Assembly: GCA_022599515.1 (NCBI GenBank)
Contig: JAHZMC010000021.1
Coordinates: forward strand, 8,708-72,707
Length of the DNA stretch: 64,000 nucleotides
From: Betaproteobacteria bacterium
GTDB taxonomy: Bacteria > Pseudomonadota > Gammaproteobacteria > Burkholderiales > Methylophilaceae
Direction of reading: 5' to 3'
Shown here: positions 1 through 64,000 of the stretch, in pieces
How positions within the stretch are numbered: position 1 is the first letter of the stretch
Layout of the letters: every line of letters begins with the position of its first letter
Made by a program: the position numbers and the translations under genes
The notes under the pieces: generated by a model
Seen by the model: only the letters and a program-made list of their open reading frames with translations
What the model was told of the DNA's origin: nothing
Database searches by the model: none

Positions 1-591
1 TTGATTAATAGTAAAACCTTACGTGAAGTGATTGTCAGAAGCGAAAAAGGTGGTTTTGATGTTGCGCCGTCAAATCGCGAGTTGGCAGGTGCAGAGGTTG
101 AGCTGGTCAACGAGATTGCGCGCGAAACACGTCTGAAGCAAGCAATTGCGACTATTGATGGTTATGACTATGTTCTATTAGACTGCCCCCCTGCCCTCAA
201 TTTGGTAACAGTGAATGCATTAACGGCGGCAAATACCGTCATGATTCCGATGCAATGTGAATATTATGCATTGGAAGGTTTGTCGGATTTAGTGAATACG
301 ATTAAGAAGGTGCGTGCGCATCTCAATGGTAAACTGGAGATAGAAGGATTGTTGCGCACCATGTTTGATAGGCGCAATATGCTAGCGCAACAAGTTTCAG
401 CACAGTTGGAGGGTCATTTTGGCGATAAGGTTTATAAAACCGTTATTCCACGTAATATTCGGTTAGCTGAAGCGCCAAGTTATGGTTTGCCAGCATTGAT
501 TTATGACAAGACATCAAAAGGTGCAACAGCTTATCTGGACTTGGCTGCAGAAATTATTTCAAAAAATAAATCAATAAAATCAAAAGTTTAG
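1..591 (+). CDS. parA: Chromosome partitioning ATPase ParA/Soj (C-terminal 196 aa; 5-prime end lies outside the window)
   Basis: The translation matches the ParA/Soj C-terminal region (DCPPALNLVTVNALTAA, IPRNIRLAEAPSYGLP). It is directly followed by parB. The reading frame is open from base 1. Confidence 0.9.
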   Translation: MINSKTLREVIVRSEKGGFDVAPSNRELAGAEVELVNEIARETRLKQAIATIDGYDYVLLDCPPALNLVTVNALTAANTVMIPMQCEYYALEGLSDLVNTIKKVRAHLNGKLEIEGLLRTMFDRRNMLAQQVSAQLEGHFGDKVYKTVIPRNIRLAEAPSYGLPALIYDKTSKGATAYLDLAAEIISKNKSIKSKV

Positions 592-611
592 AATAAATAT
601 AGGGAAGTTTC

Positions 612-1463
612 ATGGCAAAACACAAGGGATTAGGACGTGGTTTAGACGCGCTATTAGCTGGAGATGATGAAGCAGCAAATAGTGAAGATGGATTGCGCAT
701 GTTAAGTGTTGCCCAGATGCAGTCTGGCAAATATCAACCGCGCTCACATATGGATGAAACAGCGCTACAAACGCTGGCGGACTCAATTAAGAGTCAAGGT
801 ATCATGCAACCGATTTTGGTGCGAGAAATTGCACCAGAGCAATATGAAATTATCGCTGGTGAGCGACGTTGGCGCGCCAGTCAAATGGCAGGTTTGACGG
901 AAGTGCCCGTATTGATTCGTGAAATTGAAGACGAGTCGGCTTTAGAGATGGCGTTGATTGAGAATATACAACGTGAAAATTTAAATCCGGTCGAAGAGGC
1001 GCTGGGTATTAAGCGTTTAATCGATGAGTTTGCCATGACACATGAAAAAGCAGCTAACGCGGTTGGGCGCTCACGTGTGGCGGTTTCCAATTTATTGCGA
1101 TTGCTGACTTTGGCTGGCGGTGTGCAGACGATGCTGATGGAAAACAAGCTAGATATGGGTCATGCACGTGCGTTGGTTGGATTAGATGCGGCGCAGCAAG
1201 TGATGTTAGCAAACAAAATCGTGCAGCAAGATTTATCAGTGCGTGAAGTAGAAAGTTTGGTAAAAAAAGTCGGTGTTGATACAAAACCAAAAGCGCAAAA
1301 AACTGATGCAAATCGTGATGTGCTTGCGCTTCAGAATAGGCTGAGCGAAAAGCTGGGCACAGGCGTGAGCATTGCGGCTAAGGCAAATGGTACAGGCACT
1401 TTGAAGATTAATTATAGTAATTTAGATGAGTTGGACGAGATTATTAAGAAAGTGACAGGCTAG
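612..1463 (+). CDS. parB: Chromosome partitioning protein ParB
   Basis: Contains ParB box motifs (GERRWRA, IENIQRENLNPVEEA) and an HTH region. Sits immediately downstream of parA. Confidence 0.9.
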   Translation: MAKHKGLGRGLDALLAGDDEAANSEDGLRMLSVAQMQSGKYQPRSHMDETALQTLADSIKSQGIMQPILVREIAPEQYEIIAGERRWRASQMAGLTEVPVLIREIEDESALEMALIENIQRENLNPVEEALGIKRLIDEFAMTHEKAANAVGRSRVAVSNLLRLLTLAGGVQTMLMENKLDMGHARALVGLDAAQQVMLANKIVQQDLSVREVESLVKKVGVDTKPKAQKTDANRDVLALQNRLSEKLGTGVSIAAKANGTGTLKINYSNLDELDEIIKKVTG

Positions 1464-1578
1464 GCGATGTTGGTTGTCATTAGCCAATAACGCTTGACTA
1501 AAGCAAGGGATTAATTCAAAATCGCGGCTTTGCTAAAAGCCACATTTTAAATTTAACTGTTTTTAGTGGATTTAAGAG

Positions 1579-1971
1579 ATGAATGATAAAGAAACAGGCT
1601 TAACGGCAAAAAGTACTTTCGAAGCAATGTTGCGCTCACAACTGATAGCAACAATAGCGGTAGCGGTCATTGCTTTCGTAATCTCCGGAATGAATGCAAG
1701 TTTGTCAGCAATAGCGGGCGGATTATCAGTTATTCTGGCTGCGTTTATCGCTTCAAAAGTAGCTATCAGTAAGCGTAAAGATGCAGCTTCAGTGTTAGGT
1801 AGTATGCTGAAAGCGGAGTTAATCAAAATTGTATTGATTATCTTGTTTTTATTCATCACTATCAAAGGTTTTAAAGAATTAGTGCCATGGGCATTGATTA
1901 TTGGGTTAGCCGCTGCGGCAATTATTTCTGGCGCAGCAATGAGTAAACGAAACGAACATTTAAAGATATAA
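1579..1971 (+). CDS. atpI: ATP synthase protein I
   Basis: Small hydrophobic 130-aa protein encoded directly upstream of atpB, at the head of the atp operon. Confidence 0.75.
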   Translation: MNDKETGLTAKSTFEAMLRSQLIATIAVAVIAFVISGMNASLSAIAGGLSVILAAFIASKVAISKRKDAASVLGSMLKAELIKIVLIILFLFITIKGFKELVPWALIIGLAAAAIISGAAMSKRNEHLKI

Positions 1972-1977
1972 ATCATT

Positions 1978-2883
1978 ATGGCGACAGAGCATACTACAGA
2001 GCACGCAGCAGAGCATTCGGGCGAGATGACGACAGCGAGCGATTACATCAACCACCATTTGTCATTTAATGTGCAACCAGTTGGTCAAGGTGATCACAGC
2101 TTTTGGAATGTGATTCATTTTGATATGTTCATTATTTCATTGGTGTTAGGTTTGATTGTTGCAGCAGCAGTTTGGTTCGTTGGACGTAAAGCAACATCTG
2201 GTGTGCCAAGTAAAACACAAGCGTTTGTCGAATTGATTTTTGATTTTGTTGATGGTCAAGTAAAAGGCATGTTCCACGGTGATCGTCATGCGTTTATCGC
2301 ACCAACCGCATTAACTATCTTCTTATGGGTGTTGGCCATGAACTTGATGGACTTGGTGCCAATTGATTGGTTTGCTAAATTCACTGGTTTATTTGGTGAG
2401 TCTCATGCGCCCTTCCGTCCATTGCCAACCTCTGATGTCAATACCACATTTGCTTTAGCATTATCGGTTTGGATATTGATGATTTTCTTCTCAATCAAAG
2501 CCAAAGGCGTTGGTGGTTGGATACATGAAATCTTTGGCGCACCATTTGGCATGCCAAAACTGTTTAAACCTAAATCTTTCATGGGCTTAGTTGGCTTGTT
2601 AGTTAGTCCTTTATTATTTCTAGCGAACTTTATGTTCAATATGATTGAATATATTTCGAAACCGCTTTCACATTCAATGCGTTTATTCGGCAACTTGTAC
2701 GCCAGTGAGGTTATTTTCTTGCTGATTGGTATGTTAGCTGCAACCAGTATCGTTGGTATGTTTGGTGCGGTGATATTAGGTGCTATGTGGGCGATATTTC
2801 ATATTTTGGTGGTGCCATTACAGGCATTTATTTTCATGATGATGACCATTGTTTATTTATCAATGGCACATGAACATCACTAA
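1978..2883 (+). CDS. atpB: F0F1 ATP synthase subunit a
   Basis: Polytopic membrane protein with the subunit-a signature [15 protein letters not shown]. Position in the atp operon fits. Confidence 0.92.
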
Positions 2884-2930
2884 AATTTTAGTTTAATGCA
2901 GGTGTTTTAGTTTAATTAGTAAATCTTTAA

Positions 2931-3203
<273 letters not shown>

Positions 3204-3277
3204 TTTTAGGATTGCTTAGATGATTGGGTTGGTCATTGGATTGACCCAAATGATTAAGTTTTAAACTTGGAGCAAAC

Positions 3278-3748
3278 ATGAACTTTAATTTAACGCTTAT
3301 TGCACAGGCAATTACGTTTGCGATATTGATTTTAGTTATCGTCAAATTCGTTTGGCCACCGCTATTGAAAGCGATTGAAGCGCGTCAAAAAGAAATTGCG
3401 GATGGCTTAGCTGCTGCACAAGAAGGTAAAAGTGCGTTAGAAAATGCTTCTAAAAAGTCTGAAGTGACTTTGAACGAAGCAAAACAAAAGGCCAGCGAGA
3501 TTATTGGTCAAGCAGAAAAACGTGCAAACGAAATTGTTGAAGAGGCGAAAACAACTGCTAAAACCGAAGCGGATCGTATTAAAGAAACTGCTAAATCAGA
3601 AATTGCACAAGAAGTGAATCGTGCGAAAGAAGGTTTACGTGCGCAAGTATCAGTACTTGCTATTTCTGGCGCAGAAAAAATCTTGCGTAAAGAAATTGAC
3701 GCAAAAGCGCATACAGCGATTCTTACTCAATTAGCGGCGGAGCTATAA
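3278..3748 (+). CDS. atpF: F0F1 ATP synthase subunit b
   Basis: N-terminal TM helix followed by a long charged coiled coil. Operon position fits. Confidence 0.9.
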
Positions 3749-3751
3749 CTC

Positions 3752-4288
3752 ATGGCTGAAATCTCTACCATCGCAAGACCGTATGCGGTTGCCGCTTTTA
3801 AGTTGGCTAAAGAAAACAAAGCACTAGCGAAATGGTCAGACATGCTGTCATTAGCAAGTGCGGTAAGCAGAGATACGCAATTAGCAACTTTTATCAATGA
3901 TCCTAAAATGAGTGGTCAAGTTTTGTTAGATGCTTTCTTAAAAGTATGCGGCGACAAACTAGACGCTGGTGGTCAAAACTTAATTAAAGTGTTGGTTGAA
4001 TATAAGCGCTTATCTATTTTGCCAGCAATTAGCAGTGCATTTGAAGCATTAAAAGCAGCTGAAGAAGGCACTTTAGATGCTCAAATTATTGCGGCAGTTA
4101 AACCAACTGCAGCAGTAACAAAAGACATTGTCAAAAAACTTGAAGCCAAGTTTGGTAAAAAAGTATCAGCAGAAGTTGCGGTAGATCCAGAGATTATTGG
4201 TGGTATGAAAATTATTGTGGGCGATACGGTTATCGATGCGTCCGTTAAAGGTCAGTTACAAAATTTAGCTTATTCGTTAACAGCGTAA
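3752..4288 (+). CDS. atpH: F0F1 ATP synthase subunit delta
   Basis: 178-aa OSCP/delta-like protein (ARPYAVAAF...) lying between atpF and atpA. Confidence 0.9.
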   Translation: MAEISTIARPYAVAAFKLAKENKALAKWSDMLSLASAVSRDTQLATFINDPKMSGQVLLDAFLKVCGDKLDAGGQNLIKVLVEYKRLSILPAISSAFEALKAAEEGTLDAQIIAAVKPTAAVTKDIVKKLEAKFGKKVSAEVAVDPEIIGGMKIIVGDTVIDASVKGQLQNLAYSLTA

Positions 4289-4318
4289 GCAAGCGATAAA
4301 AACTTTAGGAGTTTAGTA

Positions 4319-5860
4319 ATGCAATTATCTACATCAGAAATCAGTGAACTGATTAAAAGCAGATTAGAAAACTTTGAGGTCAGCAATGAAGCGCGTACTC
4401 AAGGTACTGTTATCTCAGTAACTGACGGTATTGTGCGTATTCATGGTCTTTCAAACGTCATGTCTGGCGAAATGATTGAGTTCCCAGGCAATACATACGG
4501 TTTGGCACTTAACCTTGAGCGCGATTCAGTCGGCGCTGTGGTGTTAGGTGATTACGAGCATATTACTGAAGGCGATATCTGTAAGTGTACAGGTCGTATT
4601 TTAGAAGTGCCAGTTGGTCCAGAATTGATTGGCCGTGTGGTGAATGCTTTGGGTCAGCCAATTGATGGTAAAGGTCCAATTAAAACAAAATTAACCGATA
4701 AAATCGAAAAAGTTGCGCCAGGCGTGATTGATCGTAAATCAGTTTCACAACCAGTACAAACTGGTTTGAAATCAGTTGACTCTATGGTGCCAGTTGGCCG
4801 TGGTCAACGTGAGTTGATTATTGGTGACCGTCAAACAGGTAAAACAGCAGTAGCAGTTGATGCAATCATCAACCAAAAAGGCGAAAACATGACTTGTGTT
4901 TACGTTGCGATTGGTCAAAAAGCATCAACGATTGCTAACGTAGTACGTAAATTGGAAGAAAACGGCGCGATGGAATACACCATTGTTGTTGCTGCAACCG
5001 CTTCTGATTCTGCCGCATTACAATTCTTAGCGCCTTATGCGGGTTGTACCATGGGTGAATACTTCCGCGACCGCGGTGAAGATGCATTGATTGTGTATGA
5101 TGATTTGACTAAACAAGCGATTGCTTATCGTCAAATTTCATTGTTATTACGTCGTCCACCAGGTCGTGAAGCGTATCCAGGTGACGTTTTCTATATTCAC
5201 TCACGTTTATTAGAGCGTTCAGCGCGTGTTAATGAAGAGTATGTAGAGAAGTTCACTAATGGCGAAGTTAAAGGTAAAACAGGTTCATTAACAGCATTGC
5301 CAGTGATTGAAACGGCTGCTGGTGACGTTTCTGCTTTCGTACCGACTAACGTGATTTCAATTACCGATGGTCAAATCTTCTTAGAAACTGACTTGTTTAA
5401 CGCTGGTATTCGTCCTGCAATTAACGCGGGTATTTCAGTATCTCGTGTTGGTGGTGCAGCGCAAACTAAAGTCATTAAAAAATTAGGTGGTGGCGTTCGT
5501 TTGGCATTAGCACAATACCGTGAATTGGCTGCTTTCGCGCAGTTCGCTTCTGATTTGGATGAAGCAACACGTCAACAGTTAGATCGCGGTCGTATGTTTA
5601 CCGAGTTAATGAAACAAGCGCAATATGCACCTTTGAGCGTATCTAACATGGCAGTAACATTGTTTGCAGCGAATAAAGGTTATTTCGATGATGTACCTAC
5701 AGCAAAAGTATTGGCTTTCGAAAGTGGCTTACATGGTCATATGAAATCGAAATATAAAAAGCTAATGACTGCGATTGAGAAAAACAAAGCAATGAGTGCT
5801 GAAGACGAAACAGCAGTTGAAGATGCGATTAAAGACTTTAAAGCAACAAGCGCATATTAA
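4319..5860 (+). CDS. atpA: F0F1 ATP synthase subunit alpha
   Basis: Walker A motif GDRQTGKT and highly conserved alpha-subunit sequence throughout. Confidence 0.97.
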
Positions 5861-5898
5861 TCTCTAGAAACTAAGACAAGACTTTAGGATATAAGACA

Positions 5899-6768
5899 AT
5901 GGCTGGTAGTAAAGAGATTAGAACCAAGATTAAGTCGGTAGAAAATACCCGCAAAATCACCAAAGCAATGGAAATGGTTGCAGCTTCTAAAATGCGTAAA
6001 GCGCAGGATAGAATGCGTGCAGCCCGTCCATATGCGGAAAAAATCCGTAACGTTGCTGCACATCTTTCTTATACACAACCTGATTACAAACATCCCTTTT
6101 TAATTAAACGGGATGTGGTAAAAAATGTTGGTTTGATTGTAGTGAGCTCTGATAAAGGGTTGTGTGGTGGTCTAAATACCAATATGTTGCGTTTATCTGT
6201 TAACCAAATGAAAACGTGGGAAACAGAAGGCAAAGGCATCAAAGTGAGTGCTTTTGGTAGCAAGGGTTTGAGTTTTATGACCCGTGTTGGTGCAGATGTG
6301 CAATCTAATACAACTGGATTGGGTGATGTACCGCATCTAGAAACCTTAATTGGCTCTATTAAAGTGATGTTGGATGCATTTGAATCAGGTGAAGTTGACC
6401 AATTATTTATCTGTTACACCAAATTCATTAATACCATGAAGCAAGAGCCTGTGATGGAACAATTGTTGCCATTGTCAGGTGAAAAAATGGGTAGCCCAGA
6501 AGGTAACTGGGGTTATATCTATGAGCCAGAAGCAGAAACTGTGATTGATGAGTTAATGACGCGTTATATCGAGTCGCTGATTTATAGTGCAGTAGCAGAA
6601 AATATGGCATCAGAACAATCATCTCGTATGGTCGCAATGAAGTCTGCATCTGATAATGCGAAAACAGTGATTGGTGACTTGAAGCTTGTGTATAACAAGG
6701 CACGTCAAGCGGCGATTACTAAAGAGATTTCAGAAATTGTTGGCGGCGCAGCAGCAATTTCAAATTAA
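5899..6768 (+). CDS. atpG: F0F1 ATP synthase subunit gamma
   Basis: N-terminal [26 protein letters not shown] and C-terminal [12 protein letters not shown] gamma-subunit signatures. Confidence 0.95.
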
Positions 6769-6795
6769 GATTTTATTTAAATTAAAAGTATCTGA

Positions 6796-8256
<1,461 letters not shown>

Positions 8257-8275
8257 GTTTAATAGAGAGTTAAAA

Positions 8276-8698
8276 ATGGCAAATACAGTTCGTGTTGACG
8301 TAGTAAGCGCAGAAGAGGAAATTTTCTCAGGTCAGGCTGAATTTATTGCAGCACCAGCATCTGCAGGTGAAGTGGGTGTTTATCCACATCACGCGCCGAT
8401 GATTACAACGATTAAACCTGGTGCTTTACGCATTAAATTACCAGATACAGCTGAAGAAACATTAATCTTTATTTCAGGTGGTATGTTAGAAGTGCAACCC
8501 GGTTTGGTCACTGTGCTAGCAGATACAGCGATTCGTGGTCATGATTTAGATGAAGCAAAAGCGTTGGCGGCGAAAGCCGCTGCTGAAGAAGCGATGAAAA
8601 ATAAAGCTTCTGATATGGATTATGCAAAAGCACAAGCCGAATTAGCAGAAGCAGTTGCGCAAATTCAAGCCATTCAAAAGTTACGTAAAACTAACTAA
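8276..8698 (+). CDS. atpC: F0F1 ATP synthase subunit epsilon
   Basis: 140-aa epsilon-like protein and last gene of the operon. Confidence 0.93.
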
Positions 8699-8710
8699 TG
8701 TTTGTCTATT

Positions 8711-8738
8711 AAAAAAGCGGCTTTTAAGCCGCTTTTTT
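8711..8738 (+). terminator. Rho-independent terminator of the atp operon
   Basis: aaaaaaGCGGCttttaaGCCGCtttttt: a GC stem followed by a T6 tract, 13 nt after the atpC stop. Confidence 0.8.
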
Positions 8739-8805
8739 ATTGTCAATATTTTATGTAATGGCTAAAGTCAACGAGTCTAGTAAAAGTAGTAAAATACTAT
8801 TAATT

Positions 8806-10185
8806 ATGCAAAATAAGCCATTAAACATCCTGATTCTCGCTGCTGGTAAAGGCACGCGTATGCATTCTAATCAGCCCAAAGTGTTGCATGAAATTGGTGG
8901 CCAGCCAATCTTGCGGCACGTGATTAACTGTGCCAAACACTTAAATCCGACAAAGATTATTGTGGTTTACGGTTATGGTGGTGAGCAAGTTAAACAAGCC
9001 TTCCAAGATGAGAATATTATTTGGGCAGAGCAAAAAGAGCAGCTAGGCACTGGTCATGCGGTACAGCAAGCATTACCGCATTTAGATAGTGAGTCTAACA
9101 CACTGATACTGCTCGGAGATGTGCCACTAGTGAGTACAGCTGCATGTGAAAAGCTACTTGCACAAGCAGATAATCAATTGATTATTCAATCATTCAAAAA
9201 AACAGATCCAACCGGTTATGGCAGAATTGTGCGTAATGAGCATGGTAAAGTGAATGCCATTGTTGAACAAAAAGATGCGACTACGTCACAGCAAGCGATT
9301 AATGAAGTCAATACAGGCATTATGGCAATGCCAACTAACCATTTATCAATTTGGCTACAGCGATTAACCAATAATAATGCCCAACAAGAATACTATTTAA
9401 CTGATATTGTAGGATTTGCAGTAGCGGATAAAGTTGAGGTGAATGCAGTTACGATTGATGATGAATGGTCTGTGACTGGTATAAACAGTAAGCAAGATTT
9501 AGCGCAGATTGAGCGTGTTTATCAACAGCGTCAAGCTGTAGATTTATTACAAAAAGGCGTTACTCTCTTCGACCCTGCGCGGATTGATATTCGCGGTAAT
9601 GTAGAAACAGCCAAAGACGTTGAAATTGATGTGGGTTGTATTTTTGAAGGTCAAGTAAGCCTAGGTGAAGGCGTAAAAATTGGCGCCTATTGTGTTATTA
9701 AAGATGCCACCATTGCAGCAGGTACTGTGATTGCGCCATTTACGCATATCGTCGAAACAACCATTGGCGAAAATAGCAAAATTGGACCTTATGCCAGATT
9801 GCGACCAGGCACCACATTGGGTAATGAGACCCATGTCGGTAATTTTGTTGAACTTAAGAATGCACAAGTTGATACAGGTAGTAAGATCAATCATCTTAGC
9901 TATGTCGGTGACGCATCGGTAGGTAAACAAGTCAATATTGGTGCAGGAACGATTACGTGCAATTATGATGGCGCCAATAAATTTAGAACAGTGATTGAAG
10001 ACAATGTTTTTGTTGGTTCTGATAGCCAATTGGTTGCACCAGTGACCATTGGTCAAGGTGGCACAATAGCCGCTGGTTCAACCATTACCAAAAACACGCC
10101 GGCAGAAGCATTGACGCTATGCCGAGCCAGAGAGCAAAAATCGATTGCTGGTTGGAAGCGACCAGTTAAAGCAAAGAAAGACTAA
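8806..10185 (+). CDS. glmU: Bifunctional UDP-N-acetylglucosamine pyrophosphorylase / GlcN-1-P acetyltransferase
   Basis: Contains the [11 protein letters not shown] motif and C-terminal hexapeptide repeats. I chose the ATG at 8806 because the ORF-track TTG at 8740 lies inside the atp terminator. Confidence 0.93.
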
Positions 10186-10187
10186 CT

Positions 10188-12017
10188 ATGTGCGGTATTG
10201 TGGGCGCTGTTGCCAAAAAGAATGTCGTTTTAACATTAATTGAGGGCTTAAGCCGCCTTGAGTATCGTGGTTATGACTCTGCTGGCATTGCCGTATTAGA
10301 TGGCGATATCAAGCGTGTACGAGCCGTTGGACGTGTTCGCGAGATGGAAGCTAAAGCCAAAAGCGAACAACTTTCTGGTTTGGTTGGCATTGGTCATACG
10401 CGTTGGGCAACCCATGGCGGCGTCACCGAAAGTAACGCGCACCCGCATGTTTCAAGAAATGAAATCGCTGTCGTCCATAATGGGATTATTGAAAATCATG
10501 ATGAACAACGTGAGCGCTTATCTGCTTTAGGTTATGAATTTACTTCAGAAACCGATACAGAGGTCATCGCCCATTTAATTCATTATTATCATGATAAAGG
10601 TGAGTGCTTACTGACAGCGACTAAGCTGGCAGTTAAAGAGTTAACGGGTGCATTCGCTATCAGTGCAATTTCAATCAAAGAGCCAGACAGTATGATTACT
10701 GCGCGGCAAGGCTGTCCTTTGTTAATTGGACTAAGTGATGAGGCTAATTATATTGCGTCAGATGTTTCAGCAGTATTATCACAAACGCGAAAAGTGATTT
10801 ACTTAGAAGATGGTGATGTTGCTGAGATAAAGGCTAACGGCGTTACTATTTGGGATAAAACAGATACGGTCATTGAGCGCACTGTGCATGTGAGTGATGT
10901 GTCATTGGCTAGCTTAGAACTTGGTCCTTATGCGCATTTTATGCAAAAAGAAATCCACGAGCAGCCGCGTGCTTTAACGGATACGATTGAAGCGTTGATT
11001 GATGATGCGAGCTTCTCACCAGCCTTATTTGGCAAAGGTGCTGAAGCCGTTTTTAAAGAAGTCGACAGCGTTTTAATCTTAGCGGCAGGCACCAGTTATT
11101 ATGCGGGATTGACCGCTAAATATTGGTTAGAAAGTATTGCAGGATTGCCAACCAATATTGAGATTGCGAGTGAATATCGTTATCGCGTTTCTGTCCCCAA
11201 TCATAGACAATTAATTGTGACGATTTCACAATCAGGTGAAACGCTCGACACCATGGAAGCGTTGAAACATGCGAAAAGTTTAGGTCAGGAATTAACACTC
11301 TCAATTTGTAATGTACAAGAAAGCGCCCTCCCGCGCGCCTCTAAATTAGTTTTTTACACCCGCGCTGGCGCAGAAATTGGGGTTGCCTCTACAAAAGCAT
11401 TTACCACGCAATTAGTGGCGCTATTCACACTCGCAGTTGTATTGGCTAAGCAAAAAAGCAAACTATCAACAACGCAAGAAGAAGAATATTTACATGCATT
11501 GCGACGGTTACCTGTTAGCGTGCAATATGCACTCAACTTAGAACCACAAATTAGAGAGTGGGCAAAACACTTTGGCGATAAAGAACATGCGCTGTTTTTA
11601 GGTCGTGGTATCCATTATCCAATTGCTTTGGAAGGTGCATTGAAGTTAAAGGAAATTTCTTATATTCATGCGGAAGCTTATCCAGCAGGTGAGTTAAAGC
11701 ATGGACCATTGGCTTTGGTTGATAGTAATATGCCAGTCGTCGTTATTGCGCCAAAAGATAGCTTGCTAGAAAAAGTAAAATCCAATATGCAAGAAGTGAA
11801 AGCGCGTGGTGGTGTATTGTTTGTATTTGCAGACGCAGACAGTCACTTCACGGAATCAGATGGTGTGTATGTCATTCGTACACCACGTCATGTTGGTGCG
11901 CTATCCCCTATCTTGCATACGGTGCCTGTGCAGTTGTTGGCTTATCACGTTGCTTTGCTTAAAGGTACCGATGTTGATAAGCCTAGGAATCTAGCAAAAA
12001 GTGTCACGGTAGAATGA
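10188..12017 (+). CDS. glmS: Glutamine--fructose-6-phosphate aminotransferase
   Basis: N-terminal MCGIVG nucleophile, two SIS domains and the C-terminal KSVTVE. Confidence 0.97.
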
Positions 12018-12027
12018 TGATAATTGC

Positions 12028-13265
12028 TTAAAAAAACCACCAACCAGCCCACATAGCGCCAACTTGAATCACTAAACCTAAGATGACCTTTGTCGCGAAA
12101 GTTTTACTACCGCTTGCGATGGCCATTACACTTTTTGATACAGCATTTACCGTTACCGCCACAAGAATAGGAACAATAGCATTGATAGCACTGATTTTAT
12201 CGGATGCTACCATTGTAGCAACCGATATGCTAGGAGAATGCGCATCGGCAAGCCCTGCAACTCCTGAGGCAACAATAAGTCCTTTTTGACCAAACCAAAC
12301 TTGTAGGGCGGCAGATACAATCAACACAATTGCAATCATGCCAGCAAACCAAAGTGCAGTTTTGATACTAAATGCAGATTCTTTATTAGGAGTGTCTTGT
12401 GTTTGCAGGTGCAATGATTGAAACGTTAACCAAGCACCATAAATTGCAATTGAAGTAATGGCAGCAATGAGCGGAATTTTTAACACGTTAAGCGTGGCTA
12501 TATCAATTGCTGCCAGCAAGATGGCAAGCTGAATAATGGTTGAAGCGCTAGAGAAAGTGGCTCCACAAGCGGCAGCATAAGTGATGGCTGTATTGTTTTT
12601 TGACTGTTCTCCCATGCTGCTGACTGTAGCAAGGCTAGAAATAAATCCAGAAAAAAACCCCACCACTGGCAGGCCAATACTTTGTCCAAGTATACGGAGT
12701 GCTAAATGTCCCAATACGTTTATGGACATAATAAAAATAACAATTAGCCATAAACTTCTTGGATTAATCGCATCAAATGGACCGATAAATGCATTCGGTA
12801 CTATCGGTAAAATAATTAATGTTGCTGCCGCCAACATTAAGAATTCATATAATTCGGCTTGTGTAACAGTTTTTAATACGAAGCCATGTAAACGCTTTTG
12901 ATTAGGAGTAATAATGCCGTTGCGACAGCTAGACTGGCCGCTAAAGCTGCATTTGTCATGGTTAAACCGCCTAAAATAACTGTTAGCAACAAACTGATGG
13001 CAGTGGTTAGGCCAAGTGCCTTATCTTTATTAGCGAAGTGGGCAACGGATACAAAAATGACCAGACTCATTAATGTAGCGATATGCAACCAAAGACTAAT
13101 CATAAACGAAGTTGCACCAAGTAGCGCAGCGATGGCAAAAGTACGGATGCCAGCGATAGTACTATTTTCATGTGCGGTTATGTTGCGCTCTCGATCAGTA
13201 CCAATAATCAGGCCAATGCCTAAGGCAACTGCAAAGTTGAGCCATAATGTATTTATGTCAATCAT
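12028..13265 (-). pseudogene. MgtC/SapB-family plus DUF4010 membrane protein, split by a 1-nt frameshift
   Basis: Two adjacent minus-strand ORFs lie in different frames: 12873..13265 (N-terminal part) and 12028..12837 (C-terminal part). The downstream frame stays open across the junction. One extra base in the T4 run at 12896-12899 would give a continuous ...LLLLIKKRLHGFVLKTVTQAELYEFLMLAAATLIILP... Confidence 0.7.
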
Positions 13266-13318
13266 ATAAGGGTAAATTTGCTAAAGGGCAAGTAAGTTGT
13301 AACTATGCTACTCTTATT

Positions 13319-14119
13319 TTATAACCAATCCCAATCAGTTCTTGCTTTGTGCGGCGCGTTACGCATTAAGCAATCCCATAATCTAGGTGGAATAAAGCGG
13401 AGCAATTTTGCCACCCATCCCATTTGCCATGGAATGATGATAAATCGACGTTGGTGCTCAATGGCAGAGATACACTTTTTAGCAAATACATCAGCCTCCA
13501 TCAAAAATGGCATTTTATAGGCATTAATATTCGTCATCGGTGTACGGATATAACCTGGTGCAACTGTGGTGACAGTAATACCATACCTTTGTATTTCTAC
13601 TCGCAAGCTTTCAAGGTAACTAATCGCTGCGGATTTACTAGCACTATAAGCACCTGCGCCAGGTAAACCGCGAATACCAGCAACACTGGCAATGCCAACT
13701 AATTGTTTTTGTTCATCTGTTGAATTGTTCATTGCCGTAATAAATGGGCTAAACGTATGGACCATACCCATTACATTAATGTCCATAATCGCTTGGAAAG
13801 CAGGAATATCTTCTTCATACTCGGTGAGTGTGCCACGACTAACGCCAGCGGCTGCAATAACGATGTTAGGTGTGCCGTAGCGCATCATAAAGTCAGTTGC
13901 GGCTTTCTGTAGTGCTGCACTGTCACGAACATCCAATGCATAGATAACACAAGTCGTGTTTGGTTGTGATTCAAGCTCACGCGCAATGCCTTCTAAAGCA
14001 GCTAATTTGCGCCCTATTAAACCTAAAACCACATTTTGATTGGAATATTGACTTGCATATTCACGTGCTAATGCTAGACCAATTCCGCTAGAAGCGCCTG
14101 TAATGAATATTTTTTTCAT
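13319..14119 (-). CDS. SDR family oxidoreductase
   Basis: N-terminal TGASSGIG Rossmann motif and a YSASK catalytic motif. Confidence 0.85.
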   Translation of the reverse strand: MKKIFITGASSGIGLALAREYASQYSNQNVVLGLIGRKLAALEGIARELESQPNTTCVIYALDVRDSAALQKAATDFMMRYGTPNIVIAAAGVSRGTLTEYEEDIPAFQAIMDINVMGMVHTFSPFITAMNNSTDEQKQLVGIASVAGIRGLPGAGAYSASKSAAISYLESLRVEIQRYGITVTTVAPGYIRTPMTNINAYKMPFLMEADVFAKKCISAIEHQRRFIIIPWQMGWVAKLLRFIPPRLWDCLMRNAPHKARTDWDWL

Positions 14120-14130
14120 AAAATAATATA

Positions 14131-14162
14131 AAAAACCCGCTAAGCAATCGCTTAAGCGGGTT
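14131..14162 (-). terminator. Rho-independent terminator downstream of dsbA
   Basis: CCCGCTaagcaatcgcttaAGCGGG hairpin, followed on the minus strand by T5. Confidence 0.65.
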
Positions 14163-14215
14163 AGTGTAAAGTTATTTAAGTTTAGAAGGCAACTTAATTT
14201 TATCAGCTGCCTTAT

Positions 14216-14872
14216 TTACTTTTTTGCTGAGGACTGCTTTTTAGCTGTTCGAATATTATTAACAATATAATCAGTTACTTCCAATGCTTGTGTATTGCCG
14301 CCAGCCATGGTGCCAGAAGTAATATATTTACCATCGATAACTAAGCTAGGCACACCCGTTGCACCTGAAGAGCGAAAAACTTGTGCCGCACGTTTTAAGT
14401 TGGCGTTCACTGTGAATGAATTAAATGTTTCCTCTACTTTTTTACGATCTAAACCACTGTTGTTTACAATCCAATTAAGTACCGCTTTTTGGTCAGTTGG
14501 ATTTAATGCTTTTTGCTTATGAATAGCATCAAATAATTTGTCGTGTAATTTCTCGCTAATGCCTAATGCTTCCATCGTGAAATAAGCTTGCGCCATTGGT
14601 GCCCAGCTTGGATTAGGCAAACCAGGCATGCGTTTAAAATTAACATCAGTAGGTAGTTTTTTTAACCAAGCATTAAGTGGTTGTTCCATATGATAACAAT
14701 GTGAACAGCCATACCAAAAAATTTCCATGACTTCGATTTTATTTTTGTCGTCTGTTGGTAATGTTTGTGCGACGGCATCAAATTCTTGCCCTATTTGCGG
14801 TGCAGCCAATAAAGGACTATTTAAACTAACTGCACCTAAAAATAGTGCAAATGAGAGCAACAGTTTTTTCAT
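14216..14872 (-). CDS. dsbA: Thiol:disulfide interchange protein DsbA
   Basis: Signal peptide and a thioredoxin-fold CSHC active site (WYGCSHCYHM). Confidence 0.88.
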   Translation of the reverse strand: MKKLLLSFALFLGAVSLNSPLLAAPQIGQEFDAVAQTLPTDDKNKIEVMEIFWYGCSHCYHMEQPLNAWLKKLPTDVNFKRMPGLPNPSWAPMAQAYFTMEALGISEKLHDKLFDAIHKQKALNPTDQKAVLNWIVNNSGLDRKKVEETFNSFTVNANLKRAAQVFRSSGATGVPSLVIDGKYITSGTMAGGNTQALEVTDYIVNNIRTAKKQSSAKK

Positions 14873-14982
14873 TACTTATCCTAACTTTTTTAATTAAATC
14901 GATTTTAATCAATATCGATGACTAATTGATATAACGTATAACAGACAACAAAAGATGACGATAGATTCACTCGTCATTTTTA

Positions 14983-15561
14983 TTATTCTGCATTCATTTC
15001 AGTTTGCACCTTAATGAGGTCAGCATTAAAGTCGTTGGCTAATAGTTCAGCACGAATTTTATTAATCGCCTCAATATTTTTTAATGGGCCAACACGAACG
15101 CGATGCCATGTGCCCTGCTCTGGAATGGTTGCAGTTTGCACAATGGCTTCAAATCCTTGTAGTGCCAAATTAGCTTTTAAATTATCGGCATCTGCTTCAC
15201 TTTGAAATGATCCAACCTGTAAAAAGTAATTTTCTTTTTTAGTGGTCATATCGGATTGCGAGATTTCTTCTTCTGTTACCGTGCTCTCAGTTTTTGGCAA
15301 AATAGTATAAAAATCAAACTTATCTTCTGGTTTATTTTGCGCCGATGTATTTTCTTCTGTATCCGCATCCGTACTTTCCGTTAGCGGTTCAATTGTCTTA
15401 GACTTACTTTTGTTATCTCGGAACGGGCTGGTATCACCCTGAATATACATGGTTAAGCCAGCGGTTAGAACTACTCCAAGTAAAAAGCCGATAAGAAACC
15501 CAGACAAAAATGGATTGCCACTATTTTCTTTTTTTGACCTTGGTTTGTAATCTCTACTCAT
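14983..15561 (-). CDS. SPOR domain-containing (FtsN/DedD-like) cell-division protein
   Basis: Short cytoplasmic tail, one TM helix, a low-complexity linker and a C-terminal SPOR-like domain (YFLQVGSF...WHRVRVGP). Confidence 0.75.
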   Translation of the reverse strand: MSRDYKPRSKKENSGNPFLSGFLIGFLLGVVLTAGLTMYIQGDTSPFRDNKSKSKTIEPLTESTDADTEENTSAQNKPEDKFDFYTILPKTESTVTEEEISQSDMTTKKENYFLQVGSFQSEADADNLKANLALQGFEAIVQTATIPEQGTWHRVRVGPLKNIEAINKIRAELLANDFNADLIKVQTEMNAE

Positions 15562-15607
15562 ATTCTTTACCCATTACTTTATGTGATTTTAGTTTTATAT
15601 TGAAGGT

Positions 15608-17266
15608 TTACATTTGGTTCGGTGCACTAACACCAAGCAATGCCAATCCATTTTTTAACACGTGTCTTGTCGCGGTGATTAACGCCATGCGCGCCAGTTT
15701 AGTTGACGCATCATCGACCAAGAACTTCGTATCATTGTAATAGCTATGCAATTCACTCGCACATTCTTTTAAGTAATTGGCAATCATGTGTGGCGCCAAA
15801 TCACTCGCTGCATTTTGCACAATGTCAGGAAATTCACTCAGTTTCTGCATAAGGCTGGTTTCACGTGGCGATGTCAGCGCGCTTAAATCGGCTGATGTAA
15901 GCGAAGAAGCATCGCCGCCCCATTGCGCCAACACACTACAAATACGCGCATGCGCATATTGAATGTAATACACAGGATTATCATTGGTTTGCGCGCGAGC
16001 AAGGTCAATATCAAAAGCCAATTGCGAATCTGCGCGACGCGCAGCCAAGAAGTAACGCGTTGCATCACAGCCCACTTCTTCGATTAAGTCACGTAGCGTA
16101 ACATAGCTACCAGCACGTTTAGACAGTTTAACTTCTTCACCACCGCGCATGACGGTCACCATTTGGTGAAGCACATAATCAGGCCAACCTTTTGGAATGC
16201 CGACATTCAATGCCTGCAGGCCAGCTCTCACCCGTGTAATCGTACTGTGGTGATCGGCGCCCTGCTCATTAATCACTTTTGTAAAGCCACGGTTCCATTT
16301 TTCTAAATGGTAGGTAACATCAGGGACAAAATAAGTGTAACCGCCCTCTTGTTTACGCATCACACGGTCTTTGTCATCCTCGAAATCAGTTGTACGCAAC
16401 CAAAGTGCGCCCTCTTCTTCATAGGTGTGACCACTTTTAATCAACGCTTGCACGGTTTCTTCTACTTTGCCGGAGGCATATAATGCGCTTTCTAGTGAAA
16501 ACACATCAAACTGAATTTGGAAGGCACGCAAATCTAAATCTTGTTCATGGCGTAAATAAGCCACACTGAAATGGCGAATAGATTCTAAATCAGCCAAGTC
16601 GCCACTTGCCGTGACTTTAATATCGTCTGCTACAACCGTTTCCTTGGCTAAATAGGCTTTCGCAATATCGGCAATATATTCACCGTGATAACCATTTTCA
16701 GGAAAGCTAGCATCATCTGTCGCAATGCCTTGTGCACGCGCTAATACTGATTTCGTTAGGTTATCAATTTGCGCACCCGCATCGTTATAATAAAACTCAC
16801 GGGTGACATCCCAACCATTGGCTGCCAGCAAACGCGATAAACAATCACCAACGGCAGCGCCGCGACCATGTCCAACATGTAATGGGCCTGTTGGATTAGC
16901 AGAAACAAACTCTACTTGTACCTTTTCACCTTTGCCAGTTTGGTTATGACCATAGTGTTCGCCAGCCTGCAAAATATCCTTTACGATATCGTGTTTTGTA
17001 TTAGCGGCTAAATAGAAATTAATAAATCCAGCACCAGCAACTTCTACTTTCTCAATTTGCGTATTTTTAGGTAGCGCTTGAATCAGTTGCTCTGCGATAG
17101 TACGTGGATTTTGGCGTAAAGGCTTTGCCAATATCATGGCGAGATTGCACGAAAAATCGCCATGATCGGCTGATTTTGGGCGCTCTAAAATAATGTTTAT
17201 ACTGGCAGTATCGGCAACCAAAGTTTTAGCCGCTTGCAGTAATAGGTCTGAGATGATGTCTTTCAA
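15608..17266 (-). CDS. argS: Arginine--tRNA ligase
   Basis: Class I HIGH-type motif ([11 protein letters not shown]) and an ArgRS anticodon-binding C-terminus. Confidence 0.95.
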
Positions 17267-17408
17267 GGGTCGTATTCTTAAAAAATAAGCTGGTTATTGT
17301 GAATAGATTGCATTAAATTCGTGAAGTCAGTATTTTAACCCAATAAGCCTTTACACTAAAATTATCTATACAACGTCTATAACAACCTAATATAACAAAT
17401 CCATAACC

Positions 17409-19592
17409 ATGCCAATGCAAATCCTCAGAATTGGACTTGATGTGCCGCTGAACCGTTTATTTGATTATCTCAATAACGGATTTAAGGCGCAGGTAGGTGC
17501 GCGCGTGGTTGTTTCTTTTGCGGGGCGTAATTTAGTTGGCGTGATTGTAGAAATTACCACTGAATCAGATGTGCCTTTGGACAAATTAAAGCCTGTACAA
17601 CATGTGTTTGAAGATGTGGTTTTTGATGCAAAGTTGTTTAAATTGCTGAAATTTTGTGCAGATTATTATCACTACCCATTAGGCCAAGCGATGATGGCCG
17701 CTTTGCCATTACGTTTGCGCCAAATTAAACCCGCTGTCACGCGCAAAAGTTATGTCTATCAGCTTAATGCTTCAGTTGATATGGCCTCGCTACCTAAACG
17801 CCAAGTGGTCTTACAACGTATCGTGCAAGCGTTGCAAGAGAATACCAGCTTGAGTGAGGCGCAACTAGCCGAGATTTCGCCAAGTTGGCGCAAAGCGATA
17901 GCTACGTTAACCGAGATGAACTGCCTGCAACAAACAACAGTGGTTGCAATAAAAGCGGGTTTGCAATCATCAAATGTTGTGCCTACGTTAAACGCGGAGC
18001 AACAGCAAGTAATTCAAGCAGTATTAGCCGAAGCTAATCATTTTAAACCGTGGTTGTTATATGGTATTACGGGCAGCGGTAAGACTGAAGTTTATATTCA
18101 GTTATTACAAACCGTGTTGGCAGAGCAAGATGCGCAAGCCTTAATTTTAGTGCCCGAAATTAATTTAACGCCACAACTAGAAGCGCGTTTTAGAAGTCGG
18201 CTAAGTCAATATCCATTAGCCACATTGCATAGTCATTTAAGTGAAAGTGAGCGCTTGCAATCATGGCAAGCGGCTAGCACTGGCGCAGCAAAAATTGTGA
18301 TTGGTACACGTTTGAGTGTATTTAGCGCTATGCCAAAGTTAAAACTTATCGTGATTGATGAAGAGCACGATAGTTCATACAAGCAGCAAGATGGCATGCG
18401 CTATCACGCCAGAGATATTGCCATTATGCGCGCTAAGCAACTGAATATTCCAATTGTGATGGGCAGTGCGACACCGTCATTGGAGACATGGCATTTAGCG
18501 AAGAAGCAACAATATGGTTTATTGCAATTAAAGCAACGTGCGGTCGAAAACGCGCAGCTACCCAAAATTCACTGCATTGATGTTGGCAAATCACCTACTG
18601 AAAATGGCTTATCCCCTATTCTGATTAAAGCCATGCGCGAACGATTAGCGCGTGGTGAACAAAGTTTGCTATTTCTTAATCGGCGCGGTTATGCGCCTGT
18701 TTTGCATTGCAATGCTTGCCAATGGATTGCGCCTTGCGTACGTTGTTCCGCGCGTTTGGTCGTGCATCTTGGGCAACGCCAACTGAAATGTCACCATTGT
18801 GGTCACGAGCAACGTATTCCGCTGCAATGCCCAGATTGCGGTAATCCAGATTTAAGCCCGATTGGTCAAGCGACTCAGCGGCTAGAACAAACCGTAGCCG
18901 ATTTATTTCCAACAGCAAATATTGCAAGAGTCGATCGCGACAGTGTGCGGAATAAAGATGCGCTGACCGATTTGCTGAAAAAGGTACACAACAAAGAAAT
19001 CGATATTTTGGTTGGCACTCAAATGTTGGCAAAAGGACATGACTTTCCACATTTAACCTTAGTCGGTGTGATTGATACCGACACTGCATTATTTAGCCCA
19101 GATTTTCGTGCGAGTGAACGGCTCTTTTCACAGCTCATGCAAGTGTCTGGTCGCGCCGGACGTGCAGAAAAAGCGGGCGAAGTATTAATACAAACCACAT
19201 TCCCTCAGCATGCCTTATTTGATGCCCTGCGTGCGCAAGATTATGAAACGTATGCGGATACTTTGCTTGATGAGCGTAACATTATGCAATTTCCACCAAC
19301 CATTTATTTCGCATTGCTAAAAGCAGAAGCGAGTACTTACCCTCAGGTGTTAGCGTTTTTAAATGAAGCTGTTGCATTGGCGCAAAAGATGCCAAATGAT
19401 GTGATGATTTATGACCCACTTAGGCCACAGATGGCGCGGCTAAACAATATGGAGCGAGGTCAGTTGCTGTTGCAAGCTAATAATCGTGGTGCATTACATC
19501 AATTATTAGCGCAATTGACGCCCTTATTGCGCGTGCATAAATTAGCCAATAAAGTTCGGTGGGTGTTAGATATTGATCCAATTGAGTTCTAA
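17409..19592 (+). CDS. priA: Primosomal replication restart helicase PriA
   Basis: Walker A motif GITGSGKT, DEEH box and the Cys-rich zinc-binding insert (CNACQW...CHHCGH...CPDCG). Confidence 0.95.
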   Translation: MPMQILRIGLDVPLNRLFDYLNNGFKAQVGARVVVSFAGRNLVGVIVEITTESDVPLDKLKPVQHVFEDVVFDAKLFKLLKFCADYYHYPLGQAMMAALPLRLRQIKPAVTRKSYVYQLNASVDMASLPKRQVVLQRIVQALQENTSLSEAQLAEISPSWRKAIATLTEMNCLQQTTVVAIKAGLQSSNVVPTLNAEQQQVIQAVLAEANHFKPWLLYGITGSGKTEVYIQLLQTVLAEQDAQALILVPEINLTPQLEARFRSRLSQYPLATLHSHLSESERLQSWQAASTGAAKIVIGTRLSVFSAMPKLKLIVIDEEHDSSYKQQDGMRYHARDIAIMRAKQLNIPIVMGSATPSLETWHLAKKQQYGLLQLKQRAVENAQLPKIHCIDVGKSPTENGLSPILIKAMRERLARGEQSLLFLNRRGYAPVLHCNACQWIAPCVRCSARLVVHLGQRQLKCHHCGHEQRIPLQCPDCGNPDLSPIGQATQRLEQTVADLFPTANIARVDRDSVRNKDALTDLLKKVHNKEIDILVGTQMLAKGHDFPHLTLVGVIDTDTALFSPDFRASERLFSQLMQVSGRAGRAEKAGEVLIQTTFPQHALFDALRAQDYETYADTLLDERNIMQFPPTIYFALLKAEASTYPQVLAFLNEAVALAQKMPNDVMIYDPLRPQMARLNNMERGQLLLQANNRGALHQLLAQLTPLLRVHKLANKVRWVLDIDPIEF

Positions 19593-19706
19593 TAACGCCT
19601 TTATAATTAAGAGCAACAAAGTTGCTGGCTCTAAATTGTTATTTATCTGTTTTAGGCAAATCAGTATAAAATTAGGCAAAACGATTTACATAAATATAGA
19701 GAGAAT

Positions 19707-20567
19707 ATGACAAAAACACCACCATGCGTGATGACATTTTCTGCTACTGATCCTAGTAGTGGTGCAGGATTGCAAGCTGACATGCTAACTTTGGCAAGCA
19801 TTGGTTGCCATCCCCTTTCCGTTGTCACAGGGGTGACGGTGCAAGACACGGTTGGCGTAGAAGGCGTGATGGCGCTGGATGCGGATTGGATTAATGATCA
19901 AGCGCGGACGATTTTAGAAGATGTGCAAGTGTCGGCTTTTAAATTGGGCTTATTGGGCAGTGTAGAGAATATTGCCGTCATTGCAGAAATCATGGCGGAT
20001 TATCCTGATGTGCCATTGTTAATTGACCCTATTTTAACTTCTGGACGTGGCGACGATTTGACTAACGAAGAAATGCAAGCGGCGATGTGTGAATTGCTGT
20101 TTCCGCAAGCCACACTCATTACGCCAAATAGTATAGATGCACGTCGTTTGGCTTTTTATGATGAAGGCGATGAAGTAAAATACACTTCATTAGAAGAGTC
20201 GGCGCAGCGCTTATTGGCGATGGGAACAGAATATGTGCTAATTACAGGCACGCATGAACGTTCTGCCGATGTAATGAACTCCTTATATGGCGCAGAAGGT
20301 TTAATTAAAGAATATCACTGGGAGCGATTGGCAGGTAGCTATCATGGCTCTGGTTGTACGCTAACCAGTGCAATTGCAGCTTGCATGGCGCATGGATTAA
20401 CCGTAGAAGAAGCGCTGCAAGAAGCACAAGAATATACTTGGCAAACGCTTAAAAATGCTTTTAGACCAGGCATGGGACAATTTATACCTGATCGCTTCTT
20501 TTGGGCGCGAGAAGAAACTGAAACATTAGAAACAGATTTTGAAAAGCCATCCTCTATTCAGCATTAG
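19707..20567 (+). CDS. thiD: Hydroxymethylpyrimidine/phosphomethylpyrimidine kinase
   Basis: DPSSGAGLQAD motif and the C-terminal GSGCTLTSAIAA ribokinase-family motif. Confidence 0.9.
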   Translation: MTKTPPCVMTFSATDPSSGAGLQADMLTLASIGCHPLSVVTGVTVQDTVGVEGVMALDADWINDQARTILEDVQVSAFKLGLLGSVENIAVIAEIMADYPDVPLLIDPILTSGRGDDLTNEEMQAAMCELLFPQATLITPNSIDARRLAFYDEGDEVKYTSLEESAQRLLAMGTEYVLITGTHERSADVMNSLYGAEGLIKEYHWERLAGSYHGSGCTLTSAIAACMAHGLTVEEALQEAQEYTWQTLKNAFRPGMGQFIPDRFFWAREETETLETDFEKPSSIQH

Positions 20568-20594
20568 TGTAATAAAGCGTTATCCCGGACATAC

Positions 20595-20968
20595 TTAAAC
20601 CGAGTAAGTCGTCATAAAATAGCCGATGTGTCATTACAGATTAGGCGCTGAAGATTGTCAGCTAGTAAGGCGCGAAAATTGCTTGGTAAGAACAAGATAA
20701 CTGGCTTTTCATGTTATAAACAGCTGGCTTTGGCGTAAAAGGCGCATGCAGATGGTGCAGATTGCACTGCTTTTGGTGCGCTTATCTTTTAAAATAAGCT
20801 CTTAAAATAAGCCAAACCTAAAGCGCCAAAAGTACCGTTAGACTTCTTTGCGTAAGTGAGGCAAGTAATATGGCAGTTGTTGGTATTGGTGAAATGACCT
20901 TAACCAATGCAATGCAAGTAAAACAGGCAGAGGCAGATGCAATTGTAGTGATTAGTGTACTTTCTTAA
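20595..20968 (+). pseudogene. thiE: Decayed thiamine-phosphate synthase (thiE) remnant
   Basis: Translation gives recognisable ThiE C-terminal segments: ...ADVSLQ..LSASKARKLLGKNKITGFSCYKQLALA*KAHADGADCTAFGALIF*...AKPKAPKVPLDFFA*, then in another frame MAVVGIGEMTLTNAMQVKQAEADAIVVISVLS*. There are in-frame stops at 20649, 20736, 20790, 20808 and 20853, plus a frame change before 20870. The N-terminal third is absent. Confidence 0.7.
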
Positions 20969-21034
20969 TGCAGACGCTAGTATATAAACCAGTAAGCAAT
21001 TTAATTTTTAGGCAATAACGATATAATTCAGACC

Positions 21035-22327
21035 ATGACTTCACAAAATCAAATTCTTTTCGAGCAATCTCAACATCTCATTCCAGGTGGTGTTAATTCC
21101 CCCGTACGTGCGTTTCGCAGTGTGGGTGGCACACCTATTTTCTTTAAAAAAGGCCTAGGCTCTAAGCTTTGGGACGTAGATGGTAAAGAATATATCGACT
21201 ATATCAACTCTTGGGGGCCAATGATTGTTGGTCATGCACACCCAGAAGTGATTGCGGCTGTGCAAGCTGTTGCTGCCAATAGTTTATCGTTTGGCGCGCC
21301 GACAGGTTTAGAGTTGGAAATGGCAGAGACCATTAACAAGTTAGTGCCGAGCATGGAGCAAATTCGCTTAGTGAGTTCTGGTACCGAGGCAACAATGAGT
21401 GCGATTCGTGTTGCGCGCGGTTTTACTGGCCGTAGTAAATTAGTCAAGTTTGAAGGTTGTTATCATGGCCATGCCGACTCACTGTTGGTTAAAGCGGGTT
21501 CAGGATTGCTGACGTTTGGTGAGCCAGATTCAGCTGGCGTGCCTGCAGAGGTGGCCGCTAATACTTTAACGCTACCGTACAACAACGTTGAGCAGTTGGA
21601 AGCTCTGTTTAAACAGTCAGGTGACGAGATTGCTTGCGTGATTATTGAGCCAGTTGTTGGCAATATGAATTTGGTTAAACCGACAGAAGCTTTTTTGAAA
21701 GCCTTACGTGATTTGTGTACCAAGCATGGATCGGTATTGATTTTTGATGAAGTGATGACAGGCTTCCGAGTACATTTAGGTGGCGCACAAGCGCTTTATG
21801 GCATCAAGCCAGATATGACAACATTGGGTAAAGTGATTGGTGGTGGCTTACCTGTGGGTGCTTTTGGTGGACGTAAAGACATCATGTCAGGTTTAGCGCC
21901 ACTAGGAAAAGTGTATCAAGCAGGTACATTATCAGGAAACCCAGTGGCTGTCACTGCAGGTCTTAAAACATTAGAATTGATTCAAGCACCTGATTTTCAT
22001 AAAAATTTAACAGTGCAAACACAAAAATTAGTTGATGGTTTGATGGCTGCAGCTAAAAAAATAGGTGTGACTTTTAGTGCGCAAAGTGTAGGTGGTATGT
22101 TTGGCTTATATTTCAGTGAGGCATGCCCAACTTGTTTTGATGAGGTGATGACATCAGATAAGGCCGCTTTTAATGTTTTTTTCCATAGCATGTTGGACAG
22201 TGGTATTTATCTTGGGCCATCGGCATTTGAGGCTGGATTTGTCTCTGCAGCCCATACGGATGGCGATATTGCAACAACGATAGCGGCGGCAGAAAAAGCC
22301 TTTCAGGTAATTTTATCCACAAAATAA
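21035..22327 (+). CDS. hemL: Glutamate-1-semialdehyde 2,1-aminomutase
   Basis: Full-length class III aminotransferase with the N-terminal [13 protein letters not shown] signature. Confidence 0.95.
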
Positions 22328-22348
22328 ACCTAAACGTGTGCTATGTGA

Positions 22349-22377
22349 TTGATAGCAAGCGTATTTAACGGTATTAT
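22349..22377 (+). promoter_or_regulatory. Candidate sigma-70 promoter of gltBD
   Basis: TTGATA (22349-22354), 17-nt spacer, TATTAT (22372-22377), about 25 nt upstream of the first gltB ATG. Confidence 0.4.
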
Positions 22378-22402
22378 TTAGGGTTCCGCTAAATGTACAG
22401 TA

Positions 22403-25400
22403 ATGCTTGAGAATAGAGTAATGAATACACACAATGCAATTAATCAGCAGGATTCTAAATTGACTAGATCGACACGAGTAACATCTACGCCAGAAAAACA
22501 AGGCTTATACAGCCCTAATAATGAGCATGACGCCTGTGGCGTTGGCTTTGTTGCGCATATCAAAGGCAAGAAGAGTCATCAAATCGTTCAGCAGGGTTTG
22601 GAGTTATTAACCAACTTAACCCATCGTGGTGCGACAGGATATGACCCTAAATTGGGTGATGGTGCTGGTTTATTGATGCAAATTCCAGATGCGTTTATGC
22701 GTGAAGAAGCGGCTAAATTAAATATTGAGTTGCCTGCTGTTGGGCAATATGCCGTTGGTAATTTATTTTTACCGCAAGTATCTAGCAATAGAGCGCAATG
22801 CGAAGGTGTGATTGAAAATATTCTGCAAGAAGAAGGTCAAGTGTTGCTTGGCTGGCGTGATGTGCCTGTAGACAATAGCAATATTGCTGAGGCGGCACGT
22901 GATGTAGAGCCGATGATGCGCCAATTATTTATTGGTAGTACATTCGACGATCCTGATGCGTTTGAGCGTAAATGTTTTGTCATGCGTAAGCGTATCGAGC
23001 ATGCGGTGCGTGCATTGGATATTCAAGATAATGCCTATTTTTATGTGCCATCCCTTTCTTCACGTACCATTGTTTATAAAGGGATGTTGTTAGCCAACGA
23101 AGTGGGTGTTTATTACAAAGATTTGATGGATGAGCGCGTGGTTTCAGCGCTGGCTTTAGTACATCAACGTTTCTCAACAAATACTTTCCCATCATGGCAT
23201 TTGGCTCACCCTTTTCGCATGATTGCGCACAATGGCGAAATTAATACGGTACAAGGCAATGTCAACTGGATGACAGCGCGCCATGCGGCAATGCACTCTG
23301 AGCTATTGGGTGAAGATTTAGAAAAAGTATGGCCGTTGATTGTGGCTGGTCGTTCAGATTCTGCTTGTTTTGATAACTGTTTAGAATTGTTGGTTGCTGG
23401 TGGTTATAGCGTACCGCATGCCATGATGATGATGATTCCAGAAGCGTGGAACGAAAAAACCATTATGGATGATGATAGACGAGCATTCTATGAATATCAT
23501 GCCGCGATTATGGAACCATGGGACGGCCCAGCAGCAGTTGCATTTACCGATGGCAAAATCATTGGTGCAACGCTCGATCGCAATGGTCTACGTCCTGCTC
23601 GATACTTAGTCACTGATGATGATATTGTGATGATGGCTTCTGAAATGGGTGTATTGAAATTCCCAGAAGAAAAAATCGTTAAGAAATGGCGTTTGCAACC
23701 AGGCAAAATGTTGATGATCGACATGGAGCAAGGTCGTATTATTGATGATGAAGAGGTAAAAAGTGCATTGACGACAGCCAAGCCATATCGTCAATGGATT
23801 GATGCAACCCGTTATAACATTTGCGATTTACCTAAGGTTGAAGCCAAATTTGACTTAAAAGCTAGCTTGCTCGATACGCAACAAGCGTTTGGCATGACGC
23901 AAGAAGACATTAAATTCTTACTAGAGCCAATGATTGAAAAAGGTGAAGAGGCTTCTGGTTCCATGGGTAATGACGCTGCGCTGCCAGTGTTGTCGAATAA
24001 ACCTAAAGTGTTATACAACTACTTTAAACAGTTGTTTGCACAAGTGACCAATCCACCAATCGATCCGATTCGTGAGGAAATGGTGATGTCTCTGGTGACA
24101 TTCCTCGGCCCTAAGCCTAATCTGCTTCAGATGCATGAGACCAAGCCAGATGCACGATTAGAAGGTAGTCAGCCAGTGCTTAGCGAAGAAGCTTTCGCTA
24201 AGATTATGGGGATTAAAGCAATCACAAAAGGTGATTACAATTCAATCTCATTGGATATGTGCTATCCAGTTTCACAAGGGATAGCTGGGATGTCAGGCGC
24301 GCTGAGCGCATTGTGTGCAAAAGCGGAACAATCAGTAGCAGATGGCTTTAATATTATCGTATTAAATGACATGAATATGGATAGCGACATGGTTGCTATT
24401 CCTGCTTTGCTAGCAACTTCTGCAGTGCACATGCACTTGGTTGAAACTGGTTTGCGGACACAAACGGGCTTAGTCGTTTCAACAGGCTCCGCACGTGAAG
24501 TGCATCACTTTGCCTTGCTAGCTGGTTACGGTGCTGAAGCAGTTTTCCCATGGTTAACTTACCAAACAATCGCGAGTATTTCTGACAAGCCTGTAGAGGC
24601 TAGCGAGAAATTTATCAAAGCGGTTGGTAAAGGCCTATACAAAGTCATGTCGAAAATGGGTATTTCTACCTATCAGTCATATTGTGGGGCGCATATTTTT
24701 GAAGCGATTGGCTTAAATTCACAATTTGTTGATGCTTACTTTAAAGGCACGACAACCCAAATTGAAGGTATTGGTTTAGAACAGGTGGCTGAAGAGGCGC
24801 TTCGTTTACATCAAGCAGCTTTTGGCCATGACCCAGTGTTAAGCAATGCGCTAGATGCCGGTGGTGAGTATGCTTACCGAGTGCGTGGCGAAGAGCATAT
24901 GTGGACACCGCAATCTGTGGCTAAGCTACAAAATGCGACACGTACCAATCAATATGAAACTTATAAAGAATATGCAAAATTAATCAATGATCAAACGCGC
25001 CGCCATATGACATTGCGTGGTTTATTTGAGATTAAACCTGCAGGAAAAGCGATACCGTTAGAGCAAGTTGAATCAGCAAAAGAAATTGTTAAACGTTTCG
25101 CAACAGGCGCAATGTCAATGGGTTCAATTTCGACTGAAGCACATGCTACATTAGCGATTGCAATGAATCGTATCGGCGGAAAATCCAATACAGGTGAAGG
25201 CGGCGAGGATAAAAAGCGCTATATTCCAGTAGCAACAGACACTAGCATGTCTGAAGTATTCGGTAAGGAATTTATTGAAGCAGATGTTAAATTAAAAGCG
25301 GGCGATTCAATGCGCTCTCGCATTAAACAAGTGGCGAGTGGTCGTTTTGGTGTGACAGCAGAATATTTAGCGAGTGCTGATCAAATTCAAATCAAAATGG

Positions 25401-27082
25401 CACAAGGCGCTAAACCAGGTGAAGGCGGTCAATTGCCAGGCCACAAAGTTAGTCAATATATTGCGATGTTGCGTTTTAGTGTGCCGGGTGTTGGTTTGAT
25501 TTCTCCACCGCCACATCATGATATTTACTCGATTGAAGATTTGGCGCAATTGATTCATGACTTAAAAAATGCCAATCCAAATGCATCTATCTCGACTAAA
25601 CTGGTTTCTGAAACGGGTATTGGTACGGTAGCGGCGGGTGTTGCAAAAGCAAAATCAGACCATATTGTGGTCGCTGGCCATGATGGTGGTACAGGTGCAT
25701 CGCCATTAACTTCGGTTAAGCATGCAGGTACACCGTGGGAACTAGGTCTTGCTGAAACACAACAAACCTTGGTGTTAAACCAATTGCGCGGACGTGTGAT
25801 TGTGCAAGCTGATGGTCAAATGAAAACAGGCCGTGATGTTGTGATTGGTGCCTTGTTAGGTGCGGATGAGTTTGGTTTCGCAACCGCGCCGTTGGTGGTT
25901 GAGGGTTGTATTATGATGCGTAAGTGTCATTTAAATACCTGTCCAGTTGGCGTTGCAACGCAAGATCCAGAGTTACGTAAGAAGTTTACGGGTAAGCCTG
26001 AGCATGTAGTGAATTACTTCTTCTTTGTTGCAGAAGAGATTCGTGAATTAATGGCAAGCATCGGTATCGCTAAATTTAGTGATTTAATTGGTCGTGCAGA
26101 TTTACTTGATATGCAAGCAGGCATTGATCACTGGAAAATTAATGGTTTAGATTTTAGCAAAATCTTCCATTTACCTGGTATGCCAGCAAGTGTTGCCAGA
26201 TACCATGTTGAAGACCAAGAGCATGGCTTAGTGAATGCATTAGATAATGCATTGATTAAACAGGCAAAAGCAGCCATTGAAAATGGCGAAAAAGTGGTGA
26301 TTGATACACCAATACTGAATACTAATCGTACTGTTGGAACAATGTTGTCCAATCAAATTGCGACAAAATACGGTAATGCTGGACTACCAAATGACACGAT
26401 TAATATTAACTTTACTGGTACTTCAGGCCAAAGTTTTGCCGCATTTTTAGCTAAAGGCATCACTTTTACTTTAACTGGTGAGGGTAACGATTACGTTGGA
26501 AAAGGCTTAAGTGGCGGCCGTATTATTATCAAACCGCCTGTGGCTTTCCGTGGTATTTCGCATGAAAACATCATTGTTGGTAACACCGTGATGTATGGTG
26601 CAACGGCTGGTGAAACCTACTTTAGTGGCGTAGCTGGTGAGCGTTTCTGTGTGCGTAACTCAGGTGCCTCAACGGTAGTTGAAGGTGTCGGCAATCATGG
26701 CTGTGAATACATGACAGGCGGTACGGTGGTTGTACTTGGCGTTACAGGTCAAAACTTTGCAGCGGGTATGAGTGGCGGCGTCGCTTATATTTATGATGTA
26801 GACGGCCAGTTCGCTAAACGTTGCAATATGAGCATGGTGACATTAGAGAAAGTTGAATCAGCTGATGCGGATATCGGTAAGGTGCAGCATTTGGGACAAG
26901 CAGATGAAGTCACTTTAAAAGGCTTAATTCAGAACCATGCTGATTTAACGGATAGCCAACGTGCTAAAGCTATTTTGGCCGATTGGGGTAATCAAAGAGC
27001 TAAGTTTGTTAAGGTAATGCCGACTGAATATAAACGCGCACTAACAGAGTTAGCCGCAACTGCAAGCAAGGAAGCCGCATAA
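22403..27082 (+). CDS. gltB: Glutamate synthase (NADPH) large subunit
   Basis: About 1550 aa with an Ntn amidotransferase Cys (EHDACGVGF), FMN and 3Fe-4S domains and a GXGXG C-terminal domain. The start could be 22403 or 22421. Confidence 0.95.
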
Positions 27083-28509
27083 TGGGTAAAGTGACAGGAT
27101 TTAAAGAGTTTGAACGACTATCGGAAGCCAATCTTCCAGTTGAGCAGCGCGTAAAAAATTACAAGGAGTTTGTGCTCCATTTAAGCGATGATGAAGCAAA
27201 AGTACAAGGCGCACGTTGTATGGATTGTGGTATTCCATTTTGTACGGCAGGTTGCCCAGTCAACAATATCATCCCTGATTTCAATGACTTGGTTTATCAG
27301 CAAGATTGGAAGCAAGCGATTGAAGTGTTGCATTCAACCAATAACTTCCCAGAATTTACTGGTCGTATTTGCCCTGCACCATGTGAAGCGGCTTGTACAT
27401 TAAATATTAATGATGATGCTGTTGGCATTAAATCAATTGAGCATGCCATCATTGATAAAGCATGGGAAAATGATTGGGTTACACCTCAGATTAATCCAAA
27501 TAAGACTGGTAAAAAAGTTGCAGTGGTAGGCTCAGGACCTGCGGGTTTAGCCGCGGCTCAACAGTTGGCGCGTGCTGGTCATGATGTCACTGTGCTAGAA
27601 AAGAATGACCGTATTGGCGGTTTATTGCGCTATGGGATTCCTGATTTTAAAATGGAGAAGTCGCACATTGACCGCCGTATGGCACAGATGGAAGCAGAAG
27701 GCGTCACGTTTAAGACCAATCAATACGTGGGCGAAAATGTTCAAGCAGATGATGTATTAAAAAATTATGATGCTGTTGTGTTGGCTGGTGGTGCTGAACA
27801 TCCACGTGATTTACCTGTTCCAGGCCGTGAATTAGATGGTGTACATTTTGCGATGGACTTTTTAACGCCTAATAATAAAGCAGTTGCAGGCGATAATGTT
27901 CAAGGTCAAATTAAAGCAACAGGTAAACATGTTGTAGTGATTGGCGGTGGTGATACAGGCTCTGATTGTGTGGGCACCTCTAATCGCCACGGAGCAGCAA
28001 GCGTTACTCAGTTTGAATTGATGCCACAGCCGCCAGTACGAGAGAATCGTGCGTTAACATGGCCGAACTGGCCACTTAAAATGCGTACATCAAGCTCGCA
28101 TGAAGAAGGCGCAGACCGTGATTGGTCAGTTGGAACCAAAGAATTAATTGGTGAAAATGGCAAAGTAACTGGTTTAAAAGCAGTGCGTCTAGAATGGGAG
28201 GGGCGTAATATGAAAGAAGTCCCTGGTTCTGAATTCACTATTAAAGCAGATTTGGTTTTATTGGCTATGGGCTTTGTTTCACCGCTACAAAATGTATTAG
28301 ATGCTTTTGGTGTCGAAAAAGACAATCTTGGTAACGCTAAAGCAACAACGGATGGCGAAGGTTGCTATCACACCAGTCAAGATAAAGTCTTTGCAGCGGG
28401 TGATATGCGCCGTGGTCAATCCCTAGTTGTTTGGGCTATTCGTGAAGGTCGTCAATGCGCCAAAGCGGTAGATGAGTTTTTAATGGGTTCATCAGTATTG
28501 CCACGCTAA
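27082..28509 (+). CDS. gltD: Glutamate synthase (NADPH) small subunit
   Basis: Fe-S Cys clusters and the [10 protein letters not shown] dinucleotide motif. The start overlaps the gltB stop (TAATG). Confidence 0.95.
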
Positions 28510-28549
28510 GCAGCTAAACTAATGTGATTTAAAATGGCAGTAAAATACT

Positions 28550-28580
28550 GGGGATACAAATGCTGTATCCCCAATTTTTT
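28550..28580 (+). terminator. Rho-independent terminator after gltD
   Basis: GGGGATACAaatgcTGTATCCCC followed by aaTTTTTT. Confidence 0.75.
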
Positions 28581-28594
28581 GAAAAAGAGTTAAT

Positions 28595-29665
28595 ATGCAA
28601 GTCCTTCAGAACGATACTTTTTTAAAAGCGTTAATGCGCGAATCCACCAGTTACACACCGGTTTGGATGATGCGCCAAGCTGGACGCTATTTGCCTGAAT
28701 ATAAAGCGACACGACAAGATGCGGGTAGTTTTATGGACTTATGCCGCAACGCCCAGTTTGCGACCGATGTGACTTTACAGCCTTTAGACCGCTATCCCTT
28801 ATTAGATGCGGCGATTCTATTCTCAGATATTTTAACTATCCCTGACGCGATGGGTTTAGGCTTGTCGTTCGAAGCAGGCGAAGGCCCTCGCTTTGAAAGA
28901 ACATTACAGCACGAAGCTGACATTAAAAAGTTAACAGTGCCAGATATGGCTGACCTTCAATATGTCTTCAATGCAGTTTCCAGCATTCGTAAAGCATTAA
29001 ATGGACGTGTGCCTTTAATCGGCTTTTCAGGCAGCCCATGGACGCTTGCAACCTACATGGTTGAAGGTAAAGGTGGCACAGACTTTTTAACAACAAAGAA
29101 AATGGCGTATACCAGACCTGATTTGTTACACCATATTTTAGAAACAACGGCACAGACAGTTATTCAATATCTCAACGCGCAAATTGAAGCTGGTGCACAA
29201 GCTGTCATGATTTTTGATTCATGGGGCGGTGCGCTCTCGCACAATGCCTACATTGAATTTTCACTCAATTATATGAAAAAGATTATTGCTGGTTTAACTA
29301 AAACTGCCGATGGTCGAAAAGTGCCTTGTGTGATGTTCACCAAAGGTGGCGGGCTTTGGTTAGAAGCTCAAGCAGAATCAGGCGCAGACGCGCTAGGCTT
29401 GGATTGGACGATTGATATTGGACTAGCGAGAGCGCGTGTTGGAAGCAAAGTGGCTTTACAAGGAAATTTAGATCCAGCAGTTTTATTATCAACACCAGCA
29501 GCAATAGAAAAAGAAGTAGCAAATATTTTAGTGAGCTATGGCGAAGGCTCAGGACATGTATTTAACTTAGGTCATGGTATTACGCAATGGACGCCGCCAG
29601 AAAACGCAGCTGCATTTTTAGAAGCAGTACGTAAACATAGTCAGCAATACCACATTAATAAATAG
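28595..29665 (+). CDS. hemE: Uroporphyrinogen decarboxylase
   Basis: N-terminal [15 protein letters not shown] signature; full length. Confidence 0.95.
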
Positions 29666-29681
29666 CAAATAGCAAGCAAAA

Positions 29682-29707
29682 AAAATGACCCAATGAAGGG
29701 TCATTTT
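29682..29707. terminator. Bidirectional terminator between hemE and cspA
   Basis: AAAATGACCCaatgaaGGGTCATTTT hairpin between convergent genes, with A and T tracts on either side. Confidence 0.7.
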
Positions 29708-29743
29708 AATCGAGGTTTTTATGCCTCAGGTTTTATTGCAAAC

Positions 29744-29947
29744 TTAAGCTTTTTGAATGTTAGAAGCTTGTTTACCTTTTGGACCATCAGTAACGTCGAA
29801 AGTTACTTTTTCGTTTTCTTTCAAACTTTTGTAACCACTATCAACGATTGCTGAGAAGTGAGCGAATAAATCGTCACCACCTTCATCTGGAGTAATAAAC
29901 CCAAAACCTTTTGAATCATTAAACCATTTTACTGTTCCTGTTGCCAT
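29744..29947 (-). CDS. cspA: Cold-shock protein, CspA family
   Basis: 67 aa with RNP1/RNP2 motifs (KGFGFI, DLFAHF). Confidence 0.92.
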
Positions 29948-30140
29948 GTCTTATATCTTTCATACTTTAAATAGGGAGGCACCCTGAAAACTTGGGTTTT
30001 AAAATCTAATGCCTACTGACTTAAAATTGAAAAATCCAACGCCTTAGTACGCTTTGTACACGCTAATGAAGAGAAAAACAAGCGGAAAATGCATTTATTT
30101 GCAAAAAAAGCACAAAAAAACGGCTTTTTTGGTGTTTTTG

Positions 30141-30169
30141 TTGCTAAACATGTCGTCTAAGCCTATACT
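30141..30169 (+). promoter_or_regulatory. Candidate sigma-70 promoter of infA
   Basis: TTGCTA (30141-30146), 17-nt spacer, TATACT (30164-30169). Confidence 0.45.
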
Positions 30170-30217
30170 GCGTGCGTTATTGCTTTTAGAGCAATGTAAA
30201 ATATTTTGGAGTTATAG

Positions 30218-30478
30218 TTGGCTAAAGAAGAATTAATTGAGATGAATGGTGTAGTAACAGAAGTCTTACCAGACTCGCGTTATCGTGTGACATTAGAAAA
30301 TGATCACAAGTTAATCGCCTATGCTGGTGGTAAGATGAAGAAAAATCATATCCGTATTTTGGCTGGTGATAATGTTACGCTTGAGCTATCGCCATATGAT
30401 ATTAATAATGGGCGGATTACTTTTAGACATATTGAACAAGGTAGCAATAACTTTACGCCTAGGAAAAAAAGATACTAA
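30218..30478 (+). CDS. infA: Translation initiation factor IF-1 (long form with a basic C-terminal tail)
   Basis: The S1-like IF-1 core is conserved ([26 protein letters not shown]...GRITFRH). TTG start with GGAG 6 nt upstream. An extra tail of about 14 aa ([15 protein letters not shown]) follows the core. Confidence 0.9.
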
Positions 30479-30500
30479 ATCATTTTTAATGATGCAAATA

Positions 30501-30530
30501 AAAAGCTCCACTTAGGAGCTTTTTTGTTTT
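30501..30530. terminator. Terminator between convergent infA and the cytochrome b561 gene
   Basis: AAAAGCTCCacttaGGAGCTTTTTTgtttt. Confidence 0.75.
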
Positions 30531-31116
30531 AAGGCAACATGCGTTGCATGGTTTCATCTTTATCGATAAATTTATGTTTTAAAGCGCCTAAGATATGTAA
30601 AACAATAATGGCTAGAAATATCAACCCTGCAATTTCATGTGTCTCATGAAAAATTTCTCTTATTGGTTTATTTTCGATTCCTGCAATAAAATCTAGACCA
30701 AACCACTTTACACCATACTTACCTGCCACCGACATAATCAAACCGCTCAATGGAACGAGCACCATCAATAAATACAGTAAATGATGGGCGCTAGTAGACA
30801 GTTTACGTTCCCATGCCTTGTAGCTTGTTAATAATGCAGGTGGCTTATGGGTAATACGCCATAAAATGCGAATAACAATAAGGCCTAATAAGGTAATGCC
30901 AATTGACTTATGTAAGTTGAAATAAAAAGCTCTAGGTGAGCTCTCTTTAGTTAGTTCCCAAGTGTAAATGCCCCAATCAAATACATCATATGACATTTGC
31001 TCTGGCGCTTCTCTTGGTAAACCCGTCATGTACCAGCCAAATGCAAACATACCTAAAATACCGAATGCAATCAGCCAATGCAGGATAATGGCAACTTTCG
31101 TATAACGCTTGTTCAT
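30529..31116 (-). CDS. Cytochrome b561 family protein
   Basis: Four-TM protein with the conserved N-terminal ...VAIILHWLIA... and a second His-containing helix pattern typical of CybB-like b-type cytochromes. Confidence 0.8.
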   Translation of the reverse strand: MNKRYTKVAIILHWLIAFGILGMFAFGWYMTGLPREAPEQMSYDVFDWGIYTWELTKESSPRAFYFNLHKSIGITLLGLIVIRILWRITHKPPALLTSYKAWERKLSTSAHHLLYLLMVLVPLSGLIMSVAGKYGVKWFGLDFIAGIENKPIREIFHETHEIAGLIFLAIIVLHILGALKHKFIDKDETMQRMLP

Positions 31117-31231
31117 GCTTCCTCCTTAAATTTAGTGCCACTCAACTTGATGTTTTGTGTGACAATCGTCACTACATTCTTGTTCAAGAAGCATTATATT
31201 TTAACCGTTAAAAACGGAAAGCGACTGAATT

Positions 31232-32149
31232 ATGCGACTTTTAAGCAAAATATTAATACTGTTCATGTTATCTAGTTGTGCTGAAAGCAAGCCTGCTGGA
31301 TTCTTGGAGAGTATAGGTGATGGTATTTATGTTCATCATGGAGAGCATTTAGATATTGATGTTGGCTATCAAGGTGATATTTGTAACATCAGTGTGGTGG
31401 TTGGCAGCAAGGGTGTAGCGGTTATTGATACGGCAGGCAGTCTAAAAGTTGGACAACAGTTGCGCGCTGCTATTGCGGAAATTACCAAGTTGCCGATTTT
31501 GTATGTAATTAATACCCATGTGCATCCAGATCATATTTTTGGTAATGCCGCTTTTACTGCAGATAAACCGACTTTTGTTGGGCATGAAGCGTTAGCCGAA
31601 GCCATGCAGTTGCGTGAAGAGGCTTATAACAAACTAAATGCAAAGTATTTGGGGGAAGAAGCTAAAGGGAGTGAGATTGTGCTACCTACTTTAGCGGTGA
31701 AAGATTCATTGAATCTGGATTTAGGCGATAGAAGCTTGCAATTACAAGCATATCCAGTTGCGCATACTAATACTGATATTACAGTGATTGATTCTAAAAC
31801 ACAGACTTTGTTTACTGGCGATTTATTGTTTATAGAGCGTACGCCGGTGATTGAGGGCGATATCAAAGGGTTGATTGCAACTTTGGAGCAATTAAAAACG
31901 TATCAAGATGTGAAACAAGTTGTGCCAGGCCATGGAGCGCAGACCAAAAATTGGAAAGTTGCTATTGGTAATGAATTACGCTATTTAAATGTCATGTTAA
32001 GTGATGCGCGGACCGCAATTGAAAATGACGTTGGCATGGTAAAAGCAATGGATACTGTGGCGGCTAGTGAAAAAGATAAGTGGGTATTGTTTGATGTTGC
32101 CAACCGACGTAATGTCAATACAGTTTATCCCGCGCTAGAGTGGGAATAA
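31232..32149 (+). CDS. MBL-fold metallo-hydrolase, probable lipoprotein
   Basis: HxHxDH motif (NTHVHPDHIFGN) and a lipobox-like MLSSC signal. Confidence 0.8.
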   Translation: MRLLSKILILFMLSSCAESKPAGFLESIGDGIYVHHGEHLDIDVGYQGDICNISVVVGSKGVAVIDTAGSLKVGQQLRAAIAEITKLPILYVINTHVHPDHIFGNAAFTADKPTFVGHEALAEAMQLREEAYNKLNAKYLGEEAKGSEIVLPTLAVKDSLNLDLGDRSLQLQAYPVAHTNTDITVIDSKTQTLFTGDLLFIERTPVIEGDIKGLIATLEQLKTYQDVKQVVPGHGAQTKNWKVAIGNELRYLNVMLSDARTAIENDVGMVKAMDTVAASEKDKWVLFDVANRRNVNTVYPALEWE

Positions 32150-32150
32150 A

Positions 32151-32174
32151 AAAAGCGGCAATTGCCGCTTTTTT
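32151..32174. terminator. Bidirectional terminator between the MBL hydrolase and DoxX genes
   Basis: aaaaGCGGCaattGCCGCtttttt between convergent genes. Confidence 0.8.
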
Positions 32175-32203
32175 AACAAATGAACTATTGTTCACTAAAG
32201 TTT

Positions 32204-32587
32204 TTATTTCTTGCGGTTATCTAAGCTGCAAGCTGTTTGAGGATACAAACTTAACAGTAGTAATCCACCTACTATGCCCAAGTGTATGAACATAGATTGA
32301 AAATCGTGTTTGCCAGAAATGACTGCTAAAAATATTGTTAGTGTTAATAATAAATATGCACATGCCTTTGTCTTATAGCCGAGAAGCAATCCGATGCCAC
32401 CAACTAACTTTATTAAAATTAATAAAGGAGCAAAAATAGTTGCCAATCCTACACTACCTAATTCTAATTGGTATTGCATATAACCATCAGCACTACTGAA
32501 AATTTGATTCAATCGAAGTATAACCGGTCCTAAAAAAACCAATGCAAGTAACACTCTCGCAACTGTTGTTTGATATTTTTGCATCAT
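32204..32587 (-). CDS. DoxX family membrane protein
   Basis: 127-aa four-TM protein with a DoxX-like pattern (ARVLLALVFL...KLVGGIGLLLG). Confidence 0.75.
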   Translation of the reverse strand: MMQKYQTTVARVLLALVFLGPVILRLNQIFSSADGYMQYQLELGSVGLATIFAPLLILIKLVGGIGLLLGYKTKACAYLLLTLTIFLAVISGKHDFQSMFIHLGIVGGLLLLSLYPQTACSLDNRKK

Positions 32588-32667
32588 CTCATCCTTAAAT
32601 TCACATATTAAAATTATGCATGCATAATGCCTGTAAGCACTATCGACTGCAAGTATTACAAAAATCT

Positions 32668-33093
32668 ATGCAAGAATTTTATATTAAACAAGTCACTTGG
32701 GCTACACATGAAACACAGTTAAGGCTGATTCGTGAGCAAGTGTTTATTCTAGAGCAGCATGTTCCAATTGTATTGGAATGGGATGATTTAGATGCGGGTG
32801 CAACGCATTTATTAGCCTTTGATCAACAAGCGCAAGTCATTGCTTGTGCACGGTTGTTGGACAACGGCACTATTGGGCGCATGGCTGTTTTGTTAGAAAA
32901 GCGTGGAATGGGTATAGGAAGCGCACTATTACAAACAGCAATCAATATTTGTAAGCAACAAAGCTTAAAAGCTGTGACACTCTCTGCGCAAACCCATGCA
33001 ATTGTCTTTTATCAAAAAGCAGGCTTTGTTATTGTGAGCGACGTTTATTTAGATGCCAACATTCCGCATGTGGATATGCAACTAAAGATTTAA
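32668..33093 (+). CDS. GNAT family N-acetyltransferase
   Basis: Acetyl-CoA binding motif (RGMGIGSALL...FYQKAGF). I prefer the internal ATG at 32668 (MQEFYIKQVTW...) to the ORF-track start at 32620. Confidence 0.8.
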   Translation: MQEFYIKQVTWATHETQLRLIREQVFILEQHVPIVLEWDDLDAGATHLLAFDQQAQVIACARLLDNGTIGRMAVLLEKRGMGIGSALLQTAINICKQQSLKAVTLSAQTHAIVFYQKAGFVIVSDVYLDANIPHVDMQLKI

Positions 33094-33102
33094 GTCAGTA
33101 GT

Positions 33103-33131
33103 TTTAAATCACCGCATTAAAATTGTATAAT
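33103..33131 (+). promoter_or_regulatory. Candidate sigma-70 promoter of the fae-family gene
   Basis: TTTAAA, 17-nt spacer, perfect TATAAT (33126-33131), 40 nt upstream of the ATG at 33171. Confidence 0.45.
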
Positions 33132-33170
33132 GAGCGATTGTTTTTCAGTTCATTTCTAAAAGGTATTTTT

Positions 33171-33713
33171 ATGTCAAAAATTATTTTTAAAGCAGGCGAA
33201 GCAACCTTGTACACAGAAGGTAAAGATACATCAGCAGCAATGCCAGAAATTCTTATCGGCGCAGTTGATGGCCCAGTTGGTCAAGCGTTTGCTAACTTAA
33301 TGCAACAAACTAAAGGTCACACCGCGATGTTTGCCGTGCGTGATTTAAATCAAATGGTGCGCCCAGTGTGTATGACAGTACCAAAAGTGACATTGAAAGA
33401 TTCAGCCAACATTGAATTATTTGGTGGCTTGGTGCAAGCAGCAACAGCAGATGCGATTTTAGATTGCGTGATTGAAGGCATTATTCCAAAAGACCAAGTG
33501 AATGACCTATGCATTATCAGCTTGGTATGGATTGATCCAGGTGCAGCTAAAGACCCTAACTTAGATAAAAAAGATATGTACAAAAATAACTACGAGGCGA
33601 CTAAGCTAGCAATTAAACGTGCATTAAACGATGAGCCTAGCATTGATGAACTCATTGCTAACCGTCAAAAAGTAAAACATTGCATGTGGGAAGACAGCTG
33701 GGATCAAGACTAG
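33171..33713 (+). CDS. Formaldehyde-activating enzyme family protein (Fae paralogue)
   Basis: Strong C-terminal match to the Fae signature (NNYEATKLAIKRALNDEP). The start is set at the ATG at 33171, because the ORF-track TTG at 33123 lies inside the promoter -10 region. Confidence 0.85.
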   Translation: MSKIIFKAGEATLYTEGKDTSAAMPEILIGAVDGPVGQAFANLMQQTKGHTAMFAVRDLNQMVRPVCMTVPKVTLKDSANIELFGGLVQAATADAILDCVIEGIIPKDQVNDLCIISLVWIDPGAAKDPNLDKKDMYKNNYEATKLAIKRALNDEPSIDELIANRQKVKHCMWEDSWDQD

Positions 33714-33723
33714 TTAACACGAT

Positions 33724-33749
33724 AAAAAGTAGCTCCGGCTACTTTTTTT
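33724..33749 (+). terminator. Rho-independent terminator after the fae-family gene
   Basis: AAAAGTAGCtccgGCTACTTTTTTT. Confidence 0.8.
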
Positions 33750-33772
33750 ATATCTGTGATTAAGGAAGTAAA

Positions 33773-34422
33773 ATGAAAGTAGCATTTATCGTAATGATTA
33801 GAATGATAATCTTATGTTTATTGAGCATAGGATTTGTCGCTTGTAGTAGTGGTGAAAAGTTAGCTGCTGTTCCCACAGGCGCAACTGTATTGATATTGGG
33901 CGATAGCTTAAGCTATGGCACAGGCGCGGCCAAGGGAGAAGACTACCCTACGCTACTAGCACAACGTACAGGATGGGATATTATCATGCAGGCGTGCCCG
34001 GCGATACCAGTGCAGAAGGCTTGACGCGATTACCTAGATTATTGGAAAAGTATCAGCCTGCCCTATTAATGATTGAATTAGGTGGTAATGATTTTTTACG
34101 CAATATCAATATTAGCCAAACGGAGGCTAATTTACGCGCTATTATTCAAGCGGCACAGTCCAAAAATATTCAGACTGTGTTAATCGCTATTCCAGAAAAC
34201 CAACCAGTCAAAGCCGCCTTAGGCGGATTATCAGACCATCCAATTTATCCGAAACTAGCTGAGGAAAACAACATTCCTTTGGTGGAAGATATTTTCTCTG
34301 ATGTGCTGTCTAAAAACGCGCTAAAGGCAGACTATATTCATCCTAATGCGGAAGGATACAAGATGGTTGAGGAACAGTTGAGAGCGGCTTTAAATGAAAT
34401 TGGTTTGTTAAAAGCTGAGTAA
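33773..34422 (+). pseudogene. GDSL/SGNH arylesterase (TesA-like lipoprotein) interrupted by a 1-nt frameshift
   Basis: ORF 33773..34024 carries the lipobox and GDSLSYG block I. ORF 33973..34422 carries GVPGDTS, ELGGNDFL and the C-terminal DYIHPNAEG block. Reading attATCaTGCAGGC with one extra A at about 33986 gives a continuous ...TGWDIINAGVPGDTS... Confidence 0.75.
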
Positions 34423-34447
34423 TGCTCTTGCTTAATGATTGAATTGC

Positions 34448-35509
34448 TTAATGTTTAAATTGCATCATTAATAAAATATTGCGCACAGGCGTCGGTATTG
34501 CCGCACCAATCGCCTCATCTATGCCCATCCATATGTAGCCAGCTTTTTCTTTTTGCTTTGGTGGGCTGACGACTTGTAATGGTTGCGGTGTAATAGCCAG
34601 CTTGTAATGGGTAAACACGTGATTCACAATCGGCAATGGTTCATCAGCCTCTGTTGATAAGCTAAATTTTTGTTGCGCAACTTCGTAGGCGATTGCTGTC
34701 ATGTCAATTTCTGGTAAGCTCCATAGCCCTGCCCAAATACCTTTTTGTGGACGTTTTTCTAACAGAACTTCCTTACCCATAAGGATAATTAACATCGTCG
34801 TTTCTTTTTGCGGTAATACTTTTTTCGGCTTTGGAGTGGGTAAGTTTTGCGTTTGGTTCTCTGCGAGTGCCTGACAGCTTTTATGCAGCGGACAAAGCGC
34901 GCACTTTGGTTTGCTGCGGGTACAAATAGATGAGCCTAAATCCATCAAGCCTTGGGTGTAAGCAATGGCATCATGGTTTGTATGATTAGCGCTTGGATTC
35001 TCGCGCTCAGCAATTGCCCATAGTTTTTGTTGAATGGCTGGCTTACCTGTCCAACCTTCAATCACAAAATGGCGGGCGAAAACACGTTTCACATTGCCGT
35101 CTAAGATAGGTTGTGGTTTGTTTAAAGCAAAGGTTGAGATAGCCGCTGCCGTAGAGCGACCAATGCCAGATAAACGTTGAATATCATCAAATTCAGTTGG
35201 AAACATACCATCAAATTCATCTACGATGGTTTGCGCGGCGCTGTGTAAATTGCGTGCGCGTGAGTAATAACCTAGTCCGCTCCAAGATTGTAATACCTGT
35301 TCTTGCGTGGCATTGGCGAGGGCTGCAATATCAGGAAAGCGTTGCATAAACGCTGCATAATAACCAATGACGGCTGTTACCTGCGTTTGCTGCAACATGA
35401 TTTCAGACACCCAAATAGCATAAGGGTCCGTGGTATTTTGCCATGGCAAATCATGCCTGCCATGGTCTTTTTGCCATTCAATAATGGCATTTGCAAAAGC
35501 GCTCATCAA
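34448..35509 (-). CDS. mutY: A/G-specific adenine DNA glycosylase
   Basis: HhH-GPD region, 4Fe-4S Cys cluster (C..CALCPL..C) and a NUDIX-like C-terminal domain. Confidence 0.93.
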   Translation of the reverse strand: MMSAFANAIIEWQKDHGRHDLPWQNTTDPYAIWVSEIMLQQTQVTAVIGYYAAFMQRFPDIAALANATQEQVLQSWSGLGYYSRARNLHSAAQTIVDEFDGMFPTEFDDIQRLSGIGRSTAAAISTFALNKPQPILDGNVKRVFARHFVIEGWTGKPAIQQKLWAIAERENPSANHTNHDAIAYTQGLMDLGSSICTRSKPKCALCPLHKSCQALAENQTQNLPTPKPKKVLPQKETTMLIILMGKEVLLEKRPQKGIWAGLWSLPEIDMTAIAYEVAQQKFSLSTEADEPLPIVNHVFTHYKLAITPQPLQVVSPPKQKEKAGYIWMGIDEAIGAAIPTPVRNILLMMQFKH

Positions 35510-35510
35510 A

Positions 35511-38198
35511 CTAAAACTTTAATATGCCTTTGAGTTTTTCTTTTGCTTTGTCTTCAACTGTTTCTGGTTTTTCAGCGGGTGCTGCTTCTGTTGTTGCACC
35601 TTCAGCCGCTGGTTCGGTCGCAGCTGCATCTGACGCCGTATCTGCAGGTTTTTTCTTACCGAGTAAACCTTTAATCGCATCTATTTTGTTGTCGCCGCCA
35701 ATAAGCTCTTGTACGGCAGCACCCTTTTCGCCGCCTACTTTTTCTAATAATTTAGATTTAGCTAGGCCTGTCACAATGGCTTGGGTGTCTAGTCCAAATT
35801 TTGGATCAGCGAAGGTACCTGATATTTTTAATGGAATACTGATGCCAGCCAGCTCATCTAAATTTTCACCACCTTGGCCTTTTATCGATTTGACGATGGT
35901 TGGCGCGGCTGTGTAATTCAGGGTTTGGTTACCAATATTAATATCGCCAAAGCTATCGCCTTTTGCTAAGCGTAGGATAGGTGCTTTCATGTTTAAATCT
36001 TCGTTGTGGGCGATGCCATTTTTAATAGTAAAGCTAGCATTCAGCTCACTAAAGTCTGTTTTTTGCTTTTCGTCAGAAGCGGTTTCTACCGCTTTGCCTT
36101 TTAGCAAATTGACCTTACTTTTAATATCGCGAATTTTCCCCGCAATATCAATGCCTTTCAGTGCGCCATCAGCTAATGCGAGTGAAGAGGTGCCCGCTAA
36201 GTTTTTTTTAAACGTATTAACCTTATTACCTTGCGTTGCAATATCAATATTAACCGTGCCAGTTCCAGACAGCATGTCGTTATTAATAGTGTCTTGTAAT
36301 AATTGGCCAACAGCCACACTGCTCATGCTTTGTTTAAAGGCAATGTTAGGTGTTGCGCGGGCATCTACATTGAGCGAGCCTTGCATATTGCCGCCATATA
36401 AGCTGGCAGAAAATGGCGCTAGTGTTGCTACGCCACCATCAGCTTTTAGGTCTATGCGTACGTTTTGCAATTTTGTTTGACCATAACTGAGTTTGCCTAT
36501 GCGTAGCGAGCCATTCGCGTTTAACGCTTTTAATGCGCTTAAATCAATCACTTCATCGCCTGTGGTTTTTGTGTCTGAAGTTTCTTCTGCATTCACATAA
36601 TCATTCAAATCAAGCTCATTAATATCAAGGTCGAATGTGTATAACGGCTTAGCAAATTGACTGACGCTTAGTGCGCCTTTGATTTGGCTGTCATTTAATT
36701 TAACGTTTAAACCATTAATCGCCACTTTTTTACCATCTGCTTTAACGCCAAGATTCAACCCTGAGATTTGGTGTTTGTCATACAGAATGCTATTGATATT
36801 CACTTTACCGTCTAGTAGTAAGGTATTAAGCGCTGTCAGATCCGCTGGCTCTTTAGAAGCAGATTCGCTAGCAGCTTTTGGAGGGCCCAATAATTTATTA
36901 AGGTCTAACTTATCTGCATTCAAGTTGAATTTAATATTCGGCTGTTTAAAGCTAGCAACCGCAACATCGCCATTGAGTTTAGTGTCTTCTAACACAATAT
37001 TAAACTTGCTGTTAGCCAACTCTTTTTTAATATCGGCATGCGAACTTAAATTGAATGTGCCTTTAACTGTGCCATTCGGTAAGCTAGGGTTTTTAATATC
37101 GAGCTTGCCAACCAGTTTTGGAATATCAAAGATTAATGCTTCGATATTGCCTTTAAATGGTGAAGAGAATTCACCCTTCACAGTGCGTTTACCTTGCACC
37201 ATTGATAAATCACCTGTGATGCCGCTACTTTGAATCGCTTTAGGCGAGCCTTCCATATTGGCTAACACCATATTCACTTTTAAATCGCCGTCAGTTTTGG
37301 TTTGCGCAAGGTTGATAGTGATTTGTTTACTATTAACCTTGTCTTTTGCAATATTGACAGCTGGTGCGCTTAAATTAACCGCTTCTTTTACGCCTTTAAA
37401 ATCGCCAGAAGCAGCCAGTTTTAGATCATTAATTAAAAATTCCATGCTTTCTGTTTGCGCATCAATATCACCAGTGGCGGTAATATCAACATCTTTGCCA
37501 TCAAGCATTTCGCCTTGCATACTGCCATCTAAGCCTTTCACAACAAAGCGTTTATTGTCAGGATCGTATAAGAAATTACCTTTAATCGCAGTATTAGCAG
37601 CAATGGCAGGCTGATTCGCTTGAATCATGAAGTTAGTGTCTAAATCAACCGGCTCACCTAGTGCAATATGGCTCGAGCTTAAATTAAATTGACTGATGTT
37701 ATAGGTAGCTTCGTTTGCCTCATCAGCATAATTCACTTCCGAATTCGTGACATTAATGCCCTGCACATTAAATTCAATTTCTGATGATTCAGATTCATCT
37801 TTGCTTAAGAAATCATCGTAGTTGGTTGTGCCATCCTTATATTTCACAATATTGGCTTTAGCGCCATCAATGTAAATAGTGTCAACTACCAGTGATTTTT
37901 TAAGTAAGGGCATAACCGCAAGCGCAACTTTAGCGCTGTTGATAGAAGCAAATTGGTTGTTCGAGGCATGTTCAGAAATAGCCACTTTGCCTAAATCTGC
38001 GCCCAATTTTGGCCAAAAAGACAAGCTAATATCACCATCAATGGTTAAATCGCGGTCATATTTTTCTTTAACAAGTTGGATGACTTGCGGTTTATAGTCA
38101 TTCGGATTAAAGGTCGCCGCAAAGTAAGCCATCACCAGTGATGTTAAAAGAATAATGCCACCAAGCACCAAGGCAGTTATTTTTAAATACTTTTTCAT
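35511..38198 (-). CDS. AsmA family outer-membrane biogenesis protein
   Basis: 895 aa with an N-terminal TM anchor, a long beta-rich repetitive body and an AsmA-type C-terminal region. Its stop lies 1 nt from the mutY start. Confidence 0.85.
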   Translation of the reverse strand: MKKYLKITALVLGGIILLTSLVMAYFAATFNPNDYKPQVIQLVKEKYDRDLTIDGDISLSFWPKLGADLGKVAISEHASNNQFASINSAKVALAVMPLLKKSLVVDTIYIDGAKANIVKYKDGTTNYDDFLSKDESESSEIEFNVQGINVTNSEVNYADEANEATYNISQFNLSSSHIALGEPVDLDTNFMIQANQPAIAANTAIKGNFLYDPDNKRFVVKGLDGSMQGEMLDGKDVDITATGDIDAQTESMEFLINDLKLAASGDFKGVKEAVNLSAPAVNIAKDKVNSKQITINLAQTKTDGDLKVNMVLANMEGSPKAIQSSGITGDLSMVQGKRTVKGEFSSPFKGNIEALIFDIPKLVGKLDIKNPSLPNGTVKGTFNLSSHADIKKELANSKFNIVLEDTKLNGDVAVASFKQPNIKFNLNADKLDLNKLLGPPKAASESASKEPADLTALNTLLLDGKVNINSILYDKHQISGLNLGVKADGKKVAINGLNVKLNDSQIKGALSVSQFAKPLYTFDLDINELDLNDYVNAEETSDTKTTGDEVIDLSALKALNANGSLRIGKLSYGQTKLQNVRIDLKADGGVATLAPFSASLYGGNMQGSLNVDARATPNIAFKQSMSSVAVGQLLQDTINNDMLSGTGTVNIDIATQGNKVNTFKKNLAGTSSLALADGALKGIDIAGKIRDIKSKVNLLKGKAVETASDEKQKTDFSELNASFTIKNGIAHNEDLNMKAPILRLAKGDSFGDINIGNQTLNYTAAPTIVKSIKGQGGENLDELAGISIPLKISGTFADPKFGLDTQAIVTGLAKSKLLEKVGGEKGAAVQELIGGDNKIDAIKGLLGKKKPADTASDAAATEPAAEGATTEAAPAEKPETVEDKAKEKLKGILKF

Positions 38199-38263
38199 GG
38201 TGATCCTTCGTTTAATTTAATGATCTATGTCAATCATGTTTGATGCAACTATCACTATAAAGT

Positions 38264-39061
38264 TTACCAGTAATAAAAGAGCACCAACGCACCAAATGCA
38301 ATACGATACCATGCAAATATGGTGAAATCATGACTGGCGATATAGCGTAGTAATACTTTAATCACGATAAGAGCCGCGATAAATGCAGTGATAAAACCAA
38401 TCGCAAAAATTAGAAAATCATCAGCGGCCAGTAAATCTCTGCTTTTATATAAATCGAAAATAGTTGCGGCAAACATTACAGGAATGGCTAAAAAGAACGA
38501 AAACTCAGTAGCGGCCGTTCGAGATAAGCCAAACACCATGCCACCGATAATGGTTGAGGCAGCTCTAGATGCGCCCGGGATTAATGCAATCGCTTGCGCA
38601 AAGCCCACTTTTATTGCCTGCTTCCAGTCCATGTCATCTACAGAATGAACAGTCACTTTAGGCAATTTTTTCTCTACCCATAAAATAATAAAACCACCAA
38701 TAATCAGCGCAATCGCAACCGATTTTGGATTGAATAATAAGGCTTTAATTTGCTCGTGAAACGCTAAGCCGATAATGGCTAATGGCAAAAAAGCGATGAA
38801 TAGATTAATCACTAATTGCCGAGATTTTTGTTCATTCAAATGCGTGGTGACATGCATGACTTTGGTACGATATTGCCATACCACTGCCAAAATCGCGCCT
38901 AATTGAATCACAATTTCAAACACATCACGTTTTTCTTTACTCAAAAAGTTGAGAATATCACCACTGATGATGAGATGGCCGGTGCTGCTGACGGGTAAGA
39001 ATTCTGTAGCGCCTTCGACGATACCCATGATGATGGTTTTGAGAATTAACAGTAAATCCAT
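38264..39061 (-). CDS. uppP: Undecaprenyl-diphosphate phosphatase
   Basis: BacA/UppP signatures (GIVEGATEFLPVSSTGHL, PGASRAAST). The start is set at the ATG at 39061, because the longer ORF start at 39118 lies inside the yidB terminator hairpin. Confidence 0.9.
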   Translation of the reverse strand: MDLLLILKTIIMGIVEGATEFLPVSSTGHLIISGDILNFLSKEKRDVFEIVIQLGAILAVVWQYRTKVMHVTTHLNEQKSRQLVINLFIAFLPLAIIGLAFHEQIKALLFNPKSVAIALIIGGFIILWVEKKLPKVTVHSVDDMDWKQAIKVGFAQAIALIPGASRAASTIIGGMVFGLSRTAATEFSFFLAIPVMFAATIFDLYKSRDLLAADDFLIFAIGFITAFIAALIVIKVLLRYIASHDFTIFAWYRIAFGALVLFYYW

Positions 39062-39104
39062 GATTGTTCTAAAAGTGATTTCTATTTGATAGTGACGGAC
39101 GATT

Positions 39105-39140
39105 AAAAATGCAGACATTAAGTACTCGTCTGCATTTTTT
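39105..39140 (-). terminator. Rho-independent terminator after the yidB-like gene
   Basis: aaaaATGCAGACattaagtactcGTCTGCATttttt. Confidence 0.75.
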
Positions 39141-39152
39141 GAATGATTTATC

Positions 39153-39542
39153 TTATTTAAGCATGCCTAAAACAGTGCCAAGCAAGTCATTAGAGTTGTT
39201 ATTCACTTCACCATTCGGCGTCATTTTATCGATAACATTCGGTAAATGCTCTGCTAATTGACCGCTAAGCATATCTGGGCTGAGACCAAATTTTCCTGCA
39301 ATTTCAGCAATGGTATCTGCGCCCAAGGCATCTGTAATTTGGTTAGATGAAACTGGCGCATTTTTGCCATTGCCAACCCATGTTGCTGCAATATCCGCTA
39401 AACCGCCTTCTTTGAGCTTAGTCAAAACACCGTCTATCCCGCCAAATTTGTCGAGCATCTCCATGGCAACTTTTGCCATATCCGATTTTTCACCCAACAT
39501 TTTGCCTAAAACTGCGCCTGCAACACTATCAAATAAGCCCAT
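39153..39542 (-). CDS. YidB family (DUF937) protein
   Basis: 129 aa, Gly/Leu-rich, with N-terminal MGLFDSVAGAVLGK and a DUF937-like pattern. Confidence 0.7.
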   Translation of the reverse strand: MGLFDSVAGAVLGKMLGEKSDMAKVAMEMLDKFGGIDGVLTKLKEGGLADIAATWVGNGKNAPVSSNQITDALGADTIAEIAGKFGLSPDMLSGQLAEHLPNVIDKMTPNGEVNNNSNDLLGTVLGMLK

Positions 39543-39626
39543 TGTTCTGTCCCTTTGTTAATTATGATTTTGAACTGAGAAGAATACCTTAAAATTGCTC
39601 GTTGTCGCGTAAATAACGCCACATGC

Positions 39627-40916
39627 CTAGTGGTATTTACCTAAATTTACACTTCCAATACGCACGCGTTTTAAGCCTACAACATGCAAGCCAACCATTT
39701 CACACATGCGTCTAATTTGGCGCTTCTTACCTTCGCGTAACACAAAGCGTAATTGGTCTTCATTTTGCCAGCTGACCTTAGCTGGTTTCAGTTGTTCGCC
39801 ATCTAAACTTAAGCCATGATTAAGTAGCGCCAAGCCTTTTTCGTCTAACTCACCTTCAACGCGGACTAAATATTCTTTCTCTACGCTCGAGTCTTGACCA
39901 ATCAAATGGCGTGCAACACGACCATCTTGAGTAAGCACTAACAAACCTGTTGAATCAATATCCAAGCGCCCTGCTGGTGCAAGTCCTTTTAAGAATCCAC
40001 GTTGAAATTCTTTTGCGTTATGTTCATTTAAATCAGGATCTTCTAGCCATTCATTATCAGGATGCACTAAAACAATTGCTGGTTGATAACCATCTTCAGC
40101 TTGTCCGCTGACATGGCCTACTGGCTTATGCAGCAAGATGGTCACGTTTTCAGCTTGGTGCTCCATCGCATAGCCGCTGACAACAATCTCAGCATCAGGG
40201 CTTACTCGTGTACCTAAGACATCGATAATTTCACCATCCACTTTTACCCAGCCGTTGACAATCCATTCATCTGCTTCACGACGCGAGCATAGCCCTAGTT
40301 CTGCCATGCGTTTTGATAACCTTGGTGATGAGTCATCTTGCTGGTTGGGTAGTTTCGCCGCTGCTTGTTGATGCGCAGATTTTTTTGCCGCACGCGTTTT
40401 ATCAAATTCACTGGCTACAAAACCATCACGCGCTTTACCGCCACGTCTTGGCGGGTTGCGGTTAGCGCCCTCGCGGTCAGCATATTGGCGGGTAGTATCT
40501 GATTGTATTTTTCCACCATCGTCTTGTCGTTTGCTAGGCGCCCTAGCGTCATCACGTTGAGGTCTGTCTCTTGCGCTATCGCGTTGCGGTCTATTTCGAG
40601 TATCATCACGTTGCGACCTATTAGGTTCACGTTCACTTCTTTTATCGACAAAAGAGCGATCTTTGAACTCGCTTCTTAAAATTGGCGCATCTGAGGCTGG
40701 TGCAGCAGCTTTGTTCGCAGGCTGCTCATGCAAGCTACCATCATATTTATGGTTACGCTGACGCGCGGGTTTCTCCGCAGCATGCTCGCTCACAAATGTT
40801 GGCTTTGGCGGCGGCGCTTTACTGCGGTCACGTTTCGATGGGTCAGCACGGCGTACAGGCGCTTTGCGCGCTGTCGGTTGGTCTGATGGTTTTTTGTTAA
40901 GCTTTAGTGTGGTCAA
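39627..40916 (-). CDS. RsuA/RluB/RluF-family rRNA pseudouridine synthase with an Arg/Asp-rich N-terminal extension; 3-prime end probably frameshifted
   Basis: S4 domain ([21 protein letters not shown]) and catalytic motif ([17 protein letters not shown]). The ORF stops at ...VNLGKYH*. One extra base in the T3 run at 39636-39638 gives the family-typical end ...[18 protein letters not shown], with a stop at 39589-39591. Confidence 0.85.
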
Positions 40917-40998
40917 AATGGGTTTCCTATTGTAATCAGCATTTTAACAGAAGCTGATTAACTTGCTTGCCACATATTTAACAAGCTGACTGATTGGA

Positions 40999-41487
40999 TT
41001 ACGCTAATAAACTGACTTTTACATCAACATGCATGGTGGCTTTATTTGATGGCAATCCCAAAAAACTCCCTGCAACTGGTGGGACAGCTTCAGGATTGCG
41101 GGCGACGGCAGTCGCAATATGTTTGCTACTGGTCACTTCTCCTGAGGTCGGGTCAAAGCCTTTCCAGCCAGTGCCAGGTAGATACACTTCTACCCAAGCA
41201 TGGGTGCTAGCATGGCCTTGCTCTGTCGCAGGCGCAACATCAATCTCATCAGCCGTTAAAATATCCGCAGAGGTCCGTATCGAAAATTCACCAGCAGGCG
41301 CAATTAAACGCTGACATAAATTACCATAATTGTCGGTATATTCCACCGCATGAATGCTGCTTGGTTTAAGTGTGTAAGACTCGCGCGCAATCCATTGCTG
41401 CAGGCCGCTACGTGGACGCAACATCAGTGTAAACGGTGTTTCGACGCTCACATCAAAAGTAATATCACAACCAGTACGAAGCCACAC
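40999..41487 (-). pseudogene. Transglutaminase-like protein lacking the catalytic Cys core (in-frame internal deletion)
   Basis: At 162 aa it is far shorter than the roughly 270-290 aa I recall for this family. It keeps an N-terminal Bact_transglu_N-like part (..DNYGNLCQR..) and the C-terminal His/Asp part (HAWVEVYLPGTGWKGFDPT). The segment that normally carries the nucleophile Cys (G.C.DF-type) is missing. Confidence 0.5.
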
Positions 41488-41570
41488 AGCATTTCCTTAA
41501 TAAAATGATTGATTGAAAGTAATAGAAAAGATTGTTAGCCGTTTGTATGAAAGTTAAAGCGACGGCTAAT

Positions 41571-41599
41571 AAAAAAAGCCAGTATACACTGGCTTTTTT
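41571..41599 (-). terminator. Rho-independent terminator after the TM-helix-repeat gene
   Basis: aaaaaaaGCCAGTatacACTGGCtttttt. A second hairpin (TTAGCCGT...ACGGCTAA) lies at 41535-41569. Confidence 0.8.
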
Positions 41600-41622
41600 A
41601 TTGTGAGCGACAGGATAATTGT

Positions 41623-43092
41623 TTATTTACCGTCACGCATTTTCTTAAACCAATATTCTAATTGTTTGCCAGCAGCTTCACGACCACCAAGGCCAAATGC
41701 TAGGGCAACGGCTACAGCAACTGAACCAAGGGTTAAGCCAAATGCCATGTTGACGATGTCATCTGCAATGCCCATTGCGCGTAGGCCCATTGCGACCACA
41801 AGGCCGACGATGGCAATGCGGGCGATATTGGCTAGGCCTGTTGATTTTTCGCCGCTTGCACGATCAATTGCATGGTAAGCAAGGTTGGCTAACCAGAAGC
41901 CAATGACTAGAATGACTGAGCCGAGTAGGATATCGCCACCAAACTGAATGAAGATGCTGACAATGTCGCTGACTTCTGAGAAGCCTAAACGATTGGCTGC
42001 TTCCACAGTGGCAAATAACATGGCAAAGAAAATGACGATTTTTCCAACAATGTCAGCGATTGTTGATTTTTTGTTAAATGTTTTTGCATAGCCTAGTTTC
42101 TCAGGCAGCTCGTTAAAACCGATGCTGGTGAGTAGATTGACAATCAGTGCGGCAACAAATTTAGCCACATAATAGGTGATGGTTAATATAACCGCTGCCG
42201 CTAAGATATTGGGCACCGCTTCAAACATCATGGAGAGCATATTGCTGGCTGGCTGAGAAACAGCACTCATTTGTAACGCATCTAAAGCGGCGATTAACGT
42301 TGGAATAAACACAAAGATAAACACCAACATACCAACAACGTTAGATAGTTTAATGGCGTTTTTACCATCCATATCCACTGCTTTTGAAACATTATCAATA
42401 CCGCTGGTTGCTAAAATATTGGTGACTAAACCGCGTAAAATTTTAGCAACAATCCAACCGACAAGTGCGATTACACCACCAGCAAAGATATTAGGAATCA
42501 TGACTAGAAATTCATCTACCATGCCTTGCACGGGTGCTAGTAAGCCGTTGAGTTCGAAGGTGGAAAGTAACGCAGGTAAGAACATTAAAATAATGATCCA
42601 AAACAGCATATTACCAACATTATTGCTCATTGGTTGCATGCCAGCTGCAGCGCTTAGTTTTTCGTCTAACTTGGTCGTTGCTAGTGCTTTAGTGACTATC
42701 AGTCTGACTAAAGTTGCAATTCCCCAAGCAATGGCTAGCAAAATTAATCCCGCAAAAATACGTGGTAAATATTCAAATATTTGCGTCACCATGACATTAA
42801 AAGGTTCAGAAACTGCTTGTAAATTTAAGCTACTAAATACGCCAATTAAAGTAATCAGTAGGATTAGAATAAAAGCGCCAAACGAGATGCCAGAAGCAAT
42901 ATCAACTTCTTGCCCCGTGCTTTCAGAGATTCTTTTGTTAATGCCTATCATGTTTAAAAAGCGGTTTAAGCCAGCGCGAACGAGTACAGCAATCAGCCAA
43001 CCACCTATCAACACAGCAAGCGCTCCAAAAATACCTGGTAGATGTTGACCCAATTGACCCTGCAAACTGTTCACAAGTGTAGAAAAGTCCAT
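41623..43092 (-). CDS. Conserved TM-helix-repeat (CmpX-like, mechanosensitive-channel-related) inner-membrane protein
   Basis: 489-aa polytopic protein made of repeated helix pairs of the type (..GGWIVAKILRGLVTNIL..GID..). Confidence 0.7.
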   Translation of the reverse strand: MDFSTLVNSLQGQLGQHLPGIFGALAVLIGGWLIAVLVRAGLNRFLNMIGINKRISESTGQEVDIASGISFGAFILILLITLIGVFSSLNLQAVSEPFNVMVTQIFEYLPRIFAGLILLAIAWGIATLVRLIVTKALATTKLDEKLSAAAGMQPMSNNVGNMLFWIIILMFLPALLSTFELNGLLAPVQGMVDEFLVMIPNIFAGGVIALVGWIVAKILRGLVTNILATSGIDNVSKAVDMDGKNAIKLSNVVGMLVFIFVFIPTLIAALDALQMSAVSQPASNMLSMMFEAVPNILAAAVILTITYYVAKFVAALIVNLLTSIGFNELPEKLGYAKTFNKKSTIADIVGKIVIFFAMLFATVEAANRLGFSEVSDIVSIFIQFGGDILLGSVILVIGFWLANLAYHAIDRASGEKSTGLANIARIAIVGLVVAMGLRAMGIADDIVNMAFGLTLGSVAVAVALAFGLGGREAAGKQLEYWFKKMRDGK

Positions 43093-43262
43093 TTGAAGTC
43101 CTCCTGAATTTTTATGAAATTGCAGATTCAGTTTACAACTAATTTCAGATAATACAAGGGAAAGGGGACAGTTAGCTGGGATTGGAGGCTAACGGTATCG
43201 TGGATATAAAGCGTAATTTAGGGGAGTATTCCCCTAAATTTTCTTAATGAGTTAGAAGTAAA

Positions 43263-43406
43263 TTATGTTCTCCATGGATGTTGTGGTAAATCACATTCAC
43301 CACATTTAGTCGCGCCAGCTACCGCAACGATATGGTCATTTTCAACCGTATCGCCACTCACACCAACAGCGCCAATCAGCATGCCAATCTGAAAAATCCA
43401 ACTATT
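43263..43406 (-). pseudogene. Remnant of a GlcG/DUF336 (heme-binding) gene, C-terminal end only
   Basis: The minus-strand translation ...[37 protein letters not shown]...* matches the conserved GlcG C-terminus ([11 protein letters not shown]...D..VA.A). A stop codon lies immediately upstream and there is no N-terminal part. Confidence 0.55.
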
Positions 43407-43438
43407 TCAATGACTTACTATTATCTTAGAAAACAAGC

Positions 43439-43495
43439 ATGCATTTTTTGCATGAAATGAAAGAAAGCATAATGGGTTCTATGCAAAATTTGCAG
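43439..43495. promoter_or_regulatory. Paired TGCA-N5-TGCA boxes (candidate enhancer/UAS) upstream of the cptA-like gene
   Basis: ATGCATTTTTTGCAT (43439-43453) and ATGCAAAATTTGCAG (43481-43495), 27 nt apart. They match the two boxes at 45461-45518 at 13/15 and 14/15 positions. Confidence 0.45.
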
Positions 43496-43595
43496 TTTTA
43501 TGTTGTTTATTACTCGCTTCGATTATTAAAATTAAAACAAGAATAACAATACGAATCAGTAATTTAGCTTGATTTAATTAATCGTTTACTAAACA

Positions 43596-43611
43596 TGGTA
43601 TTATCATTGCT
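43596..43611 (+). promoter_or_regulatory. Candidate sigma-54 (-24/-12) promoter of the cptA-like gene
   Basis: TGGTATtatcaTTGCT has GG-N10-GC spacing with TTGCT at -12. It lies 36 nt before the ATG at 43647, 101 nt downstream of the box pair, and is separated from it by an AT-rich tract. Confidence 0.5.
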
Positions 43612-43646
43612 CATAGCATTGGACAATTCAATCAATAAGCCATGAC

Positions 43647-45401
43647 ATGCAAACAATCAAGAAACTATTTAACAAGTCACTTTTTAGCAAGCTAGCAATT
43701 AACCCATCATCGTTAATGTCGTTTTTACTCTTTTGGTATCTCACCAGTATCACGCAATTGCTCATTAGTTTATCGGGTGCTGCCTCGTTTGAAGGCTTTA
43801 AAGATGCCACCATTACGGCATTTTTATGGATGATTCCTGTGCTGTTATTTCCGCAGCAGGTAAAAAGAATTACCGCAAGTTTAGGCATTATGCTTTGGCT
43901 ATTTGCGTTGCCTGGCTTTGGTTATTACCTTATTTATCATCAAGAATTAACGCAAAGTTTGATGTTTATTATTTTCGAATCTAATCAATCCGAATCAACC
44001 GAATATTTACAAAATTATTTGTCCATTGGGATTGTTTTAAGCTATATCGCGTTTACCTTAGTGCCTCTTTATATTTGGACAACAATAAAGCCTTATGAAA
44101 GCACAAGAAAACCAGCCAATATCACCAGCTTCATTTTAATAACACTTATTTTTATGACGCCTGTGAAACGTGCAATTCAATATGGTGACATTAATGCAGC
44201 TTATAAAAATTTAAATCGCCATTTGTCAGCGGCGCCGCCATGGCAACTTGGATTTGGCTACAGCAATTATCAGCGAGAGTTAAAAGAAGTCGAAGCACAA
44301 CTGCTCAATTTAAACAAAATTCCAGCGCTCAAAAATTTTACAGAAACGAAAAAAGAACTGCCGACAACAGTTGTGCTGGTGATTGGTGAATCGACGACGC
44401 GCGTACACATGGGCTTGTACGGCTATGGCCGAGACACGACGCCAAAACTTTCTAGCATGAAAGATGAATTAATGGTTTTTGACAATGTATTTGCATCCAG
44501 ACCAAATACGATTGAGAGTTTGGAGCAAGTGCTCACTTTCGCCAATCAAGCCCAGCCTGATTTATATAAAACCACGCCTTCTTTAATCGCCATGATGAAG
44601 CAAGCGGGTTATAAAACCTATTGGATTACCAATCAGCAAACGCTCACACAACGTAATACTATGCTCACCACGTTTGCCAAGCAAGCAGATGAACAGGTGT
44701 TTTTGAATCATGGGCGCCGTCAAAATTCTTATAGTTTTGATGCCAAAGTATTGGCACCATTTGCCGAGAAATTGCTTAAACAAGATGAAAAGAAACTCAT
44801 CATCGTCCATTTGCTCGGTACCCATATGAAGTACGCCTATCGATATCCAGCGGACTACAACTTTTTTAATAATGCAGAAGGTATACCTGAAGTCATTTCT
44901 GCCGATTCTGACAAAGTGACACTGGTGAATGAGTATGATAATGCCGTTCGTTATAACGATTACATTGTGCACGCACTGATTCAACAATTGAAACAATCAA
45001 CTGCAAGTGCTACACAGAGCTTATTGGTTTATTTTTCTGATCATGGAGAAGATGTCTATGACTCGGCGCCACACGCATTTAAAGGGCGCAATGAAGGCGC
45101 GCCAACCTACCCCATGTATGCCGTGCCATTTATCGTATGGCATTCGCCAAACTGGCAAAACGCGCAACAGCTAGCGGATTCTGCAATCCGTCACCGCCAG
45201 TATGATAATGCTGATTTTATTTACACGTGGTCAGATTTAATTGGGCTGACCTACGATGGTTATCGCGCAGATGAAAGTCTTATCAATAACGCATTTGGCG
45301 AAGATACCATCCTAGTAGGCGATCCTTATCATGGCAATTTGCACGTGCTCGATGGCACGATTAAACCAGTGAATCTGCCAGTGAATACGCAGAAAAACTA
45401 G
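43647..45401 (+). CDS. cptA: Phosphoethanolamine transferase, CptA/EptC type (LPS core heptose)
   Basis: Similar along its length to E. coli CptA as I recall it (..VLVIGESTTR..LYGY.R.TTP..., MKQAGYKTYWITNQQT, LIIVHLLGTHMKYAYRYP, YFSDHGE). It has an N-terminal TM domain and a sulfatase-fold domain. Confidence 0.85.
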   Translation: MQTIKKLFNKSLFSKLAINPSSLMSFLLFWYLTSITQLLISLSGAASFEGFKDATITAFLWMIPVLLFPQQVKRITASLGIMLWLFALPGFGYYLIYHQELTQSLMFIIFESNQSESTEYLQNYLSIGIVLSYIAFTLVPLYIWTTIKPYESTRKPANITSFILITLIFMTPVKRAIQYGDINAAYKNLNRHLSAAPPWQLGFGYSNYQRELKEVEAQLLNLNKIPALKNFTETKKELPTTVVLVIGESTTRVHMGLYGYGRDTTPKLSSMKDELMVFDNVFASRPNTIESLEQVLTFANQAQPDLYKTTPSLIAMMKQAGYKTYWITNQQTLTQRNTMLTTFAKQADEQVFLNHGRRQNSYSFDAKVLAPFAEKLLKQDEKKLIIVHLLGTHMKYAYRYPADYNFFNNAEGIPEVISADSDKVTLVNEYDNAVRYNDYIVHALIQQLKQSTASATQSLLVYFSDHGEDVYDSAPHAFKGRNEGAPTYPMYAVPFIVWHSPNWQNAQQLADSAIRHRQYDNADFIYTWSDLIGLTYDGYRADESLINNAFGEDTILVGDPYHGNLHVLDGTIKPVNLPVNTQKN

Positions 45402-45458
45402 CTTTAACCAAAACGCTAGCTAGGCCTATCGTCACGCCCATTCAGTAGCAACGTTAAC

Positions 45459-45520
45459 GCCTGCATTATTTGCATTACCTATAGCATTAGTCTCAATGGA
45501 TGCATGCAAAAGTTGCAGGC
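45459..45520. promoter_or_regulatory. Paired TGCA-N5-TGCA boxes (candidate enhancer/UAS) upstream of the methyltransferase-PAP2-eptA operon
   Basis: GCCTGCAttaTTTGCAT (45459-45475) and ATGCAAAagtTGCAGGC (45504-45520) form a 17-nt imperfect inverted pair (14/17), 28 nt apart. Confidence 0.5.
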
Positions 45521-45604
45521 TTCAATCCTATTTCACTATGCTTTAATTTTATTAAAGTCAAAATAAACAATAGGTTAAAAGATATTTTATTCAATTATTA
45601 CAGT

Positions 45605-45620
45605 TGGCATGCCGCTTGCT
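45605..45620 (+). promoter_or_regulatory. Candidate sigma-54 (-24/-12) promoter of the methyltransferase-PAP2-eptA operon
   Basis: TGGCATgccgcTTGCT is near-identical to the TGGCAC-N5-TTGCW consensus. It lies 40 nt before the ATG at 45660, with AAGGGA as the RBS. Confidence 0.65.
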
Positions 45621-45659
45621 CAATAGCCTTAGTCAGTGAACAAACACTAAGGGAAATAA

Positions 45660-46355
45660 ATGTTTAACCATGCAGGTAAAGCAGAACCGCAAGCCGAAGC
45701 AACATTAGCTTTCTCTAACAAATACGACCAACAACATGCGCAACAATATTTTGAAAAACATGATGATGGTATTTGGCGCAAACTATCCAATTGGCGCGAT
45801 CAGCAAATTGCTAGAAAAGCACTCAAAATAGCGGGCAATCCAAAATCGGTACTTGATACACCCTGCGGCACAGGTCGCTTTTGGGGTGTGCTTGCGGAAA
45901 ATAACAATAGAATTATTCACGCTAGTGATTACAAACAAACCATGATTGATGTTGGCGTGCTTAATCGTCCGCAATCAATCACTAAACGAATCAAACATTT
46001 TCAAGCCTCGGCGTTTGAATTGCCAGTGCCAGATCAATTTGTAGACAGTATTTTTTGCATGCGCTTCATACACCATTTGGGCGAATCTGCAGACAGAGTA
46101 AGGTTGCTAAAAGAGTTTCACCGCGTAACAAAAGAAACAGTGATTATTTCACTTTGGGTTGATGGCAATATCAAAGCAAAAAGAAGGTTGGCACTTGATC
46201 AAAAACGTCCTCCAAAAACGTATCAAAATCGCTTCGTTATTCCAGCTAAAACAATTGAAGAGGAGTTTAGAGCAAACGGATTTACAGTTATTGAAAAGCT
46301 TGATTTTTTAAAGCATTACCATATGTGGCGCACTTATGTAGTGCGTAAAGTCTAA
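45660..46355 (+). CDS. Class I SAM-dependent methyltransferase
   Basis: Motif I VLDTPCGTGRF with downstream motifs. 231 aa and soluble. Confidence 0.8.
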   Translation: MFNHAGKAEPQAEATLAFSNKYDQQHAQQYFEKHDDGIWRKLSNWRDQQIARKALKIAGNPKSVLDTPCGTGRFWGVLAENNNRIIHASDYKQTMIDVGVLNRPQSITKRIKHFQASAFELPVPDQFVDSIFCMRFIHHLGESADRVRLLKEFHRVTKETVIISLWVDGNIKAKRRLALDQKRPPKTYQNRFVIPAKTIEEEFRANGFTVIEKLDFLKHYHMWRTYVVRKV

Positions 46356-46373
46356 AACAGGTATAGTAATAAC

Positions 46374-47069
46374 ATGTTTTCTTTTAAAACGCTCAGAACA
46401 GCACTTTTTGTATTGTTATTCTCAGGTGTATTTTTTGCAGTAATCTCTCAGTTTACCAGCATTGATGTGAACATCGAAGATTACTATTACGACGCTCAGA
46501 AACACCAATTTATTTGGAAAAATAGCTGGTTTGCAAAGCAATTGATGCATACCTATGTCAAAGACGTGATTATCGTATTAGCGCTATTGCTTATCATTGT
46601 TGTAGTGGTCGATATAGGCAAACCAATCAGCAAAATAAGCGCATGGACGCGCATTAGGCTGCGGTTTGTAAGCGTTGCAGCGATTGTTATTCCCTCTTTT
46701 ATCTCTAGCGCAAAACAACTGTCAGTCATGCATTGCCCATGGGATGTTGAGCGCTATGGCGGTGCCGTGCCTTATCTAAGACTATTTGACATGATGCCAG
46801 CGCATATAAAAGCAGGTCATTGCTTTCCCGCAGGACATGCTTCAACAGGCTTGTGGTTGGCGGCATTTTGCGTCTTTTGGTTACCTTACCATCCGCGCAA
46901 GGCATTGCTGGTTTTTTTAGCGGGCTTGGGCGTTGGGTTTGTACTCGGCTGGGTGCAACAAATGCGGGGCGCGCACTTTCTTTCTCACACTTTATGGTCA
47001 GTGTGGATAGCCAGCGCCATTATTCTGCTCATGCTCTGTGTTAGCCAGTCATTCATCAATCGTCATTAA
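46374..47069 (+). CDS. PAP2 superfamily membrane phosphatase (LpxE/PgpB-like)
   Basis: Polytopic protein with PAP2 C2/C3-like motifs (FPAGHAS, MRGAHFLSHTLWS). Adjacent to eptA. Confidence 0.8.
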   Translation: MFSFKTLRTALFVLLFSGVFFAVISQFTSIDVNIEDYYYDAQKHQFIWKNSWFAKQLMHTYVKDVIIVLALLLIIVVVVDIGKPISKISAWTRIRLRFVSVAAIVIPSFISSAKQLSVMHCPWDVERYGGAVPYLRLFDMMPAHIKAGHCFPAGHASTGLWLAAFCVFWLPYHPRKALLVFLAGLGVGFVLGWVQQMRGAHFLSHTLWSVWIASAIILLMLCVSQSFINRH

Positions 47070-47086
47070 TTTTACAGAAACAAGTT

Positions 47087-48730
47087 ATGCTCAATACTCG
47101 CTTTACTAAACTCATCAATTCACAAACAGGCGCTATTTTCTTGGTTGTATTGTTTGTGATGCTTACCGCTAATATGTCGCTCTTTCAGCATATTGTAGAA
47201 ATTTACCCACTCAATCTGCGCAATATCCCGTTTTTAATTTCATTATCTATTTTTTTCAGCTTATTAACGGCTTTGTTTTTCATGGCAATTAGCTTCGGTA
47301 GAAAAGGTCGCTGGCTGATTGCTTTGCTATTAATCATCAGCGCGCAAGCCGCTTATTATATGGATAATTTCGGTGTATTGATGGATAGCGTGATGATAGA
47401 CAATATCATACATACCGACGCTAAAGAGGTGGAAGGTTTAGTGAATGTTGGTATGGTGATGCATCTCTTGTTGCTAGGCGTCTTGCCTGCTTGGTTGGTG
47501 ATTCGATATTGGCCAACAGTGAACAATATCAGTGCTGAGATTAAAACGCGGTTTTTGTGTTTATTGCTATTGATTATTGCACTTGTTGTCGTGGTATTGC
47601 CATTTACGGCGGGTTATACCAGCTTTATCCGTGAACATAAAATCACCCGTTTTTATGCTAATCCTACCTACCCAGTTTATTCATTAATCAAATATGCGCA
47701 ATTACAATTAAAGGACAAACAACAAGCTGACATCACAAAAACGGCAAATGATGCTCAATTTACAGAGGGGAGTATTAAAAATGAATTGGTGATTATGGTT
47801 GTTGGTGAAACCGCGCGAGCGGATAGATTCTCACTCAATGGCTATCACAAAGAGACAAACCCGCGCTTAGCAAAAGAAGATATTGTGAACTTTACCAATG
47901 TGAGTTCATGCGGTACTTCTACTGGCGTTTCAGTTCCGTGTATGTTTTCAGAATTAGGTCGAAAAGACTACGACAAGCAGAAAGCATTAAACCAAGAAAA
48001 TATATTGGATGTGTTAGCGAAAAACGGTATAGAAGTGTTATGGCGTGATAACAATTCAGATTCAAAAGGCGTTGCGACTAGGGTTCAATACGAGGATTTC
48101 AAAACGCCGACTCACAATCCTGTTTGTGAAGGTGAATGCAGAGACATTGGTATGTTGAGTGGGTTGGATGCTTATATAGCTTCTAAAAAAGGCAAAGATA
48201 TCATGATTGTGTTGCATCAAATGGGCAATCATGGCCCTGAATATTATCGCCGCTATCCAAAAGCATTCGCAAAATTTCAACCAATGTGTATGACAGGTGA
48301 ATTAAGAGATTGCACAAAAGAAGAGGTAAATAATAGTTACGATAATGCGATTTTATATACGGATTATTTTTTATCAGAAGTCATTCAATTCTTAAAAAAA
48401 TACGATGACGATTATGAAACGGCGATGTTGTATGTATCTGATCATGGTGAATCGCTAGGTGAAAATGGCGTTTGGTTGCATGCCGCACCTTATATGATGG
48501 CGCCAAAGACGCAAACGCATGTGCCAGCTATTTTGTGGTTAGGACAACACTTTGATTACAACATATCGCAAGCGGAAGTTTATAAAGACGCGCCATTAAG
48601 TCACGATGATTTATTTTGCACCTTACTCATCGCTTATGAGCTGGATGCGAAAACCTGTATTGCAAAAAGAGAGATGCTCATGAATAACTTAGCTATTCAA
48701 GCAGCGTTAACTATTGAGAAAAGGCGATAG
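47087..48730 (+). CDS. eptA: Phosphoethanolamine--lipid A transferase
   Basis: Five N-terminal TM helices and a sulfatase domain with EptA motifs (VVGETARADRFSLNGY, SCGTSTGVSVPCMFS, HQMGNHGPEYYRRYP, VSDHGESLGE). Confidence 0.88.
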   Translation: MLNTRFTKLINSQTGAIFLVVLFVMLTANMSLFQHIVEIYPLNLRNIPFLISLSIFFSLLTALFFMAISFGRKGRWLIALLLIISAQAAYYMDNFGVLMDSVMIDNIIHTDAKEVEGLVNVGMVMHLLLLGVLPAWLVIRYWPTVNNISAEIKTRFLCLLLLIIALVVVVLPFTAGYTSFIREHKITRFYANPTYPVYSLIKYAQLQLKDKQQADITKTANDAQFTEGSIKNELVIMVVGETARADRFSLNGYHKETNPRLAKEDIVNFTNVSSCGTSTGVSVPCMFSELGRKDYDKQKALNQENILDVLAKNGIEVLWRDNNSDSKGVATRVQYEDFKTPTHNPVCEGECRDIGMLSGLDAYIASKKGKDIMIVLHQMGNHGPEYYRRYPKAFAKFQPMCMTGELRDCTKEEVNNSYDNAILYTDYFLSEVIQFLKKYDDDYETAMLYVSDHGESLGENGVWLHAAPYMMAPKTQTHVPAILWLGQHFDYNISQAEVYKDAPLSHDDLFCTLLIAYELDAKTCIAKREMLMNNLAIQAALTIEKRR

Positions 48731-48771
48731 GGTAAAAACGATAATTAATTTCAAAAATATTGTTCACTTCA

Positions 48772-49266
48772 TTATTTTTCGCAACTTTGCAGTGACGGTT
48801 TGCTTTTGAGTATCTCGCCACCAGGCATGAGCCAAAATAAGCTTTGAACACGCTCATCCAGATTGCAAGCGTTAACATAACCGATAGCGCCTTTTGTGTT
48901 CGAAACATAGCGCAATACGGCTTCCTCTGAGTTAACAGAATAAGGGGGCAGTATCCCGTTAAAGTATTGACCGTTCCAATAATCAATTTGTGTTTCTGGT
49001 GAGCCACCTAAAACCGCTTCTGAAAATTGTATTCTTACGGCATTTTTCGCATTTAAATTGACGGGTTTAATTTGTATACCTTGCGGCCAAAAAAGTTGCT
49101 TACGCCAATAAATTAAATTTAAATTCTTGGCGCTCAGATTAAGTTCGCTAGCCTTTTGCTGGCTCGAAACAACCACAGCGATAATAGTTTGATTTTCCTT
49201 TGCTAAGGAAAGGCTGGGCAATATCATTGCACTTGCTACAATAAGAAACAAGAAGCGCCTATACAT
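48772..49266 (-). CDS. Small periplasmic PBP-like (PstS-type half-domain) protein
   Basis: Signal peptide and a PBP-like pattern (LNLIYWRKQLFWPQGIQIKPV..., GAIGYV). Its start overlaps the stop of the upstream barrel gene (TAATG). Confidence 0.6.
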   Translation of the reverse strand: MYRRFLFLIVASAMILPSLSLAKENQTIIAVVVSSQQKASELNLSAKNLNLIYWRKQLFWPQGIQIKPVNLNAKNAVRIQFSEAVLGGSPETQIDYWNGQYFNGILPPYSVNSEEAVLRYVSNTKGAIGYVNACNLDERVQSLFWLMPGGEILKSKPSLQSCEK

Positions 49267-50264
49267 TAGAAGAACAATGCAAATGAAGTTAAGAAACCAC
49301 GAGGTGATTCAGGCTGATCTCCGCTGCCACCAGTAAACTCAAACTTTAATAGTTGCGTGGGCTTAATGCGCCAAGTGGCGCCAACTAACCAGCGCTCTGC
49401 CGTTGCTTCATCTGGTCGTTGCAGGGTTTCTACACGGGTAATCCAATACCAATTATTAAAGCCGATTGGCTTTAAAGGCACGGCAGATTGTAGATAGGCG
49501 CCGCTACCGCCATCCTTATTTCTTATATCAAAGCGCTGAAAAAATTCACCACTGACTTCTACCTGTTTAATATGAGTAATAAAGTCTAAGCCAAGCATGC
49601 GGTAACTATTATCAATGCCCTTTTCGCGGAATGATAATATCGAGATGCCAATATCCGATTGATTTTTATAGCTAAATCTGGCCCCTTTTACATGCTCAAA
49701 GGCTAATTCATCTCCATCTTGCTGTTGGTCTTCTAACAATTCAGCAAAGATTTTGTATTCAAATGCACCATTCATAAATGGGGTTGCACCAAAAACCATG
49801 ACACCATTAGTGCCTTCTGGGAAAAGTCTAGAAGTGGCTAATGGACGTGTGCTGGTCCAAACGAGTGGAGGTGCGTGTAAAAGATTCCAGCGGCTATTTG
49901 GGGTTAAAAATCGTCCACCGCGAAAATTGACTTTTTCTGTGATGTTGTAATCTAAGTAAAGCCGCTCTAAATCAAAACGAGATTCCTGGTCGTGAAATTG
50001 CCGCTCATCATTCCAAGATAATGGATTTTCAAGTTCCAGTTCACCAAAAAAACTTAAACGACTATCGCCATTCCATGTCACCAGTAAACTGACTTCATTC
50101 AACGCTGCTTGGGCTTCTTGATCTCTTTCTAATGTCAGGCCAGCACTGGAGTAACCGCCGATATTAAACCCATCAAGCCAGCTAGGTGTATCATCAGCAA
50201 ATACGTGCTTGCACAGACAGAGCAGGCTAGCTAAACTGGTGAATATAATGATAAATTTTTTCAT
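49266..50264 (-). CDS. Uncharacterised outer-membrane beta-barrel (porin-like) protein
   Basis: Signal peptide (..CKHVFA/DD), alternating amphipathic strands and a C-terminal aromatic residue (..SFALFF). Confidence 0.6.
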   Translation of the reverse strand: MKKFIIIFTSLASLLCLCKHVFADDTPSWLDGFNIGGYSSAGLTLERDQEAQAALNEVSLLVTWNGDSRLSFFGELELENPLSWNDERQFHDQESRFDLERLYLDYNITEKVNFRGGRFLTPNSRWNLLHAPPLVWTSTRPLATSRLFPEGTNGVMVFGATPFMNGAFEYKIFAELLEDQQQDGDELAFEHVKGARFSYKNQSDIGISILSFREKGIDNSYRMLGLDFITHIKQVEVSGEFFQRFDIRNKDGGSGAYLQSAVPLKPIGFNNWYWITRVETLQRPDEATAERWLVGATWRIKPTQLLKFEFTGGSGDQPESPRGFLTSFALFF

Positions 50265-50364
50265 ATTGATTTCAATTGTTGGATCTTTAACGCTTACTCT
50301 GCGTAATAAGAAGACCGCGTCAAATGGAATTGTCTCATTACATGCTTAATAAAAGAAATAATCA

Positions 50365-52032
50365 ATGTTAAAAAGATTAAGTATTAAGCAATTATTGTTG
50401 CTGGCCTTTTTGTTAGCGGGCTTGCTGCCGGCGATGTTAGTCAGTTTTTTAAGTTTCTATCAAAGCCGTTCTGTTCTCAAGCAAGAAATTACGCGTGATA
50501 TGCAAACATTGAGCACGGCAGTTGCCAATGATATGGAGCGCATGATGTTTGAACGTTTGCGCAATGTGCAATCATGGAGTCAGCTCTCTATTATGCAAGA
50601 GCTCAAAATTGGGGATATTGATAAACGCTTATCTGTTTTTTTGAATGGTTTAGCACAGAGTTACGGCAATATTTACCATGTCATTTATGTTGAAGATTTG
50701 CAACATAGGGTGATTGCCAGCAGTAATGCTAAGAAAATCGGACTACAAAATCAGCCTCAGCCGCCTTGGTTTTCTGCCAGCTTATCTGGCAGGTCATTAA
50801 GTATTGCTAAAATCAACGGCAATGTTTTAGCGATTTCTGCAGAAATTATTGATGAAACGACCAACATTCCTATGGGTCAGCTTGTGGTCGAATTTAACTG
50901 GGATATCGTGCAAAATGCACTGAATAATGTGATCAAAAAACCAACAGCAGCAGCATTGCTAGATACGAATGGCAATGTGTTGGCGGCGACCTCAAATTGG
51001 GCAGAAATTCATTCTGGATATGGTATGTATGCGATTAGTCAATTTAGTCAGCAATCACCAATGCCCCAATGGCGGGTGCAAGTTGAAAAGCTACACTCCA
51101 TAGCAGTCGCGCCTGTACATAAATTGGGCCATATCTTTTTGGGTTTGTTGGCGGCAACTTTGCTATTGGCCGCGTTAATGGTCAGGCCGATTGCACAAGC
51201 TATTACGCAACCAATCTCGCAATTAACCCAATTTGTAAAAGGTTTTGCGCGACAAACAAAGGCGAAACCGCCACAGTCTGGGCCACCAGAAGTACGTGAG
51301 TTAGTCGCTGCTTTTGAAACGATGACAGAAGATTTAGCCAAGTCGCAAGAAAAGCTAACGCGCGCTGCAAAGCTAGCGGTTGTTGGTGAAATGGCTGCGG
51401 CGATGAGTCATGAAGTGCGCACGCCGCTAGGCATATTACGTTCTTCAGCGGATGTATTAAAGCGCGAAAAAACCTTATCTGACGAAGGTAGAGAAGTGCT
51501 GACGTTTATTGGCGCAGAAACAGAGCGGCTCAATAAATTAGTATCTACTTTAATTGATGCGGCGCGTCCGCGTTTGCCTATTTTTTCTCAGCTTAACTTA
51601 ACAGAATTAATCGCCAATACAGTCGCCATGTTGCGGAATCAAGCGCAGGCAAAACAGATTCATCTGACATTTGATCGCCAAACGCCGACGGTAACCGCAG
51701 CGGTTGATGCAGACCAAATGACGCAAGTCATGATGAATTTAATCATGAATGCAATACAAGTGTTGCCAGAAGGCGGACATATTATGATTGTGTTAGAACA
51801 TATCGGTCATCAAGCGGTGATTCGTGTGGAAGATGATGGCGAAGGGATTAGCGAGGAACATCAGGCGCAGATTTTTGAGCCATTTTTTACTAAACGTGCA
51901 GGCGGTGTTGGTTTGGGATTGGCGGTGGTGCGACAAATTGTATTGGCGCATGGCGGTGAAATTCATTATCAAACCAGCCAAATGCATGGCGCGCAGTTTA
52001 CAATTCTCATTCCAATACAACAGGCAAGTTAA
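50365..52032 (+). CDS. Sensor histidine kinase with a periplasmic (Cache-like) domain, HAMP, HisKA and HATPase domains
   Basis: Two TM segments flank a loop of about 230 aa. H-box (MSHEVRTPL) and N/G boxes (NLIMNAIQ, DDGEGI, GGVGLGLAV) are present. Confidence 0.88.
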   Translation: MLKRLSIKQLLLLAFLLAGLLPAMLVSFLSFYQSRSVLKQEITRDMQTLSTAVANDMERMMFERLRNVQSWSQLSIMQELKIGDIDKRLSVFLNGLAQSYGNIYHVIYVEDLQHRVIASSNAKKIGLQNQPQPPWFSASLSGRSLSIAKINGNVLAISAEIIDETTNIPMGQLVVEFNWDIVQNALNNVIKKPTAAALLDTNGNVLAATSNWAEIHSGYGMYAISQFSQQSPMPQWRVQVEKLHSIAVAPVHKLGHIFLGLLAATLLLAALMVRPIAQAITQPISQLTQFVKGFARQTKAKPPQSGPPEVRELVAAFETMTEDLAKSQEKLTRAAKLAVVGEMAAAMSHEVRTPLGILRSSADVLKREKTLSDEGREVLTFIGAETERLNKLVSTLIDAARPRLPIFSQLNLTELIANTVAMLRNQAQAKQIHLTFDRQTPTVTAAVDADQMTQVMMNLIMNAIQVLPEGGHIMIVLEHIGHQAVIRVEDDGEGISEEHQAQIFEPFFTKRAGGVGLGLAVVRQIVLAHGGEIHYQTSQMHGAQFTILIPIQQAS

Positions 52033-52034
52033 GC

Positions 52035-53393
52035 ATGGACACCCAAAAACGTATTCTCGCAGTTGATGATGAGCCGAATATGCGGCGCTTGCTGGAGATT
52101 AGTTTGCGTCAAGCAGGCTATCAAGCGTTGACCGCCGCCAATGGAAGAGAGGCATTAGAGACCCTCAAAACAGAGCAAGTGGATTTGGTCGTTAGCGATT
52201 TGCACATGCCGGGCATGAGCGGTTTAGAGTTGCTTAAACAAATGCGCGCAGACAGTGATGCCATTCCTTTTATTATGGTAACGGCACAAGGTGAAATTAA
52301 TACCGCAGTTGAGGCGATGAAGTTAGGCGCGGCGGATTATATCTTGCGCCCTTTTGATTTAGAGGTGCTGGAAGTTGCAATTGCCAAAGCTCTAGATATC
52401 CAAAGATTACAGCTTGAAAACACCTATTTAAAATCGACAACGCAACCGATTGTGCAAGGCCTAATTGGCGAAAGTTTAGCGATGCAAACATTGAAGCAAA
52501 TGATCGCACAAGTCGCGCCAGAAAAAGCCACCGTATTAATTGCAGGTGAAACAGGCACAGGTAAAGAGCTTGTTGCAAAAGCCATTCATACCGCCTCGAG
52601 TAGAAAAGACGGTTTATTTGTTGCGGTCAATTGCGCGGCGATACCCGCAGATATGTTGGAATCTGAGTTATTTGGCTATGAAAAAGGCGCTTTCACAGGC
52701 GCAGTTAAAACACGGGTCGGTAAATTTGAATTGGCAGATAAAGGCACACTATTCTTAGATGAAATTACTGAGATGCCTATCCATTTGCAAGCTAAGCTAC
52801 TACGTGCATTGCAAGAAGGTGTAATTGAAAAATTAGGCAGTAATAAACAAATTGCTTTGGATAACCGCATTGTTGCGGCCACCAACCGCGATGCCATGCA
52901 AGCGGTCAAAGATGGTAAGTTGCGAGAAGATTTATATTATCGATTGAATGTATTTCAGTTGAATGTACCCGCCTTAAAAGAACGTACAGGCGATGTGGCT
53001 TTATTAAGTCATTTCTTTTTGGCCAAGCGTGAGGGTGAAGAACGTAGCGCTCAAATAAGTGATGAAGCAATGCAGCAGTTACAACGTTATGATTGGCCTG
53101 GTAATGTGCGTGAGCTAGAAAATGTACTAGAGCGCGCTTCTATATTGTCATCAGGCGGTCAGATTGAAACGCATCATTTGCCGAGTGATATTGTAGGCAA
53201 TACTATCAGCGCAGTAGATAATACGACGCTACAAAATGATTTTTCCATCCCAGCGCAAACACAAAGGCTAGAGAAAAAACTAATCACTGAAGCAATTGAG
53301 CGTTGTAATGGCAATAAAGCAAAAGCAGCCAAATTACTCGAGATTAGTGAACGCTCACTCTGGTATAAGCTAGATCAATACCAACTAAAATAA
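52035..53393 (+). CDS. Sigma-54-dependent response regulator (NtrC-family enhancer-binding protein)
   Basis: REC domain (DDEPNM..D..MPGMSG), an AAA+ domain with GETGTGKE and the GAFTGA loop (EKGAFTGA), and a C-terminal Fis-type HTH. Confidence 0.92.
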   Translation: MDTQKRILAVDDEPNMRRLLEISLRQAGYQALTAANGREALETLKTEQVDLVVSDLHMPGMSGLELLKQMRADSDAIPFIMVTAQGEINTAVEAMKLGAADYILRPFDLEVLEVAIAKALDIQRLQLENTYLKSTTQPIVQGLIGESLAMQTLKQMIAQVAPEKATVLIAGETGTGKELVAKAIHTASSRKDGLFVAVNCAAIPADMLESELFGYEKGAFTGAVKTRVGKFELADKGTLFLDEITEMPIHLQAKLLRALQEGVIEKLGSNKQIALDNRIVAATNRDAMQAVKDGKLREDLYYRLNVFQLNVPALKERTGDVALLSHFFLAKREGEERSAQISDEAMQQLQRYDWPGNVRELENVLERASILSSGGQIETHHLPSDIVGNTISAVDNTTLQNDFSIPAQTQRLEKKLITEAIERCNGNKAKAAKLLEISERSLWYKLDQYQLK

Positions 53394-53580
53394 ATGAAAA
53401 TAAACATGCTAACGGTATTGTTTTTGCCAGCGCTCTATGCAGCATGGTTTAAAATCAGCGTACCAAAAGAGGCGGAGCCAATATTTGCACAAGAAGTTAC
53501 AGAATAATGGTTGTAAGTGCTAATACTGTTTTACACTATCGCATATACAAAACAAAGAGTCGGAATAACTAGGTTTAACT

Positions 53581-54255
53581 ATGACATCAGTACAAAAAAG
53601 TCTCGGTAACGAGCAAGCACGTTTTAATATGATTGAACAACAAATTCGCACATGGGAAGTATTAGATCCCAATGTGTTGCAACTGTTGCATAAAGTGCCA
53701 CGTGAACATTTTGTGCCAGAAGCCTATCAAGGCTTGGCGTTTGCTGATATTGAAATACCGCTGATTGATGGGCAGTCTATGTTGTCACCTAAATTAGAGG
53801 CACGGATTTTACAGTCGTTGGCGATTAAACCCAGCGATCAAGTTTTGCATATAGGCACTGGTAGCGGTTACTTCACCGCTCTACTCGCCAACATGGCGGC
53901 ACATGTCTATTCAGTTGAAATTAACGCTGAGTTAAGTGCAGCAGCCGCATACAAATTAGCAGAGCATGATATTCATAATGTGACGATTGAACTAGGTAAT
54001 GGTATTGATGGACTAAAAGCACACCAACCTTATGATGTCATTGTGTTAACTGGATCATCCCCAGTTGAGCCATTAAACTTACGTGATCAATTAGCCATCG
54101 GCGGCAGCTTGTTTGTGGTGTTAGGGTCTGCACCAGCGATGGAAGCAACGTTAATTACGCGGGTTTCTGAAACGGGCTTTAATAAACAAGTGATTTTTGA
54201 AACTTGTCTACCTGAATTAGCAAATGCGCCGCAAGGGAATACGTTTAGTTTCTAA
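53581..54255 (+). CDS. Protein-L-isoaspartate O-methyltransferase family protein
   Basis: SAM motif VLHIGTGSGYFTALLA. The pcm-like/tolC gene pairing is conserved in proteobacteria. Confidence 0.85.
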   Translation: MTSVQKSLGNEQARFNMIEQQIRTWEVLDPNVLQLLHKVPREHFVPEAYQGLAFADIEIPLIDGQSMLSPKLEARILQSLAIKPSDQVLHIGTGSGYFTALLANMAAHVYSVEINAELSAAAAYKLAEHDIHNVTIELGNGIDGLKAHQPYDVIVLTGSSPVEPLNLRDQLAIGGSLFVVLGSAPAMEATLITRVSETGFNKQVIFETCLPELANAPQGNTFSF

Positions 54256-54277
54256 GTGATTGTTTCTAATTAAATTA

Positions 54278-55813
54278 ATGAAAAAATTAATCATCTTTTT
54301 AGTATTAATGACGTCAAATATGACATTTGCCGCATTTGATTTGATGCTGTCTAAACTGTTAGTCAGCATTGATCCTATGGTGATTGAGAACGAAGCACTG
54401 CCTTTAAAACAACAAACTTTGTTCGATGTTTATCATCAAACCTCGGCTAATGATCCTGCCTTATTAGGTTTGGTCATGACAATAAAGTTGGCGGCACTTG
54501 ATACGCCTTCAGCGACAAAGTTTGTTGGGCGCTTCAAACAGCAGACTTTGCTCGACATTTATCAGCAAGCTTTAGCCAATGACCCAACATTGGCTTCTGC
54601 CTTAAGTGGCAATCAATCAGCCCATGAGTTGATTGAGCAAAGTAACGCACTGTATCGGCCAAAAGTGAATTTAAGCGCGAGCGCGAGTGCTTCTGAAACC
54701 AATATTGAATTTATTGGGGCCAGTATTTTTCGTGGTGATGGGCGCCAATCTTTTGAAAGTCGCAGATACGCATTAGAGGCAAGACAGCCCATTTTCCGTA
54801 AGGATAGCTGGGTGAAAATGAAACAAGCCAGAACACAAGTCAGTCAGGCTGATAAGCAATATCATTTAAGCCAACAAGATCTTATTTTGCGCGTCACTGA
54901 GGCTTACTTTGATGTGTTAATTGCACAAGATCAAATGGATTTAATTCAAGCGCAAAAGACGGCCATACTTGGTCAATTAAAACAAGCGCAGGCTAATTTC
55001 GAAGTGGGCACTTCCACCATTACCGATGTGAATGAAGCGCAAGCACGGTTTGATTTAGTGGTTTCACAAGAGATTGCGGCAGAAAATGATTTCCTCATCG
55101 CAAAAAGAGCGATAGAAGCCATCACCAATGAAGAGCCACAAAAATTAGCCACAGTGAAATCGGATATTAAAGTCGCCGTTTTAGGTCAAACCATCGAAGA
55201 TTGGCAGCAAGTGGCTCTTGAAAATAATTTAAATGTGCAAATTCAGCAAGATAATTTAGCGATTGCTGAGCAAGAAATCTCAGCAGCAAAAGCAGGGCAT
55301 TTACCGACGTTAGACGCGGTTGCTAGTTTCAGTAATAACTATGCAAACGGCAGTGCTAACGGCTTTGGTAGTGATTTAGATAATGCCACTATCGGCGTCG
55401 AGGTAAACGTACCCATTTATCAAGGTGGTTCAATTAGTTCAGCAGTAAGACAAGCGATGTACGATAAGCAAAAAGCGCAAAATGAATTAGATGTGACTTT
55501 GCGTAAGGCAAGCTTAGAAACACAGCGTAATTACCTAAACTTAGGCAGTAGCATTGCGCAAGTACGTGCCTTAGAGCAAGCCTTATCAAGTAGTCAAAGT
55601 CAGCTAGATTCAACCACATTGGGTTATGAAGTGGGTGTGCGAACCAGCGTTGATGTGTTGGATGCGCAGCAACAATTATTTTCGGCTAAACGTGATTTAT
55701 TACAAGCAAGATACAGTTATTTAGTGAATATTATCCGTCTTAAATTTGTGACGGGCTTGGTCTCTGTTGAAGATTTAGAAGAAATTAATAATCAATTGGT
55801 TGTAGGTAGTTAA
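54278..55813 (+). CDS. tolC: TolC family outer-membrane efflux channel
   Basis: Signal peptide MKKLIIFLVLMTSNMTFA, and two OEP repeats with the ALANDPTL...Y.PKV pattern. The start is set at the ATG at 54278. Confidence 0.88.
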   Translation: MKKLIIFLVLMTSNMTFAAFDLMLSKLLVSIDPMVIENEALPLKQQTLFDVYHQTSANDPALLGLVMTIKLAALDTPSATKFVGRFKQQTLLDIYQQALANDPTLASALSGNQSAHELIEQSNALYRPKVNLSASASASETNIEFIGASIFRGDGRQSFESRRYALEARQPIFRKDSWVKMKQARTQVSQADKQYHLSQQDLILRVTEAYFDVLIAQDQMDLIQAQKTAILGQLKQAQANFEVGTSTITDVNEAQARFDLVVSQEIAAENDFLIAKRAIEAITNEEPQKLATVKSDIKVAVLGQTIEDWQQVALENNLNVQIQQDNLAIAEQEISAAKAGHLPTLDAVASFSNNYANGSANGFGSDLDNATIGVEVNVPIYQGGSISSAVRQAMYDKQKAQNELDVTLRKASLETQRNYLNLGSSIAQVRALEQALSSSQSQLDSTTLGYEVGVRTSVDVLDAQQQLFSAKRDLLQARYSYLVNIIRLKFVTGLVSVEDLEEINNQLVVGS

Positions 55814-55818
55814 ATAAG

Positions 55819-56370
55819 ATGACTACCCAATTGATTCGCGCTACCAAAAGCCAGTTAGCGATTATTGATGTGCAAAGTAAGCTTTGTGCGGTAATGCCAG
55901 CTGAAATGCAAGCCGTGACCAAAAACATCAGTATCTTGTTGCAAGCAGCACATCATTTGCAAGTGCCAGTATTGGTAACGGAACAATATCCGCAAGCATT
56001 GGGTGAGACTGTGCCAGAAATTGCGCAACACTTTGTTGCCATTAAACCCATAGAGAAAATGGCTTTTTCTGCTTATGCTGAACCTAAATTTAAAGCGCAA
56101 TGTCAGCGCGATAAATCACAAATCATCTTAGCAGGCTTAGAAACGCACATTTGCGTTTTGCAAACGGCACTTGATTTAATCGCGCAAGGCAAGCAAGTCA
56201 TCGTGGTTGAAGATGCTGTTATTTCACGCAATGTTGATAATAAGCGCAATGCTATTAATCGACTAGCGAATGCAGGTTGCATCATCGCCAATACAGAATC
56301 AGTGGTATTTGAATGGCTTGGTCACGCCAAGCACGAAGCGTTTAAGGAAATCGCCAAACTGATTAAATAA
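55819..56370 (+). CDS. Isochorismatase-family hydrolase
   Basis: 183 aa with the catalytic region LAGLETHICVLQTALDL. Confidence 0.8.
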   Translation: MTTQLIRATKSQLAIIDVQSKLCAVMPAEMQAVTKNISILLQAAHHLQVPVLVTEQYPQALGETVPEIAQHFVAIKPIEKMAFSAYAEPKFKAQCQRDKSQIILAGLETHICVLQTALDLIAQGKQVIVVEDAVISRNVDNKRNAINRLANAGCIIANTESVVFEWLGHAKHEAFKEIAKLIK

Positions 56371-56385
56371 GCGGATAGGTGTAAT

Positions 56386-56982
56386 TTGAACTGGAAGCTC
56401 ATTCTTTTTATCGCGCTCATTGGCTATGGCGCTTATCAACATTTTAATCAGCGCCCTGTGGTTTATGGTGACGGCGTTGTGGCGAAGCAGCTACCACTCC
56501 AATCGAATACTAACGACGTAAAATTTGAGCATAGCGGCTATACCATTACGCCGTTACAATCCTTTGAAATTGAAGCGCGTATTTTATCGACAAAATATTA
56601 CACGTTTGATCGAGGCGCCGATTTATCACCAGTTGATTTAGCCTTGGGTTGGGGTCGCATGTCAGATGAGGCTGTCTTAAAAAAGATAGAGATTAGTCAA
56701 AGCGGTCGTTTTTATTATTGGCGGGTCAATGAATTTCCGATTCCGCGTAAAGAGATTGAAACCCATAGTGCAAATATGCATTTGGTACCTGCCAATTCAC
56801 AAATAGAAAGCCTATTAAAAAACGTCAAGCCAGGTCAAGTTGTGCGTATTCAAGGCGATTTAATACAAGCAAATGCAGCTGATGGCTGGCACTGGAAAAG
56901 CTCGCTCAGCCGTAATGATATAGGTGCTGGCGCTTGTGAATTAGTCTGGGTTAAAACGTTTAGCGTTAAACCGCTAAGCTAA
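56386..56982 (+). CDS. Membrane-anchored conserved hypothetical protein
   Basis: TTG start with AGGTG 6 nt upstream, an N-terminal TM helix and no recognisable motif. Its stop codon overlaps the convergent waaA stop codon. Confidence 0.55.
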   Translation: MNWKLILFIALIGYGAYQHFNQRPVVYGDGVVAKQLPLQSNTNDVKFEHSGYTITPLQSFEIEARILSTKYYTFDRGADLSPVDLALGWGRMSDEAVLKKIEISQSGRFYYWRVNEFPIPRKEIETHSANMHLVPANSQIESLLKNVKPGQVVRIQGDLIQANAADGWHWKSSLSRNDIGAGACELVWVKTFSVKPLS

Positions 56983-58265
56983 TAATCAACTAATGATGCT
57001 TTAACCGATAAATAAGGCGCAATGATAATCAACATTTTTTGCGTAGCGCCAGTGGCCGCTTGACTATAACTAATCGCTGCTTTACCCATTTGCTCACGTT
57101 TGCTAGTGTCTTGTAACAACAGTTGAATCTGCGCACGTAGATCTTCAACACTATTTGCACGAATAGCTGCGTTATTTTCAATTGCATTCGCAGCCGCATC
57201 AGCAAAATTAAACGTATGTTCACCAATTAAAATCGGCTTGCCCATTACCGCCGCCTCAATTAAATTTTGCCCGCCAAAGTTGAGTAGACTGCCGCCAATA
57301 AACGTAAAATCGCAAGCCGCGTAATAATGATACAACTCACCCATGCTATCGCCCAACACTATTTTCGTTTCTACTGAAATGGGTGCAGTTAGTTCGCTTC
57401 GGCGAGCAAATGACAGTTTGCGCTGTTTAAGCAAGTTAGCAACCTCATCAAACCGTTGCGGGTGACGTGGCACAATTACCGTTAAAACCGCCAAATCACG
57501 CACGGCATCTAGAATAAGCGCTTCTTCTCCTTCACGTGTACTGGCCGCTAAAAAGATAGGGCGAAGTTGCTTAGTTGAGGCGCCGTTGAAAAGTTGGCGT
57601 AACTGCGCGCCCTTTTCTTTGCTATTTTCGGGTGGTTTAACATCGAACTTTACATTGCCTGTCACCGTAATATTGTTTGCACCCAATGCGGCTAAGCGTT
57701 TTGCATCGGTTAAAGTTTGCGCACCAACTGCAGTCAAATTGCTTAAGCCATTGCGGGCTAACTGACCTAACTTAGCATAGCCAGTTGCTGATTTTTCAGA
57801 TAGCCGCGCATTCATCAATAACAACGGCACATCACTTTTTTTACAGGCGGCGATTAGATTAAACCAAAGCTCTGTTTCCATTAATAAACCGATGTTTGGT
57901 TGAAAGTGATTCAAAAATCGGCGAATGGCAAACGGCACGTCGTATGGCAAATAAACACGCAGCACATTATCCGCAAACAATTGCTCACTCGCGGCGCGGC
58001 CTGTTGGCGTTGTATGTGACAACAGAATTTGATGTTTTGGATAGGCTTGCTGGAGCGCTTTAATTAAAGGCACAGCGGCATGCGTTTCGCCCACCGAGAC
58101 ACAATGCAACCAAATGACCGGCTTTTGCGGCAGCTCATTATAAAAACCAAAACGCTCGCGCCAATGTTGTCGATAAGCTGGTTGTTTAATGCCGCGCCAC
58201 CATAATTTAAACGGCACCAATGGCAAAATGAAGTAAAGCAACAGTGTGTATAAAAATCTTGGCAT
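56979..58265 (-). CDS. waaA: 3-deoxy-D-manno-octulosonic acid (Kdo) transferase
   Basis: N-terminal anchor, WLHCVSVGE motif and a GT30 C-terminal domain (GGSL..GGQNLIEAA). Confidence 0.92.
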   Translation of the reverse strand: MPRFLYTLLLYFILPLVPFKLWWRGIKQPAYRQHWRERFGFYNELPQKPVIWLHCVSVGETHAAVPLIKALQQAYPKHQILLSHTTPTGRAASEQLFADNVLRVYLPYDVPFAIRRFLNHFQPNIGLLMETELWFNLIAACKKSDVPLLLMNARLSEKSATGYAKLGQLARNGLSNLTAVGAQTLTDAKRLAALGANNITVTGNVKFDVKPPENSKEKGAQLRQLFNGASTKQLRPIFLAASTREGEEALILDAVRDLAVLTVIVPRHPQRFDEVANLLKQRKLSFARRSELTAPISVETKIVLGDSMGELYHYYAACDFTFIGGSLLNFGGQNLIEAAVMGKPILIGEHTFNFADAAANAIENNAAIRANSVEDLRAQIQLLLQDTSKREQMGKAAISYSQAATGATQKMLIIIAPYLSVKASLVDY

Positions 58266-58502
58266 ATGCTATTTTCTCACAAATCGACAGCTTGCTAATT
58301 TCGGTAAACAATTTGAAACACAAAGATTACATTTTTGTCTAGCAACATATTTTTTATATTGTTTATTGGTGTTGGTAATCACTCACATTAGCTGAATCCT
58401 ACGTATAGCTTAACCTTATCTTTTATGCCCAAAAATGGTGCAAAATGCAGTTGTAAAAAAGTGTTGCAAAACACATCATAAAGGCATAAATTATCACTGG
58501 CG

Positions 58503-58518
58503 ACACAATATGTTGTGT
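58503..58518. promoter_or_regulatory. Candidate NrdR box upstream of nrdJa
   Basis: ACACAATATGTTGTGT is 14/16 self-complementary and fits the NrdR consensus acaCwAtATaTwGtgt. A weaker box, ACACATCATAAAGGCA (58471-58486), is centred 32 bp upstream. Confidence 0.55.
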
Positions 58519-58638
58519 TGATGAGTCAGTTTTTCGTATATAAATAATGATTATTTATATAAATCAAAAAGTTAGATTAGACATAGATTAAAGTGCTGTA
58601 AAAATACGGTATAAACAGAATAAAAGCGGGGAGCGAGT

Positions 58639-60816
58639 ATGCTAAAAGCAGTAGAGCCATCAAAAAAATCAAGTGTGGAAGCCGGTGTGAACGATAATAA
58701 AAACATTCCAATTCAGTCAGTTTCTTTAGATATTTGGGATAAAAAATATTGTCTTAAAACCAAAAATGGTGAGCCAGTTGATAAAAACATGGATGACTCT
58801 TATTCGCGCGTGGCACGTGCCTTGGCCGATGTTGAAACCACAGAAGATTTAAAAGAAACATGGCATGAGAAGTTTTTATGGGCATTGCGTCATGGTGCCA
58901 TTCCTGCAGGCCGCATTACTTCTAATGCCGGCGCGTTAGAGCACAAGCCAGCCACCTCTACTATTAACTGTACTGTTTCTGGCGTGGTTGAAGACAGCAT
59001 GGATAATATTTTAGATAAAGTACACGAAGCAGGCTTAACCCTTAAAGCAGGTTGCGGTATTGGTTACGAGTTTTCTACACTACGTCCAAAAGGTGCTTTT
59101 GTTGCAGGTGCAGGTGCGCATACCAGCGGTCCTCTATCATTCATGGATATCTACGACAAAATGTGTTTCACCGTATCATCTGCTGGTGGTCGCCGTGGTG
59201 CACAAATGGCAACGTTTGATATTAGCCATCCAGATGTTACAGACTTTATTAAAGCCAAACGTGAAGATGGTCGTTTGCGTCAATTCAACCTATCTTGCTT
59301 AATTACCAAAGAGTTTATGGAAGCGGTAAAAGCCGATGCTGAGTGGAAATTAGCGTTTCCAGTCACAGAAAAAGAAGCGATTGTTGATGGTTTAGATACC
59401 AATAATATCGAGCAAGTAGTATGGCGCGAATGGCCAATCAAAGGTAAATACCTCACCAAAGAATCAGGCGTAGATGCTGGAAAAGTAGCTTGCCGTGTTT
59501 ACAAAACCATTAAAGCGCGCAATTTGTGGAATGTGATTATGTCTAGCACATACGATTTTGCAGAGCCTGGCTTTATCTTGATTGATCGTGTCAATGAAAT
59601 GAACAATAACTGGTTCTGCGAAAATATCCGCGCAACCAATCCATGTGGCGAGCAACCATTGCCACCTTACGGCGCTTGCTTATTAGGCTCAGTTAACCTA
59701 ACTAAATTTGTGAAAAAACCATTCACTGATGAAGCTTATTTTGATTGGGCAGAATATAAAGAAGTGGTTGCTATCTTCACGCGTATGCTCGATAACGTCG
59801 TCGAAATTAACGGTTTACCGCTAGAAAAACAACGAGAAGAAATTGCCCGTAAACGCCGTCACGGCATGGGTTATTTGGGTTTAGGTTCAACCTTAACCAT
59901 GATGAAGCAGAAATACGGTGATGAAGCATCATTGAAATTCACAGAGGAAGTGACTCGTGTGATGGCAGAAGTGGGTTGGGAAGTTGGCGTACAACTAGCC
60001 GAAGAAAAAGGCCCAGCACCAATTATGGATGAGAAATTCACCGTGACAGCAGATATGTTGGCCAAACGTCCAGAGATGGCGGCAGATGGTATTAAAGTCG
60101 GTAATAAAATTGCAGGTAAAGTGTTAATGGGTAAATACAGCCGCTATATGCAGCAATTCCCAGTTGGCCTACGCAACCAAATTGCAGAAAAAGGCGTGCG
60201 CTTTACCCACCATAGTTCTATCGCACCAACAGGTACTATTTCATTGTCATTGGCAAATAACGCCAGTAACGGTATTGAGCCAAGCTTTGCTCATCACTAC
60301 AACCGTAATGTGATTCGCGAAGGTAAAAAATCAAAAGAAAAAGTCGATGTGTTCTCATTCGAGCTATTGGCTTACCGCGAATTGATTAATGCGAAAGCCA
60401 TGCCTTTTGGTCAATCAGAAGAAGAGAAATTGCCAGATTACTTTATGGACTCTTCAACCATTAAAGCTAAGGCGCATGTGGATATTCAAGCCGCCGCCCA
60501 AAAATGGATTGATAGCTCAATCTCAAAAACCATCAACGTGCCAACCGATTATGATTTTGAAGATTTTAAAAACATCTATCTATACGCATACGATAAAGGC
60601 TTAAAAGGTTGCACCACCTTCCGTTTCAATCCAGAAGCATTCCAAGGTGTATTGGTGACAGAGAAAGATTTAGAGAATACAACATACAAATTTACCCTAG
60701 ATGACGGCACTGAGATTGAAGCCAAAGGTAATGAAGAGATTGAATATGATGGGGAGATTCATAGTGCAGCCAACCTGTACGACGCTCTAAAAGAAGGTTA
60801 CTACGGCAAGTTTTAA
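58639..60816 (+). CDS. nrdJa: Class II (adenosylcobalamin-dependent) ribonucleotide reductase, large N-terminal polypeptide
   Basis: RNR barrel with the TNPCGEQPL active-site finger loop. It ends where P. aeruginosa-type split NrdJa ends. Confidence 0.93.
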   Translation: MLKAVEPSKKSSVEAGVNDNKNIPIQSVSLDIWDKKYCLKTKNGEPVDKNMDDSYSRVARALADVETTEDLKETWHEKFLWALRHGAIPAGRITSNAGALEHKPATSTINCTVSGVVEDSMDNILDKVHEAGLTLKAGCGIGYEFSTLRPKGAFVAGAGAHTSGPLSFMDIYDKMCFTVSSAGGRRGAQMATFDISHPDVTDFIKAKREDGRLRQFNLSCLITKEFMEAVKADAEWKLAFPVTEKEAIVDGLDTNNIEQVVWREWPIKGKYLTKESGVDAGKVACRVYKTIKARNLWNVIMSSTYDFAEPGFILIDRVNEMNNNWFCENIRATNPCGEQPLPPYGACLLGSVNLTKFVKKPFTDEAYFDWAEYKEVVAIFTRMLDNVVEINGLPLEKQREEIARKRRHGMGYLGLGSTLTMMKQKYGDEASLKFTEEVTRVMAEVGWEVGVQLAEEKGPAPIMDEKFTVTADMLAKRPEMAADGIKVGNKIAGKVLMGKYSRYMQQFPVGLRNQIAEKGVRFTHHSSIAPTGTISLSLANNASNGIEPSFAHHYNRNVIREGKKSKEKVDVFSFELLAYRELINAKAMPFGQSEEEKLPDYFMDSSTIKAKAHVDIQAAAQKWIDSSISKTINVPTDYDFEDFKNIYLYAYDKGLKGCTTFRFNPEAFQGVLVTEKDLENTTYKFTLDDGTEIEAKGNEEIEYDGEIHSAANLYDALKEGYYGKF

Positions 60817-60819
60817 GCT

Positions 60820-60930
60820 GCTACGCTCGGGATTGCGTTGTTGAAAATTGGTTTTAAATCCTCATGTACTCAAATGTACATTCCGGTTCAAAACCAATTT
60901 TCGCCTAGCACTCCCATCGCTCGCGACGCT
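60820..60930. repeat. Palindromic MITE/REP-like element in the nrdJa-nrdJb spacer
   Basis: Perfect 13-nt inverted repeat GAAAATTGGTTTT (60843-60855) / AAAACCAATTTTC (60890-60902), with imperfectly complementary outer arms and an inner ATGTAC/GTACAT hairpin. Confidence 0.6.
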
Positions 60931-60954
60931 TAAAACGAGTATATGAAACTAAAA

Positions 60955-61051
60955 CGTCATTCCGACGAAAGTCGGAATCCAGTGACTTAAAGACATAAGT
61001 AAAGAGTGTAAAAACAAAGACGCTAGATTCCATGTCTAGCATGGAATGACG
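60955..61051. repeat. NIME/dRS3-like element: two ATTCC...GGAAT hairpins flanking a 48-nt core
   Basis: cgtcATTCCGACgaaaGTCGGAATcc (60955-60980) and gATTCCATGtctagCATGGAATgacg (61026-61051). The termini CGTCATTCC / GGAATGACG are inverted. Confidence 0.65.
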
Positions 61052-61102
61052 ACGATTAACAACGGAACGGGAAAGCCAAAAAGACCCCAAAGGAGAGAGA
61101 AA

Positions 61103-61798
61103 ATGGCAATTAAAATTGATAAAAAAATCACTGGTTACAACTTGGTCACACCAGAGAGCAAAGAAGAGAAAGCCAAAGCAGAAGCGGCGGCGCAGAGCAA
61201 TGTGATTCAAATGGGCGAGCCGTTAAGCCGTCCAGAAGAATTGGTGGGTAACACGTATAAAATTAAAACACCGGTAACAGAGCACGCGCTTTACATCACC
61301 ATCAACGATATCGTGATGAACGCAGGCACGCCGCAAGAGCACCGCCGTCCGTTTGAAGTATTTATCAACTCTAAAAACATGGAGCACTTTCAATGGATTG
61401 TTGCCCTAACCCGCGTCATGTCTGCCGTGTTCCGTAAAGGTGGCGATGTTACTTTCTTGGTAGAAGAGCTTAAAAGCGTATTTGAACCAAGCGGCGGCTA
61501 CTTTAAAAAAGGTGGCAAGTTTGTACCAAGTTTGGTTGCTGAAATTGGCGAAGTCGTCGAGAAGCACTTACAAAATATCGGCATGCTAGAAAAAGCAGGC
61601 TTAGATGAACACCAACAAAAACTAGTCGAAGAGAAAAAAGCAGAATACTTAGAAAAACACGCAGAAAGCGGCGAAGCCATGAATGATGAAGGCTTCCCAA
61701 AAGGCGCAACACTCTGCAAAAAATGTAACACCAAAGCCAGCATTATTATGGATGGCTGTTTGACTTGCTTGAATTGTGGTGAAAGTAAGTGTGGTTAG
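61103..61798 (+). CDS. nrdJb: Class II ribonucleotide reductase, small C-terminal polypeptide
   Basis: Strong RBS (AAAGGAGAGAGAAAATG) and a C-terminal CxxC...CxxC zinc motif (CKKCN...CLTCLNCGESKC). The ORF-track start at 61046 lies inside the repeat element. Confidence 0.88.
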   Translation: MAIKIDKKITGYNLVTPESKEEKAKAEAAAQSNVIQMGEPLSRPEELVGNTYKIKTPVTEHALYITINDIVMNAGTPQEHRRPFEVFINSKNMEHFQWIVALTRVMSAVFRKGGDVTFLVEELKSVFEPSGGYFKKGGKFVPSLVAEIGEVVEKHLQNIGMLEKAGLDEHQQKLVEEKKAEYLEKHAESGEAMNDEGFPKGATLCKKCNTKASIIMDGCLTCLNCGESKCG

Positions 61799-61830
61799 TT
61801 AGTGAAAATTCGATAAATCATATAAGAAGA

Positions 61831-61950
61831 CCATTGTCGACTGGAAGGGATTACACCCGCAAGAGTAATAGGGGGCAGACCACAATTTCTCCAGTCAATC
61901 AATGGATTCAGCCCGTACAAAGAGCTGGTAGGGCTGACTCGTTTACAGTC
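61831..61950 (+). other. Candidate structured RNA element (nrdJb 3-prime UTR or small RNA), class unknown
   Basis: A long-range helix pairs CCATT/GACTGGA (61831-61845) with TCCAGTC/AATGG (61890-61905). It encloses a GCAA-capped hairpin (61850-61869). Two further hairpins follow (61909-61936, 61936-61950). No coding potential is recognisable in any frame. Confidence 0.3.
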
Positions 61951-62026
61951 CGCCTCATGAATATTTGCAAAACTTCACCGACGTTTGCTAAAGTCACTTA
62001 AACTTCAATAAATAACCCTATATTAG

Positions 62027-62248
62027 ATGGTACGACTTATGGAAAATAACGAAGAAGCAATTATAGAGTTACAAACGAAGCTATCATTTCAAGAGGATTT
62101 ATTGGAAAGCCTTAACCAAGTTGTTATTGATCAGCAGGGTCAGATTGCAAAACTACAACGCACAGTTGAGGCGATGATAGGGCAAATGGATAGCATGCAA
62201 AGCGCGACGCAGGAGAATGGGCAGCAAGAGATACCGCCGCATTATTAG
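62027..62248 (+). CDS. slyX: SlyX family protein
   Basis: 73-aa coiled-coil protein with the SlyX pattern (ELQTKLSFQEDLLESLNQVV..QQ..I). Confidence 0.8.
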   Translation: MVRLMENNEEAIIELQTKLSFQEDLLESLNQVVIDQQGQIAKLQRTVEAMIGQMDSMQSATQENGQQEIPPHY

Positions 62249-62283
62249 CAGTTTCTATTGATTTAAGAGCGAAGAAAGAAACT

Positions 62284-62378
62284 GTCATTCCCCACGTGAA
62301 ACTAGCAAAAAATGACATATCGACTTCTCATTACCATTGCAAAATGGATTGCTTAGTCGTTTTACTCCTCGCAATGAC
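62284..62378. repeat. Degenerate copy of the GTCATTCC...AATGAC palindromic repeat family
   Basis: The left end GTCATTCCccacgtgaaac resembles 60957-60975. The right arm GGATTGCTTAGTCGTTTTACTCCTCGCAATGAC matches 63278-63310 at 28/33 positions. Confidence 0.5.
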
Positions 62379-62384
62379 TGAGAA

Positions 62385-62666
62385 TTATTGGGTAATCTCT
62401 ACACCTTTCCAAAAGGCGAGGTAGTTTTTGATATTGGCGGCTTGTTCTTTGGGTGTGTTGTAAACCCATGCAGCGTTTTGATTTATTTCACCATCAACCA
62501 CAACAGAATAATAGTTAGCCACGCCTTTCCAACCGCAGGTGGTGGTGTGGTCGGTTTTGGTTAAATAGCTATGGTTAGTCGATTCTGGTGGGAAGTAGTG
62601 ATTGCCTTCTACCACAATTGTATTCTTTGATTCTGCGATGACTTTATTCTTCCATATTGCTTTCAT
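62385..62666 (-). CDS. DUF427 domain-containing protein
   Basis: 93 aa with the DUF427 pattern (..IVVEGNHYFPPE.....T.C.WKG.A.YY). Confidence 0.8.
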   Translation of the reverse strand: MKAIWKNKVIAESKNTIVVEGNHYFPPESTNHSYLTKTDHTTTCGWKGVANYYSVVVDGEINQNAAWVYNTPKEQAANIKNYLAFWKGVEITQ

Positions 62667-62803
62667 TGTTGGCCTCTGGTGTTAATTGATTAATGAAGCG
62701 TTAAAACGCTTATGATGGACAAGCTAGGTTTACTAAACGTTCGCTGTCATATAAAGATAAGACAGATTGCAACTTGCAGTGACTGATAGCTAGACATAAA
62801 AAA

Positions 62804-62824
62804 ATGGGCATTTGCCCGTTTTTT
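62804..62824 (-). terminator. Terminator downstream of the 62848..63213 ORF
   Basis: ATGGGCatttGCCCGT hairpin flanked by an A7 tract (T7 on the minus strand) and T6. Confidence 0.6.
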
Positions 62825-62847
62825 AGTTAACCGCTATGAATCAAATG

Positions 62848-63213
62848 TTATTCAAACTGATAGTTCATGTTTGGTCGTTTGCTTGTAAATTGACGATTTA
62901 ATCTTTTACTTGTTTTAGCCTCTTGTTCGTCCACATAAGTTGCGCCAACCCAATTATCCGTTGCGCTGTAAGCTTCTTTATTATGTACAGCTGGGTTATA
63001 TGCAGCTCTTTTGCTAATAAATTTAAGTCGTGTTGCGTTGTGTACAACATCATCTGTTTGTGAGGCATCAGCTAGATGTACTTTATTGCTTGCTGCTTGT
63101 TGACCATTGTCTTGGTTTGCATATGCATTGATTGATACAGTTAATAAAAGTGCGCTTGAAGGGTCAATAGAAAATCTACTGGCATACCTATATCGGTATA
63201 TACCATACGGCAT
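62848..63213 (-). CDS. Hypothetical protein, possibly secreted
   Basis: 121-aa ORF with its own downstream terminator. The internal ..SALLLTVSINAYA/NQD looks like the end of a signal peptide, but the N-terminus is atypical. Confidence 0.4.
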   Translation of the reverse strand: MPYGIYRYRYASRFSIDPSSALLLTVSINAYANQDNGQQAASNKVHLADASQTDDVVHNATRLKFISKRAAYNPAVHNKEAYSATDNWVGATYVDEQEAKTSKRLNRQFTSKRPNMNYQFE

Positions 63214-63275
63214 ATTTTAAACCATTTCCATCTTACGATTTAGGGTCCGAGCGATTGGTAAAAACAAAACAAATG

Positions 63276-63349
63276 CTAGATTGCTTCGTCGCTTTGCTCC
63301 TCGCAATGACCAAGGTCTGTCACTGCGAGCGTAATGCGTGGCAGTCCAG
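63276..63349. repeat. Palindromic REP/MITE-like repeat (GATTGCTTCGTCGC...CTCGCAATGAC / GTCACTGCGAG... type)
   Basis: CTCGCAATGAC (63300-63310) and GTCACTGCGAG (63319-63329) form a 10/11 hairpin with extended imperfect arms. Related to 62346-62378. Confidence 0.6.
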
Positions 63350-63401
63350 TTTTGCTACTTTTAATTAAATATTAGTTGCTTATTACAACAGTATTGAAAA
63401 T

Positions 63402-63428
63402 AGGGTTAAGACCACAGGGGTCTTCCCT
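63402..63428 (-). terminator. Possible terminator after the bestrophin-family gene
   Basis: AGGGttAAGACCacaggGGTCTTCCCT hairpin about 30 nt past the stop, with a weak T-rich tail on the minus strand. Confidence 0.4.
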
Positions 63429-63459
63429 AATCTCGCTAGGTGGTAAACCACTAAGCTGA

Positions 63460-64000
63460 TTAAGACAATAATTCTTCTACATGCTTTTTAATATTGGCCG
63501 CCATTTTTTTGGTGGGTAAGTCGTTGTCATCATTGCCGAAAGGATCTTCAATTTCTTCGGCAATTAACTCTAAGCTGGCTAGCACATAGAAAATAAAAAC
63601 AACGACGGGAATGACGTAATAGCCGAGGCTGAAGACATAGCCAAAAGGCAAGGTCATCACATAAAAGAAGATGAATTTTTTGATAAACGAGCTGTAAGAG
63701 TATGGGATTGGTGTGTTTTTAATGCGTTCGCATGCGCCGCAAATATCAGTAAACGATTGTAGTTCGGCATTGATAATATAAAACTGGTCGCCACTTATTT
63801 TGCCTGATGTGTAAAGATCGTTTGCTCTTTGAAACAAGATTTTAGCCACTTGGTTGGGTTGGTGTTTTTGATGGTCGATTGATAAATCTAAACCTTCAAA
63901 AAGCATCTGGCTGACTTCTTCATTCATTAAATGTTTAGAAAGCACGGCAGCATAAGTTGCAATGGCATTTTTGAAAAAATCACGTTCAGTCTCTTCTGAA
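63460..64000 (-). CDS. Bestrophin-family (YneE/UPF0187) anion channel; N-terminal part lies outside the window
   Basis: C-terminal bestrophin-like region (..IKNTPIPYSYSSFIKKF..., EEIEDPFGND). The frame stays open to base 64000, upstream of the ORF-track start. Confidence 0.8.
   Translation of the reverse strand, partial: SEETERDFFKNAIATYAAVLSKHLMNEEVSQMLFEGLDLSIDHQKHQPNQVAKILFQRANDLYTSGKISGDQFYIINAELQSFTDICGACERIKNTPIPYSYSSFIKKFIFFYVMTLPFGYVFSLGYYVIPVVVFIFYVLASLELIAEEIEDPFGNDDNDLPTKKMAANIKKHVEELLS

Follow-up and report, generated by a model that had tools for sequence, protein, structure and literature searches.

The LPS-modifying genes of a Methylophilaceae locus probably form a two-component, sigma-54-dependent regulon that remodels the phosphate groups and charge of LPS and is conserved in this family. 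The locus lies in a 64,000-nt stretch of a Betaproteobacteria bacterium genome (Methylophilaceae; GCA_022599515.1, JAHZMC010000021.1, positions 8,708–72,707 of the forward strand; hereafter the window), in which we examined positions 43,439–53,393. It comprises eight genes, as described in an initial annotation and borne out here by profile matches and ORF translations: cptA; a SAM-methyltransferase gene (MT), a PAP2 gene and eptA; genes for a barrel and a PstS-like protein; and genes for a dCache kinase and a GAFTGA activator. The central reading of that annotation held insofar as both ept units lie behind predicted sigma-54 promoters that share a putative activator site, and their regulator is probably the kinase/activator pair next to them; we infer binding by this enhancer-binding protein (EBP), dependence on RpoN and IHF, the enzymatic products and the signal.

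According to the proposed mechanism, the dCache kinase (50365–52032) would detect a periplasmic or envelope cue and phosphorylate the AtoC-like activator (52035–53393), dimers of which would bind upstream of each target promoter at two TGCA-N5-TGCA boxes separated by three or four helical turns. The activator would then form an ATPase oligomer and, with IHF bending the AT-rich spacer, contact RNA polymerase-sigma-54 at the -24/-12 element, leading to open-complex formation at PcptA and at a second promoter before MT-PAP2-eptA. The predicted output is phosphoethanolamine (PEtN) on lipid A (EptA) and on the core (CptA), removal of lipid A phosphate (PAP2), and methylation, and the net result would be a less negatively charged outer membrane.

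Predicted target genes and their promoter regions

The cptA-type PEtN transferase gene (43647–45401, + strand; metagenome gene callers place the start at 43716) encodes a Pfam Sulfatase protein that exceeds the NF007933 CptA subfamily cut-off (673 bits, cut-off 404) and is below the stricter NF012179 domain model (675 vs 900); as a member of this family, it would act on core heptose-phosphate. Downstream on the same strand lie a class I SAM-dependent methyltransferase gene (45660–46355; profile matches to Methyltransf_11/25), for which a PDB search was uninformative and which is retained after cptA in relatives, and a gene for a PAP2-family phosphatase (46374–47069; Pfam PAP2, 38.6 bits, cut-off 27.2). 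The PAP2 protein is below the equivalog cut-off of NF028538 PAP2_lipid_A (LpxE/LpxF type; 95.7 vs 275 bits) and, judged by its context, is probably a lipid A phosphatase. The eptA-type PEtN–lipid A transferase (47087–48730, +) has EptA_B_N and Sulfatase domains (PF08019, 135 bits; PF00884, 207 bits), exceeds the NF028537 cut-off (614 bits, cut-off 500) and carries the catalytic motifs GETARAD, CGTSTG and DHGESLGE; it falls short of the E. coli EptA equivalog (469 vs 660).

Both ept units had been described as preceded by a sigma-54-type promoter and a TGCA-N5-TGCA pair, and we recovered these motifs at both. Upstream of cptA, the boxes TGCATTTTTTGCA (43440–43452) and TGCAAAATTTGCA (43482–43494), 42 bp apart, make up a putative upstream activator site (43440–43494), followed by an IHF-like site (43554–43566, +; AATCAGTAATTTA, one mismatch to WATCAANNNNTTR) 42 bp upstream of the -24 element and by the predicted -24/-12 promoter PcptA (43596–43611, +; TGGTATTATCATTGCT). 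PcptA agrees only moderately with the sigma-54 pattern (TGGTAT..., 9 of the 12 positions scored) and has orthologous promoters TGGCAYTGTCGTTGCT in five related loci (L001, L003, L005, L006 and L007). The second putative activator site (45462–45517) consists of TGCATTATTTGCA (45462–45474) and TGCAAAAGTTGCA (45505–45517), 43 bp apart; an IHF-like site (45565–45577, +; AAACAATAGGTTA, one mismatch) lies 40 bp upstream of the -24 element of the promoter predicted for MT-PAP2-eptA (45605–45620, +; TGGCATGCCGCTTGCT), and no other sigma-54 match in the window, on either strand, scores as high. No terminator was found between cptA and MT.

Both promoters have the TGG-N8-TTGC spacing expected of sigma-54, on the coding strand and upstream of a gene, and in an alignment of the two regions the order of box pair, IHF-like site and TGG-N8-TTGC is identical. 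The four boxes (starts 43440, 43482, 45462 and 45505) account for four of the seven TGCA-N5-TGCA matches in the window, and their centres lie 94–151 bp from the -24 element, in keeping with upstream activator sites (about 80–150 bp, often with IHF between). The RpoN-box motif, rpoN and ihf genes are absent from the window and the fetched loci, so their presence in the genome is assumed from the GAFTGA activator.

Conservation of the architecture in Methylophilaceae

Units of boxes plus sigma-54 promoter numbered 46 in 40 activator-containing Methylophilaceae loci (0.06 expected by shuffling). The 15 loci that lack the activator had none, although eptA is present in nine of them; these counts are not phylogenetically independent. 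Co-occurrence, which the initial annotation had put forward as a check on its reading, was thus strongly positive. Gene order (EBP-HK / barrel-PBP / eptA-PAP2-(MT)-cptA) is shared by about 35 Methylophilaceae loci, with protein identity down to 60%, and the flanks in the family are PCMT-TolC on one side and a pseudouridine synthase on the other, in conserved chromosomal synteny. Judged by this comparison, the locus is chromosomal and conserved in Methylophilaceae.

The distance from the proximal box to the -24 element falls into three classes (107–108, 94–95 and 59–60 bp) and box-to-box spacing is either 42–43 or 31–33 bp. At PcptA both the spacing of the pair and its distance to the promoter are kept in relatives, and the IHF-like site has a conserved position in cptA/eptA-side promoters. 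Units equivalent to the internal, second-promoter one occur in L005 (16299), L047 (10447), L026, L030 and L053. Overall, an IHF-like site is present in 38 of 51 units (13 in shuffles), the exact consensus occurs 10 times (0.9 expected), and the offsets are fixed.

The genes behind these units are envelope genes in every case: cptA, eptA, PAP2 and, in the larger regulon of relatives, those for an InaA-like LPS kinase, an OpgB-like transferase and a T_hemolysin/acyl-ligase operon. The window itself appears to have lost part of this set. In L009 the intact order is sigma-54 promoter, OpgB-like gene (675 aa), glcG (148 aa) and an MscS-like gene; here, a 39-aa ORF (43263–43382, −) is a C-terminal glcG remnant, as the initial annotation had reported, and marks a deletion of the divergent sigma-54 promoter, the gene for the OpgB/LtaS-like transferase and the 5' portion of glcG. 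The earlier description of an accessory or rearranged region was right about rearrangement, with a lineage-specific deletion of regulon genes, and is not supported on accessory status, since locus and flanks are syntenic in the family. A neighbouring transglutaminase-like ORF (40999–41487) has weak, partial domain matches only.

The likely regulatory pair, the barrel operon and alternative readings

The sensor histidine kinase (50365–52032, +) combines a periplasmic dCache_1 domain with HisKA and HATPase domains. Its sensor domain is confined to its own lineage (422 matches), and its core is nearest AtoS, whose equivalog cut-off it does not reach (196 vs 646 bits). The NtrC-class, AtoC-like sigma-54 enhancer-binding response regulator (52035–53393, +) has a receiver, an AAA+ domain and a Fis-type HTH (Response_reg, Sigma54_activat, HTH_8; PF00158, 240 bits); its translation contains GETGTGKE (Walker A) and EKGAFTGAVK, so the loop is intact, as previously claimed. 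The activator is 45% identical to E. coli AtoC, its best NCBIfam match, yet does not reach the NF008469 equivalog (473 vs 714 bits), and there are no ato genes at the locus. Identity as ZraR was rejected (NF007689, 390 bits, cut-off 760), as was a PmrA/BasR-type regulator, since the protein has Sigma54_activat and HTH_8 and is without Trans_reg_C.

Divergent from the kinase gene in 40 of 40 EBP-containing loci, across roughly 100 bp, is a two-gene operon whose ORFs share one base (ATGA) at 49266, in agreement with the translational coupling noted earlier. Its first gene encodes a porin-like outer-membrane beta-barrel of 332 aa (49266–50264, −) with a signal peptide and a C-terminal F; no Pfam porin family was above threshold. 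The AF2 model has about 16 strands at a pLDDT of only 61.5, with Foldseek matches to OmpU, Omp32 and OmpC (E 5e-9, TM about 0.5). The second encodes a secreted single-lobe PstS-like (PBP_like_2) protein of 164 aa (48772–49266, −) with a signal peptide and a weak PF12849 match (16.9 bits, below 27). Its AF2 model (pLDDT 74) has PstS proteins as top Foldseek matches (E 1e-5), which pair about 125 residues with one lobe of proteins of 240–320 aa; a full PstS or type II PBP with a two-lobe Venus-flytrap fold was rejected, as 164 aa covers one lobe only. The family has 3,340 representative clusters, and one homologue carries its single-lobe domain in fusion with a BlaR1-type sensor-transducer. The intergenic region contains no sigma-54 promoter or box unit; the sole conserved block in an alignment of 13 orthologous regions is TGAGACAAT (50329–50337, −), an extended -10-like element of sigma-70 type, from which the pair is predicted to be transcribed as its own conserved promoter.

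It comes close to being an even call whether the barrel and the PstS-like protein are envelope effectors (such as a porin adapted to modified LPS, or a channel for anions and its binding protein) or have an independent function and travel with eptA, with the kinase sensing through its own dCache domain. dCache domains often bind ligands unaided, and the modelled barrel resembles general or anion-selective porins. In addition, Methylotenera mobilis 13, M. oryzisoli and related MAGs have metal-efflux islands (czcB-czcA-CDF-mgtC-SIS) that end in eptA and, 4 bp further on, the barrel gene, with no kinase, activator, PstS-like gene or box there. Such a role is at odds with the invariably divergent arrangement and its conserved intergenic element, with the BlaR1-type fusion, with the known occurrence of PBP-like co-sensors beside kinases (TorT/TorS, LuxP/LuxQ) and with the lack of a box/sigma-54 unit before the pair, which is thus not an activator output. 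We lean slightly towards a co-sensor; the most likely cue for the kinase, named with low confidence, is a cation or metal or a phosphate-type anion. A more ambitious version, which we consider possible but doubtful, is that PmrAB-type control has been replaced in Methylophilaceae by a lineage-specific three-part sensor, in which the barrel admits or reports the cue, the PstS-like protein binds it and the dCache kinase receives it, acting through the AtoC-like activator on the whole LPS-phosphate/charge regulon. The regulon would then comprise EptA, CptA, PAP2, the LPS kinase, the OpgB-like transferase and an acyl-lipid pathway (T_hemolysin-acyl ligase-haem-oxygenase-like-SDR). If true, sigma-54 would be reached from the outer membrane by a new signalling route.

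The assignment of the boxes to the adjacent EBP is based on adjacency and co-occurrence, and it is improbable that another sigma-54 activator elsewhere in the genome binds them while the adjacent pair serves other targets. TGCA half-sites are common to several Fis-type HTH activators (AtoC and other AtoC-like EBPs), and our EBP survey covers the window and related loci. In some genomes two paralogous modules have identical half-sites and almost identical HTHs, so that either EBP may act at a given site. Elsewhere, in unrelated metagenomic lineages, other AtoC-like EBP genes and GG-N10-GC promoters have this box pair as their immediate neighbour; about 100 further occurrences in metagenomes show no recognisable EBP link, so the motif alone is not diagnostic. 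Against a distant activator, the adjacent EBP is the only one in the window and in each related locus, box/sigma-54 units occur only where an EBP of this type is present (46 vs 0), and no further sigma-54 promoter target adjoins the pair. Across 40 orthologues and paralogues its HTH (GNKAKAAKLLEISERSLWYKL) hardly varies, matching the invariant TGCA half-sites, while overall EBP identity drops to about 56–64%.

That the motifs are chance or relic and the ept genes constitutive from ordinary sigma-70 promoters is very improbable: the intergenic regions are AT-rich and motif counts in the window are near chance (11 TGG-N8-TTGCW vs 9.4 expected; 7 TGCA-N5-TGCA vs 5.2), but no coding-strand sigma-70-like match was found in either ept promoter region and dozens of diverged genomes, otherwise without alignable intergenic DNA, repeat the composite architecture at fixed spacing. 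The non-random part, as read from these comparisons, is the clustering of motifs and their fixed geometry, above all their conservation in relatives.

Relation to known regulatory systems

PEtN transferases (the EptA/MCR family and CptA) are the main route to polymyxin and cationic-peptide resistance, and to our knowledge their regulation has been described almost only via OmpR-family two-component systems. The regulatory solution at this locus had been called undescribed, and our literature search likewise found no description of sigma-54/EBP control of PEtN transferases. At this locus a familiar response is wired in a new way, without a new type of system or class of mechanism: a whole family of environmental methylotrophs appears to have placed the same output under promoters of a tightly off/on, ATP-dependent class. 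The cis-code (TGCA-N5-TGCA pair, IHF site and -24/-12 element at fixed distances) can be used for genome-wide regulon prediction, and brings out unstudied members such as the methyltransferase, the T_hemolysin operon and the porin/PstS-like pair.

PmrAB/BasSR regulates eptA/pmrC and cptA, both in one regulon in Salmonella as they would be here, and ColRS has reportedly been linked with eptA in one study. Like PmrAB/BasSR, ColRS, MisRS and CprRS, the locus has a two-component system beside PEtN transferase genes and would lower the negative charge of LPS. Those systems act through OmpR/PhoB winged-helix regulators at sigma-70 promoters, whereas the locus has a sigma-54 enhancer-binding ATPase with a distant activator site and IHF, and the sensor domain of its kinase is unrelated. 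ZraSR is likewise a sigma-54 two-component system for envelope homeostasis; the locus differs in having no zraP-like gene. PBP-like co-sensors of histidine kinases include TorT-TorS, LuxP-LuxQ, ChvE-VirA and PgtC-PgtB. The locus also has a secreted PBP-fold protein encoded beside a sensor kinase, but this is, by its model, one PstS-type lobe coupled to a porin-like barrel, and its co-sensor role is putative.

Links of sigma-54 to LPS biosynthesis and transport were predicted from genome context by Francke et al. 2011 (PMC3162934), where PEtN transferases, lipid A modification enzymes and polymyxin are unmentioned; the locus offers a concrete, testable case of the cell exterior being governed by sigma-54, as has been proposed. 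[quoted passage not shown] Both have an NtrC-class regulator with receiver, GAFTGA AAA+ domain and Fis-type HTH, and a TGCA...TGCA pair upstream of a sigma-54 promoter with an AT-rich spacer. They differ in the boxes (N5 here, N6 in the TGCA-N6-TGCR inverted 20-mers of AtoC), in their arrangement (31–43 bp apart here, abutting as one 40-bp palindrome in AtoC), in the kinase, which here is a periplasmic dCache sensor, and in the targets, which are predicted LPS-modifying enzymes rather than ato genes.

Genes and promoter elements of the locus

Profile matches to Pfam and NCBIfam, together with ORF inspection, upheld the eight gene assignments of the initial annotation, which had proposed a sigma-54-controlled locus for LPS phosphoethanolamine (PEtN) remodelling with an adjacent sensor module. 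The enzymes are a CptA-type PEtN transferase (43647-45401; NF007933, 673 bits, cut-off 404), a class-I SAM methyltransferase (MT, 45660-46355), a PAP2 phosphatase (46374-47069) and an EptA-type transferase (47087-48730; EptA_B_N and Sulfatase domains; NF028537, 614 bits, cut-off 500). PDB sequence searches with MT and PAP2 gave nothing informative. The sensor genes comprise a histidine kinase (50365-52032; dCache_1/HisKA/HATPase_c) and an NtrC-class activator, or enhancer-binding protein (EBP; 52035-53393; Response_reg/Sigma54_activat/HTH_8), whose translation retains the receiver aspartate, Walker A motif and an intact GAFTGA loop. Two minus-strand ORFs overlapping by one base (ATGA) encode a 332-aa porin-like barrel ending in a terminal F (49266-50264) and a 164-aa PstS-like protein (48772-49266), each with a signal peptide and no family match.

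The sigma-54 promoter pattern used, TGG-N8-TTGCW, matched TGGTATTATCATTGCT at 43596-43611 (ahead of cptA, PcptA) and TGGCATGCCGCTTGCT at 45605-45620, the latter being the top-scoring sigma-54 match on both strands of the 64-kb window. Four of the seven TGCA-N5-TGCA boxes in the window form pairs (43440/43482 and 45462/45505), and the stretches ahead of the two promoters can be aligned in the order box, 29/30 nt, box, AT-rich spacer, promoter, with one IHF-like site per promoter (43554-43566 and 45565-45577) lying 40-42 bp ahead of the -24 element. Window-wide counts of the box alone or the sigma-54 motif alone were no higher than chance; the arrangement of motifs, rather than their number, is the signal. 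No sigma-70-like site was found on the coding strand of either promoter region, and no terminator was found between cptA and the MT gene. No match to the RpoN box was found by regex in the window or in the fetched related loci.

The 100-bp kinase/barrel intergenic region contains no box and no sigma-54 element. Its sole conserved block across 13 orthologous loci, TGAGACAAT (50329-50337, minus strand), is probably an extended -10 promoter of the barrel operon, or a site of some other regulator. Two other candidate elements were rejected. The first, TGGCATGCTGATTGG (minus strand, ~43370-43390), was considered as a decayed divergent sigma-54 promoter and proved to be the region in which the glcG remnant ORF starts. 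The second, the motif pair at 30090-30145 upstream of infA (TGCATTTATTTGCA, TGCA-N6-TGCA, at 30090; TGGTGTTTTTGTTGCT, TGG-N8-TTGC, at 30130), was dismissed as unrelated because its spacing is wrong and its elements are too close (27 bp), and its likeness to the box and promoter motifs is probably due to chance.

Conservation and gene loss across Methylophilaceae

Several hundred homologues of the barrel were recovered, all unannotated and all from Methylophilaceae-type sources, and a scan in which each species was represented by a single genome yielded 55 loci, Methylophilaceae in every case. Mapping the window proteins onto these loci revealed one arrangement, kept to ~60% barrel identity, of EBP-kinase / barrel-PstS-like / eptA-PAP2-(MT or LPS kinase)-cptA, and a second in which the barrel directly follows eptA and the kinase, activator and PstS-like genes are missing. 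Taking as a unit any TGG-N8-TTGCW that has one or more exact TGCA-N5-TGCA boxes 30-150 bp ahead of it, we counted 46 units in the 40 activator-containing loci (720 kb; 0.06 in shuffles), a count that comes from related loci and so not from independent events, vs 0 in the 15 activator-less loci (211 kb). The eptA gene is present in nine of those 15, one of the nine being a contig cut within the kinase gene. The co-occurrence of the sensor module with the ept genes, proposed initially as a check by comparative genomics, was observed, both in the conserved gene arrangement and in the restriction of units to loci with the activator.

Intergenic DNA around the units is otherwise unalignable among these loci, and the spacings are conserved. 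Measured from the centre of the proximal box, TGG lies 107-108 bp away on the cptA side, 94-95 bp at the internal MT/PAP2 promoter and 59-60 bp at the divergent promoter, and boxes (consensus across loci, aTGCAAAAtTTGCAg) are spaced 42-43 or 31-33 bp apart. The IHF consensus with at most one mismatch occurs at fixed offsets in 38 of 51 units (shuffle mean 13, maximum 21), and exact matches number 10, against 0.9 in shuffles. The window locus itself was also found on 11 metagenome contigs.

In relatives, the box pair usually lies between two divergent sigma-54 promoters, one serving cptA-(MT)-(InaA-like LPS kinase)-PAP2-eptA(-DUF347-DUF1003-EamA) and the other either T_hemolysin (PF12261)-AMP-binding ligase-Haem_oxygenas_2-SDR or an OpgB/LtaS-like 665-aa transferase. 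The T_hemolysin, acyl ligase, Haem_oxygenas_2 (PF14518) and short-chain dehydrogenase genes form a conserved four-gene operon (related loci L005:18473-20685 and L062:1-3029), which in most relatives sits behind the divergent promoter, with one box pair serving both it and the ept operon; an acylated envelope lipid may be its product. A second copy of the kinase/activator/barrel/PstS-like module, paralogous to the first, occurs in some MAGs (L014 and L025, 15 kb apart on JAGVMP010000011.1; L017/L018). It drives genes for PAP2, for OpgB-like and GtrA/ArnC-like proteins and for an eptA-like protein of 645 aa; the TGCA-N5-TGCA half-sites are identical in the two modules, and the HTH is almost so.

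The T_hemolysin operon has been lost from the window lineage. Left of cptA, the window retains the last 39 codons of glcG (43263-43382, minus strand), a hairpin terminator (43215-43240) and an intact MscS-like gene with four PF05552 repeats (41623-43092, minus strand). Because the order in related locus L009 is sigma-54 promoter, OpgB-like transferase, glcG and MscS-like gene, the window carries a deletion scar, and the debris on the left flank is a lineage-specific deletion of more regulon members. The GlcG remnant reported in the initial annotation therefore stands as a 39-codon tail, and its reading of an accessory region gives way to deletion of regulon members, the flanks (PCMT-TolC and pseudouridine synthase) being syntenic in relatives. 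The transglutaminase-like gene (40999-41487, minus strand, 162 aa), with weak partial Bact_transglu_N and Transglut_core matches, appears to be internally deleted; its called length varies among metagenome copies (162 vs 148 aa). In most relatives, ~5 kb with a TetR regulator, a membrane-fusion protein and an RND pump separates the activator from PCMT-TolC (L003:860-6867). These genes are missing at 53393-53581 in the window, as in loci L015 and L049, a further sign of gene loss in the window lineage. The pump itself, of a generic HAE1-like type with a TetR gene of its own and no box unit, was set aside as a separate unit.

The barrel and PstS-like pair

The AF2 model of the barrel (pLDDT 61.5, low-to-moderate confidence) has ~16 strands and matches the general or anion-selective porins OmpU, Omp32 and OmpC (E 5e-9, TM ~0.5), and that of the PstS-like protein (pLDDT 74) matches one lobe only of PstS phosphate-binding proteins (E 1e-5). 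The latter belongs to a broad family of 140-200 aa (3,340 representative clusters). One protein of the representative library (P0475, 744 aa) is a BlaR1-type M56 peptidase sensor-transducer with a single-lobe PstS-like domain at its C-terminus, a fusion which hints that this small domain family can serve as an extracytoplasmic sensor.

A role of the pair as co-sensor of the kinase fits its constant place beside the kinase and its lack of a box/sigma-54 unit. The same fixed place speaks against the barrel being an envelope effector rather than a signal input, a reading that nevertheless fits the kinase-less islands of M. mobilis-type genomes, where the barrel follows eptA. In Methylotenera mobilis 13 (L051:1572-10915), as in loci L033, L050 and L052, eptA and the barrel end a czcB-czcA-CDF-mgtC-SIS cluster (czcA, TIGR00914, 1645 bits), and no kinase, activator or boxes were found in these four clusters. 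The M. mobilis barrel is truncated by IS elements. Such metal islands hint at a metal-related cue, and their content suggests a link between PEtN modification, the barrel and metal stress.

Candidate activator, mechanism and comparison with known systems

The adjacent EBP is the sole EBP in the window, and the same holds in each related locus. Its HTH, GNKAKAAKLLEISERSLWYKL, is nearly invariant across 40/40 EBPs, with overall identity down to ~56-64%. We infer that it binds the boxes. Following the NtrC/AtoC paradigm, the kinase would phosphorylate the activator, whose dimers would oligomerise on two boxes of the same face; IHF would bend the spacer, and ATP hydrolysis would open the sigma-54 closed complex at PcptA and the second promoter. 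Transcription would then depend on RpoN and IHF, and EptA, CptA and PAP2 would mask or remove LPS phosphates in response to the putative signal. Homologues of the kinase sensor domain were not found outside the lineage at the sensitivity of the search.

A box-pair scan of metagenomes recovered, among the 120 matches listed, at least 13 further Methylophilaceae-type ept/T_hemolysin loci with unchanged promoter offset and at least seven unrelated loci in which the pair adjoins a GG-N10-GC promoter and the gene of another AtoC-like EBP (39-45% identity). For ~100 of the 120, no EBP link was found; the box pair alone is not specific. The scan also caught arrays of a 20-bp tandem repeat holding TGGTGCAAACTTTGCA (L155:6691-7023, L175:2648-2980, L178:6706-7038). 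In the unrelated loci (L103:744-9177, L130, L151, L080, L171, L182; L127:22-3040), the activator gene is directly followed by TGCAAAATTTGCA-N28-TGCAAATTTTGCA. These systems were excluded as ept regulators, since they control Mrp/Nuo-like antiporter genes or a TAXI-TRAP binding protein and no ept genes. The boxes are therefore a generic enhancer site type of the wider AtoC subfamily; the ept wiring, judged from the sequence data reached, is specific to Methylophilaceae.

No account of this wiring emerged from literature searches that paired sigma-54, RpoN or EBPs with lipid A modification, PEtN transferases or eptA, or phosphoethanolamine with Methylotenera, in line with the initial view that such control was undescribed. 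Genome context has been used to argue that sigma-54 controls the cell exterior, LPS included, and PEtN transferases are not mentioned there (Francke et al. 2011; PMC3162934). The sigma-54 wiring of ept genes is readily testable in E. coli reporters. In silico support is robust for the locus as a familiar response with a new variant of regulation. The closest family match of its EBP is AtoC (473 bits, under the 714 cut-off; 45% identity to E. coli AtoC), whose verified sites in E. coli are GCTATGCAGAAATTTGCACA and GCTATGCAGAAAATTGCGCA (PMC3118216). These form a TGCA-N6-TGCR pair ~85 bp upstream of TGGCACTCCCCTTGCT; the window boxes have identical half-sites, with a spacer shorter by one base.

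Follow-up and report, generated by a model that had tools for sequence, protein, structure and literature searches.

Our analysis indicates, with good confidence, that the DNA upstream of a cptA-like gene in the 64-kb stretch from a Methylophilaceae bacterium studied here (hereafter, the window) represents the enhancer (UAS) and -24/-12 promoter of a sigma-54-dependent gene, driven by a linked NtrC-family activator. That is, two pairs of palindromic boxes, one upstream of the cptA-like gene and one upstream of the operon that follows it, are most likely the sites through which a neighboring two-component activator would control LPS-modification genes. Sigma-54 promoters are recognized by GG and GC located 10 nt apart within TGGCAC-N5-TTGCW, with transcription starting 11-13 nt downstream of the GC, and NtrC-family enhancers are dyad-symmetric sites, usually at least two, situated about 80-200 bp upstream of the promoter. 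The features of the cptA promoter region are listed below, with box scores here and throughout referring to a weight matrix made from 30 boxes, the four window boxes included.

43439-43453, no strand assigned: distal enhancer box ATGCATTTTTTGCAT, a perfect ATGCA-N5-TGCAT palindrome (18.8 bits)
43481-43495, no strand assigned: proximal enhancer box ATGCAAAATTTGCAG (22.7 bits)
43554-43566, plus strand: IHF-like site AATCAGTAATTTA, read from the sequence, one mismatch from WATCAANNNNTTR
43596-43611, plus strand: sigma-54-type -24/-12 promoter TGGTATTATCATTGCT, i.e., TGGTAT-N5-TTGCT
43647-45401, plus strand: cptA-like phosphoethanolamine transferase of 584 aa, the first target (Pfam Sulfatase; NCBIfam CptA subfamily PRK10649.1, 673 bits vs. 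a cut-off of 404)

The boxes, whose consensus is the 15-bp palindrome CTGCA-W5-TGCAG, are separated by 27 nt, as a preliminary description of this region had stated, or by 42 bp (four helical turns) from center to center, and their centers lie ~176 nt (distal) and ~134 nt (proximal) upstream of the predicted start site near 43622. The GG-N10-GC element noted in that description is exact (GG at 43597-43598, GC at 43609-43610), and the subfamily score bears out the designation of the downstream gene as cptA-like. Two of its distances need adjustment, however: the 101 nt given for the gap between the proximal box and the promoter holds when counted to the GG but is 100 nt to the T of TGG (off by one), and the promoter ends 35 nt, not 36 nt, before the ATG at 43647. 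The -24 element of the window, TGGTAT, departs from the TGGCAC consensus, and given this element the promoter may be weak. The IHF-like site is centered ~62 nt upstream of the predicted start, between enhancer and promoter. Two other interpretations of the DNA in this region were discarded: the distal box as a terminator, since the minus-strand "terminator-like" scan match at 43454-43438 consists of nothing more than the box's own 6-bp palindrome, and a structured RNA or riboswitch, since no Rfam family matched the leader or intergenic DNA at E values up to 1.

The same arrangement is found upstream of the next operon, which spans 45660-48730 on the plus strand, with its ATG at 45660, and encodes a methyltransferase, a PAP2 phosphatase and an EptA-type transferase:

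45461-45475, no strand assigned: distal box of the second promoter, CTGCATTATTTGCAT (19.7 bits), kept in related locus L001
45504-45518, no strand assigned: proximal box of the second promoter, ATGCAAAAGTTGCAG (19.2 bits), 43 bp from the distal box
45565-45577, plus strand: IHF-like site AAACAATAGGTTA, read from the sequence, one mismatch to WATCAANNNNTTR
45605-45620, plus strand: sigma-54-type promoter TGGCATGCCGCTTGCT, i.e., TGGCAT-N5-TTGCT with GG-N10-GC; predicted start near 45631
45660-46355, plus strand: class I methyltransferase, first gene of the target operon
46374-47069, plus strand: PAP2 phosphatase resembling lipid A phosphatases (PAP2_lipid_A 95.7 bits, below the cut-off of 275)
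47087-48730, plus strand: EptA-type phosphoethanolamine--lipid A transferase (NF028537 613.7 bits, above the cut-off of 500)

The box centers are ~163 and ~120 nt upstream of the predicted start of this operon, and the IHF-like site, ~61 nt upstream of it, occupies a relative position matching that in the cptA promoter. Both IHF-like matches could be due to chance, each having one mismatch and lying in AT-rich DNA. The cptA boxes match those of the downstream operon at 13/15 and 14/15 positions, and the bases following the -12 element are alike in the two promoters (TTGCTCATAGCATT vs. TTGCTCAATAGCCTT), both as had been described. Locus L001 carries TAACAATGAGTTA where the second promoter has its IHF-like site and TGGTATGCGGCTTGCTCAATAGCCTTAGTCA where it has its -24/-12 element.

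Single boxes with up to one mismatch occur in the window at background frequency (9 seen vs. 8.1 expected), and it is the pairing that stands out: two pairs spaced 40-45 bp apart were observed vs. 0.003 expected per window in simulated windows. Each of the two observed pairs has a promoter, and none of 300 first-order Markov simulations (0/300) produced a pair together with TGG-N9-TGC within 180 nt. Scores on the box matrix, to which the window boxes contributed, are 18.8-22.7 bits for these four boxes and 14.1 bits for the site that ranks next in the 64 kb. The simulations and the matrix scores exclude a chance origin of the composite motif, in agreement with the view taken in the preliminary description. 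At a two-mismatch threshold, a third composite is also counted in the window. Weaker single box-like sites, e.g., at 53677 (within a PCMT methyltransferase ORF) and 18913, were not retained as targets, scoring at most 14.1 bits and having no promoter; neither were the two-mismatch "pairs" at 28554 and 51982, neither of which includes a box of at least 9 bits. In loci L019-L080 (mostly Pseudomonas, 1.18 Mb in total), seven single boxes of at least 14.5 bits were found and no paired boxes at the same threshold.

The two copies in the window had been taken as independent of each other, which our results do not favor. Aligning the two upstream regions, as had been proposed, reveals that they are collinearly similar outside the boxes as well, sharing TTATTAAA.T.AAAA.AA (at 43523 and 45549), and the second promoter is present only in the window and the L001 lineage. 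Because of this extra similarity and restricted distribution, the two window copies are probably a duplicated cassette and, hence, one observation; the independent support comes from orthologues instead. The same two features, together with the likeness of the bases after -12, would also fit a scenario in which intergenic DNA devoid of function was recently duplicated in place, and nothing more. We consider this scenario extremely improbable, however, as such a duplication leaves the first copy unexplained while accounting for the second, divergent orthologues keep the cptA cassette with the functional elements alone preserved (see below), and the same elements are found ahead of unrelated operons elsewhere.

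Indeed, more than 20 related loci retain the boxes, the IHF-like site and the -24/-12 element within flanks that diverge. Orthologues of cptA whose protein identity is as low as 58-84% and whose surrounding DNA has diverged are preceded by a box pair plus TGGCAC/T-N5-TTGC, and in an alignment of eight cptA upstream regions (A2) the islands of conservation are the boxes, AATCAR-N4-TTA and TGGCAC/T-N5-TTGC. The cptA orthologues carry TGGCAC/TGGCAT-N5-TTGCT/G in the same position as the window promoter, the distal cptA box is kept in seven of the related loci (L002, L003, L004, L007, L015, L017 and L018), and L017 has a perfect IHF consensus. Boxes, AATCAR-N4-TTA and the promoter element are also found in more distant Methylotenera loci.

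The geometry is partly fixed and partly variable. The distance from the center of the proximal box to the GG is 108-110 bp in eight loci (the window, L002, L003, L004, L005, L007, L015 and L017) and 142 bp in L018, and the box-to-promoter distance ranges from 60 to 142 bp overall. The centers of paired boxes are 41-43 bp apart in close relatives and 31 or 23 bp apart among the more distant, and 57 bp also occurs; 23 bp does not correspond to an integral number of helical turns. A spacing of 27-28 bp between the boxes, equal to 42-43 bp from center to center, had been put forward as a rule for genome-wide searches, and because spacing varies among relatives, a search limited to the spacing of the window would miss real sites. 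Across the tabulated box-plus-promoter units, GG-N10-GC with TTGC is kept in 27/27, the five bases between TGGNNN and TTGC being variable, and all 27 units precede LPS- or envelope-modification operons. Their targets are cptA, eptA, PAP2, LtaS-like sulfatases, an ArnT-like PMT/GT2/GtrA set, and a T_hemolysin/AMP-ligase/redox/SDR operon.

This pattern bears on whether the genes might instead be transcribed by sigma-70, with a repressor or a classical activator using the palindromes as operators and GG-N10-GC being incidental. Weak -10-like hexamers are easily found in a region this AT-rich, and the imperfect TGGTAT element of the window could be read in the same direction. Yet a scan for consensus -35/-10 elements found no plus-strand sigma-70-like promoter in 43093-43646 or 45402-45659, the GG-N10-GC element is conserved in every tabulated unit despite variable intervening bases, and boxes located 60-140 bp upstream of the -24/-12 element have the geometry of an enhancer, not of an operator. 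Sigma-70 transcription is thus a very improbable explanation, and we favor sigma-54-type promoters for both targets.

The DNA next to the cptA promoter also appears to preserve a trace of another promoter of the same kind. An element of the minus strand was recognized by alignment to relatives:

43380-43386, minus strand: orphan -24 element TGGCATG

Window positions 43380-43495 align to 9678-9793 of L015, and positions 43262-43385 align to the glcG-like gene of L002, L003, L015 and L018. In the relatives, the minus-strand promoter located there precedes a 665-aa LtaS-like sulfatase gene, its presumed target. The alignments identify the orphan element as the apparent remnant of a lost divergent sigma-54 promoter, fused by a deletion of ~6.5 kb to the 3' end of the glcG-like gene (remnant at 43262-43385).

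The candidate regulator is encoded 6.4 kb downstream, as part of the following module:

48772-49266, minus strand: p164, a secreted, half-size PstS-like protein with a weak PBP_like_2 match
49266-50264, minus strand: p332, an unnamed secreted protein adjacent to the kinase and regulator genes
50365-52032, plus strand: sensor histidine kinase with a weak dCache-like periplasmic region, HisKA and HATPase
52035-53393, plus strand: NtrC-family sigma-54 activator, the putative box binder (Pfam Response_reg, Sigma54_activat and HTH_8; GAFTGA in the AAA+ domain)

The GAFTGA motif of the activator implies, though only indirectly, that the genome encodes sigma-54 (rpoN). The activator shares 45% identity with E. 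coli AtoC over its full length, and its Fis-type HTH GNKAKAAKLLEISERSLWYKL hardly varies from orthologue to orthologue, the TGCA half-sites likewise being close to invariant. It was not named as a known equivalog, since no NCBIfam equivalog was reached and the PDB matches are generic NtrC-family relatives only. The kinase likewise reached no named NCBIfam equivalog (AtoS, 196 bits vs. a cut-off of 646), and its dCache_1 match (35.1 bits) is below the Pfam cut-off of 45. The structure model of p164 (pLDDT 74.5) matches PstS proteins with an E value of 8e-5 and a TM of about 0.5. For p332, whose translation has an N-terminal hydrophobic leader and ends in ...ALFF, the sole match of the Pfam search, Porin_5, was not significant (E 0.066, 12.2 bits vs. 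a cut-off of 22); it has 452 unnamed homologues, and among the matches listed none carries a Pfam family.

The full module (kinase, activator, p332 and p164) adjoins box-bearing operons in eight related loci (L002, L003, L007, L015, L016, L018, L082 and L083), part of it only is seen on two shorter contigs (L009 and L084), and the linkage holds in every related locus that extends far enough. It is also conceivable that the boxes and sigma-54 promoters are real but are bound by an activator encoded elsewhere, with the neighboring system regulating other genes. In L010-L014 (Methylotenera mobilis-type), boxes and promoters are present and no kinase or activator gene was found within the stretches of up to 10 kb retrieved on either side of cptA, so that linkage is not universal; the 100-bp p332-kinase intergenic region of the window (50264-50365) contains no box, i.e., gives no sign of autoregulation; and AtoC also uses TGCA half-sites, so several paralogous activators could read similar sites. 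However, the module adjoins box operons despite rearrangements of order and orientation (L016 vs. the window; L082; L083), the box pair starts directly after p164 in L009 and L016, and no other activator gene was found in the window region examined for one (35.5-58.3 kb). We therefore regard a distant activator as unlikely and favor the linked one. The proposal of the preliminary description that a shared regulator acts on two sigma-54-type promoters is supported, at the level of sequence, by the conservation among orthologues, the linked activator gene and the lack of a sigma-70-like site in the intervals scanned.

We propose the following model for how such a system may operate. The kinase, perhaps acting with the secreted p164 and p332, would sense a signal in the periplasm or envelope and would phosphorylate the NtrC-family regulator, dimers of which would occupy the two CTGCA-W5-TGCAG palindromes, four helical turns apart, and assemble into an active AAA+ ring. 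RNA polymerase-sigma-54 would wait as a closed complex at TGGTAT-N5-TTGCT, an IHF-type bend ~60 nt upstream of the start would loop the ring to it, and ATP hydrolysis would open the promoter for cptA transcription. The methyltransferase-PAP2-eptA operon would be driven by the same kind of cassette, and the predicted output is remodeling of LPS core and lipid A phosphates, that is, addition of phosphoethanolamine and dephosphorylation.

Transferases of the EptA/MCR/CptA family determine how far cells resist cationic peptides and polymyxins and how well they tolerate metals. If the model holds, LPS charge remodeling is wired to a different, tightly off/on promoter class in abundant freshwater and marine methylotrophs, and an uncharacterized sensor module gains a function and, via it, so does an uncharacterized four-gene lipid-like operon. 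The 15-bp motif may be used to predict the regulon in Methylophilaceae genomes. It is intriguing to hypothesize, tentatively and at slightly below even chances, that Methylophilaceae carry a lineage-restricted, four-part envelope sensor (p332, p164, the weak-dCache kinase and the AtoC-like activator) that commands an LPS-phosphate remodeling regulon via CTGCA-W5-TGCAG enhancers, and that this represents the first sigma-54-dependent control of lipid A/core phosphoethanolamine transferases. Under this hypothesis, the regulon may include CptA, EptA, PAP2 phosphatases, LtaS-like transferases, the ArnT-like glycosylation set and the uncharacterized T_hemolysin/AMP-ligase/redox/SDR lipid operon. The PstS-like partner hints at phosphate or another oxyanion as the signal, or at a cation competing for LPS phosphates, unlike the PmrB-/ColS-type metal sensors. 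Literature searches on sigma-54 control of eptA or cptA found no description of it, and phosphoethanolamine and lipid A are absent from the text of a survey of sigma-54 and the cell exterior. A paper on StkSR of Acinetobacter was not counted as a precedent, since RpoN and NtrC are mentioned there merely in passing.

Elements of this arrangement are found in several known systems. In NtrBC-glnAp2, a GG-N10-GC promoter is preceded, at a distance exceeding 100 bp, by two dyad activator sites on the same helical face. The activator there is the phosphorylated response regulator of a two-component system whose sensor, NtrB, is cytoplasmic and whose targets serve nitrogen assimilation. The window system shares with it the paired dyad sites far upstream of GG-N10-GC and the two-component activator but not the site itself, as NtrC sites (TGCACC-N5-GGTGCA) have TGCA cores 9 nt apart vs. 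5 nt in the window boxes. AioXSR, which regulates arsenite oxidase, combines a periplasmic substrate-binding-type protein, a histidine kinase and a sigma-54 activator, a set similar to that of the window, although p164 is PstS-like and, compared with a substrate-binding protein, only about half as large, and the targets are unrelated.

AtoSC of E. coli shares with the window system the receiver/AAA+/Fis-type HTH layout of the regulator, the TGCA half-site and the enhancer-promoter architecture. The AtoC sites that have been verified, located ahead of the atoD promoter, form a pair of TGCA-N6-TGCA inverted repeats, GCTATGCAGAAATTTGCACA and the same element in inverted orientation (PMC3118216). 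Reading on in E. coli, an AT-rich stretch and then TGGCACTCCCCTTGCT (TGGCAC-N5-TTGCT) come next. The spacer within the box is N5 here vs. N6 in the 20-bp repeats of E. coli, and the boxes are 42-43 bp apart vs. 21 bp. Further, the regulator scores 473 bits vs. the NCBIfam AtoC cut-off of 714, the kinase likewise falls short of the AtoS cut-off given above, the AtoS alignment covers no more of it than the C-terminal transmitter (residues 317-553), and its N-terminal sensor region matches dCache_1 weakly. [quoted passage not shown] Hence, based on equivalog scores, targets and site spacer, we do not assign the window system to AtoSC or its boxes to the AtoC regulon.

Finally, the regulators of the PmrAB, PhoPQ, ColRS and CarRS systems are OmpR/PhoB-type and act at sigma-70 promoters. 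In the reviews and papers found, PmrAB, PhoPQ, ColRS and CarRS/VprAB are the chromosomal regulators of eptA, cptA and lipid A modification. The window system resembles these in that a two-component envelope sensor would control phosphoethanolamine transferases and other lipid A/core modifications, but differs in having an AAA+ enhancer-binding protein and -24/-12 promoters. Control by an OmpR-family (PmrA/ColR-type) regulator was rejected, because the linked regulator is NtrC-type and the sites are palindromes far upstream of -24/-12 elements, not direct repeats. The cis-regulatory design is the classical, textbook one, and the gain is a new regulon rather than a new mechanism; the unusual part is the target set, i.e., LPS-modification genes under sigma-54-type control, because the regulators of these transferases in the literature found are PmrAB-, PhoPQ-, ColRS- or CarRS-type systems.

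The CptA-type phosphoethanolamine transferase gene of the window is preceded by two 15-bp palindromic boxes (consensus CTGCA-W5-TGCAG) and a sigma-54-type promoter, and a second such cassette precedes the methyltransferase-PAP2-eptA operon. The elements and the genes that follow them are:

43439-43453: distal box, cptA cassette, ATGCATTTTTTGCAT, a perfect ATGCA-N5-TGCAT palindrome
43481-43495: proximal box, cptA cassette, ATGCAAAATTTGCAG, 42 bp from the distal box between centres
43596-43611: sigma-54-type promoter, cptA cassette, TGGTATTATCATTGCT, GG-N10-GC exact
43647-45401, plus: CptA-type phosphoethanolamine transferase (NCBIfam PRK10649.1, 673 bits, cut-off 404)
45461 and 45504: boxes of the second cassette, 43 bp apart
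45605-45620: promoter of the second cassette, TGGCATGCCGCTTGCT; ATG at 45660
45660-46355, plus: class I methyltransferase (Pfam)
46374-47069, plus: PAP2 phosphatase resembling lipid A phosphatases (PAP2_lipid_A, 95.7 bits, below the cut-off of 275)
47087-48730, plus: EptA-type phosphoethanolamine--lipid A transferase (NF028537, 613.7 bits, cut-off 500)
48772-49266, minus: p164, unnamed secreted protein (no family at E <=0.001)
49266-50264, minus: p332, unnamed secreted protein (no family at E <=0.001)
50365-52032, plus: histidine kinase, HisKA and HATPase (weak dCache_1, 35.1 bits, below the cut-off of 45)
52035-53393, plus: response regulator with GAFTGA (Pfam Response_reg, Sigma54_activat, HTH_8)

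The preliminary description had reported the cptA box pair with its 27-nt gap, the GG-N10-GC promoter, identities of 13/15 and 14/15 between the boxes of the two cassettes, and a likeness of the bases after -12 between the two promoters; the window sequence bears out each of these, and the observation as a whole is confirmed. The layout it gave for the remainder also holds, although its counts of 101 and 36 nt were each off by one: 100 nt of AT-rich DNA separate the proximal box from TGGTATTATCATTGCT, and the ATG of the 584-aa cptA-like ORF lies 35 nt beyond the promoter. Its reading of the paired boxes and promoters as the mark of a shared regulator is likewise supported. What probably does not stand is the view of the cassettes as two independent copies, since they share collinear similarity beyond the boxes and the second was found only in the window and the lineage of comparison locus L001; the second is probably a duplicate, and independent support must hence come from orthologues. 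TTATTAAAATTAAAACAA (43523-43540) and TTATTAAAGTCAAAATAA (45549-45566) hold matching positions with respect to the boxes of both regulatory regions, which differ by 17 nt in length before the promoter; these elements may reflect the duplication of the cassette or mark an additional protein-binding site.

It is the arrangement of the boxes, not the single box, that is distinctive. Single boxes with <=1 mismatch are not enriched in the window (9 seen vs. 8.1 expected). When the window was simulated 300 times under a first-order Markov model, box pairs 40-45 bp apart occurred at a mean of 0.003, and a box pair with TGG-N9-TGC within 180 nt never occurred (0/300, vs. two in the window). A weight matrix derived from 30 boxes, the four window boxes among them, gave these four 18.8-22.7 bits, compared with 14.1 for the best of the remaining sites in the 64 kb, while 1.18 Mb of control loci (L019-L080, mostly Pseudomonas) held seven single boxes of >=14.5 bits and none paired. 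Scans of both intergenic regions found no plus-strand sigma-70-like promoter and no Rfam match. A terminator reading of the box palindrome was rejected, the palindrome being too short.

The CptA-like protein served as query in a scan of a single genome from each species, which assigned the window to Methylophilaceae and gave cptA orthologues of 57-85% identity (L001-L018). The gene order cptA, methyltransferase and PAP2 (both optional), eptA, p164 and p332, kinase, regulator is conserved in L002, L003, L007, L015 and L018, and rearranged in L016. Box pairs 42-43 bp apart precede cptA in L002, L003, L004, L007, L015, L017 and L018, followed by TGGCAC- or TGGCAT-N5-TTGCT/G. In an alignment of eight cptA-upstream sequences, the two boxes, the -24/-12 element and an IHF-consensus-like AATCAR-N4-TTA stand out as conserved islands in otherwise diverged DNA. 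Between the centre of the proximal box and the GG there are 108-110 bp in eight measured loci and 142 bp in L018. More distant Methylotenera/Methylophilus loci (L005, L010-L014) carry TGCA-N5-TGCA pairs spaced 31 or 23 bp, with TGGTAT/C-N5-TTGC, before cptA.

In the same seven loci with 42-43-bp pairs, the cptA boxes are flanked by a further sigma-54-type promoter that faces the other way; in L002 it would serve a 665-aa LtaS-like sulfatase-family gene. In the window (43262-43386, minus), the 3'-terminal remnant of a glcG/HbpS-like gene is fused directly to an orphan TGGCATG, the -24 element of this divergent promoter, which relatives retain intact. Alignment to L015 (3208 to 9678) shows that the window has lost about 6.5 kb, a segment that carried most of glcG, a hexapeptide acetyltransferase gene, an operon of four genes (T_hemolysin family, AMP-dependent ligase, Haem_oxygenas_2-type redox enzyme, SDR) and the LtaS-like sulfatase gene. 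The orphan element and the deletion together indicate that the window box pair was formerly a bidirectional enhancer. A strong palindromic hairpin with plus-strand T-runs, AATTTAGGGGAGTATTCCCCTAAATT (43215-43240), lies just past the glcG-remnant stop and upstream of the start of a mechanosensitive-channel-like gene (41623-43092, minus). This hairpin probably served as the terminator of the former glcG gene and could be bidirectional.

The four-gene operon is conserved and, in relatives, part of the same predicted regulon; it has its own box pair and promoter in L002 and L003, follows p164 directly in L016, where it includes a TPR-repeat protein in addition, and is divergent from a PAP2-eptA operon in L083 and L084. 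Its gene families were assigned with Pfam, and its positions are:

L002, 3772-7443, minus
L016, 5578-9219
L083, 14234-17874

Given its predicted co-regulation with LPS modifiers, this operon may make or modify an envelope lipid. In L082 (p332 65% identical), four box sets precede four units adjoining the sensor module, namely a sulfatase-PAP2-sulfatase operon, a sulfatase-PAP2-GtrA-GT2-PMT (ArnT-like) operon and two Metallophos genes, with TGG-N9-TGC found for the two operons only. These paralogous operons, both beginning with sulfatase and PAP2, have near-identical cassettes (4925-5055 and 17391-17524) with boxes 31 bp apart and the promoter TGGCTTGGTGTTTGC, whose -24 element, TGGCTT, is unusual. 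Since one of them runs on into GtrA, GT2 and the ArnT-like PMT, the regulon of that lineage includes a glycosylation branch.

Envelope genes are abundant around the window cassettes: an AsmA family gene (35511-38198), BacA/UppP (38264-39118), a TolC-like outer-membrane efflux protein (54260-55813) and the Kdo transferase WaaA (56979-58265, minus). Boxes were absent from these genes (35511-39118, 53581-58265). A 162-aa ORF (40999-41487, minus) with a weak, below-cut-off match to Bact_transglu_N (transglutaminase-like N-terminal region, 23.8 bits) may be a truncated gene. The 231-aa ORF at 42353-43048 (plus) lies wholly antisense inside the mechanosensitive-channel-like gene and, as L002 has a comparable shadow ORF, is almost certainly not a gene.

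The p164 and p332 genes always adjoin the kinase and regulator genes. The proteins have 357 and 452 homologues, respectively; those listed are unnamed or generically named, the few with a named source being from Methylotenera or Betaproteobacteria. p164 has roughly half the size expected of a substrate-binding protein, and its AlphaFold model (pLDDT 74.5) aligns with some half of the length of PstS phosphate-binding proteins (E 8e-5, TM ~0.5), in agreement with weak sequence matches; PF12849 (PBP_like_2) is recorded on only some of the p164 homologues listed, and no Pfam family on those of p332. The translation of p332 shows a hydrophobic leader at the N terminus and ...ALFF as the last residues, and its sole Pfam match is not significant (Porin_5, E 0.066, 12.2 bits vs. 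a cut-off of 22), so an outer-membrane location is only a guess. A signal in the form of a phosphate-like anion, or of cations that compete for LPS phosphates, is speculation.

The domain assignments of the regulator place a sigma-54 activator 6.4 kb downstream of the cptA cassette. This linked regulator is the obvious candidate to bind the boxes. Its gene accompanies box-bearing operons through rearrangements, the neighbourhood examined holds no other NtrC-type activator, and its HTH, GNKAKAAKLLEISERSLWYKL, hardly varies among orthologues whose linkers differ freely, the TGCA half-sites being just as constant. Binding by a different, unlinked activator encoded elsewhere would fit L010-L014, where boxes are present and the sequence retrieved around cptA contains neither a kinase nor a regulator gene; we consider such binding improbable. 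We regard an enhancer and sigma-54 promoter driven by the linked regulator as the likely explanation of the whole.

NtrC-family activators typically use tandem dyad sites, an IHF-type bend and a -24/-12 promoter, and the window cassettes appear to match this arrangement, possibly with an IHF-type bend as well. The cis-element design is already known; the unreported part is the connection of sigma-54 or enhancer-binding-protein control to eptA/cptA, of which our literature search found no description. The regulators of these genes named in the literature found are PmrAB, PhoPQ, ColRS and CarRS/VprAB, which are OmpR-type systems acting at sigma-70 promoters. The linked regulator is 45% identical to E. 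coli AtoC, whose experimentally verified sites are GCTATGCAGAAATTTGCACA and an inverted copy (PMC3118216). In the E. coli sequence these sites, TGCA-N6-TGCA, are followed by AT-rich DNA and TGGCACTCCCCTTGCT; the spacer of the present boxes is one base shorter, and the regulator (473 vs. 714) and the kinase miss the NCBIfam cut-offs for AtoC and AtoS, respectively. The linked system would appear to work like AtoSC, yet it is not AtoSC.

Follow-up and report, generated by a model that had tools for sequence, protein, structure and literature searches.

The window analysed here, meaning the whole 64-kb stretch of DNA, carries a methyltransferase–PAP2–eptA operon whose genes are separated by gaps of 17–18 nt, with cptA upstream of it (Table 1). 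The methyltransferase reading frame encodes 231 aa and its start codon is backed by the N-termini of homologues (MLNHAFKVE..., MNNQALKIEPQ...). Beyond eptA lie two genes for conserved secreted proteins, which match known families only below threshold (PBP_like_2, E = 0.0055; Porin_5, E = 0.066), and a gene pair encoding a sensor histidine kinase and an NtrC-family response regulator. The latter gene is 3.3 kb downstream of eptA and encodes the only EBP in the window. The gene rpoN is absent from the 64-kb window, and we infer sigma-54 in this lineage from two conserved features described below, the -24/-12 elements and an activator with GAFTGA.

Table 1. Genes and sequence elements of the cptA–eptA locus and its surroundings, in window coordinates. 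PMT and PcptA denote the predicted promoters of the methyltransferase operon and of cptA; UAS, upstream activator site.
Feature	Coordinates	Strand	Remarks
PcptA putative UAS pair	43440..43494		TGCAtttttTGCA (43440-52) and TGCAaaattTGCA (43482-94); centres 42 bp apart
PcptA IHF-like box	43554..43566		AATCAGTAATTTA; centre ~-62
PcptA predicted -24/-12 element	43596..43611	+	TGGTATtatcaTTGCT; 35 nt before the cptA ATG; PWM 12.2 bits
cptA, eptC-type LPS core phosphoethanolamine transferase	43647..45401	+	NCBIfam CptA subfamily, 673 bits (cut-off 404)
Conserved box upstream of UAS1	45434..45444		ACGCCCATTCA; identical in the window and L001, partly kept in L086 and L156
PMT putative UAS1 (distal)	45459..45475		core palindrome TGCAttattTGCA, 45462-45474; centre ~-163
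PMT putative UAS2 (proximal)	45504..45520		core palindrome TGCAaaagtTGCA, 45505-45517; centre ~-120
PMT AT-rich spacer	45521..45604		
PMT IHF-like box	45565..45577		AAACAATAGGTTA; centre ~-60
PMT predicted -24/-12 element	45605..45620	+	TGGCATgccgcTTGCT; consensus match, PWM, orthologue conservation
Inverted repeat in 5'UTR	45627..45652	+	CCTTAGT/ACTAAGG; overlaps Shine-Dalgarno AAGGGA (45649-54)
Methyltransferase–PAP2–eptA operon	45660..48730	+	
SAM methyltransferase, PP0903 family	45660..46355	+	
PAP2 lipid A phosphatase-like gene	46374..47069	+	
eptA, lipid A phosphoethanolamine transferase	47087..48730	+	NCBIfam P_eth_NH2_trans, 614 bits (cut-off 500)
Two conserved secreted proteins, divergent from the kinase gene	48772..50264	-	332-aa putative outer-membrane beta-barrel; 164-aa PBP-like periplasmic protein
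Sensor histidine kinase, candidate cognate sensor	50365..52032	+	periplasmic dCache-like region, HisKA, HATPase_c
NtrC-family response regulator/EBP, candidate activator of both promoters	52035..53393	+	Response_reg, Sigma54_activat (E = 1e-71), AAA_lid_14, HTH_8, GAFTGA

The predicted promoter of the methyltransferase operon

The 258-nt gap between cptA and the methyltransferase gene contains a sequence that matches the sigma-54 consensus TGGCAC-N5-TTGCW at 10 of its 11 specified positions. The first-pass annotation had reported this match with one departure at 45605-45620, and its reading was correct base for base and exact in its coordinates. The sole departure is a C to T change at the sixth base, giving TGGCAT. 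Within the element (TGGCATGCCGCTTGCT) the GG lies at 45606-07 and the GC at 45618-19 of the + strand, exactly 10 nt apart. The element ends 39 nt before the methyltransferase ATG, and a transcription start is predicted at ~45631, which would leave a leader of 29 nt.

The annotation had proposed scoring the site with a sigma-54 PWM. Using an approximate matrix of the Barrios type in place of the published one, the element scored 18.9 bits, the best of the window on both strands (128 kb of scanned strand), with the next site at 14.1 bits. With the same approximate matrix the experimentally established sigma-54 promoter of Escherichia coli atoD scored 18.3 bits, so that PMT is its equal. The more relaxed pattern TGGYAYN5TTGCW occurs in only two copies in the window, both of them intergenic and 35–39 nt before a start codon.

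A single match of this kind could be fortuitous. Allowing one mismatch, TGGCACN5TTGCW was found four times in the window with 5.0 expected, which is chance level and not significant alone. Transcription of the operon would then come from read-through of cptA, from a sigma-70 promoter or from both, and the palindromes upstream of the element would be an ordinary repressor or activator site, or an RNA hairpin or terminator. We regard a fortuitous match as highly improbable. No sigma-70-like consensus match was found on the + strand of the gap (45402-45659), and a sigma-70 promoter there was rejected for that reason. The arrangement of the upstream DNA and its recurrence at other genes, given below, bear on the remainder of this alternative.

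Upstream of the element the annotation had described two inverted arms, 28 nt apart and each containing TGCA-N5-TGCA. Both were found exactly as described (GCCTGCATTATTTGCAT, 45459-75, and ATGCAAAAGTTGCAGGC, 45504-20). The arms are complementary at 14 of 17 positions over 17 nt, and a repeat finder returned 77% over 22 nt. Each arm is also a 13-bp palindrome of its own, TGCA-W5-TGCA with an A/T centre, and the two centres are 43 bp apart. A 13-bp palindrome has the size expected for one HTH dimer, and each of them is probably bound by one activator dimer. The outer GCC/GGC flanks behind the long-range inverted repeat are not kept in other promoters, and the enhancer should therefore be seen as two sites for a dimer each, separated by about four helical turns, and not as one large dyad. 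The upstream sites of the proposed ‘dyad enhancer’ are indeed conserved, but the single dyad is better read as two 13-bp palindromes with a spacing of 42±1 bp. The sequence TGCAWWWNWTGCA has seven matches in the 64 kb, counting both strands, and all of them fall at the four UAS of PMT and PcptA.

The arms can fold as RNA, with an energy of -22.3 kcal/mol (z = -2.46), as a hairpin or terminator would. However, the hairpin has no U-tract, 6 of 200 shuffled sequences fold as well, and at cptA the corresponding sites show no complementarity to each other outside the palindrome that each contains. Nothing in Rfam matched within 43050-45750. An RNA element or terminator was rejected on the lack of a U-tract, the shuffles and the empty Rfam search.

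The DNA between UAS2 and the -24/-12 element is very AT-rich, as had been claimed (GC 0.19 against 0.415 for the window), though its length is 84 nt and not 87. It includes an IHF-like box one mismatch from WATCAANNNNTTR, a kind of match that is common in AT-rich DNA; the AACAAT...TTAA core of this box is conserved in the PMT alignments. The aligned box at PcptA, also in AT-rich DNA, matches WATCAANNNNTTR perfectly in loci L001 and L004 and at all but one position in the window and L006. These boxes are suggestive of a role for IHF. Downstream of the element, the inverted repeat in the leader (folding energy -8.3 kcal/mol) is kept in four sequences, with one A to G change that preserves a G.U pair.

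The second module and its recurrence in the Methylophilaceae

The same parts recur in the same order upstream of cptA, where two UAS and a -24/-12 element occupy 43440-43611, with a transcription start predicted at ~43622. The orthologues of this element scored 14.7–17.0 bits and the UAS pair is conserved in L001, L004, L006 and L084. A joint architecture was defined as a PWM score of at least 12 bits together with at least two TGCA-N5-TGCA sites 60–250 nt upstream. The real window contains two such arrangements. Among 1000 windows simulated with a first-order Markov model, one contained at least one and none contained two.

No terminator was found in the window between cptA and PMT, and PMT is therefore probably an additional internal promoter of the cptA–eptA stretch. 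The locus L084, a close relative whose flanks are 98% identical, is informative here. Window positions 45363-45690 have no alignable counterpart in it; 191 bp of unrelated sequence (L084 7849-8039) replace the PMT segment, leaving a 75-nt gap between cptA and the methyltransferase gene without a promoter. The absence of the segment indicates that PMT is dispensable and that read-through from PcptA can serve the operon, as it must for all four genes in L084. This absence in so close a relative counts in favour of a fortuitous match at PMT. Against it stands the wider set of modules. We found 29 of these in 12 Methylophilaceae loci, and the GG, the GC and the TGCA..TGCA are invariant throughout. 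Distances from the UAS centres to the TGG fall into three fixed classes, namely 150/108 nt in the cptA type, 138/96 nt in the methyltransferase type and 103/61 nt at a divergent promoter, and the -12 element is 33–57 nt from the start codon in most modules (full range 11–173 nt). Several modules head operons or form divergent promoter pairs, where read-through is impossible.

The departure from consensus at the sixth base is a T in 25 of the 29 modules, and TGGCAT is thus the norm of the lineage. The UAS are spaced 42±1 bp apart across the modules, apart from an irregular three-site module in L089. In all 12 orthologous or paralogous site pairs compared, the TGCA..TGCA core is invariant and the pair spacing is 42±1 bp. 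The consensus is cMTGCATTTTTTGCATGAA for the distal site and MTGCAAArTTTGCAG for the proximal one. Footprint alignments were made of PMT from the window, L001, L086 and L156, and of PcptA from the window, L001, L004 and L006. Conservation in them is limited to both UAS, the IHF-like box and the -24/-12 element together with the leader, and the surrounding DNA has diverged. The PMT -24/-12 element is kept in all three relatives, and the UAS1 core stands out as a conserved island in the four-way alignment.

In addition to cptA and the methyltransferase gene, the module precedes PAP2 (L002, L087), eptA (L008, L009) and a divergent T_hemolysin / AMP-binding / Haem_oxygenas_2 / SDR / HbpS-like operon. 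The methyltransferase family is widespread, and the nearest genomic loci come from Methylophilaceae and Methylotenera, which places the window in this betaproteobacterial family. Upstream of the methyltransferase gene, sigma-54 sites of high score accompanied by TGCA-N5-TGCA were found in Methylophilaceae loci only, and the same arrangement was not seen in the methyltransferase loci of Methylophaga, Accumulibacter or Pseudomonas. A metagenome scan for the pattern UAS-N(28-31)-UAS gave, among the matches listed, only L156 and L193 as true modules, the rest being mostly chance. As all of the supporting loci belong to one family, these counts are not phylogenetically independent.

The candidate activator and its known counterparts

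The genes for cptA, the methyltransferase, PAP2, eptA, the two uncharacterised proteins, the kinase and the EBP are wholly or partly syntenic in L001, L002, L004, L007, L084 and L087, the kinase–EBP pair lying with the target genes in all six. In L003 and L005 (GC 57–58%, EBP 63–64% identical) the gene order is rearranged and the pair is still linked to the targets. It adjoins there a predicted sigma-54 promoter with the related repeats CCTGCAAATTTCGTAT, which in L003 heads one long operon of T_hemolysin, acyl-AMP ligase, Haem_oxygenas_2, SDR, TPR, methyltransferase, LPS kinase (Kdo/WaaP), sulfatase-family transferase and PAP2. The two secreted proteins always adjoin the kinase–EBP pair and may be sensing accessories.

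From this linkage and the resemblance to AtoC set out below, the EBP at 52035-53393 is likely to be the activator of these promoters. The alternative is that the -24/-12 elements and the UAS are genuine and are served by another EBP whose gene lies outside this region of the genome. L008, L009 and L089 contain modules with the same UAS, with no EBP found within 10 kb of them and no kinase–EBP pair within ±10 kb, and the neighbouring two-component system in L089 and L090 is of the OmpR type. Scoring an EBP orthologue against a two-site module across 80 genome loci, which are not phylogenetically independent, gave counts of 4/2/1/73. An activator from elsewhere nevertheless seems unlikely, given that the kinase–EBP pair holds the only EBP in the window, that it is linked to the targets in every sufficiently long locus from close relatives, even after the rearrangement in L003 and L005, and that its closest characterised relative binds a very similar palindrome, TGCA-N6-TGCR.

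That relative is AtoC, the best NCBIfam match of the window EBP, which is 45% identical to it over the full length including the HTH. Like AtoC, the candidate activator of the window is an NtrC-family response regulator encoded beside its kinase. The layout of PMT is also like that of E. coli atoDAEB, where paired A/T-centred palindromes of the TGCA type at about -110 to -150 are followed by an AT-rich stretch and TGGCAC/T-N5-TTGCT; the order at atoD is ATGCAGAAATTTGCAC / GTGCGCAATTTTCTGCAT, the AT-rich stretch and TGGCACtccccTTGCT. Binding of AtoC to the atoD palindrome has been verified experimentally (PMC3118216). The two systems differ in that the half-sites are separated by N5 in the window and by N6 in AtoC sites, in that the window UAS are 42 bp apart whereas the atoD sites abut, and in that the window kinase has a dCache-like periplasmic sensor unlike that of AtoS. 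The targets are different too, LPS-modification genes here and short-chain fatty-acid (acetoacetate) catabolism for AtoSC. The window proteins scored 473 bits with the AtoC model and 196 with the AtoS model, below the equivalog cut-offs of 714 and 646. Given these scores and the different targets, orthology with AtoSC was rejected and the window system is a mechanistic analogue only.

The general plan is that of textbook sigma-54 promoters (NtrC-glnAp2, nifH, Pu), in which a -24/-12 element is combined with two activator dimer sites that lie over 100 bp upstream on one face of the DNA, and the DNA between them is bent intrinsically or by IHF; such bending may also occur in the spacer of PMT. 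PMT shares the overall layout of NtrC-glnAp2 but differs in its physiological output and in its recognition sequence, the NtrC site being the 17-bp TGCACC-N5-GGTGCA.

As regards the output genes, the closest counterparts are of another kind. PmrAB (BasRS) controls eptA and cptA in enterics. In P. putida, PP0903, of the same methyltransferase family, is activated directly by ColR through a T-tract box ~60 nt before the start codon (PMC2689224), and in P. aeruginosa ColR acts directly on eptA, with pap2 among the candidate promoters tested (PMC13524251). ColRS and PmrAB have the same output genes and are dedicated two-component systems for LPS charge modification, as is proposed here. ColR and PmrA, however, are OmpR/PhoB-family regulators acting at sigma-70 promoters, whereas the window promoter is of the -24/-12 type with a remote enhancer.

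The methyltransferase homologues of the Pseudomonas loci are 52–58% identical to the window protein, and several of these loci have T-tract sequences of the type TGACATTTTTTTCACA ~44 nt upstream of the gene. The strict ColR consensus was present upstream of the homologue in 6 of 44 loci in the set L028-L080, which is nearly all Pseudomonas. Searching for a PmrA box (YTTAAK-N5-YTTAAK) or a ColR box (YYNASNNYTTTTTSAC) gave only chance-level matches with one mismatch, on the wrong strand, and control of the operon through either box was rejected because these matches were no better than chance. No Trans_reg_C regulator was present among the neighbouring ORFs scanned (40999-56982).

Proposed mechanism and significance

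The results suggest the following scheme. Sigma-54 RNA polymerase would bind TGGCAT-N5-TTGCT as a closed complex that would be unable to open without an AAA+ activator. The palindromes at ~-163 and ~-120 would each probably bind an NtrC-family response regulator as a dimer, and the phosphorylated regulator would form an active oligomer; the 43 bp between them, about four helical turns, place both on the same side of the DNA. The spacer and its IHF-like box may bend the DNA so that the activator could contact sigma-54, with ATP hydrolysis driving the formation of the open complex. The response regulator of the window, paired with the dCache histidine kinase, is the likeliest activator. The output would be transcription of the methyltransferase–PAP2–eptA operon, and the identical module upstream of cptA would drive that gene. 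Given modules at both, the two-component system would control a small LPS-remodelling regulon, altering the charge of LPS and lipid A by addition of phosphoethanolamine and by removal or modification of phosphate. By analogy with PmrAB and ColRS, induction may be a response to metal cations or to cationic stress on the envelope.

The classical EBP/sigma-54 architecture put forward in the first-pass annotation is supported by the paralogous module at cptA, by conservation in orthologues and by a nearby activator with GAFTGA and HTH_8. We infer sigma-54 dependence in vivo, and from the sequence evidence 45459-45620 is very probably a functional sigma-54 (RpoN) promoter with an EBP enhancer. In the open-access literature we found no prior description of eptA or cptA being controlled by sigma-54 or by an EBP, though this does not prove novelty. 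The mechanism as such is textbook, and it is the sigma-54 control of these LPS-modification genes that appears undescribed. To our knowledge, every well-studied case of phosphoethanolamine transferase control involves OmpR-family two-component systems and sigma-70 promoters (PmrAB, PhoPQ, ColRS, MisRS). The practical importance is limited, the host being an environmental methylotroph and the mechanism a familiar one.

Resistance to polymyxin and to cationic peptides is determined by phosphoethanolamine transferases of the EptA/MCR and CptA types, and a tightly switched sigma-54 route to their genes would be a new regulatory logic in envelope remodelling. Such a route would also tell where an uncharacterised AtoC-like activator binds and which genes make up its regulon. 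On balance we lean slightly towards the broader reading that the Methylophilaceae have swapped the OmpR-type control of LPS charge (PmrAB/ColRS) for a dedicated sigma-54 system. This would consist of a dCache kinase with a beta-barrel and a PBP-like partner, an AtoC-like EBP and a portable UAS-UAS-IHF-(-24/-12) cassette of ~200 bp, placed before at least five genes or operons (cptA, methyltransferase, PAP2, eptA and T_hemolysin/acyl-AMP-ligase) and gained or lost between strains with 98% identical flanks. If true, it would be the first phosphoethanolamine-transferase regulon to depend on sigma-54, and an envelope-stress regulon would have been rewired by the shuffling of promoter cassettes. 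The family would then offer a natural example of one promoter/enhancer cassette that is reused at several genes and is present or absent between near-identical strains.

Possible gain or loss of promoter cassettes

PMT, the predicted sigma-54 promoter upstream of the methyltransferase-PAP2-eptA operon, and its upstream elements lie within a mosaic segment. When window 45363-45690 was compared with 7849-8039 of the closely related contig L084, the PMT cassette had no counterpart in L084. The sequences flanking this segment are 98% identical to L084, while the identity within cptA is only 89.8%. Three loci more distant than L084 (L001, L086 and L156) do possess the cassette. Its absence from L084 despite such similar flanks, together with its presence in more distant loci, points to recombination between close strains as the way in which the cassette was gained or lost.

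The two window promoters, PMT and PcptA (the latter predicted upstream of cptA), are similar immediately downstream of the -12 element (TTGCTCAATAGCCTTAGTCA versus TTGCTCATAGCATTGGACA; 45623-45634 and 43607-43625). A 12-nt near-repeat of this post--12 sequence, ATAGCATTAGTC (45481-45492), is found between UAS1 and UAS2, the predicted activator sites of PMT. Both similarities fit the view that the modules are duplicated cassettes. The other sequence features are listed in the table.

Further sequence features (window coordinates)
Feature	Position	Strand	Remarks
Sigma-54-like site AGGCGCGAAAATTGCT	20668-20683		11.5 bits, weaker; intergenic, ~350 nt upstream of ORF at 21035
HbpS C-terminal remnant ORF	43263-43382	-	39 aa; left over in window
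Box ACGCCCATTCA	45434-45444		~15 nt upstream of UAS1; identical in L001, partly conserved in L086 and L156
Inverted repeat CCTTAGT/ACTAAGG	45627-45652		5'UTR; overlaps Shine-Dalgarno sequence; conserved; -8.3 kcal/mol
Two secreted-protein genes	48772-50264	-	Divergent from, and always adjoining, the kinase gene

A loss of sequence is suggested upstream of cptA. A 4.4-kb divergent operon encoding T_hemolysin (PF12261), an AMP-binding ligase, Haem_oxygenas_2, an SDR and an HbpS-like protein is carried by L084 (1474-5864), L001, L086 and L087 and is absent from the window at 43263-43390, where the HbpS remnant is left. The 8 bp GCATGCCA at the junction (43379-86) also occur in the -24 element of the divergent sigma-54 promoter that was lost. 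This shared sequence suggests a microhomology-mediated deletion, which would have cut that promoter between its -24 and -12 elements.

The ORF downstream of the weaker site at 20668 is followed by ORFs of 1559 and 475 aa which, judged by their size, may be gltB and gltD.

A possible hairpin in the 5'UTR

In the L156 copy of the 5'UTR inverted repeat there is a single A->G change, with the pairing retained as G.U. The sigma-54 start predicted for PMT (~45631) falls within the 5' arm of the repeat, and thus the hairpin could form only in transcripts reading through from PcptA. In these transcripts it would possibly mask the ribosome-binding site.

Gene neighbourhoods and other lineages

The two proteins encoded beside the histidine kinase gene could not be assigned to a family. 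The 332-aa one ends in ...FALFF and gave a weak Porin_5 match; the 164-aa one weakly matched PBP_like_2/phosphate-binding. In L003 and L005 the secreted-protein operon has a sigma-54 promoter of its own (14.2-18.8 bits), and none was found ahead of it in the window (50265-50364). The pair may constitute a sensing module.

In L003 (5485-14263), which is from a Methylophilaceae genome of higher GC content, an LPS kinase gene of the Kdo/WaaP family comes after the methyltransferase gene, the same pairing as in the ColR-regulated PP0903-PP0904 (inaA/wapQ) operon of Pseudomonas. In another lineage (L089 461-6276 and L090 3654-9451), the methyltransferase-PAP2-eptA operon adjoins an OmpR-type two-component system comprising a PhoQ-like kinase and a Trans_reg_C regulator. 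The operon there keeps a sigma-54-like site, TGGCATattacCTGCT, 37 nt ahead of its start codon, and a single TGCA-T6-GCA palindrome lies 138 nt upstream. This combination may represent dual or transitional regulation.

Follow-up and report, generated by a model that had tools for sequence, protein, structure and literature searches.

The closest described counterpart of the locus analysed here is the ColR regulon of Pseudomonas. In P. putida this regulon includes the PAP2 protein PP0900, PP0903-05 and the CptA PP2579, Zn and Fe3+ induce it, and only a quadruple mutant was less tolerant of iron (PMC4074579); the genes are co-induced and are redundant in metal tolerance (PMC2689224, PMC4074579, PMC8805031). 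The methyltransferase of the regulon, warA/PP0903, is under ColR control and has the LPS kinase WarB/InaA/WapQ as its partner (PMC2689224, PMC8805031), in the published order PP0900 / colR / colS / PP0903 / PP0904(inaA) (PMC2689224), for which the alias warA-warB is also in use (PMC8805031). It was reported to be kept in 15 of 15 pseudomonads sequenced by 2009, to be induced by zinc and iron, and to be tied to rhizosphere fitness and immune evasion; a warA deletion was phenotype-free in one rhizosphere assay (PMC8805031). For P. aeruginosa WarA, the review passages that relay the work of McCarthy et al. (2017) speak of c-di-GMP binding and an altered distribution of O-antigen, and not of core methylation (PMC8515127, PMC7168646). 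In the literature accessible to us, no definition of the reaction of WarA/PP0903 was found.

Two further systems bear on the comparison. WbdD, which combines a kinase with a class I methyltransferase and carries a coiled-coil domain, makes a methyl phosphate (PMC3482155). The placement of a PAP2 gene beside that of a phosphoethanolamine (PEtN) transferase is a recurrent pairing, described for mcr-1/mcr-2 and for Helicobacter pylori (PMC10285318, PMC7559476), and the main text of a survey of PEtN transferase gene contexts makes no mention of a methyltransferase (PMC10285318).

Organization of the locus

The window (the whole 64,000-nucleotide stretch of DNA that was analysed) contains the genes of a methyltransferase (MT), a PAP2 protein and an EptA, and the ORF listing placed all three on the plus strand where the original prediction had them, with gaps of 18 nt (46356-46373) and 17 nt (47070-47086); the motif VLDTPCGTGRF was likewise found in the first protein. 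A fourth member, absent from that prediction, was recognized 258 nt upstream of MT, where a CptA-type PEtN transferase is encoded (Table 1).

Table 1. Genes and candidate promoter elements of the cluster and its putative regulators, in order along the window.
Feature	Position	Strand	Basis
15-nt box ATGCAAAATTTGCAG upstream of cptA, probable activator site	43481-43495	+	pattern match
-24/-12-like element TGGTATTATCATTGCT, downstream of the cptA box	43596-43611	+	read directly from sequence
CptA-type phosphoethanolamine transferase, 584 aa	43647-45401	+	NCBIfam PRK10649, Pfam Sulfatase, TM prediction
15-nt box, second occurrence (ATGCAAAAGTTGCAG), preceding the MT operon	45504-45518	+	pattern match
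Sigma-54-type -24/-12 element TGGCATGCCGCTTGCT, some 40 nt before the start codon of MT	45605-45620	+	consensus match
MT, soluble class I SAM methyltransferase, WarA/PP0903/Orf222 family, 231 aa	45660-46355	+	Pfam, identity, AF2/Foldseek, tree
Non-canonical PAP2-family membrane phosphatase (predicted), 231 aa	46374-47069	+	Pfam PAP2, motifs, hydropathy
EptA/MCR-like phosphoethanolamine--lipid A transferase, 547 aa	47087-48730	+	NCBIfam NF028537, Pfam, MCR-1 alignment
dCache histidine kinase	50365-52032	+	Pfam HisKA/HATPase_c/dCache_1
NtrC-type sigma-54 activator	52035-53393	+	Pfam Response_reg + Sigma54_activat + HTH_8

The order (CptA)-MT-PAP2-EptA was found again in three other Methylophilaceae genomes (L002, L051, L052). 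Because this order recurs in relatives and the MT family is linked to LPS-modification genes, the grouping is not a chance one. The earlier proposal of one functional unit for LPS or lipid A head groups is supported. We consider it rather probable that cptA, MT, PAP2 and eptA form a co-regulated cluster which remodels the phosphate groups of the LPS inner core and lipid A, and we infer that MT, PAP2 and eptA are co-transcribed. The locus is a compact variant of the known Pseudomonas regulon and adds no new enzyme class to it.

The methyltransferase belongs to the WarA/PP0903 family

MT matched the Pfam families Methyltransf_11 (E 3e-13) and Methyltransf_25, and was 52-55% identical over ~219 aa (E about 1e-80) to the methyltransferase encoded downstream of colRS in nine Pseudomonas loci; the colRS-adjacent loci named for this comparison are L013-L017, L020, L028 and L042, with the layout verified by Pfam in L013. 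By sequence, MT is a member of the WarA/PP0903/Orf222 family (warA, PP0903, orf222), and its orthology with PA4379 of strain PAO1 is based on the published locus layout. The earlier view that the family has nothing established about it is incomplete; membership of the ColRS regulon is known in Pseudomonas (PMC2689224, PMC8805031). The family alignment has 22 invariant columns, and R73, R135, R146, R155, K172, R176 and R224 are its invariant basic residues. Distribution is patchy: of the 400 genomes of the class, 12 carried a member, as did 18 of the 151 of the taxonomic family.

No transmembrane segment or signal peptide was detected in MT (maximum 19-residue hydropathy 0.75), which is therefore expected to act in the cytoplasm; SAM, too, is cytoplasmic. 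The AF2 model (mean pLDDT 90.9) displayed the secondary-structure pattern of class I methyltransferases, and a Foldseek search against the PDB gave MitM, ChlM (TM 0.73), AtmM, RebM and DnrK as top matches at 13-22% identity, with WbdD not among the best 50 matches listed. PDB sequence searches with MT alone and with the family profile also returned only generic class I methyltransferases, aligned over the SAM-binding half, the best match of MT being the sugar O-methyltransferase AtmM (6uv6, E 2.9e-6). The fold and remote-homology check that the original prediction had proposed thus yielded generic small-molecule enzymes only, from which a substrate call is not possible.

Methyltransferase genes of this family lie among LPS-modification genes

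Of the 61 non-redundant loci, at least 47 carried LPS-modification genes within 3 kb of MT. The 3-kb context script took in 57 of these loci; four of colRS type (L015, L016, L020, L042) lay outside it, and their PAP2 and kinase genes were seen by separate inspection. Among the 57 scripted loci the commonest neighbour was a Kdo/WaaP-family kinase (29), followed by EptA/CptA (16), PAP2 (15) and a sulfatase-family protein of ~660 aa (10), these families being backed by Pfam/NCBIfam checks. In five loci MT is embedded in an inner-core cluster, together with heptosyltransferases, a GT4 protein, WaaP, further kinases and a carbamoyltransferase, and the same holds for P0119. The Pseudomonas loci have the layout PAP2(-) / RR / HK / MT / Kdo-family kinase, the same as that published. 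The association with kinases extends to gene fusion; among the best 150 matches of an exhaustive profile search, seven homologues of more than 400 aa were checked, each of which has a Kdo-family kinase domain, and three architectures were seen (MT-kinase, MT-kinase-SCP2 and kinase-SCP2-MT).

According to the tree, linkage of EptA with MT arose at least two times, in a Pseudomonas clade and in the Methylophilaceae. At the same chromosomal site in relatives MT is the constant element, in the arrangements MT-EptA, MT-PAP2-EptA, CptA-MT-PAP2-EptA, CptA-MT-kinase-PAP2-EptA, CptA-MT-kinase-EptA and MT-kinase. In the subclade of the window, PAP2 occupies the slot that is held by a kinase in sister genomes (L053, L055, L059); in the window itself no kinase adjoins MT, and PAP2 follows instead. 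A second MT-kinase pair is encoded on contig C41 of the same genome. Two genomes of the same genus with MT-PAP2-EptA hold only the three core-cluster kinases, so MT is not strictly tied to a dedicated kinase.

Proposed role and candidate substrates of the methyltransferase

MT is constant in the island, occurs between WaaP-type kinases in core clusters, is linked to PEtN transferases and is fused to kinases; together these data point to a phosphorylated LPS precursor as its substrate. Because the WarA/PP0903 family is coupled to Kdo/WaaP-type LPS sugar kinases, we reasoned that the substrate of MT would be an LPS precursor that has yet to be exported and is met at the inner membrane face. The periplasmic face is the site of action of EptA, CptA and PAP2. 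Methylation of a phosphate, the other role suggested originally, is the chemistry that we prefer, placed on the cytoplasmic side ahead of export. MT may O-methylate a phosphate bound to a sugar or to lipid A, in the manner of WbdD, masking one negative charge; after flipping, PAP2 would remove a phosphate, CptA would add PEtN to a core heptose phosphate, and EptA would add PEtN to a lipid A phosphate. The island probably lowers the negative charge of the surface under some envelope or metal stress, a direction of physiological effect that we infer. Taken as a whole, a co-regulated island for LPS phosphates with a cytoplasmic methyltransferase that acts on an LPS precursor is the reading to which we incline.

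The chemistry within that reading is held more tentatively. By analogy, phosphate is the single acceptor that we favour, although we would not bet on it, the remainder of our expectation going partly to a hydroxyl on a core sugar and partly to other targets. We regard it as possible, at a level well short of probable, that the WarA/PP0903 family represents a "split WbdD", a soluble phosphate O-methyltransferase that works on the cytoplasmic side and turns an inner-core heptose or lipid A phosphate into a capped methyl ester; the Kdo/WaaP-type kinase, whether partner or fused domain, or else the core kinases would have placed that phosphate. We know of no methyl phosphate reported in Pseudomonas core or lipid A. 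LmtA of Leptospira, an integral-membrane enzyme of the ICMT family, methylates the 1-phosphate of lipid A; the kind of product, a methylated LPS phosphate, would be the same if the favoured chemistry is right, but the LmtA family is unrelated to the soluble class I MT.

The likeness to WbdD of E. coli O9a is one of mechanism. In WbdD a class I methyltransferase that matches the same Pfam families as MT is teamed with a sugar kinase, the two modifying a lipid-linked LPS glycan on the cytoplasmic side, and the order of methyltransferase then kinase is the usual gene order of the MT family and that of some fusions. Residues H132, H133 and R203 of WbdD lie around the methyl group. The essential H132/H133 align with the family-invariant H138/H139 of MT, although NodS and RebM, neither of which is a phosphate methyltransferase, carry this HH dyad too (PMC3482155); R203 of WbdD falls one residue off the invariant R224, where the alignment is of low confidence. 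The similarity between the two methyltransferases is generic only (hhalign probability 88-92%). In WbdD the methyltransferase and kinase form one polypeptide, whereas the MT of the window is a single domain with no adjacent kinase; moreover, the WbdD kinase matches APH/Pkinase rather than the Kdo family, and WbdD adjoins wzm/wzt in an O-antigen cluster. A WarB-type kinase displayed no significant similarity to WbdD by BLASTP, and the comparison is therefore a mechanistic analogy, not one of family membership.

The alternative nearest to the phosphate reading is O-methylation by MT, again on the cytoplasmic side, of a hydroxyl group on a heptose or hexose of the core, where the methyl group could block or replace a phosphorylation site. 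The same LPS linkage fits this chemistry equally, and the matches to AtmM, best in the PDB sequence search and with RebM among the top fold matches, are in its favour; those matches are, however, of low identity (13-16%) and no better than those to many unrelated methyltransferases, and the many invariant basic residues, together with the pairing and fusion with kinases, suit an anionic, phosphorylated acceptor better. We regard a sugar hydroxyl as unlikely, although it retains some weight. Less probable still is that MT serves mainly in O-polysaccharide assembly, as a regulator responsive to c-di-GMP or as a capping enzyme, setting chain length, rather than as a partner of PAP2 and EptA. The reviews cited above name SadC and the LPS machinery as interaction partners of WarA and relate that it shifts O-antigen distribution (PMC8515127, PMC7168646), and WbdD itself regulates chain length, but the genes beside MT are those of the inner core and lipid A (WaaP-type kinases, heptosyltransferases, carbamoyltransferase, EptA, CptA and PAP2), and neither wzm/wzt nor O-antigen polymerase genes were seen in any surveyed MT locus.

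N-methylation of ethanolamine, on PEtN-lipid A or on the phosphatidylethanolamine (PE) donor in a PmtA-like reaction, such that EptA would install an N-methylated PEtN, was the first of the roles originally suggested, and we now give it little credence. MT does lie beside a PEtN transferase, or two of them, in the window and, independently, in Pseudomonas, and plant and nematode phosphoethanolamine N-methyltransferases (PMT) appeared in the PDB profile search (E 1e-6 to 1e-5); these matches are nevertheless confined to profile positions 54-148, the generic half that binds SAM, the Plasmodium PMT ranked 26 or lower in the fold search (TM 0.58-0.62), and no dedicated PE N-methyltransferase model of NCBIfam was matched. 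Since MT should act in the cytoplasm, a soluble enzyme would have no access to the PEtN-lipid A produced at the periplasmic face by EptA and CptA, where PAP2 acts as well. The commonest partner of the family is, in addition, a sugar kinase, repeatedly fused to it, and many loci have no PEtN transferase. That MT is an unrelated housekeeping methyltransferase, such as a UbiE-like enzyme placed by chance beside PAP2 and eptA, is scarcely credible. Some homologues are named "ubiquinone/menaquinone biosynthesis C-methylase UbiE", and weak UbiE/MenG matches were obtained, but these are far below the cut-off (42.8 bits against 158), the family is patchy, LPS genes are nearly always adjacent, and fusions join it to LPS-type kinases. 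A UbiE-like assignment was rejected on this LPS context and on the sub-threshold scores; clustering with an unrelated family whose conserved context lies elsewhere, which the original prediction had named as evidence against itself, is not what was found, MT being linked to LPS chemistry.

If the methyl phosphate is real, it would constitute a third way to mask the charge of LPS phosphates, besides the addition of aminoarabinose or PEtN and dephosphorylation, and would matter for metal tolerance and for how susceptible cells are to cationic peptides. A charge-masking LPS modification would then have gone unrecognised in the Pseudomonas core genome and in methylotrophs, operating alongside PEtN addition and dephosphorylation.

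PAP2 and phosphoethanolamine transferases

The PAP2 protein matched PF01569 (E 1e-9) and has at least four hydrophobic segments. Against NCBIfam it scored 95.7 bits with PAP2_lipid_A (cut-off 275) and 64.5 bits with PAP2_near_MCR1 (cut-off 475); it remained under every lipid A phosphatase cut-off there and gave no LpxE or LpxF match, and comparison with solved structures produced no meaningful match. Its motifs are K-x6-CPW, PAGH and RGAHFLSHTLWS, in which the C1 Arg and the C3 Asp of the canonical KX6RP / PSGH / SRX5HX3D set are missing. The protein is in the same subfamily as the ColR-regulated PP0900-type PAP2 of Pseudomonas. From its sequence it is a predicted phosphatase, for which lipid A is only a candidate substrate. 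The likeness to the H. pylori LpxE-EptA pair put forward originally holds in part: PAP2 and eptA are adjacent on the same strand at a distance of 17 nt, but the canonical KX6RP and the C3 Asp are missing and the scores fall below the cut-offs.

EptA has the membrane domain and sulfatase-fold domain of an EptA-type enzyme (EptA_B_N, PF08019; Sulfatase, PF00884) and scored 613.7 bits with NF028537, over the family cut-off of 500. Its alignments with MCR-1 (9nww, E 8.5e-129) and with the EptA of Neisseria (5fgn) run over its full length, and it shares with MCR-1 the blocks GETARAD, SCGTSTG, HQMGNHGP and SDHGESLGENG, which we take to be those holding the catalytic Thr and the Zn ligands. All MCR scores were below their cut-offs (MCR-1, 437/1100 bits; MCR-2, 441/1200; MCR-6, 445/1235), and EptA is a chromosomal, intrinsic-type transferase that stands outside the MCR-1/2-type mobile colistin resistance cassettes. 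CptA scored 673 bits with PRK10649 (cut-off 404), matched Pfam Sulfatase, has predicted TM segments, and is predicted to add PEtN to phosphorylated core heptose.

The mcr-1-pap2, mcr-2, mcr-7 and H. pylori eptA-lpxE cassettes resemble the window in that an EptA/MCR-like transferase adjoins PAP2, and the hPAP2 linked to mcr-1 is, like the PAP2 of the window, without the canonical central Asp of the catalytic triad (PMC7559476). The window differs from the mcr/PAP2 cassettes in that PAP2 lies upstream of the transferase, MT and CptA are added, and the MCR-1 and PAP2_near_MCR1 scores are far below the cut-offs.

Promoter elements and regulators

The window and the Pseudomonas ColRS regulon are alike in the MT family (52-55% identity), the non-canonical PAP2 subfamily and the CptA/EptA classes of partner. 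They differ in arrangement and control; the Pseudomonas genes are scattered and answer to ColRS, a system of OmpR type, via the box ACGNNTTTTTNAC, whereas in the window they are contiguous, PAP2 takes the position of WarB, and the ColR box had no match. The footprinted ColR box ACGTTTTTTTCAC was found upstream of MT in Pseudomonas (L028), and the exact PP0903 box was also present upstream of MT in a Methylophilaceae locus with an OmpR-type two-component system (L004/L061).

The promoters of the window look sigma-54-dependent, with an NtrC-type activator nearby. The pattern ATGCAAAANTTGCAG matched exactly twice in the 64 kb, upstream of cptA and upstream of MT, and none of 100 shuffles contained two matches. 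The element upstream of MT is the sole exact match to TGGCAYNNNNNTTGCW in the window, a count which alone is not significant (0.64 expected); it is credible because of its position and the shared upstream box. Scans of the window for generic sigma-70 promoters and terminators gave counts no higher than those of shuffles and were uninformative. The dCache kinase and the NtrC-type activator likely regulate the cptA and MT promoters, to judge from proximity and the shared boxes. Should MT prove to be an ordinary methyltransferase, the locus would be a compact, sigma-54-wired version of the known regulon.

The island and its genes

The original prediction placed a class I SAM methyltransferase (MT), a PAP2 phosphatase and EptA in one apparent operon; the ORF list, Pfam and NCBIfam bore out the three genes, their coordinates and the intergenic gaps of 18 nt (MT/PAP2) and 17 nt (PAP2/EptA). 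A CptA-type gene upstream of the MT, absent from that prediction, is a fourth member of the island. EptA scored 613.7 bits, above the curated cut-off of 500 for the phosphoethanolamine--lipid A transferase model, and it aligned over its full length with both MCR-1 and Neisseria EptA; in the alignment it kept the MCR-1 blocks which we take to hold the catalytic residues. An MCR cassette was considered and rejected, every MCR cut-off having been missed by a wide margin. PAP2 cleared its Pfam cut-off and fell far short of those set for lipid A phosphatases in NCBIfam. The source assembly is 1.64 Mb and 90.5% complete, and its closest relatives put the window in an uncultured Methylophilaceae lineage.

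Coordinates of the island genes and of other features discussed in the text (window positions unless a contig or locus handle is given; L, surveyed MT loci; C41, another contig of the window's genome)
Feature	Position	Strand or placement	Basis
CptA-type PEtN (phosphoethanolamine) transferase	43647-45401	258 nt upstream of MT	673 bits against a cut-off of 404
MT, class I SAM methyltransferase, 231 aa	45660-46355	same strand as PAP2 and EptA	ORF list, Pfam/NCBIfam
PAP2 protein, 231 aa	46374-47069	same strand as MT and EptA	ORF list, Pfam/NCBIfam
EptA-type transferase, 547 aa	47087-48730	same strand as MT and PAP2	ORF list, Pfam/NCBIfam
Left flank of island	41623-43640		
PCMT-like methyltransferase and efflux protein genes	53581-55813	directly after sigma-54 activator	
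Second MT paralogue (L037)	C41:5640-7153	directly downstream of InaA-like kinase	
Exact PP0903 ColR box	L004:1903-1915 (= L061:6807-6819)	~130 nt upstream of MT	
Tandem MT-family genes, Pseudomonas fluorescens P5A	L019:5920-7406		
Fusion gene P0217	L098:438-2426		

Relationship to the Pseudomonas ColRS regulon

The MT belongs to a well conserved family with more than 1300 homologues found, and an exhaustive profile search gave 111 representative clusters at E <= 1e-30; its phyletic distribution is patchy, with members in 12 of 400 genomes drawn from the whole class and in 18 of 151 Methylophilaceae. The Pseudomonas homologue, at 52-55% identity, was found at nine loci with the layout PAP2(-), response regulator, histidine kinase, MT and Kdo/WaaP-family kinase. 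This is the published colRS locus, which in P. putida consists of PP0900 (PAP2), colR, colS, PP0903 (a putative methyltransferase) and PP0904 (InaA) (PMC2689224); for orf222/wapQ of P. fluorescens WCS365 the names of the P. aeruginosa genes, warA/warB, have since been adopted (PMC8805031). The P. putida ColR regulon comprises PP0900, PP0903-05, CptA (PP2579), DgkA and PagL and is induced by Zn and Fe3+; iron tolerance falls only on the combined loss of four loci (PMC4074579). The four genes of the island thus bring together in one place what is known elsewhere as a dispersed regulon. The island falls within a broad, already known class of loci, those for regulated remodelling of LPS charge, and its nearest described relative is the Pseudomonas ColRS regulon, from which it differs in being contiguous, whereas the ColRS genes are dispersed, in having predicted sigma-54-type promoters, and in carrying PAP2 where the WarB kinase stands.

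The 15-nt box ATGCAAAANTTGCAG occurs in exactly two copies within the window: cptA and the MT are each preceded by one, and in both cases a -24/-12-like element follows the box at about 100 nt. The region 1.6 kb downstream of eptA encodes a histidine kinase of dCache type and an activator of NtrC type. Directly after the activator gene come two more, one encoding a PCMT-like methyltransferase of 224 aa and the other an outer-membrane efflux protein of 517 aa. In the PP0903 promoter, ColR has been footprinted on the box ACGTTTTTTTCAC, which is present upstream of the MT in the Pseudomonas locus L028 and had no match within the 64-kb window. An uncultured Methylophilaceae genome (L004/L061) also carries the exact box upstream of its MT, at a locus with the order response regulator, histidine kinase, MT, kinase, sulfatase and PAP2 and an OmpR-type two-component system; given this box, a ColRS-like regulon seems, from sequence, to exist outside Pseudomonas. 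In P. fluorescens P5A, two MT-family genes stand in tandem, the second of them strongly diverged, on a long branch and 38% identical to the MT of the window.

Genomic context of the methyltransferase family

The interest of these observations lies less in the window itself than in the family-wide context, which bears on the unsolved WarA reaction. We collected 61 non-redundant MT loci from three independent samplings (a pattern-based genome search, and even sampling at two levels, the class and the family); neighbours were clustered for annotation and checked against Pfam/NCBIfam. The counts take in 57 of these loci and leave aside four of the colRS type. In them, within 3 kb of the MT, a Kdo/WaaP-family kinase was present at 29, an EptA/CptA-type transferase at 16, PAP2 at 15 and a sulfatase-family membrane protein of ~660 aa at 10. 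At five loci the MT is enclosed by an inner-core cluster, with two heptosyltransferases, a GT4 and a WaaP-like kinase before it and further kinases and a carbamoyltransferase after it; an independent look-up supplied a sixth such case. In the class-wide sample, all seven matches at >=46% identity adjoin a kinase and all six at <=42% are without an LPS neighbour; with all loci taken together this division is blurred, L022 (48%) and L065 (54%) also being without one. We put the limit of the family near 45% identity.

In six loci of the Methylophilaceae genus g344 (L054, L056, L057, L060, L061 and L062) the island reads MT-kinase-sulfatase-PAP2-sulfatase, with two copies of the ~660-aa protein each. 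The best NCBIfam matches of this protein, far under cut-off, were phosphoglycerol transferase I and LtaS; the protein could be an additional head-group transferase.

Of the 150 top-ranking representative matches, seven exceed 400 aa, and every one of these contains a Kdo-family kinase domain. These homologues are MT-kinase (P0142, P0150, P0256), MT-kinase-SCP2 (P0270) or kinase-SCP2-MT fusions (P0210, P0217, P0246), so that in the SCP2-bearing proteins kinase, SCP2 and WarA-like MT are joined in two different orders; P0217 is an intact 662-aa gene on its NCBI contig. The His-His dyad and C-terminal Arg of the family are kept in all four fused proteins read. Such fusions constitute Rosetta-stone evidence that the MT and a kinase of LPS type act on one molecule. 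SCP2 is a sterol-transfer (lipid-binding) family in Pfam, and from this annotation its presence may hint at a lipid-anchored substrate.

Candidate reactions of PAP2 and the methyltransferase

PAP2 and its Pseudomonas PP0900-type relatives share K-x6-CPW instead of KX6RP, together with PxGH and a third motif, (R/Q)GAHFxSHxxW(S/T/A), without the C3 Asp; the mcr-1-linked hPAP2 is likewise reported to lack the central residue of its triad (PMC7559476). The proposed analogy with the Helicobacter pylori LpxE-EptA pair is thus plausible by gene position and unsupported by PAP2 motifs or scores; candidate substrates are the lipid A 1- or 4'-phosphate, the 1-diphosphate or another lipid phosphate. Overall, the gene arrangement originally noted was confirmed, and its interpretation as lipid A head-group editing is partly supported.

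SAM is available in the cytoplasm, where WaaP-type kinases also work. The predicted structure of the MT (mean pLDDT 90.9) is compact and has the class I methyltransferase fold, with disorder at the N-terminus, and the protein contains no hydrophobic segment (maximum 19-residue hydropathy 0.75), so it should act in the cytoplasm. EptA, CptA and PAP2 of the island are polytopic with periplasm-facing catalytic domains, the topology described for EptA/MCR-1 and PgpB-type PAP2 (PMC7559476). This separation argues against methylation of ethanolamine already on lipid A, the first reaction suggested for the MT in the original prediction; a precursor methylated before export would be compatible with it.

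To our knowledge, WbdD of E. coli O9a is the only characterised pair of a kinase and a class I MT in LPS biogenesis. Once its kinase has phosphorylated the terminal mannose, the same phosphate is methylated by its MT, a step for which H132, H133, R203 and Y16 are essential (PMC3482155). When profiles of the MT family and WbdD (sequence from E. coli HS) were compared, the match was generic only (probability 88-92%); H132/H133 fall exactly on H138/H139, which are invariant in the family, and invariant R224 comes one residue off R203, where the last strand begins and the alignment is of low confidence. Many more basic residues are invariant in the family: R73, R135, R146, R155, K172 and R176. The dyad also occurs in NodS or RebM (PMC3482155) and is therefore not diagnostic of phosphate methylation. 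By analogy with WbdD, methylation of a phosphate is the best specific guess, with a fairly low probability, and sugar O-methylation is the main alternative.

Local history of the island

In a maximum-likelihood tree, the window's MT falls in a Methylophilaceae clade (aLRT 94) whose usual state is a kinase directly downstream, and within it a subclade of four (the window, L002, L051 and L052; aLRT 93) has PAP2 in that slot. The equivalent chromosomal site in relatives, recognised by shared downstream PBP-like and OMP-like genes, is occupied by MT-EptA, MT-kinase or MT-PAP2-EptA, or, with CptA, by CptA-MT-PAP2-EptA, CptA-MT-kinase-PAP2-EptA or CptA-MT-kinase-EptA; the MT is the sole constant gene. 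Same-genus genomes with MT-PAP2-EptA have only three kinases, all in the core cluster. Linkage of EptA to the MT arose separately in a Pseudomonas clade, where at L021 the two ORFs as called overlap by 8 nt.

The second MT paralogue in the window's genome, 56% identical and preceded by an InaA-like Kdo-family kinase, is placed with the colRS-linked clade of Pseudomonas, apart from the copy in the window, and may have been acquired separately. Near it are a DUF6876 gene, a Peptidase_S24/IMS (umuDC-like) pair and a gene for an exonuclease/GIY-YIG protein.

The left flank of the island consists of a mechanosensitive-channel gene and then a 550-nt gap, and in same-genus relatives of a T_hemolysin / AMP-binding / Haem_oxygenas_2 / SDR cluster; this difference suggests rearrangement at the island's left edge.
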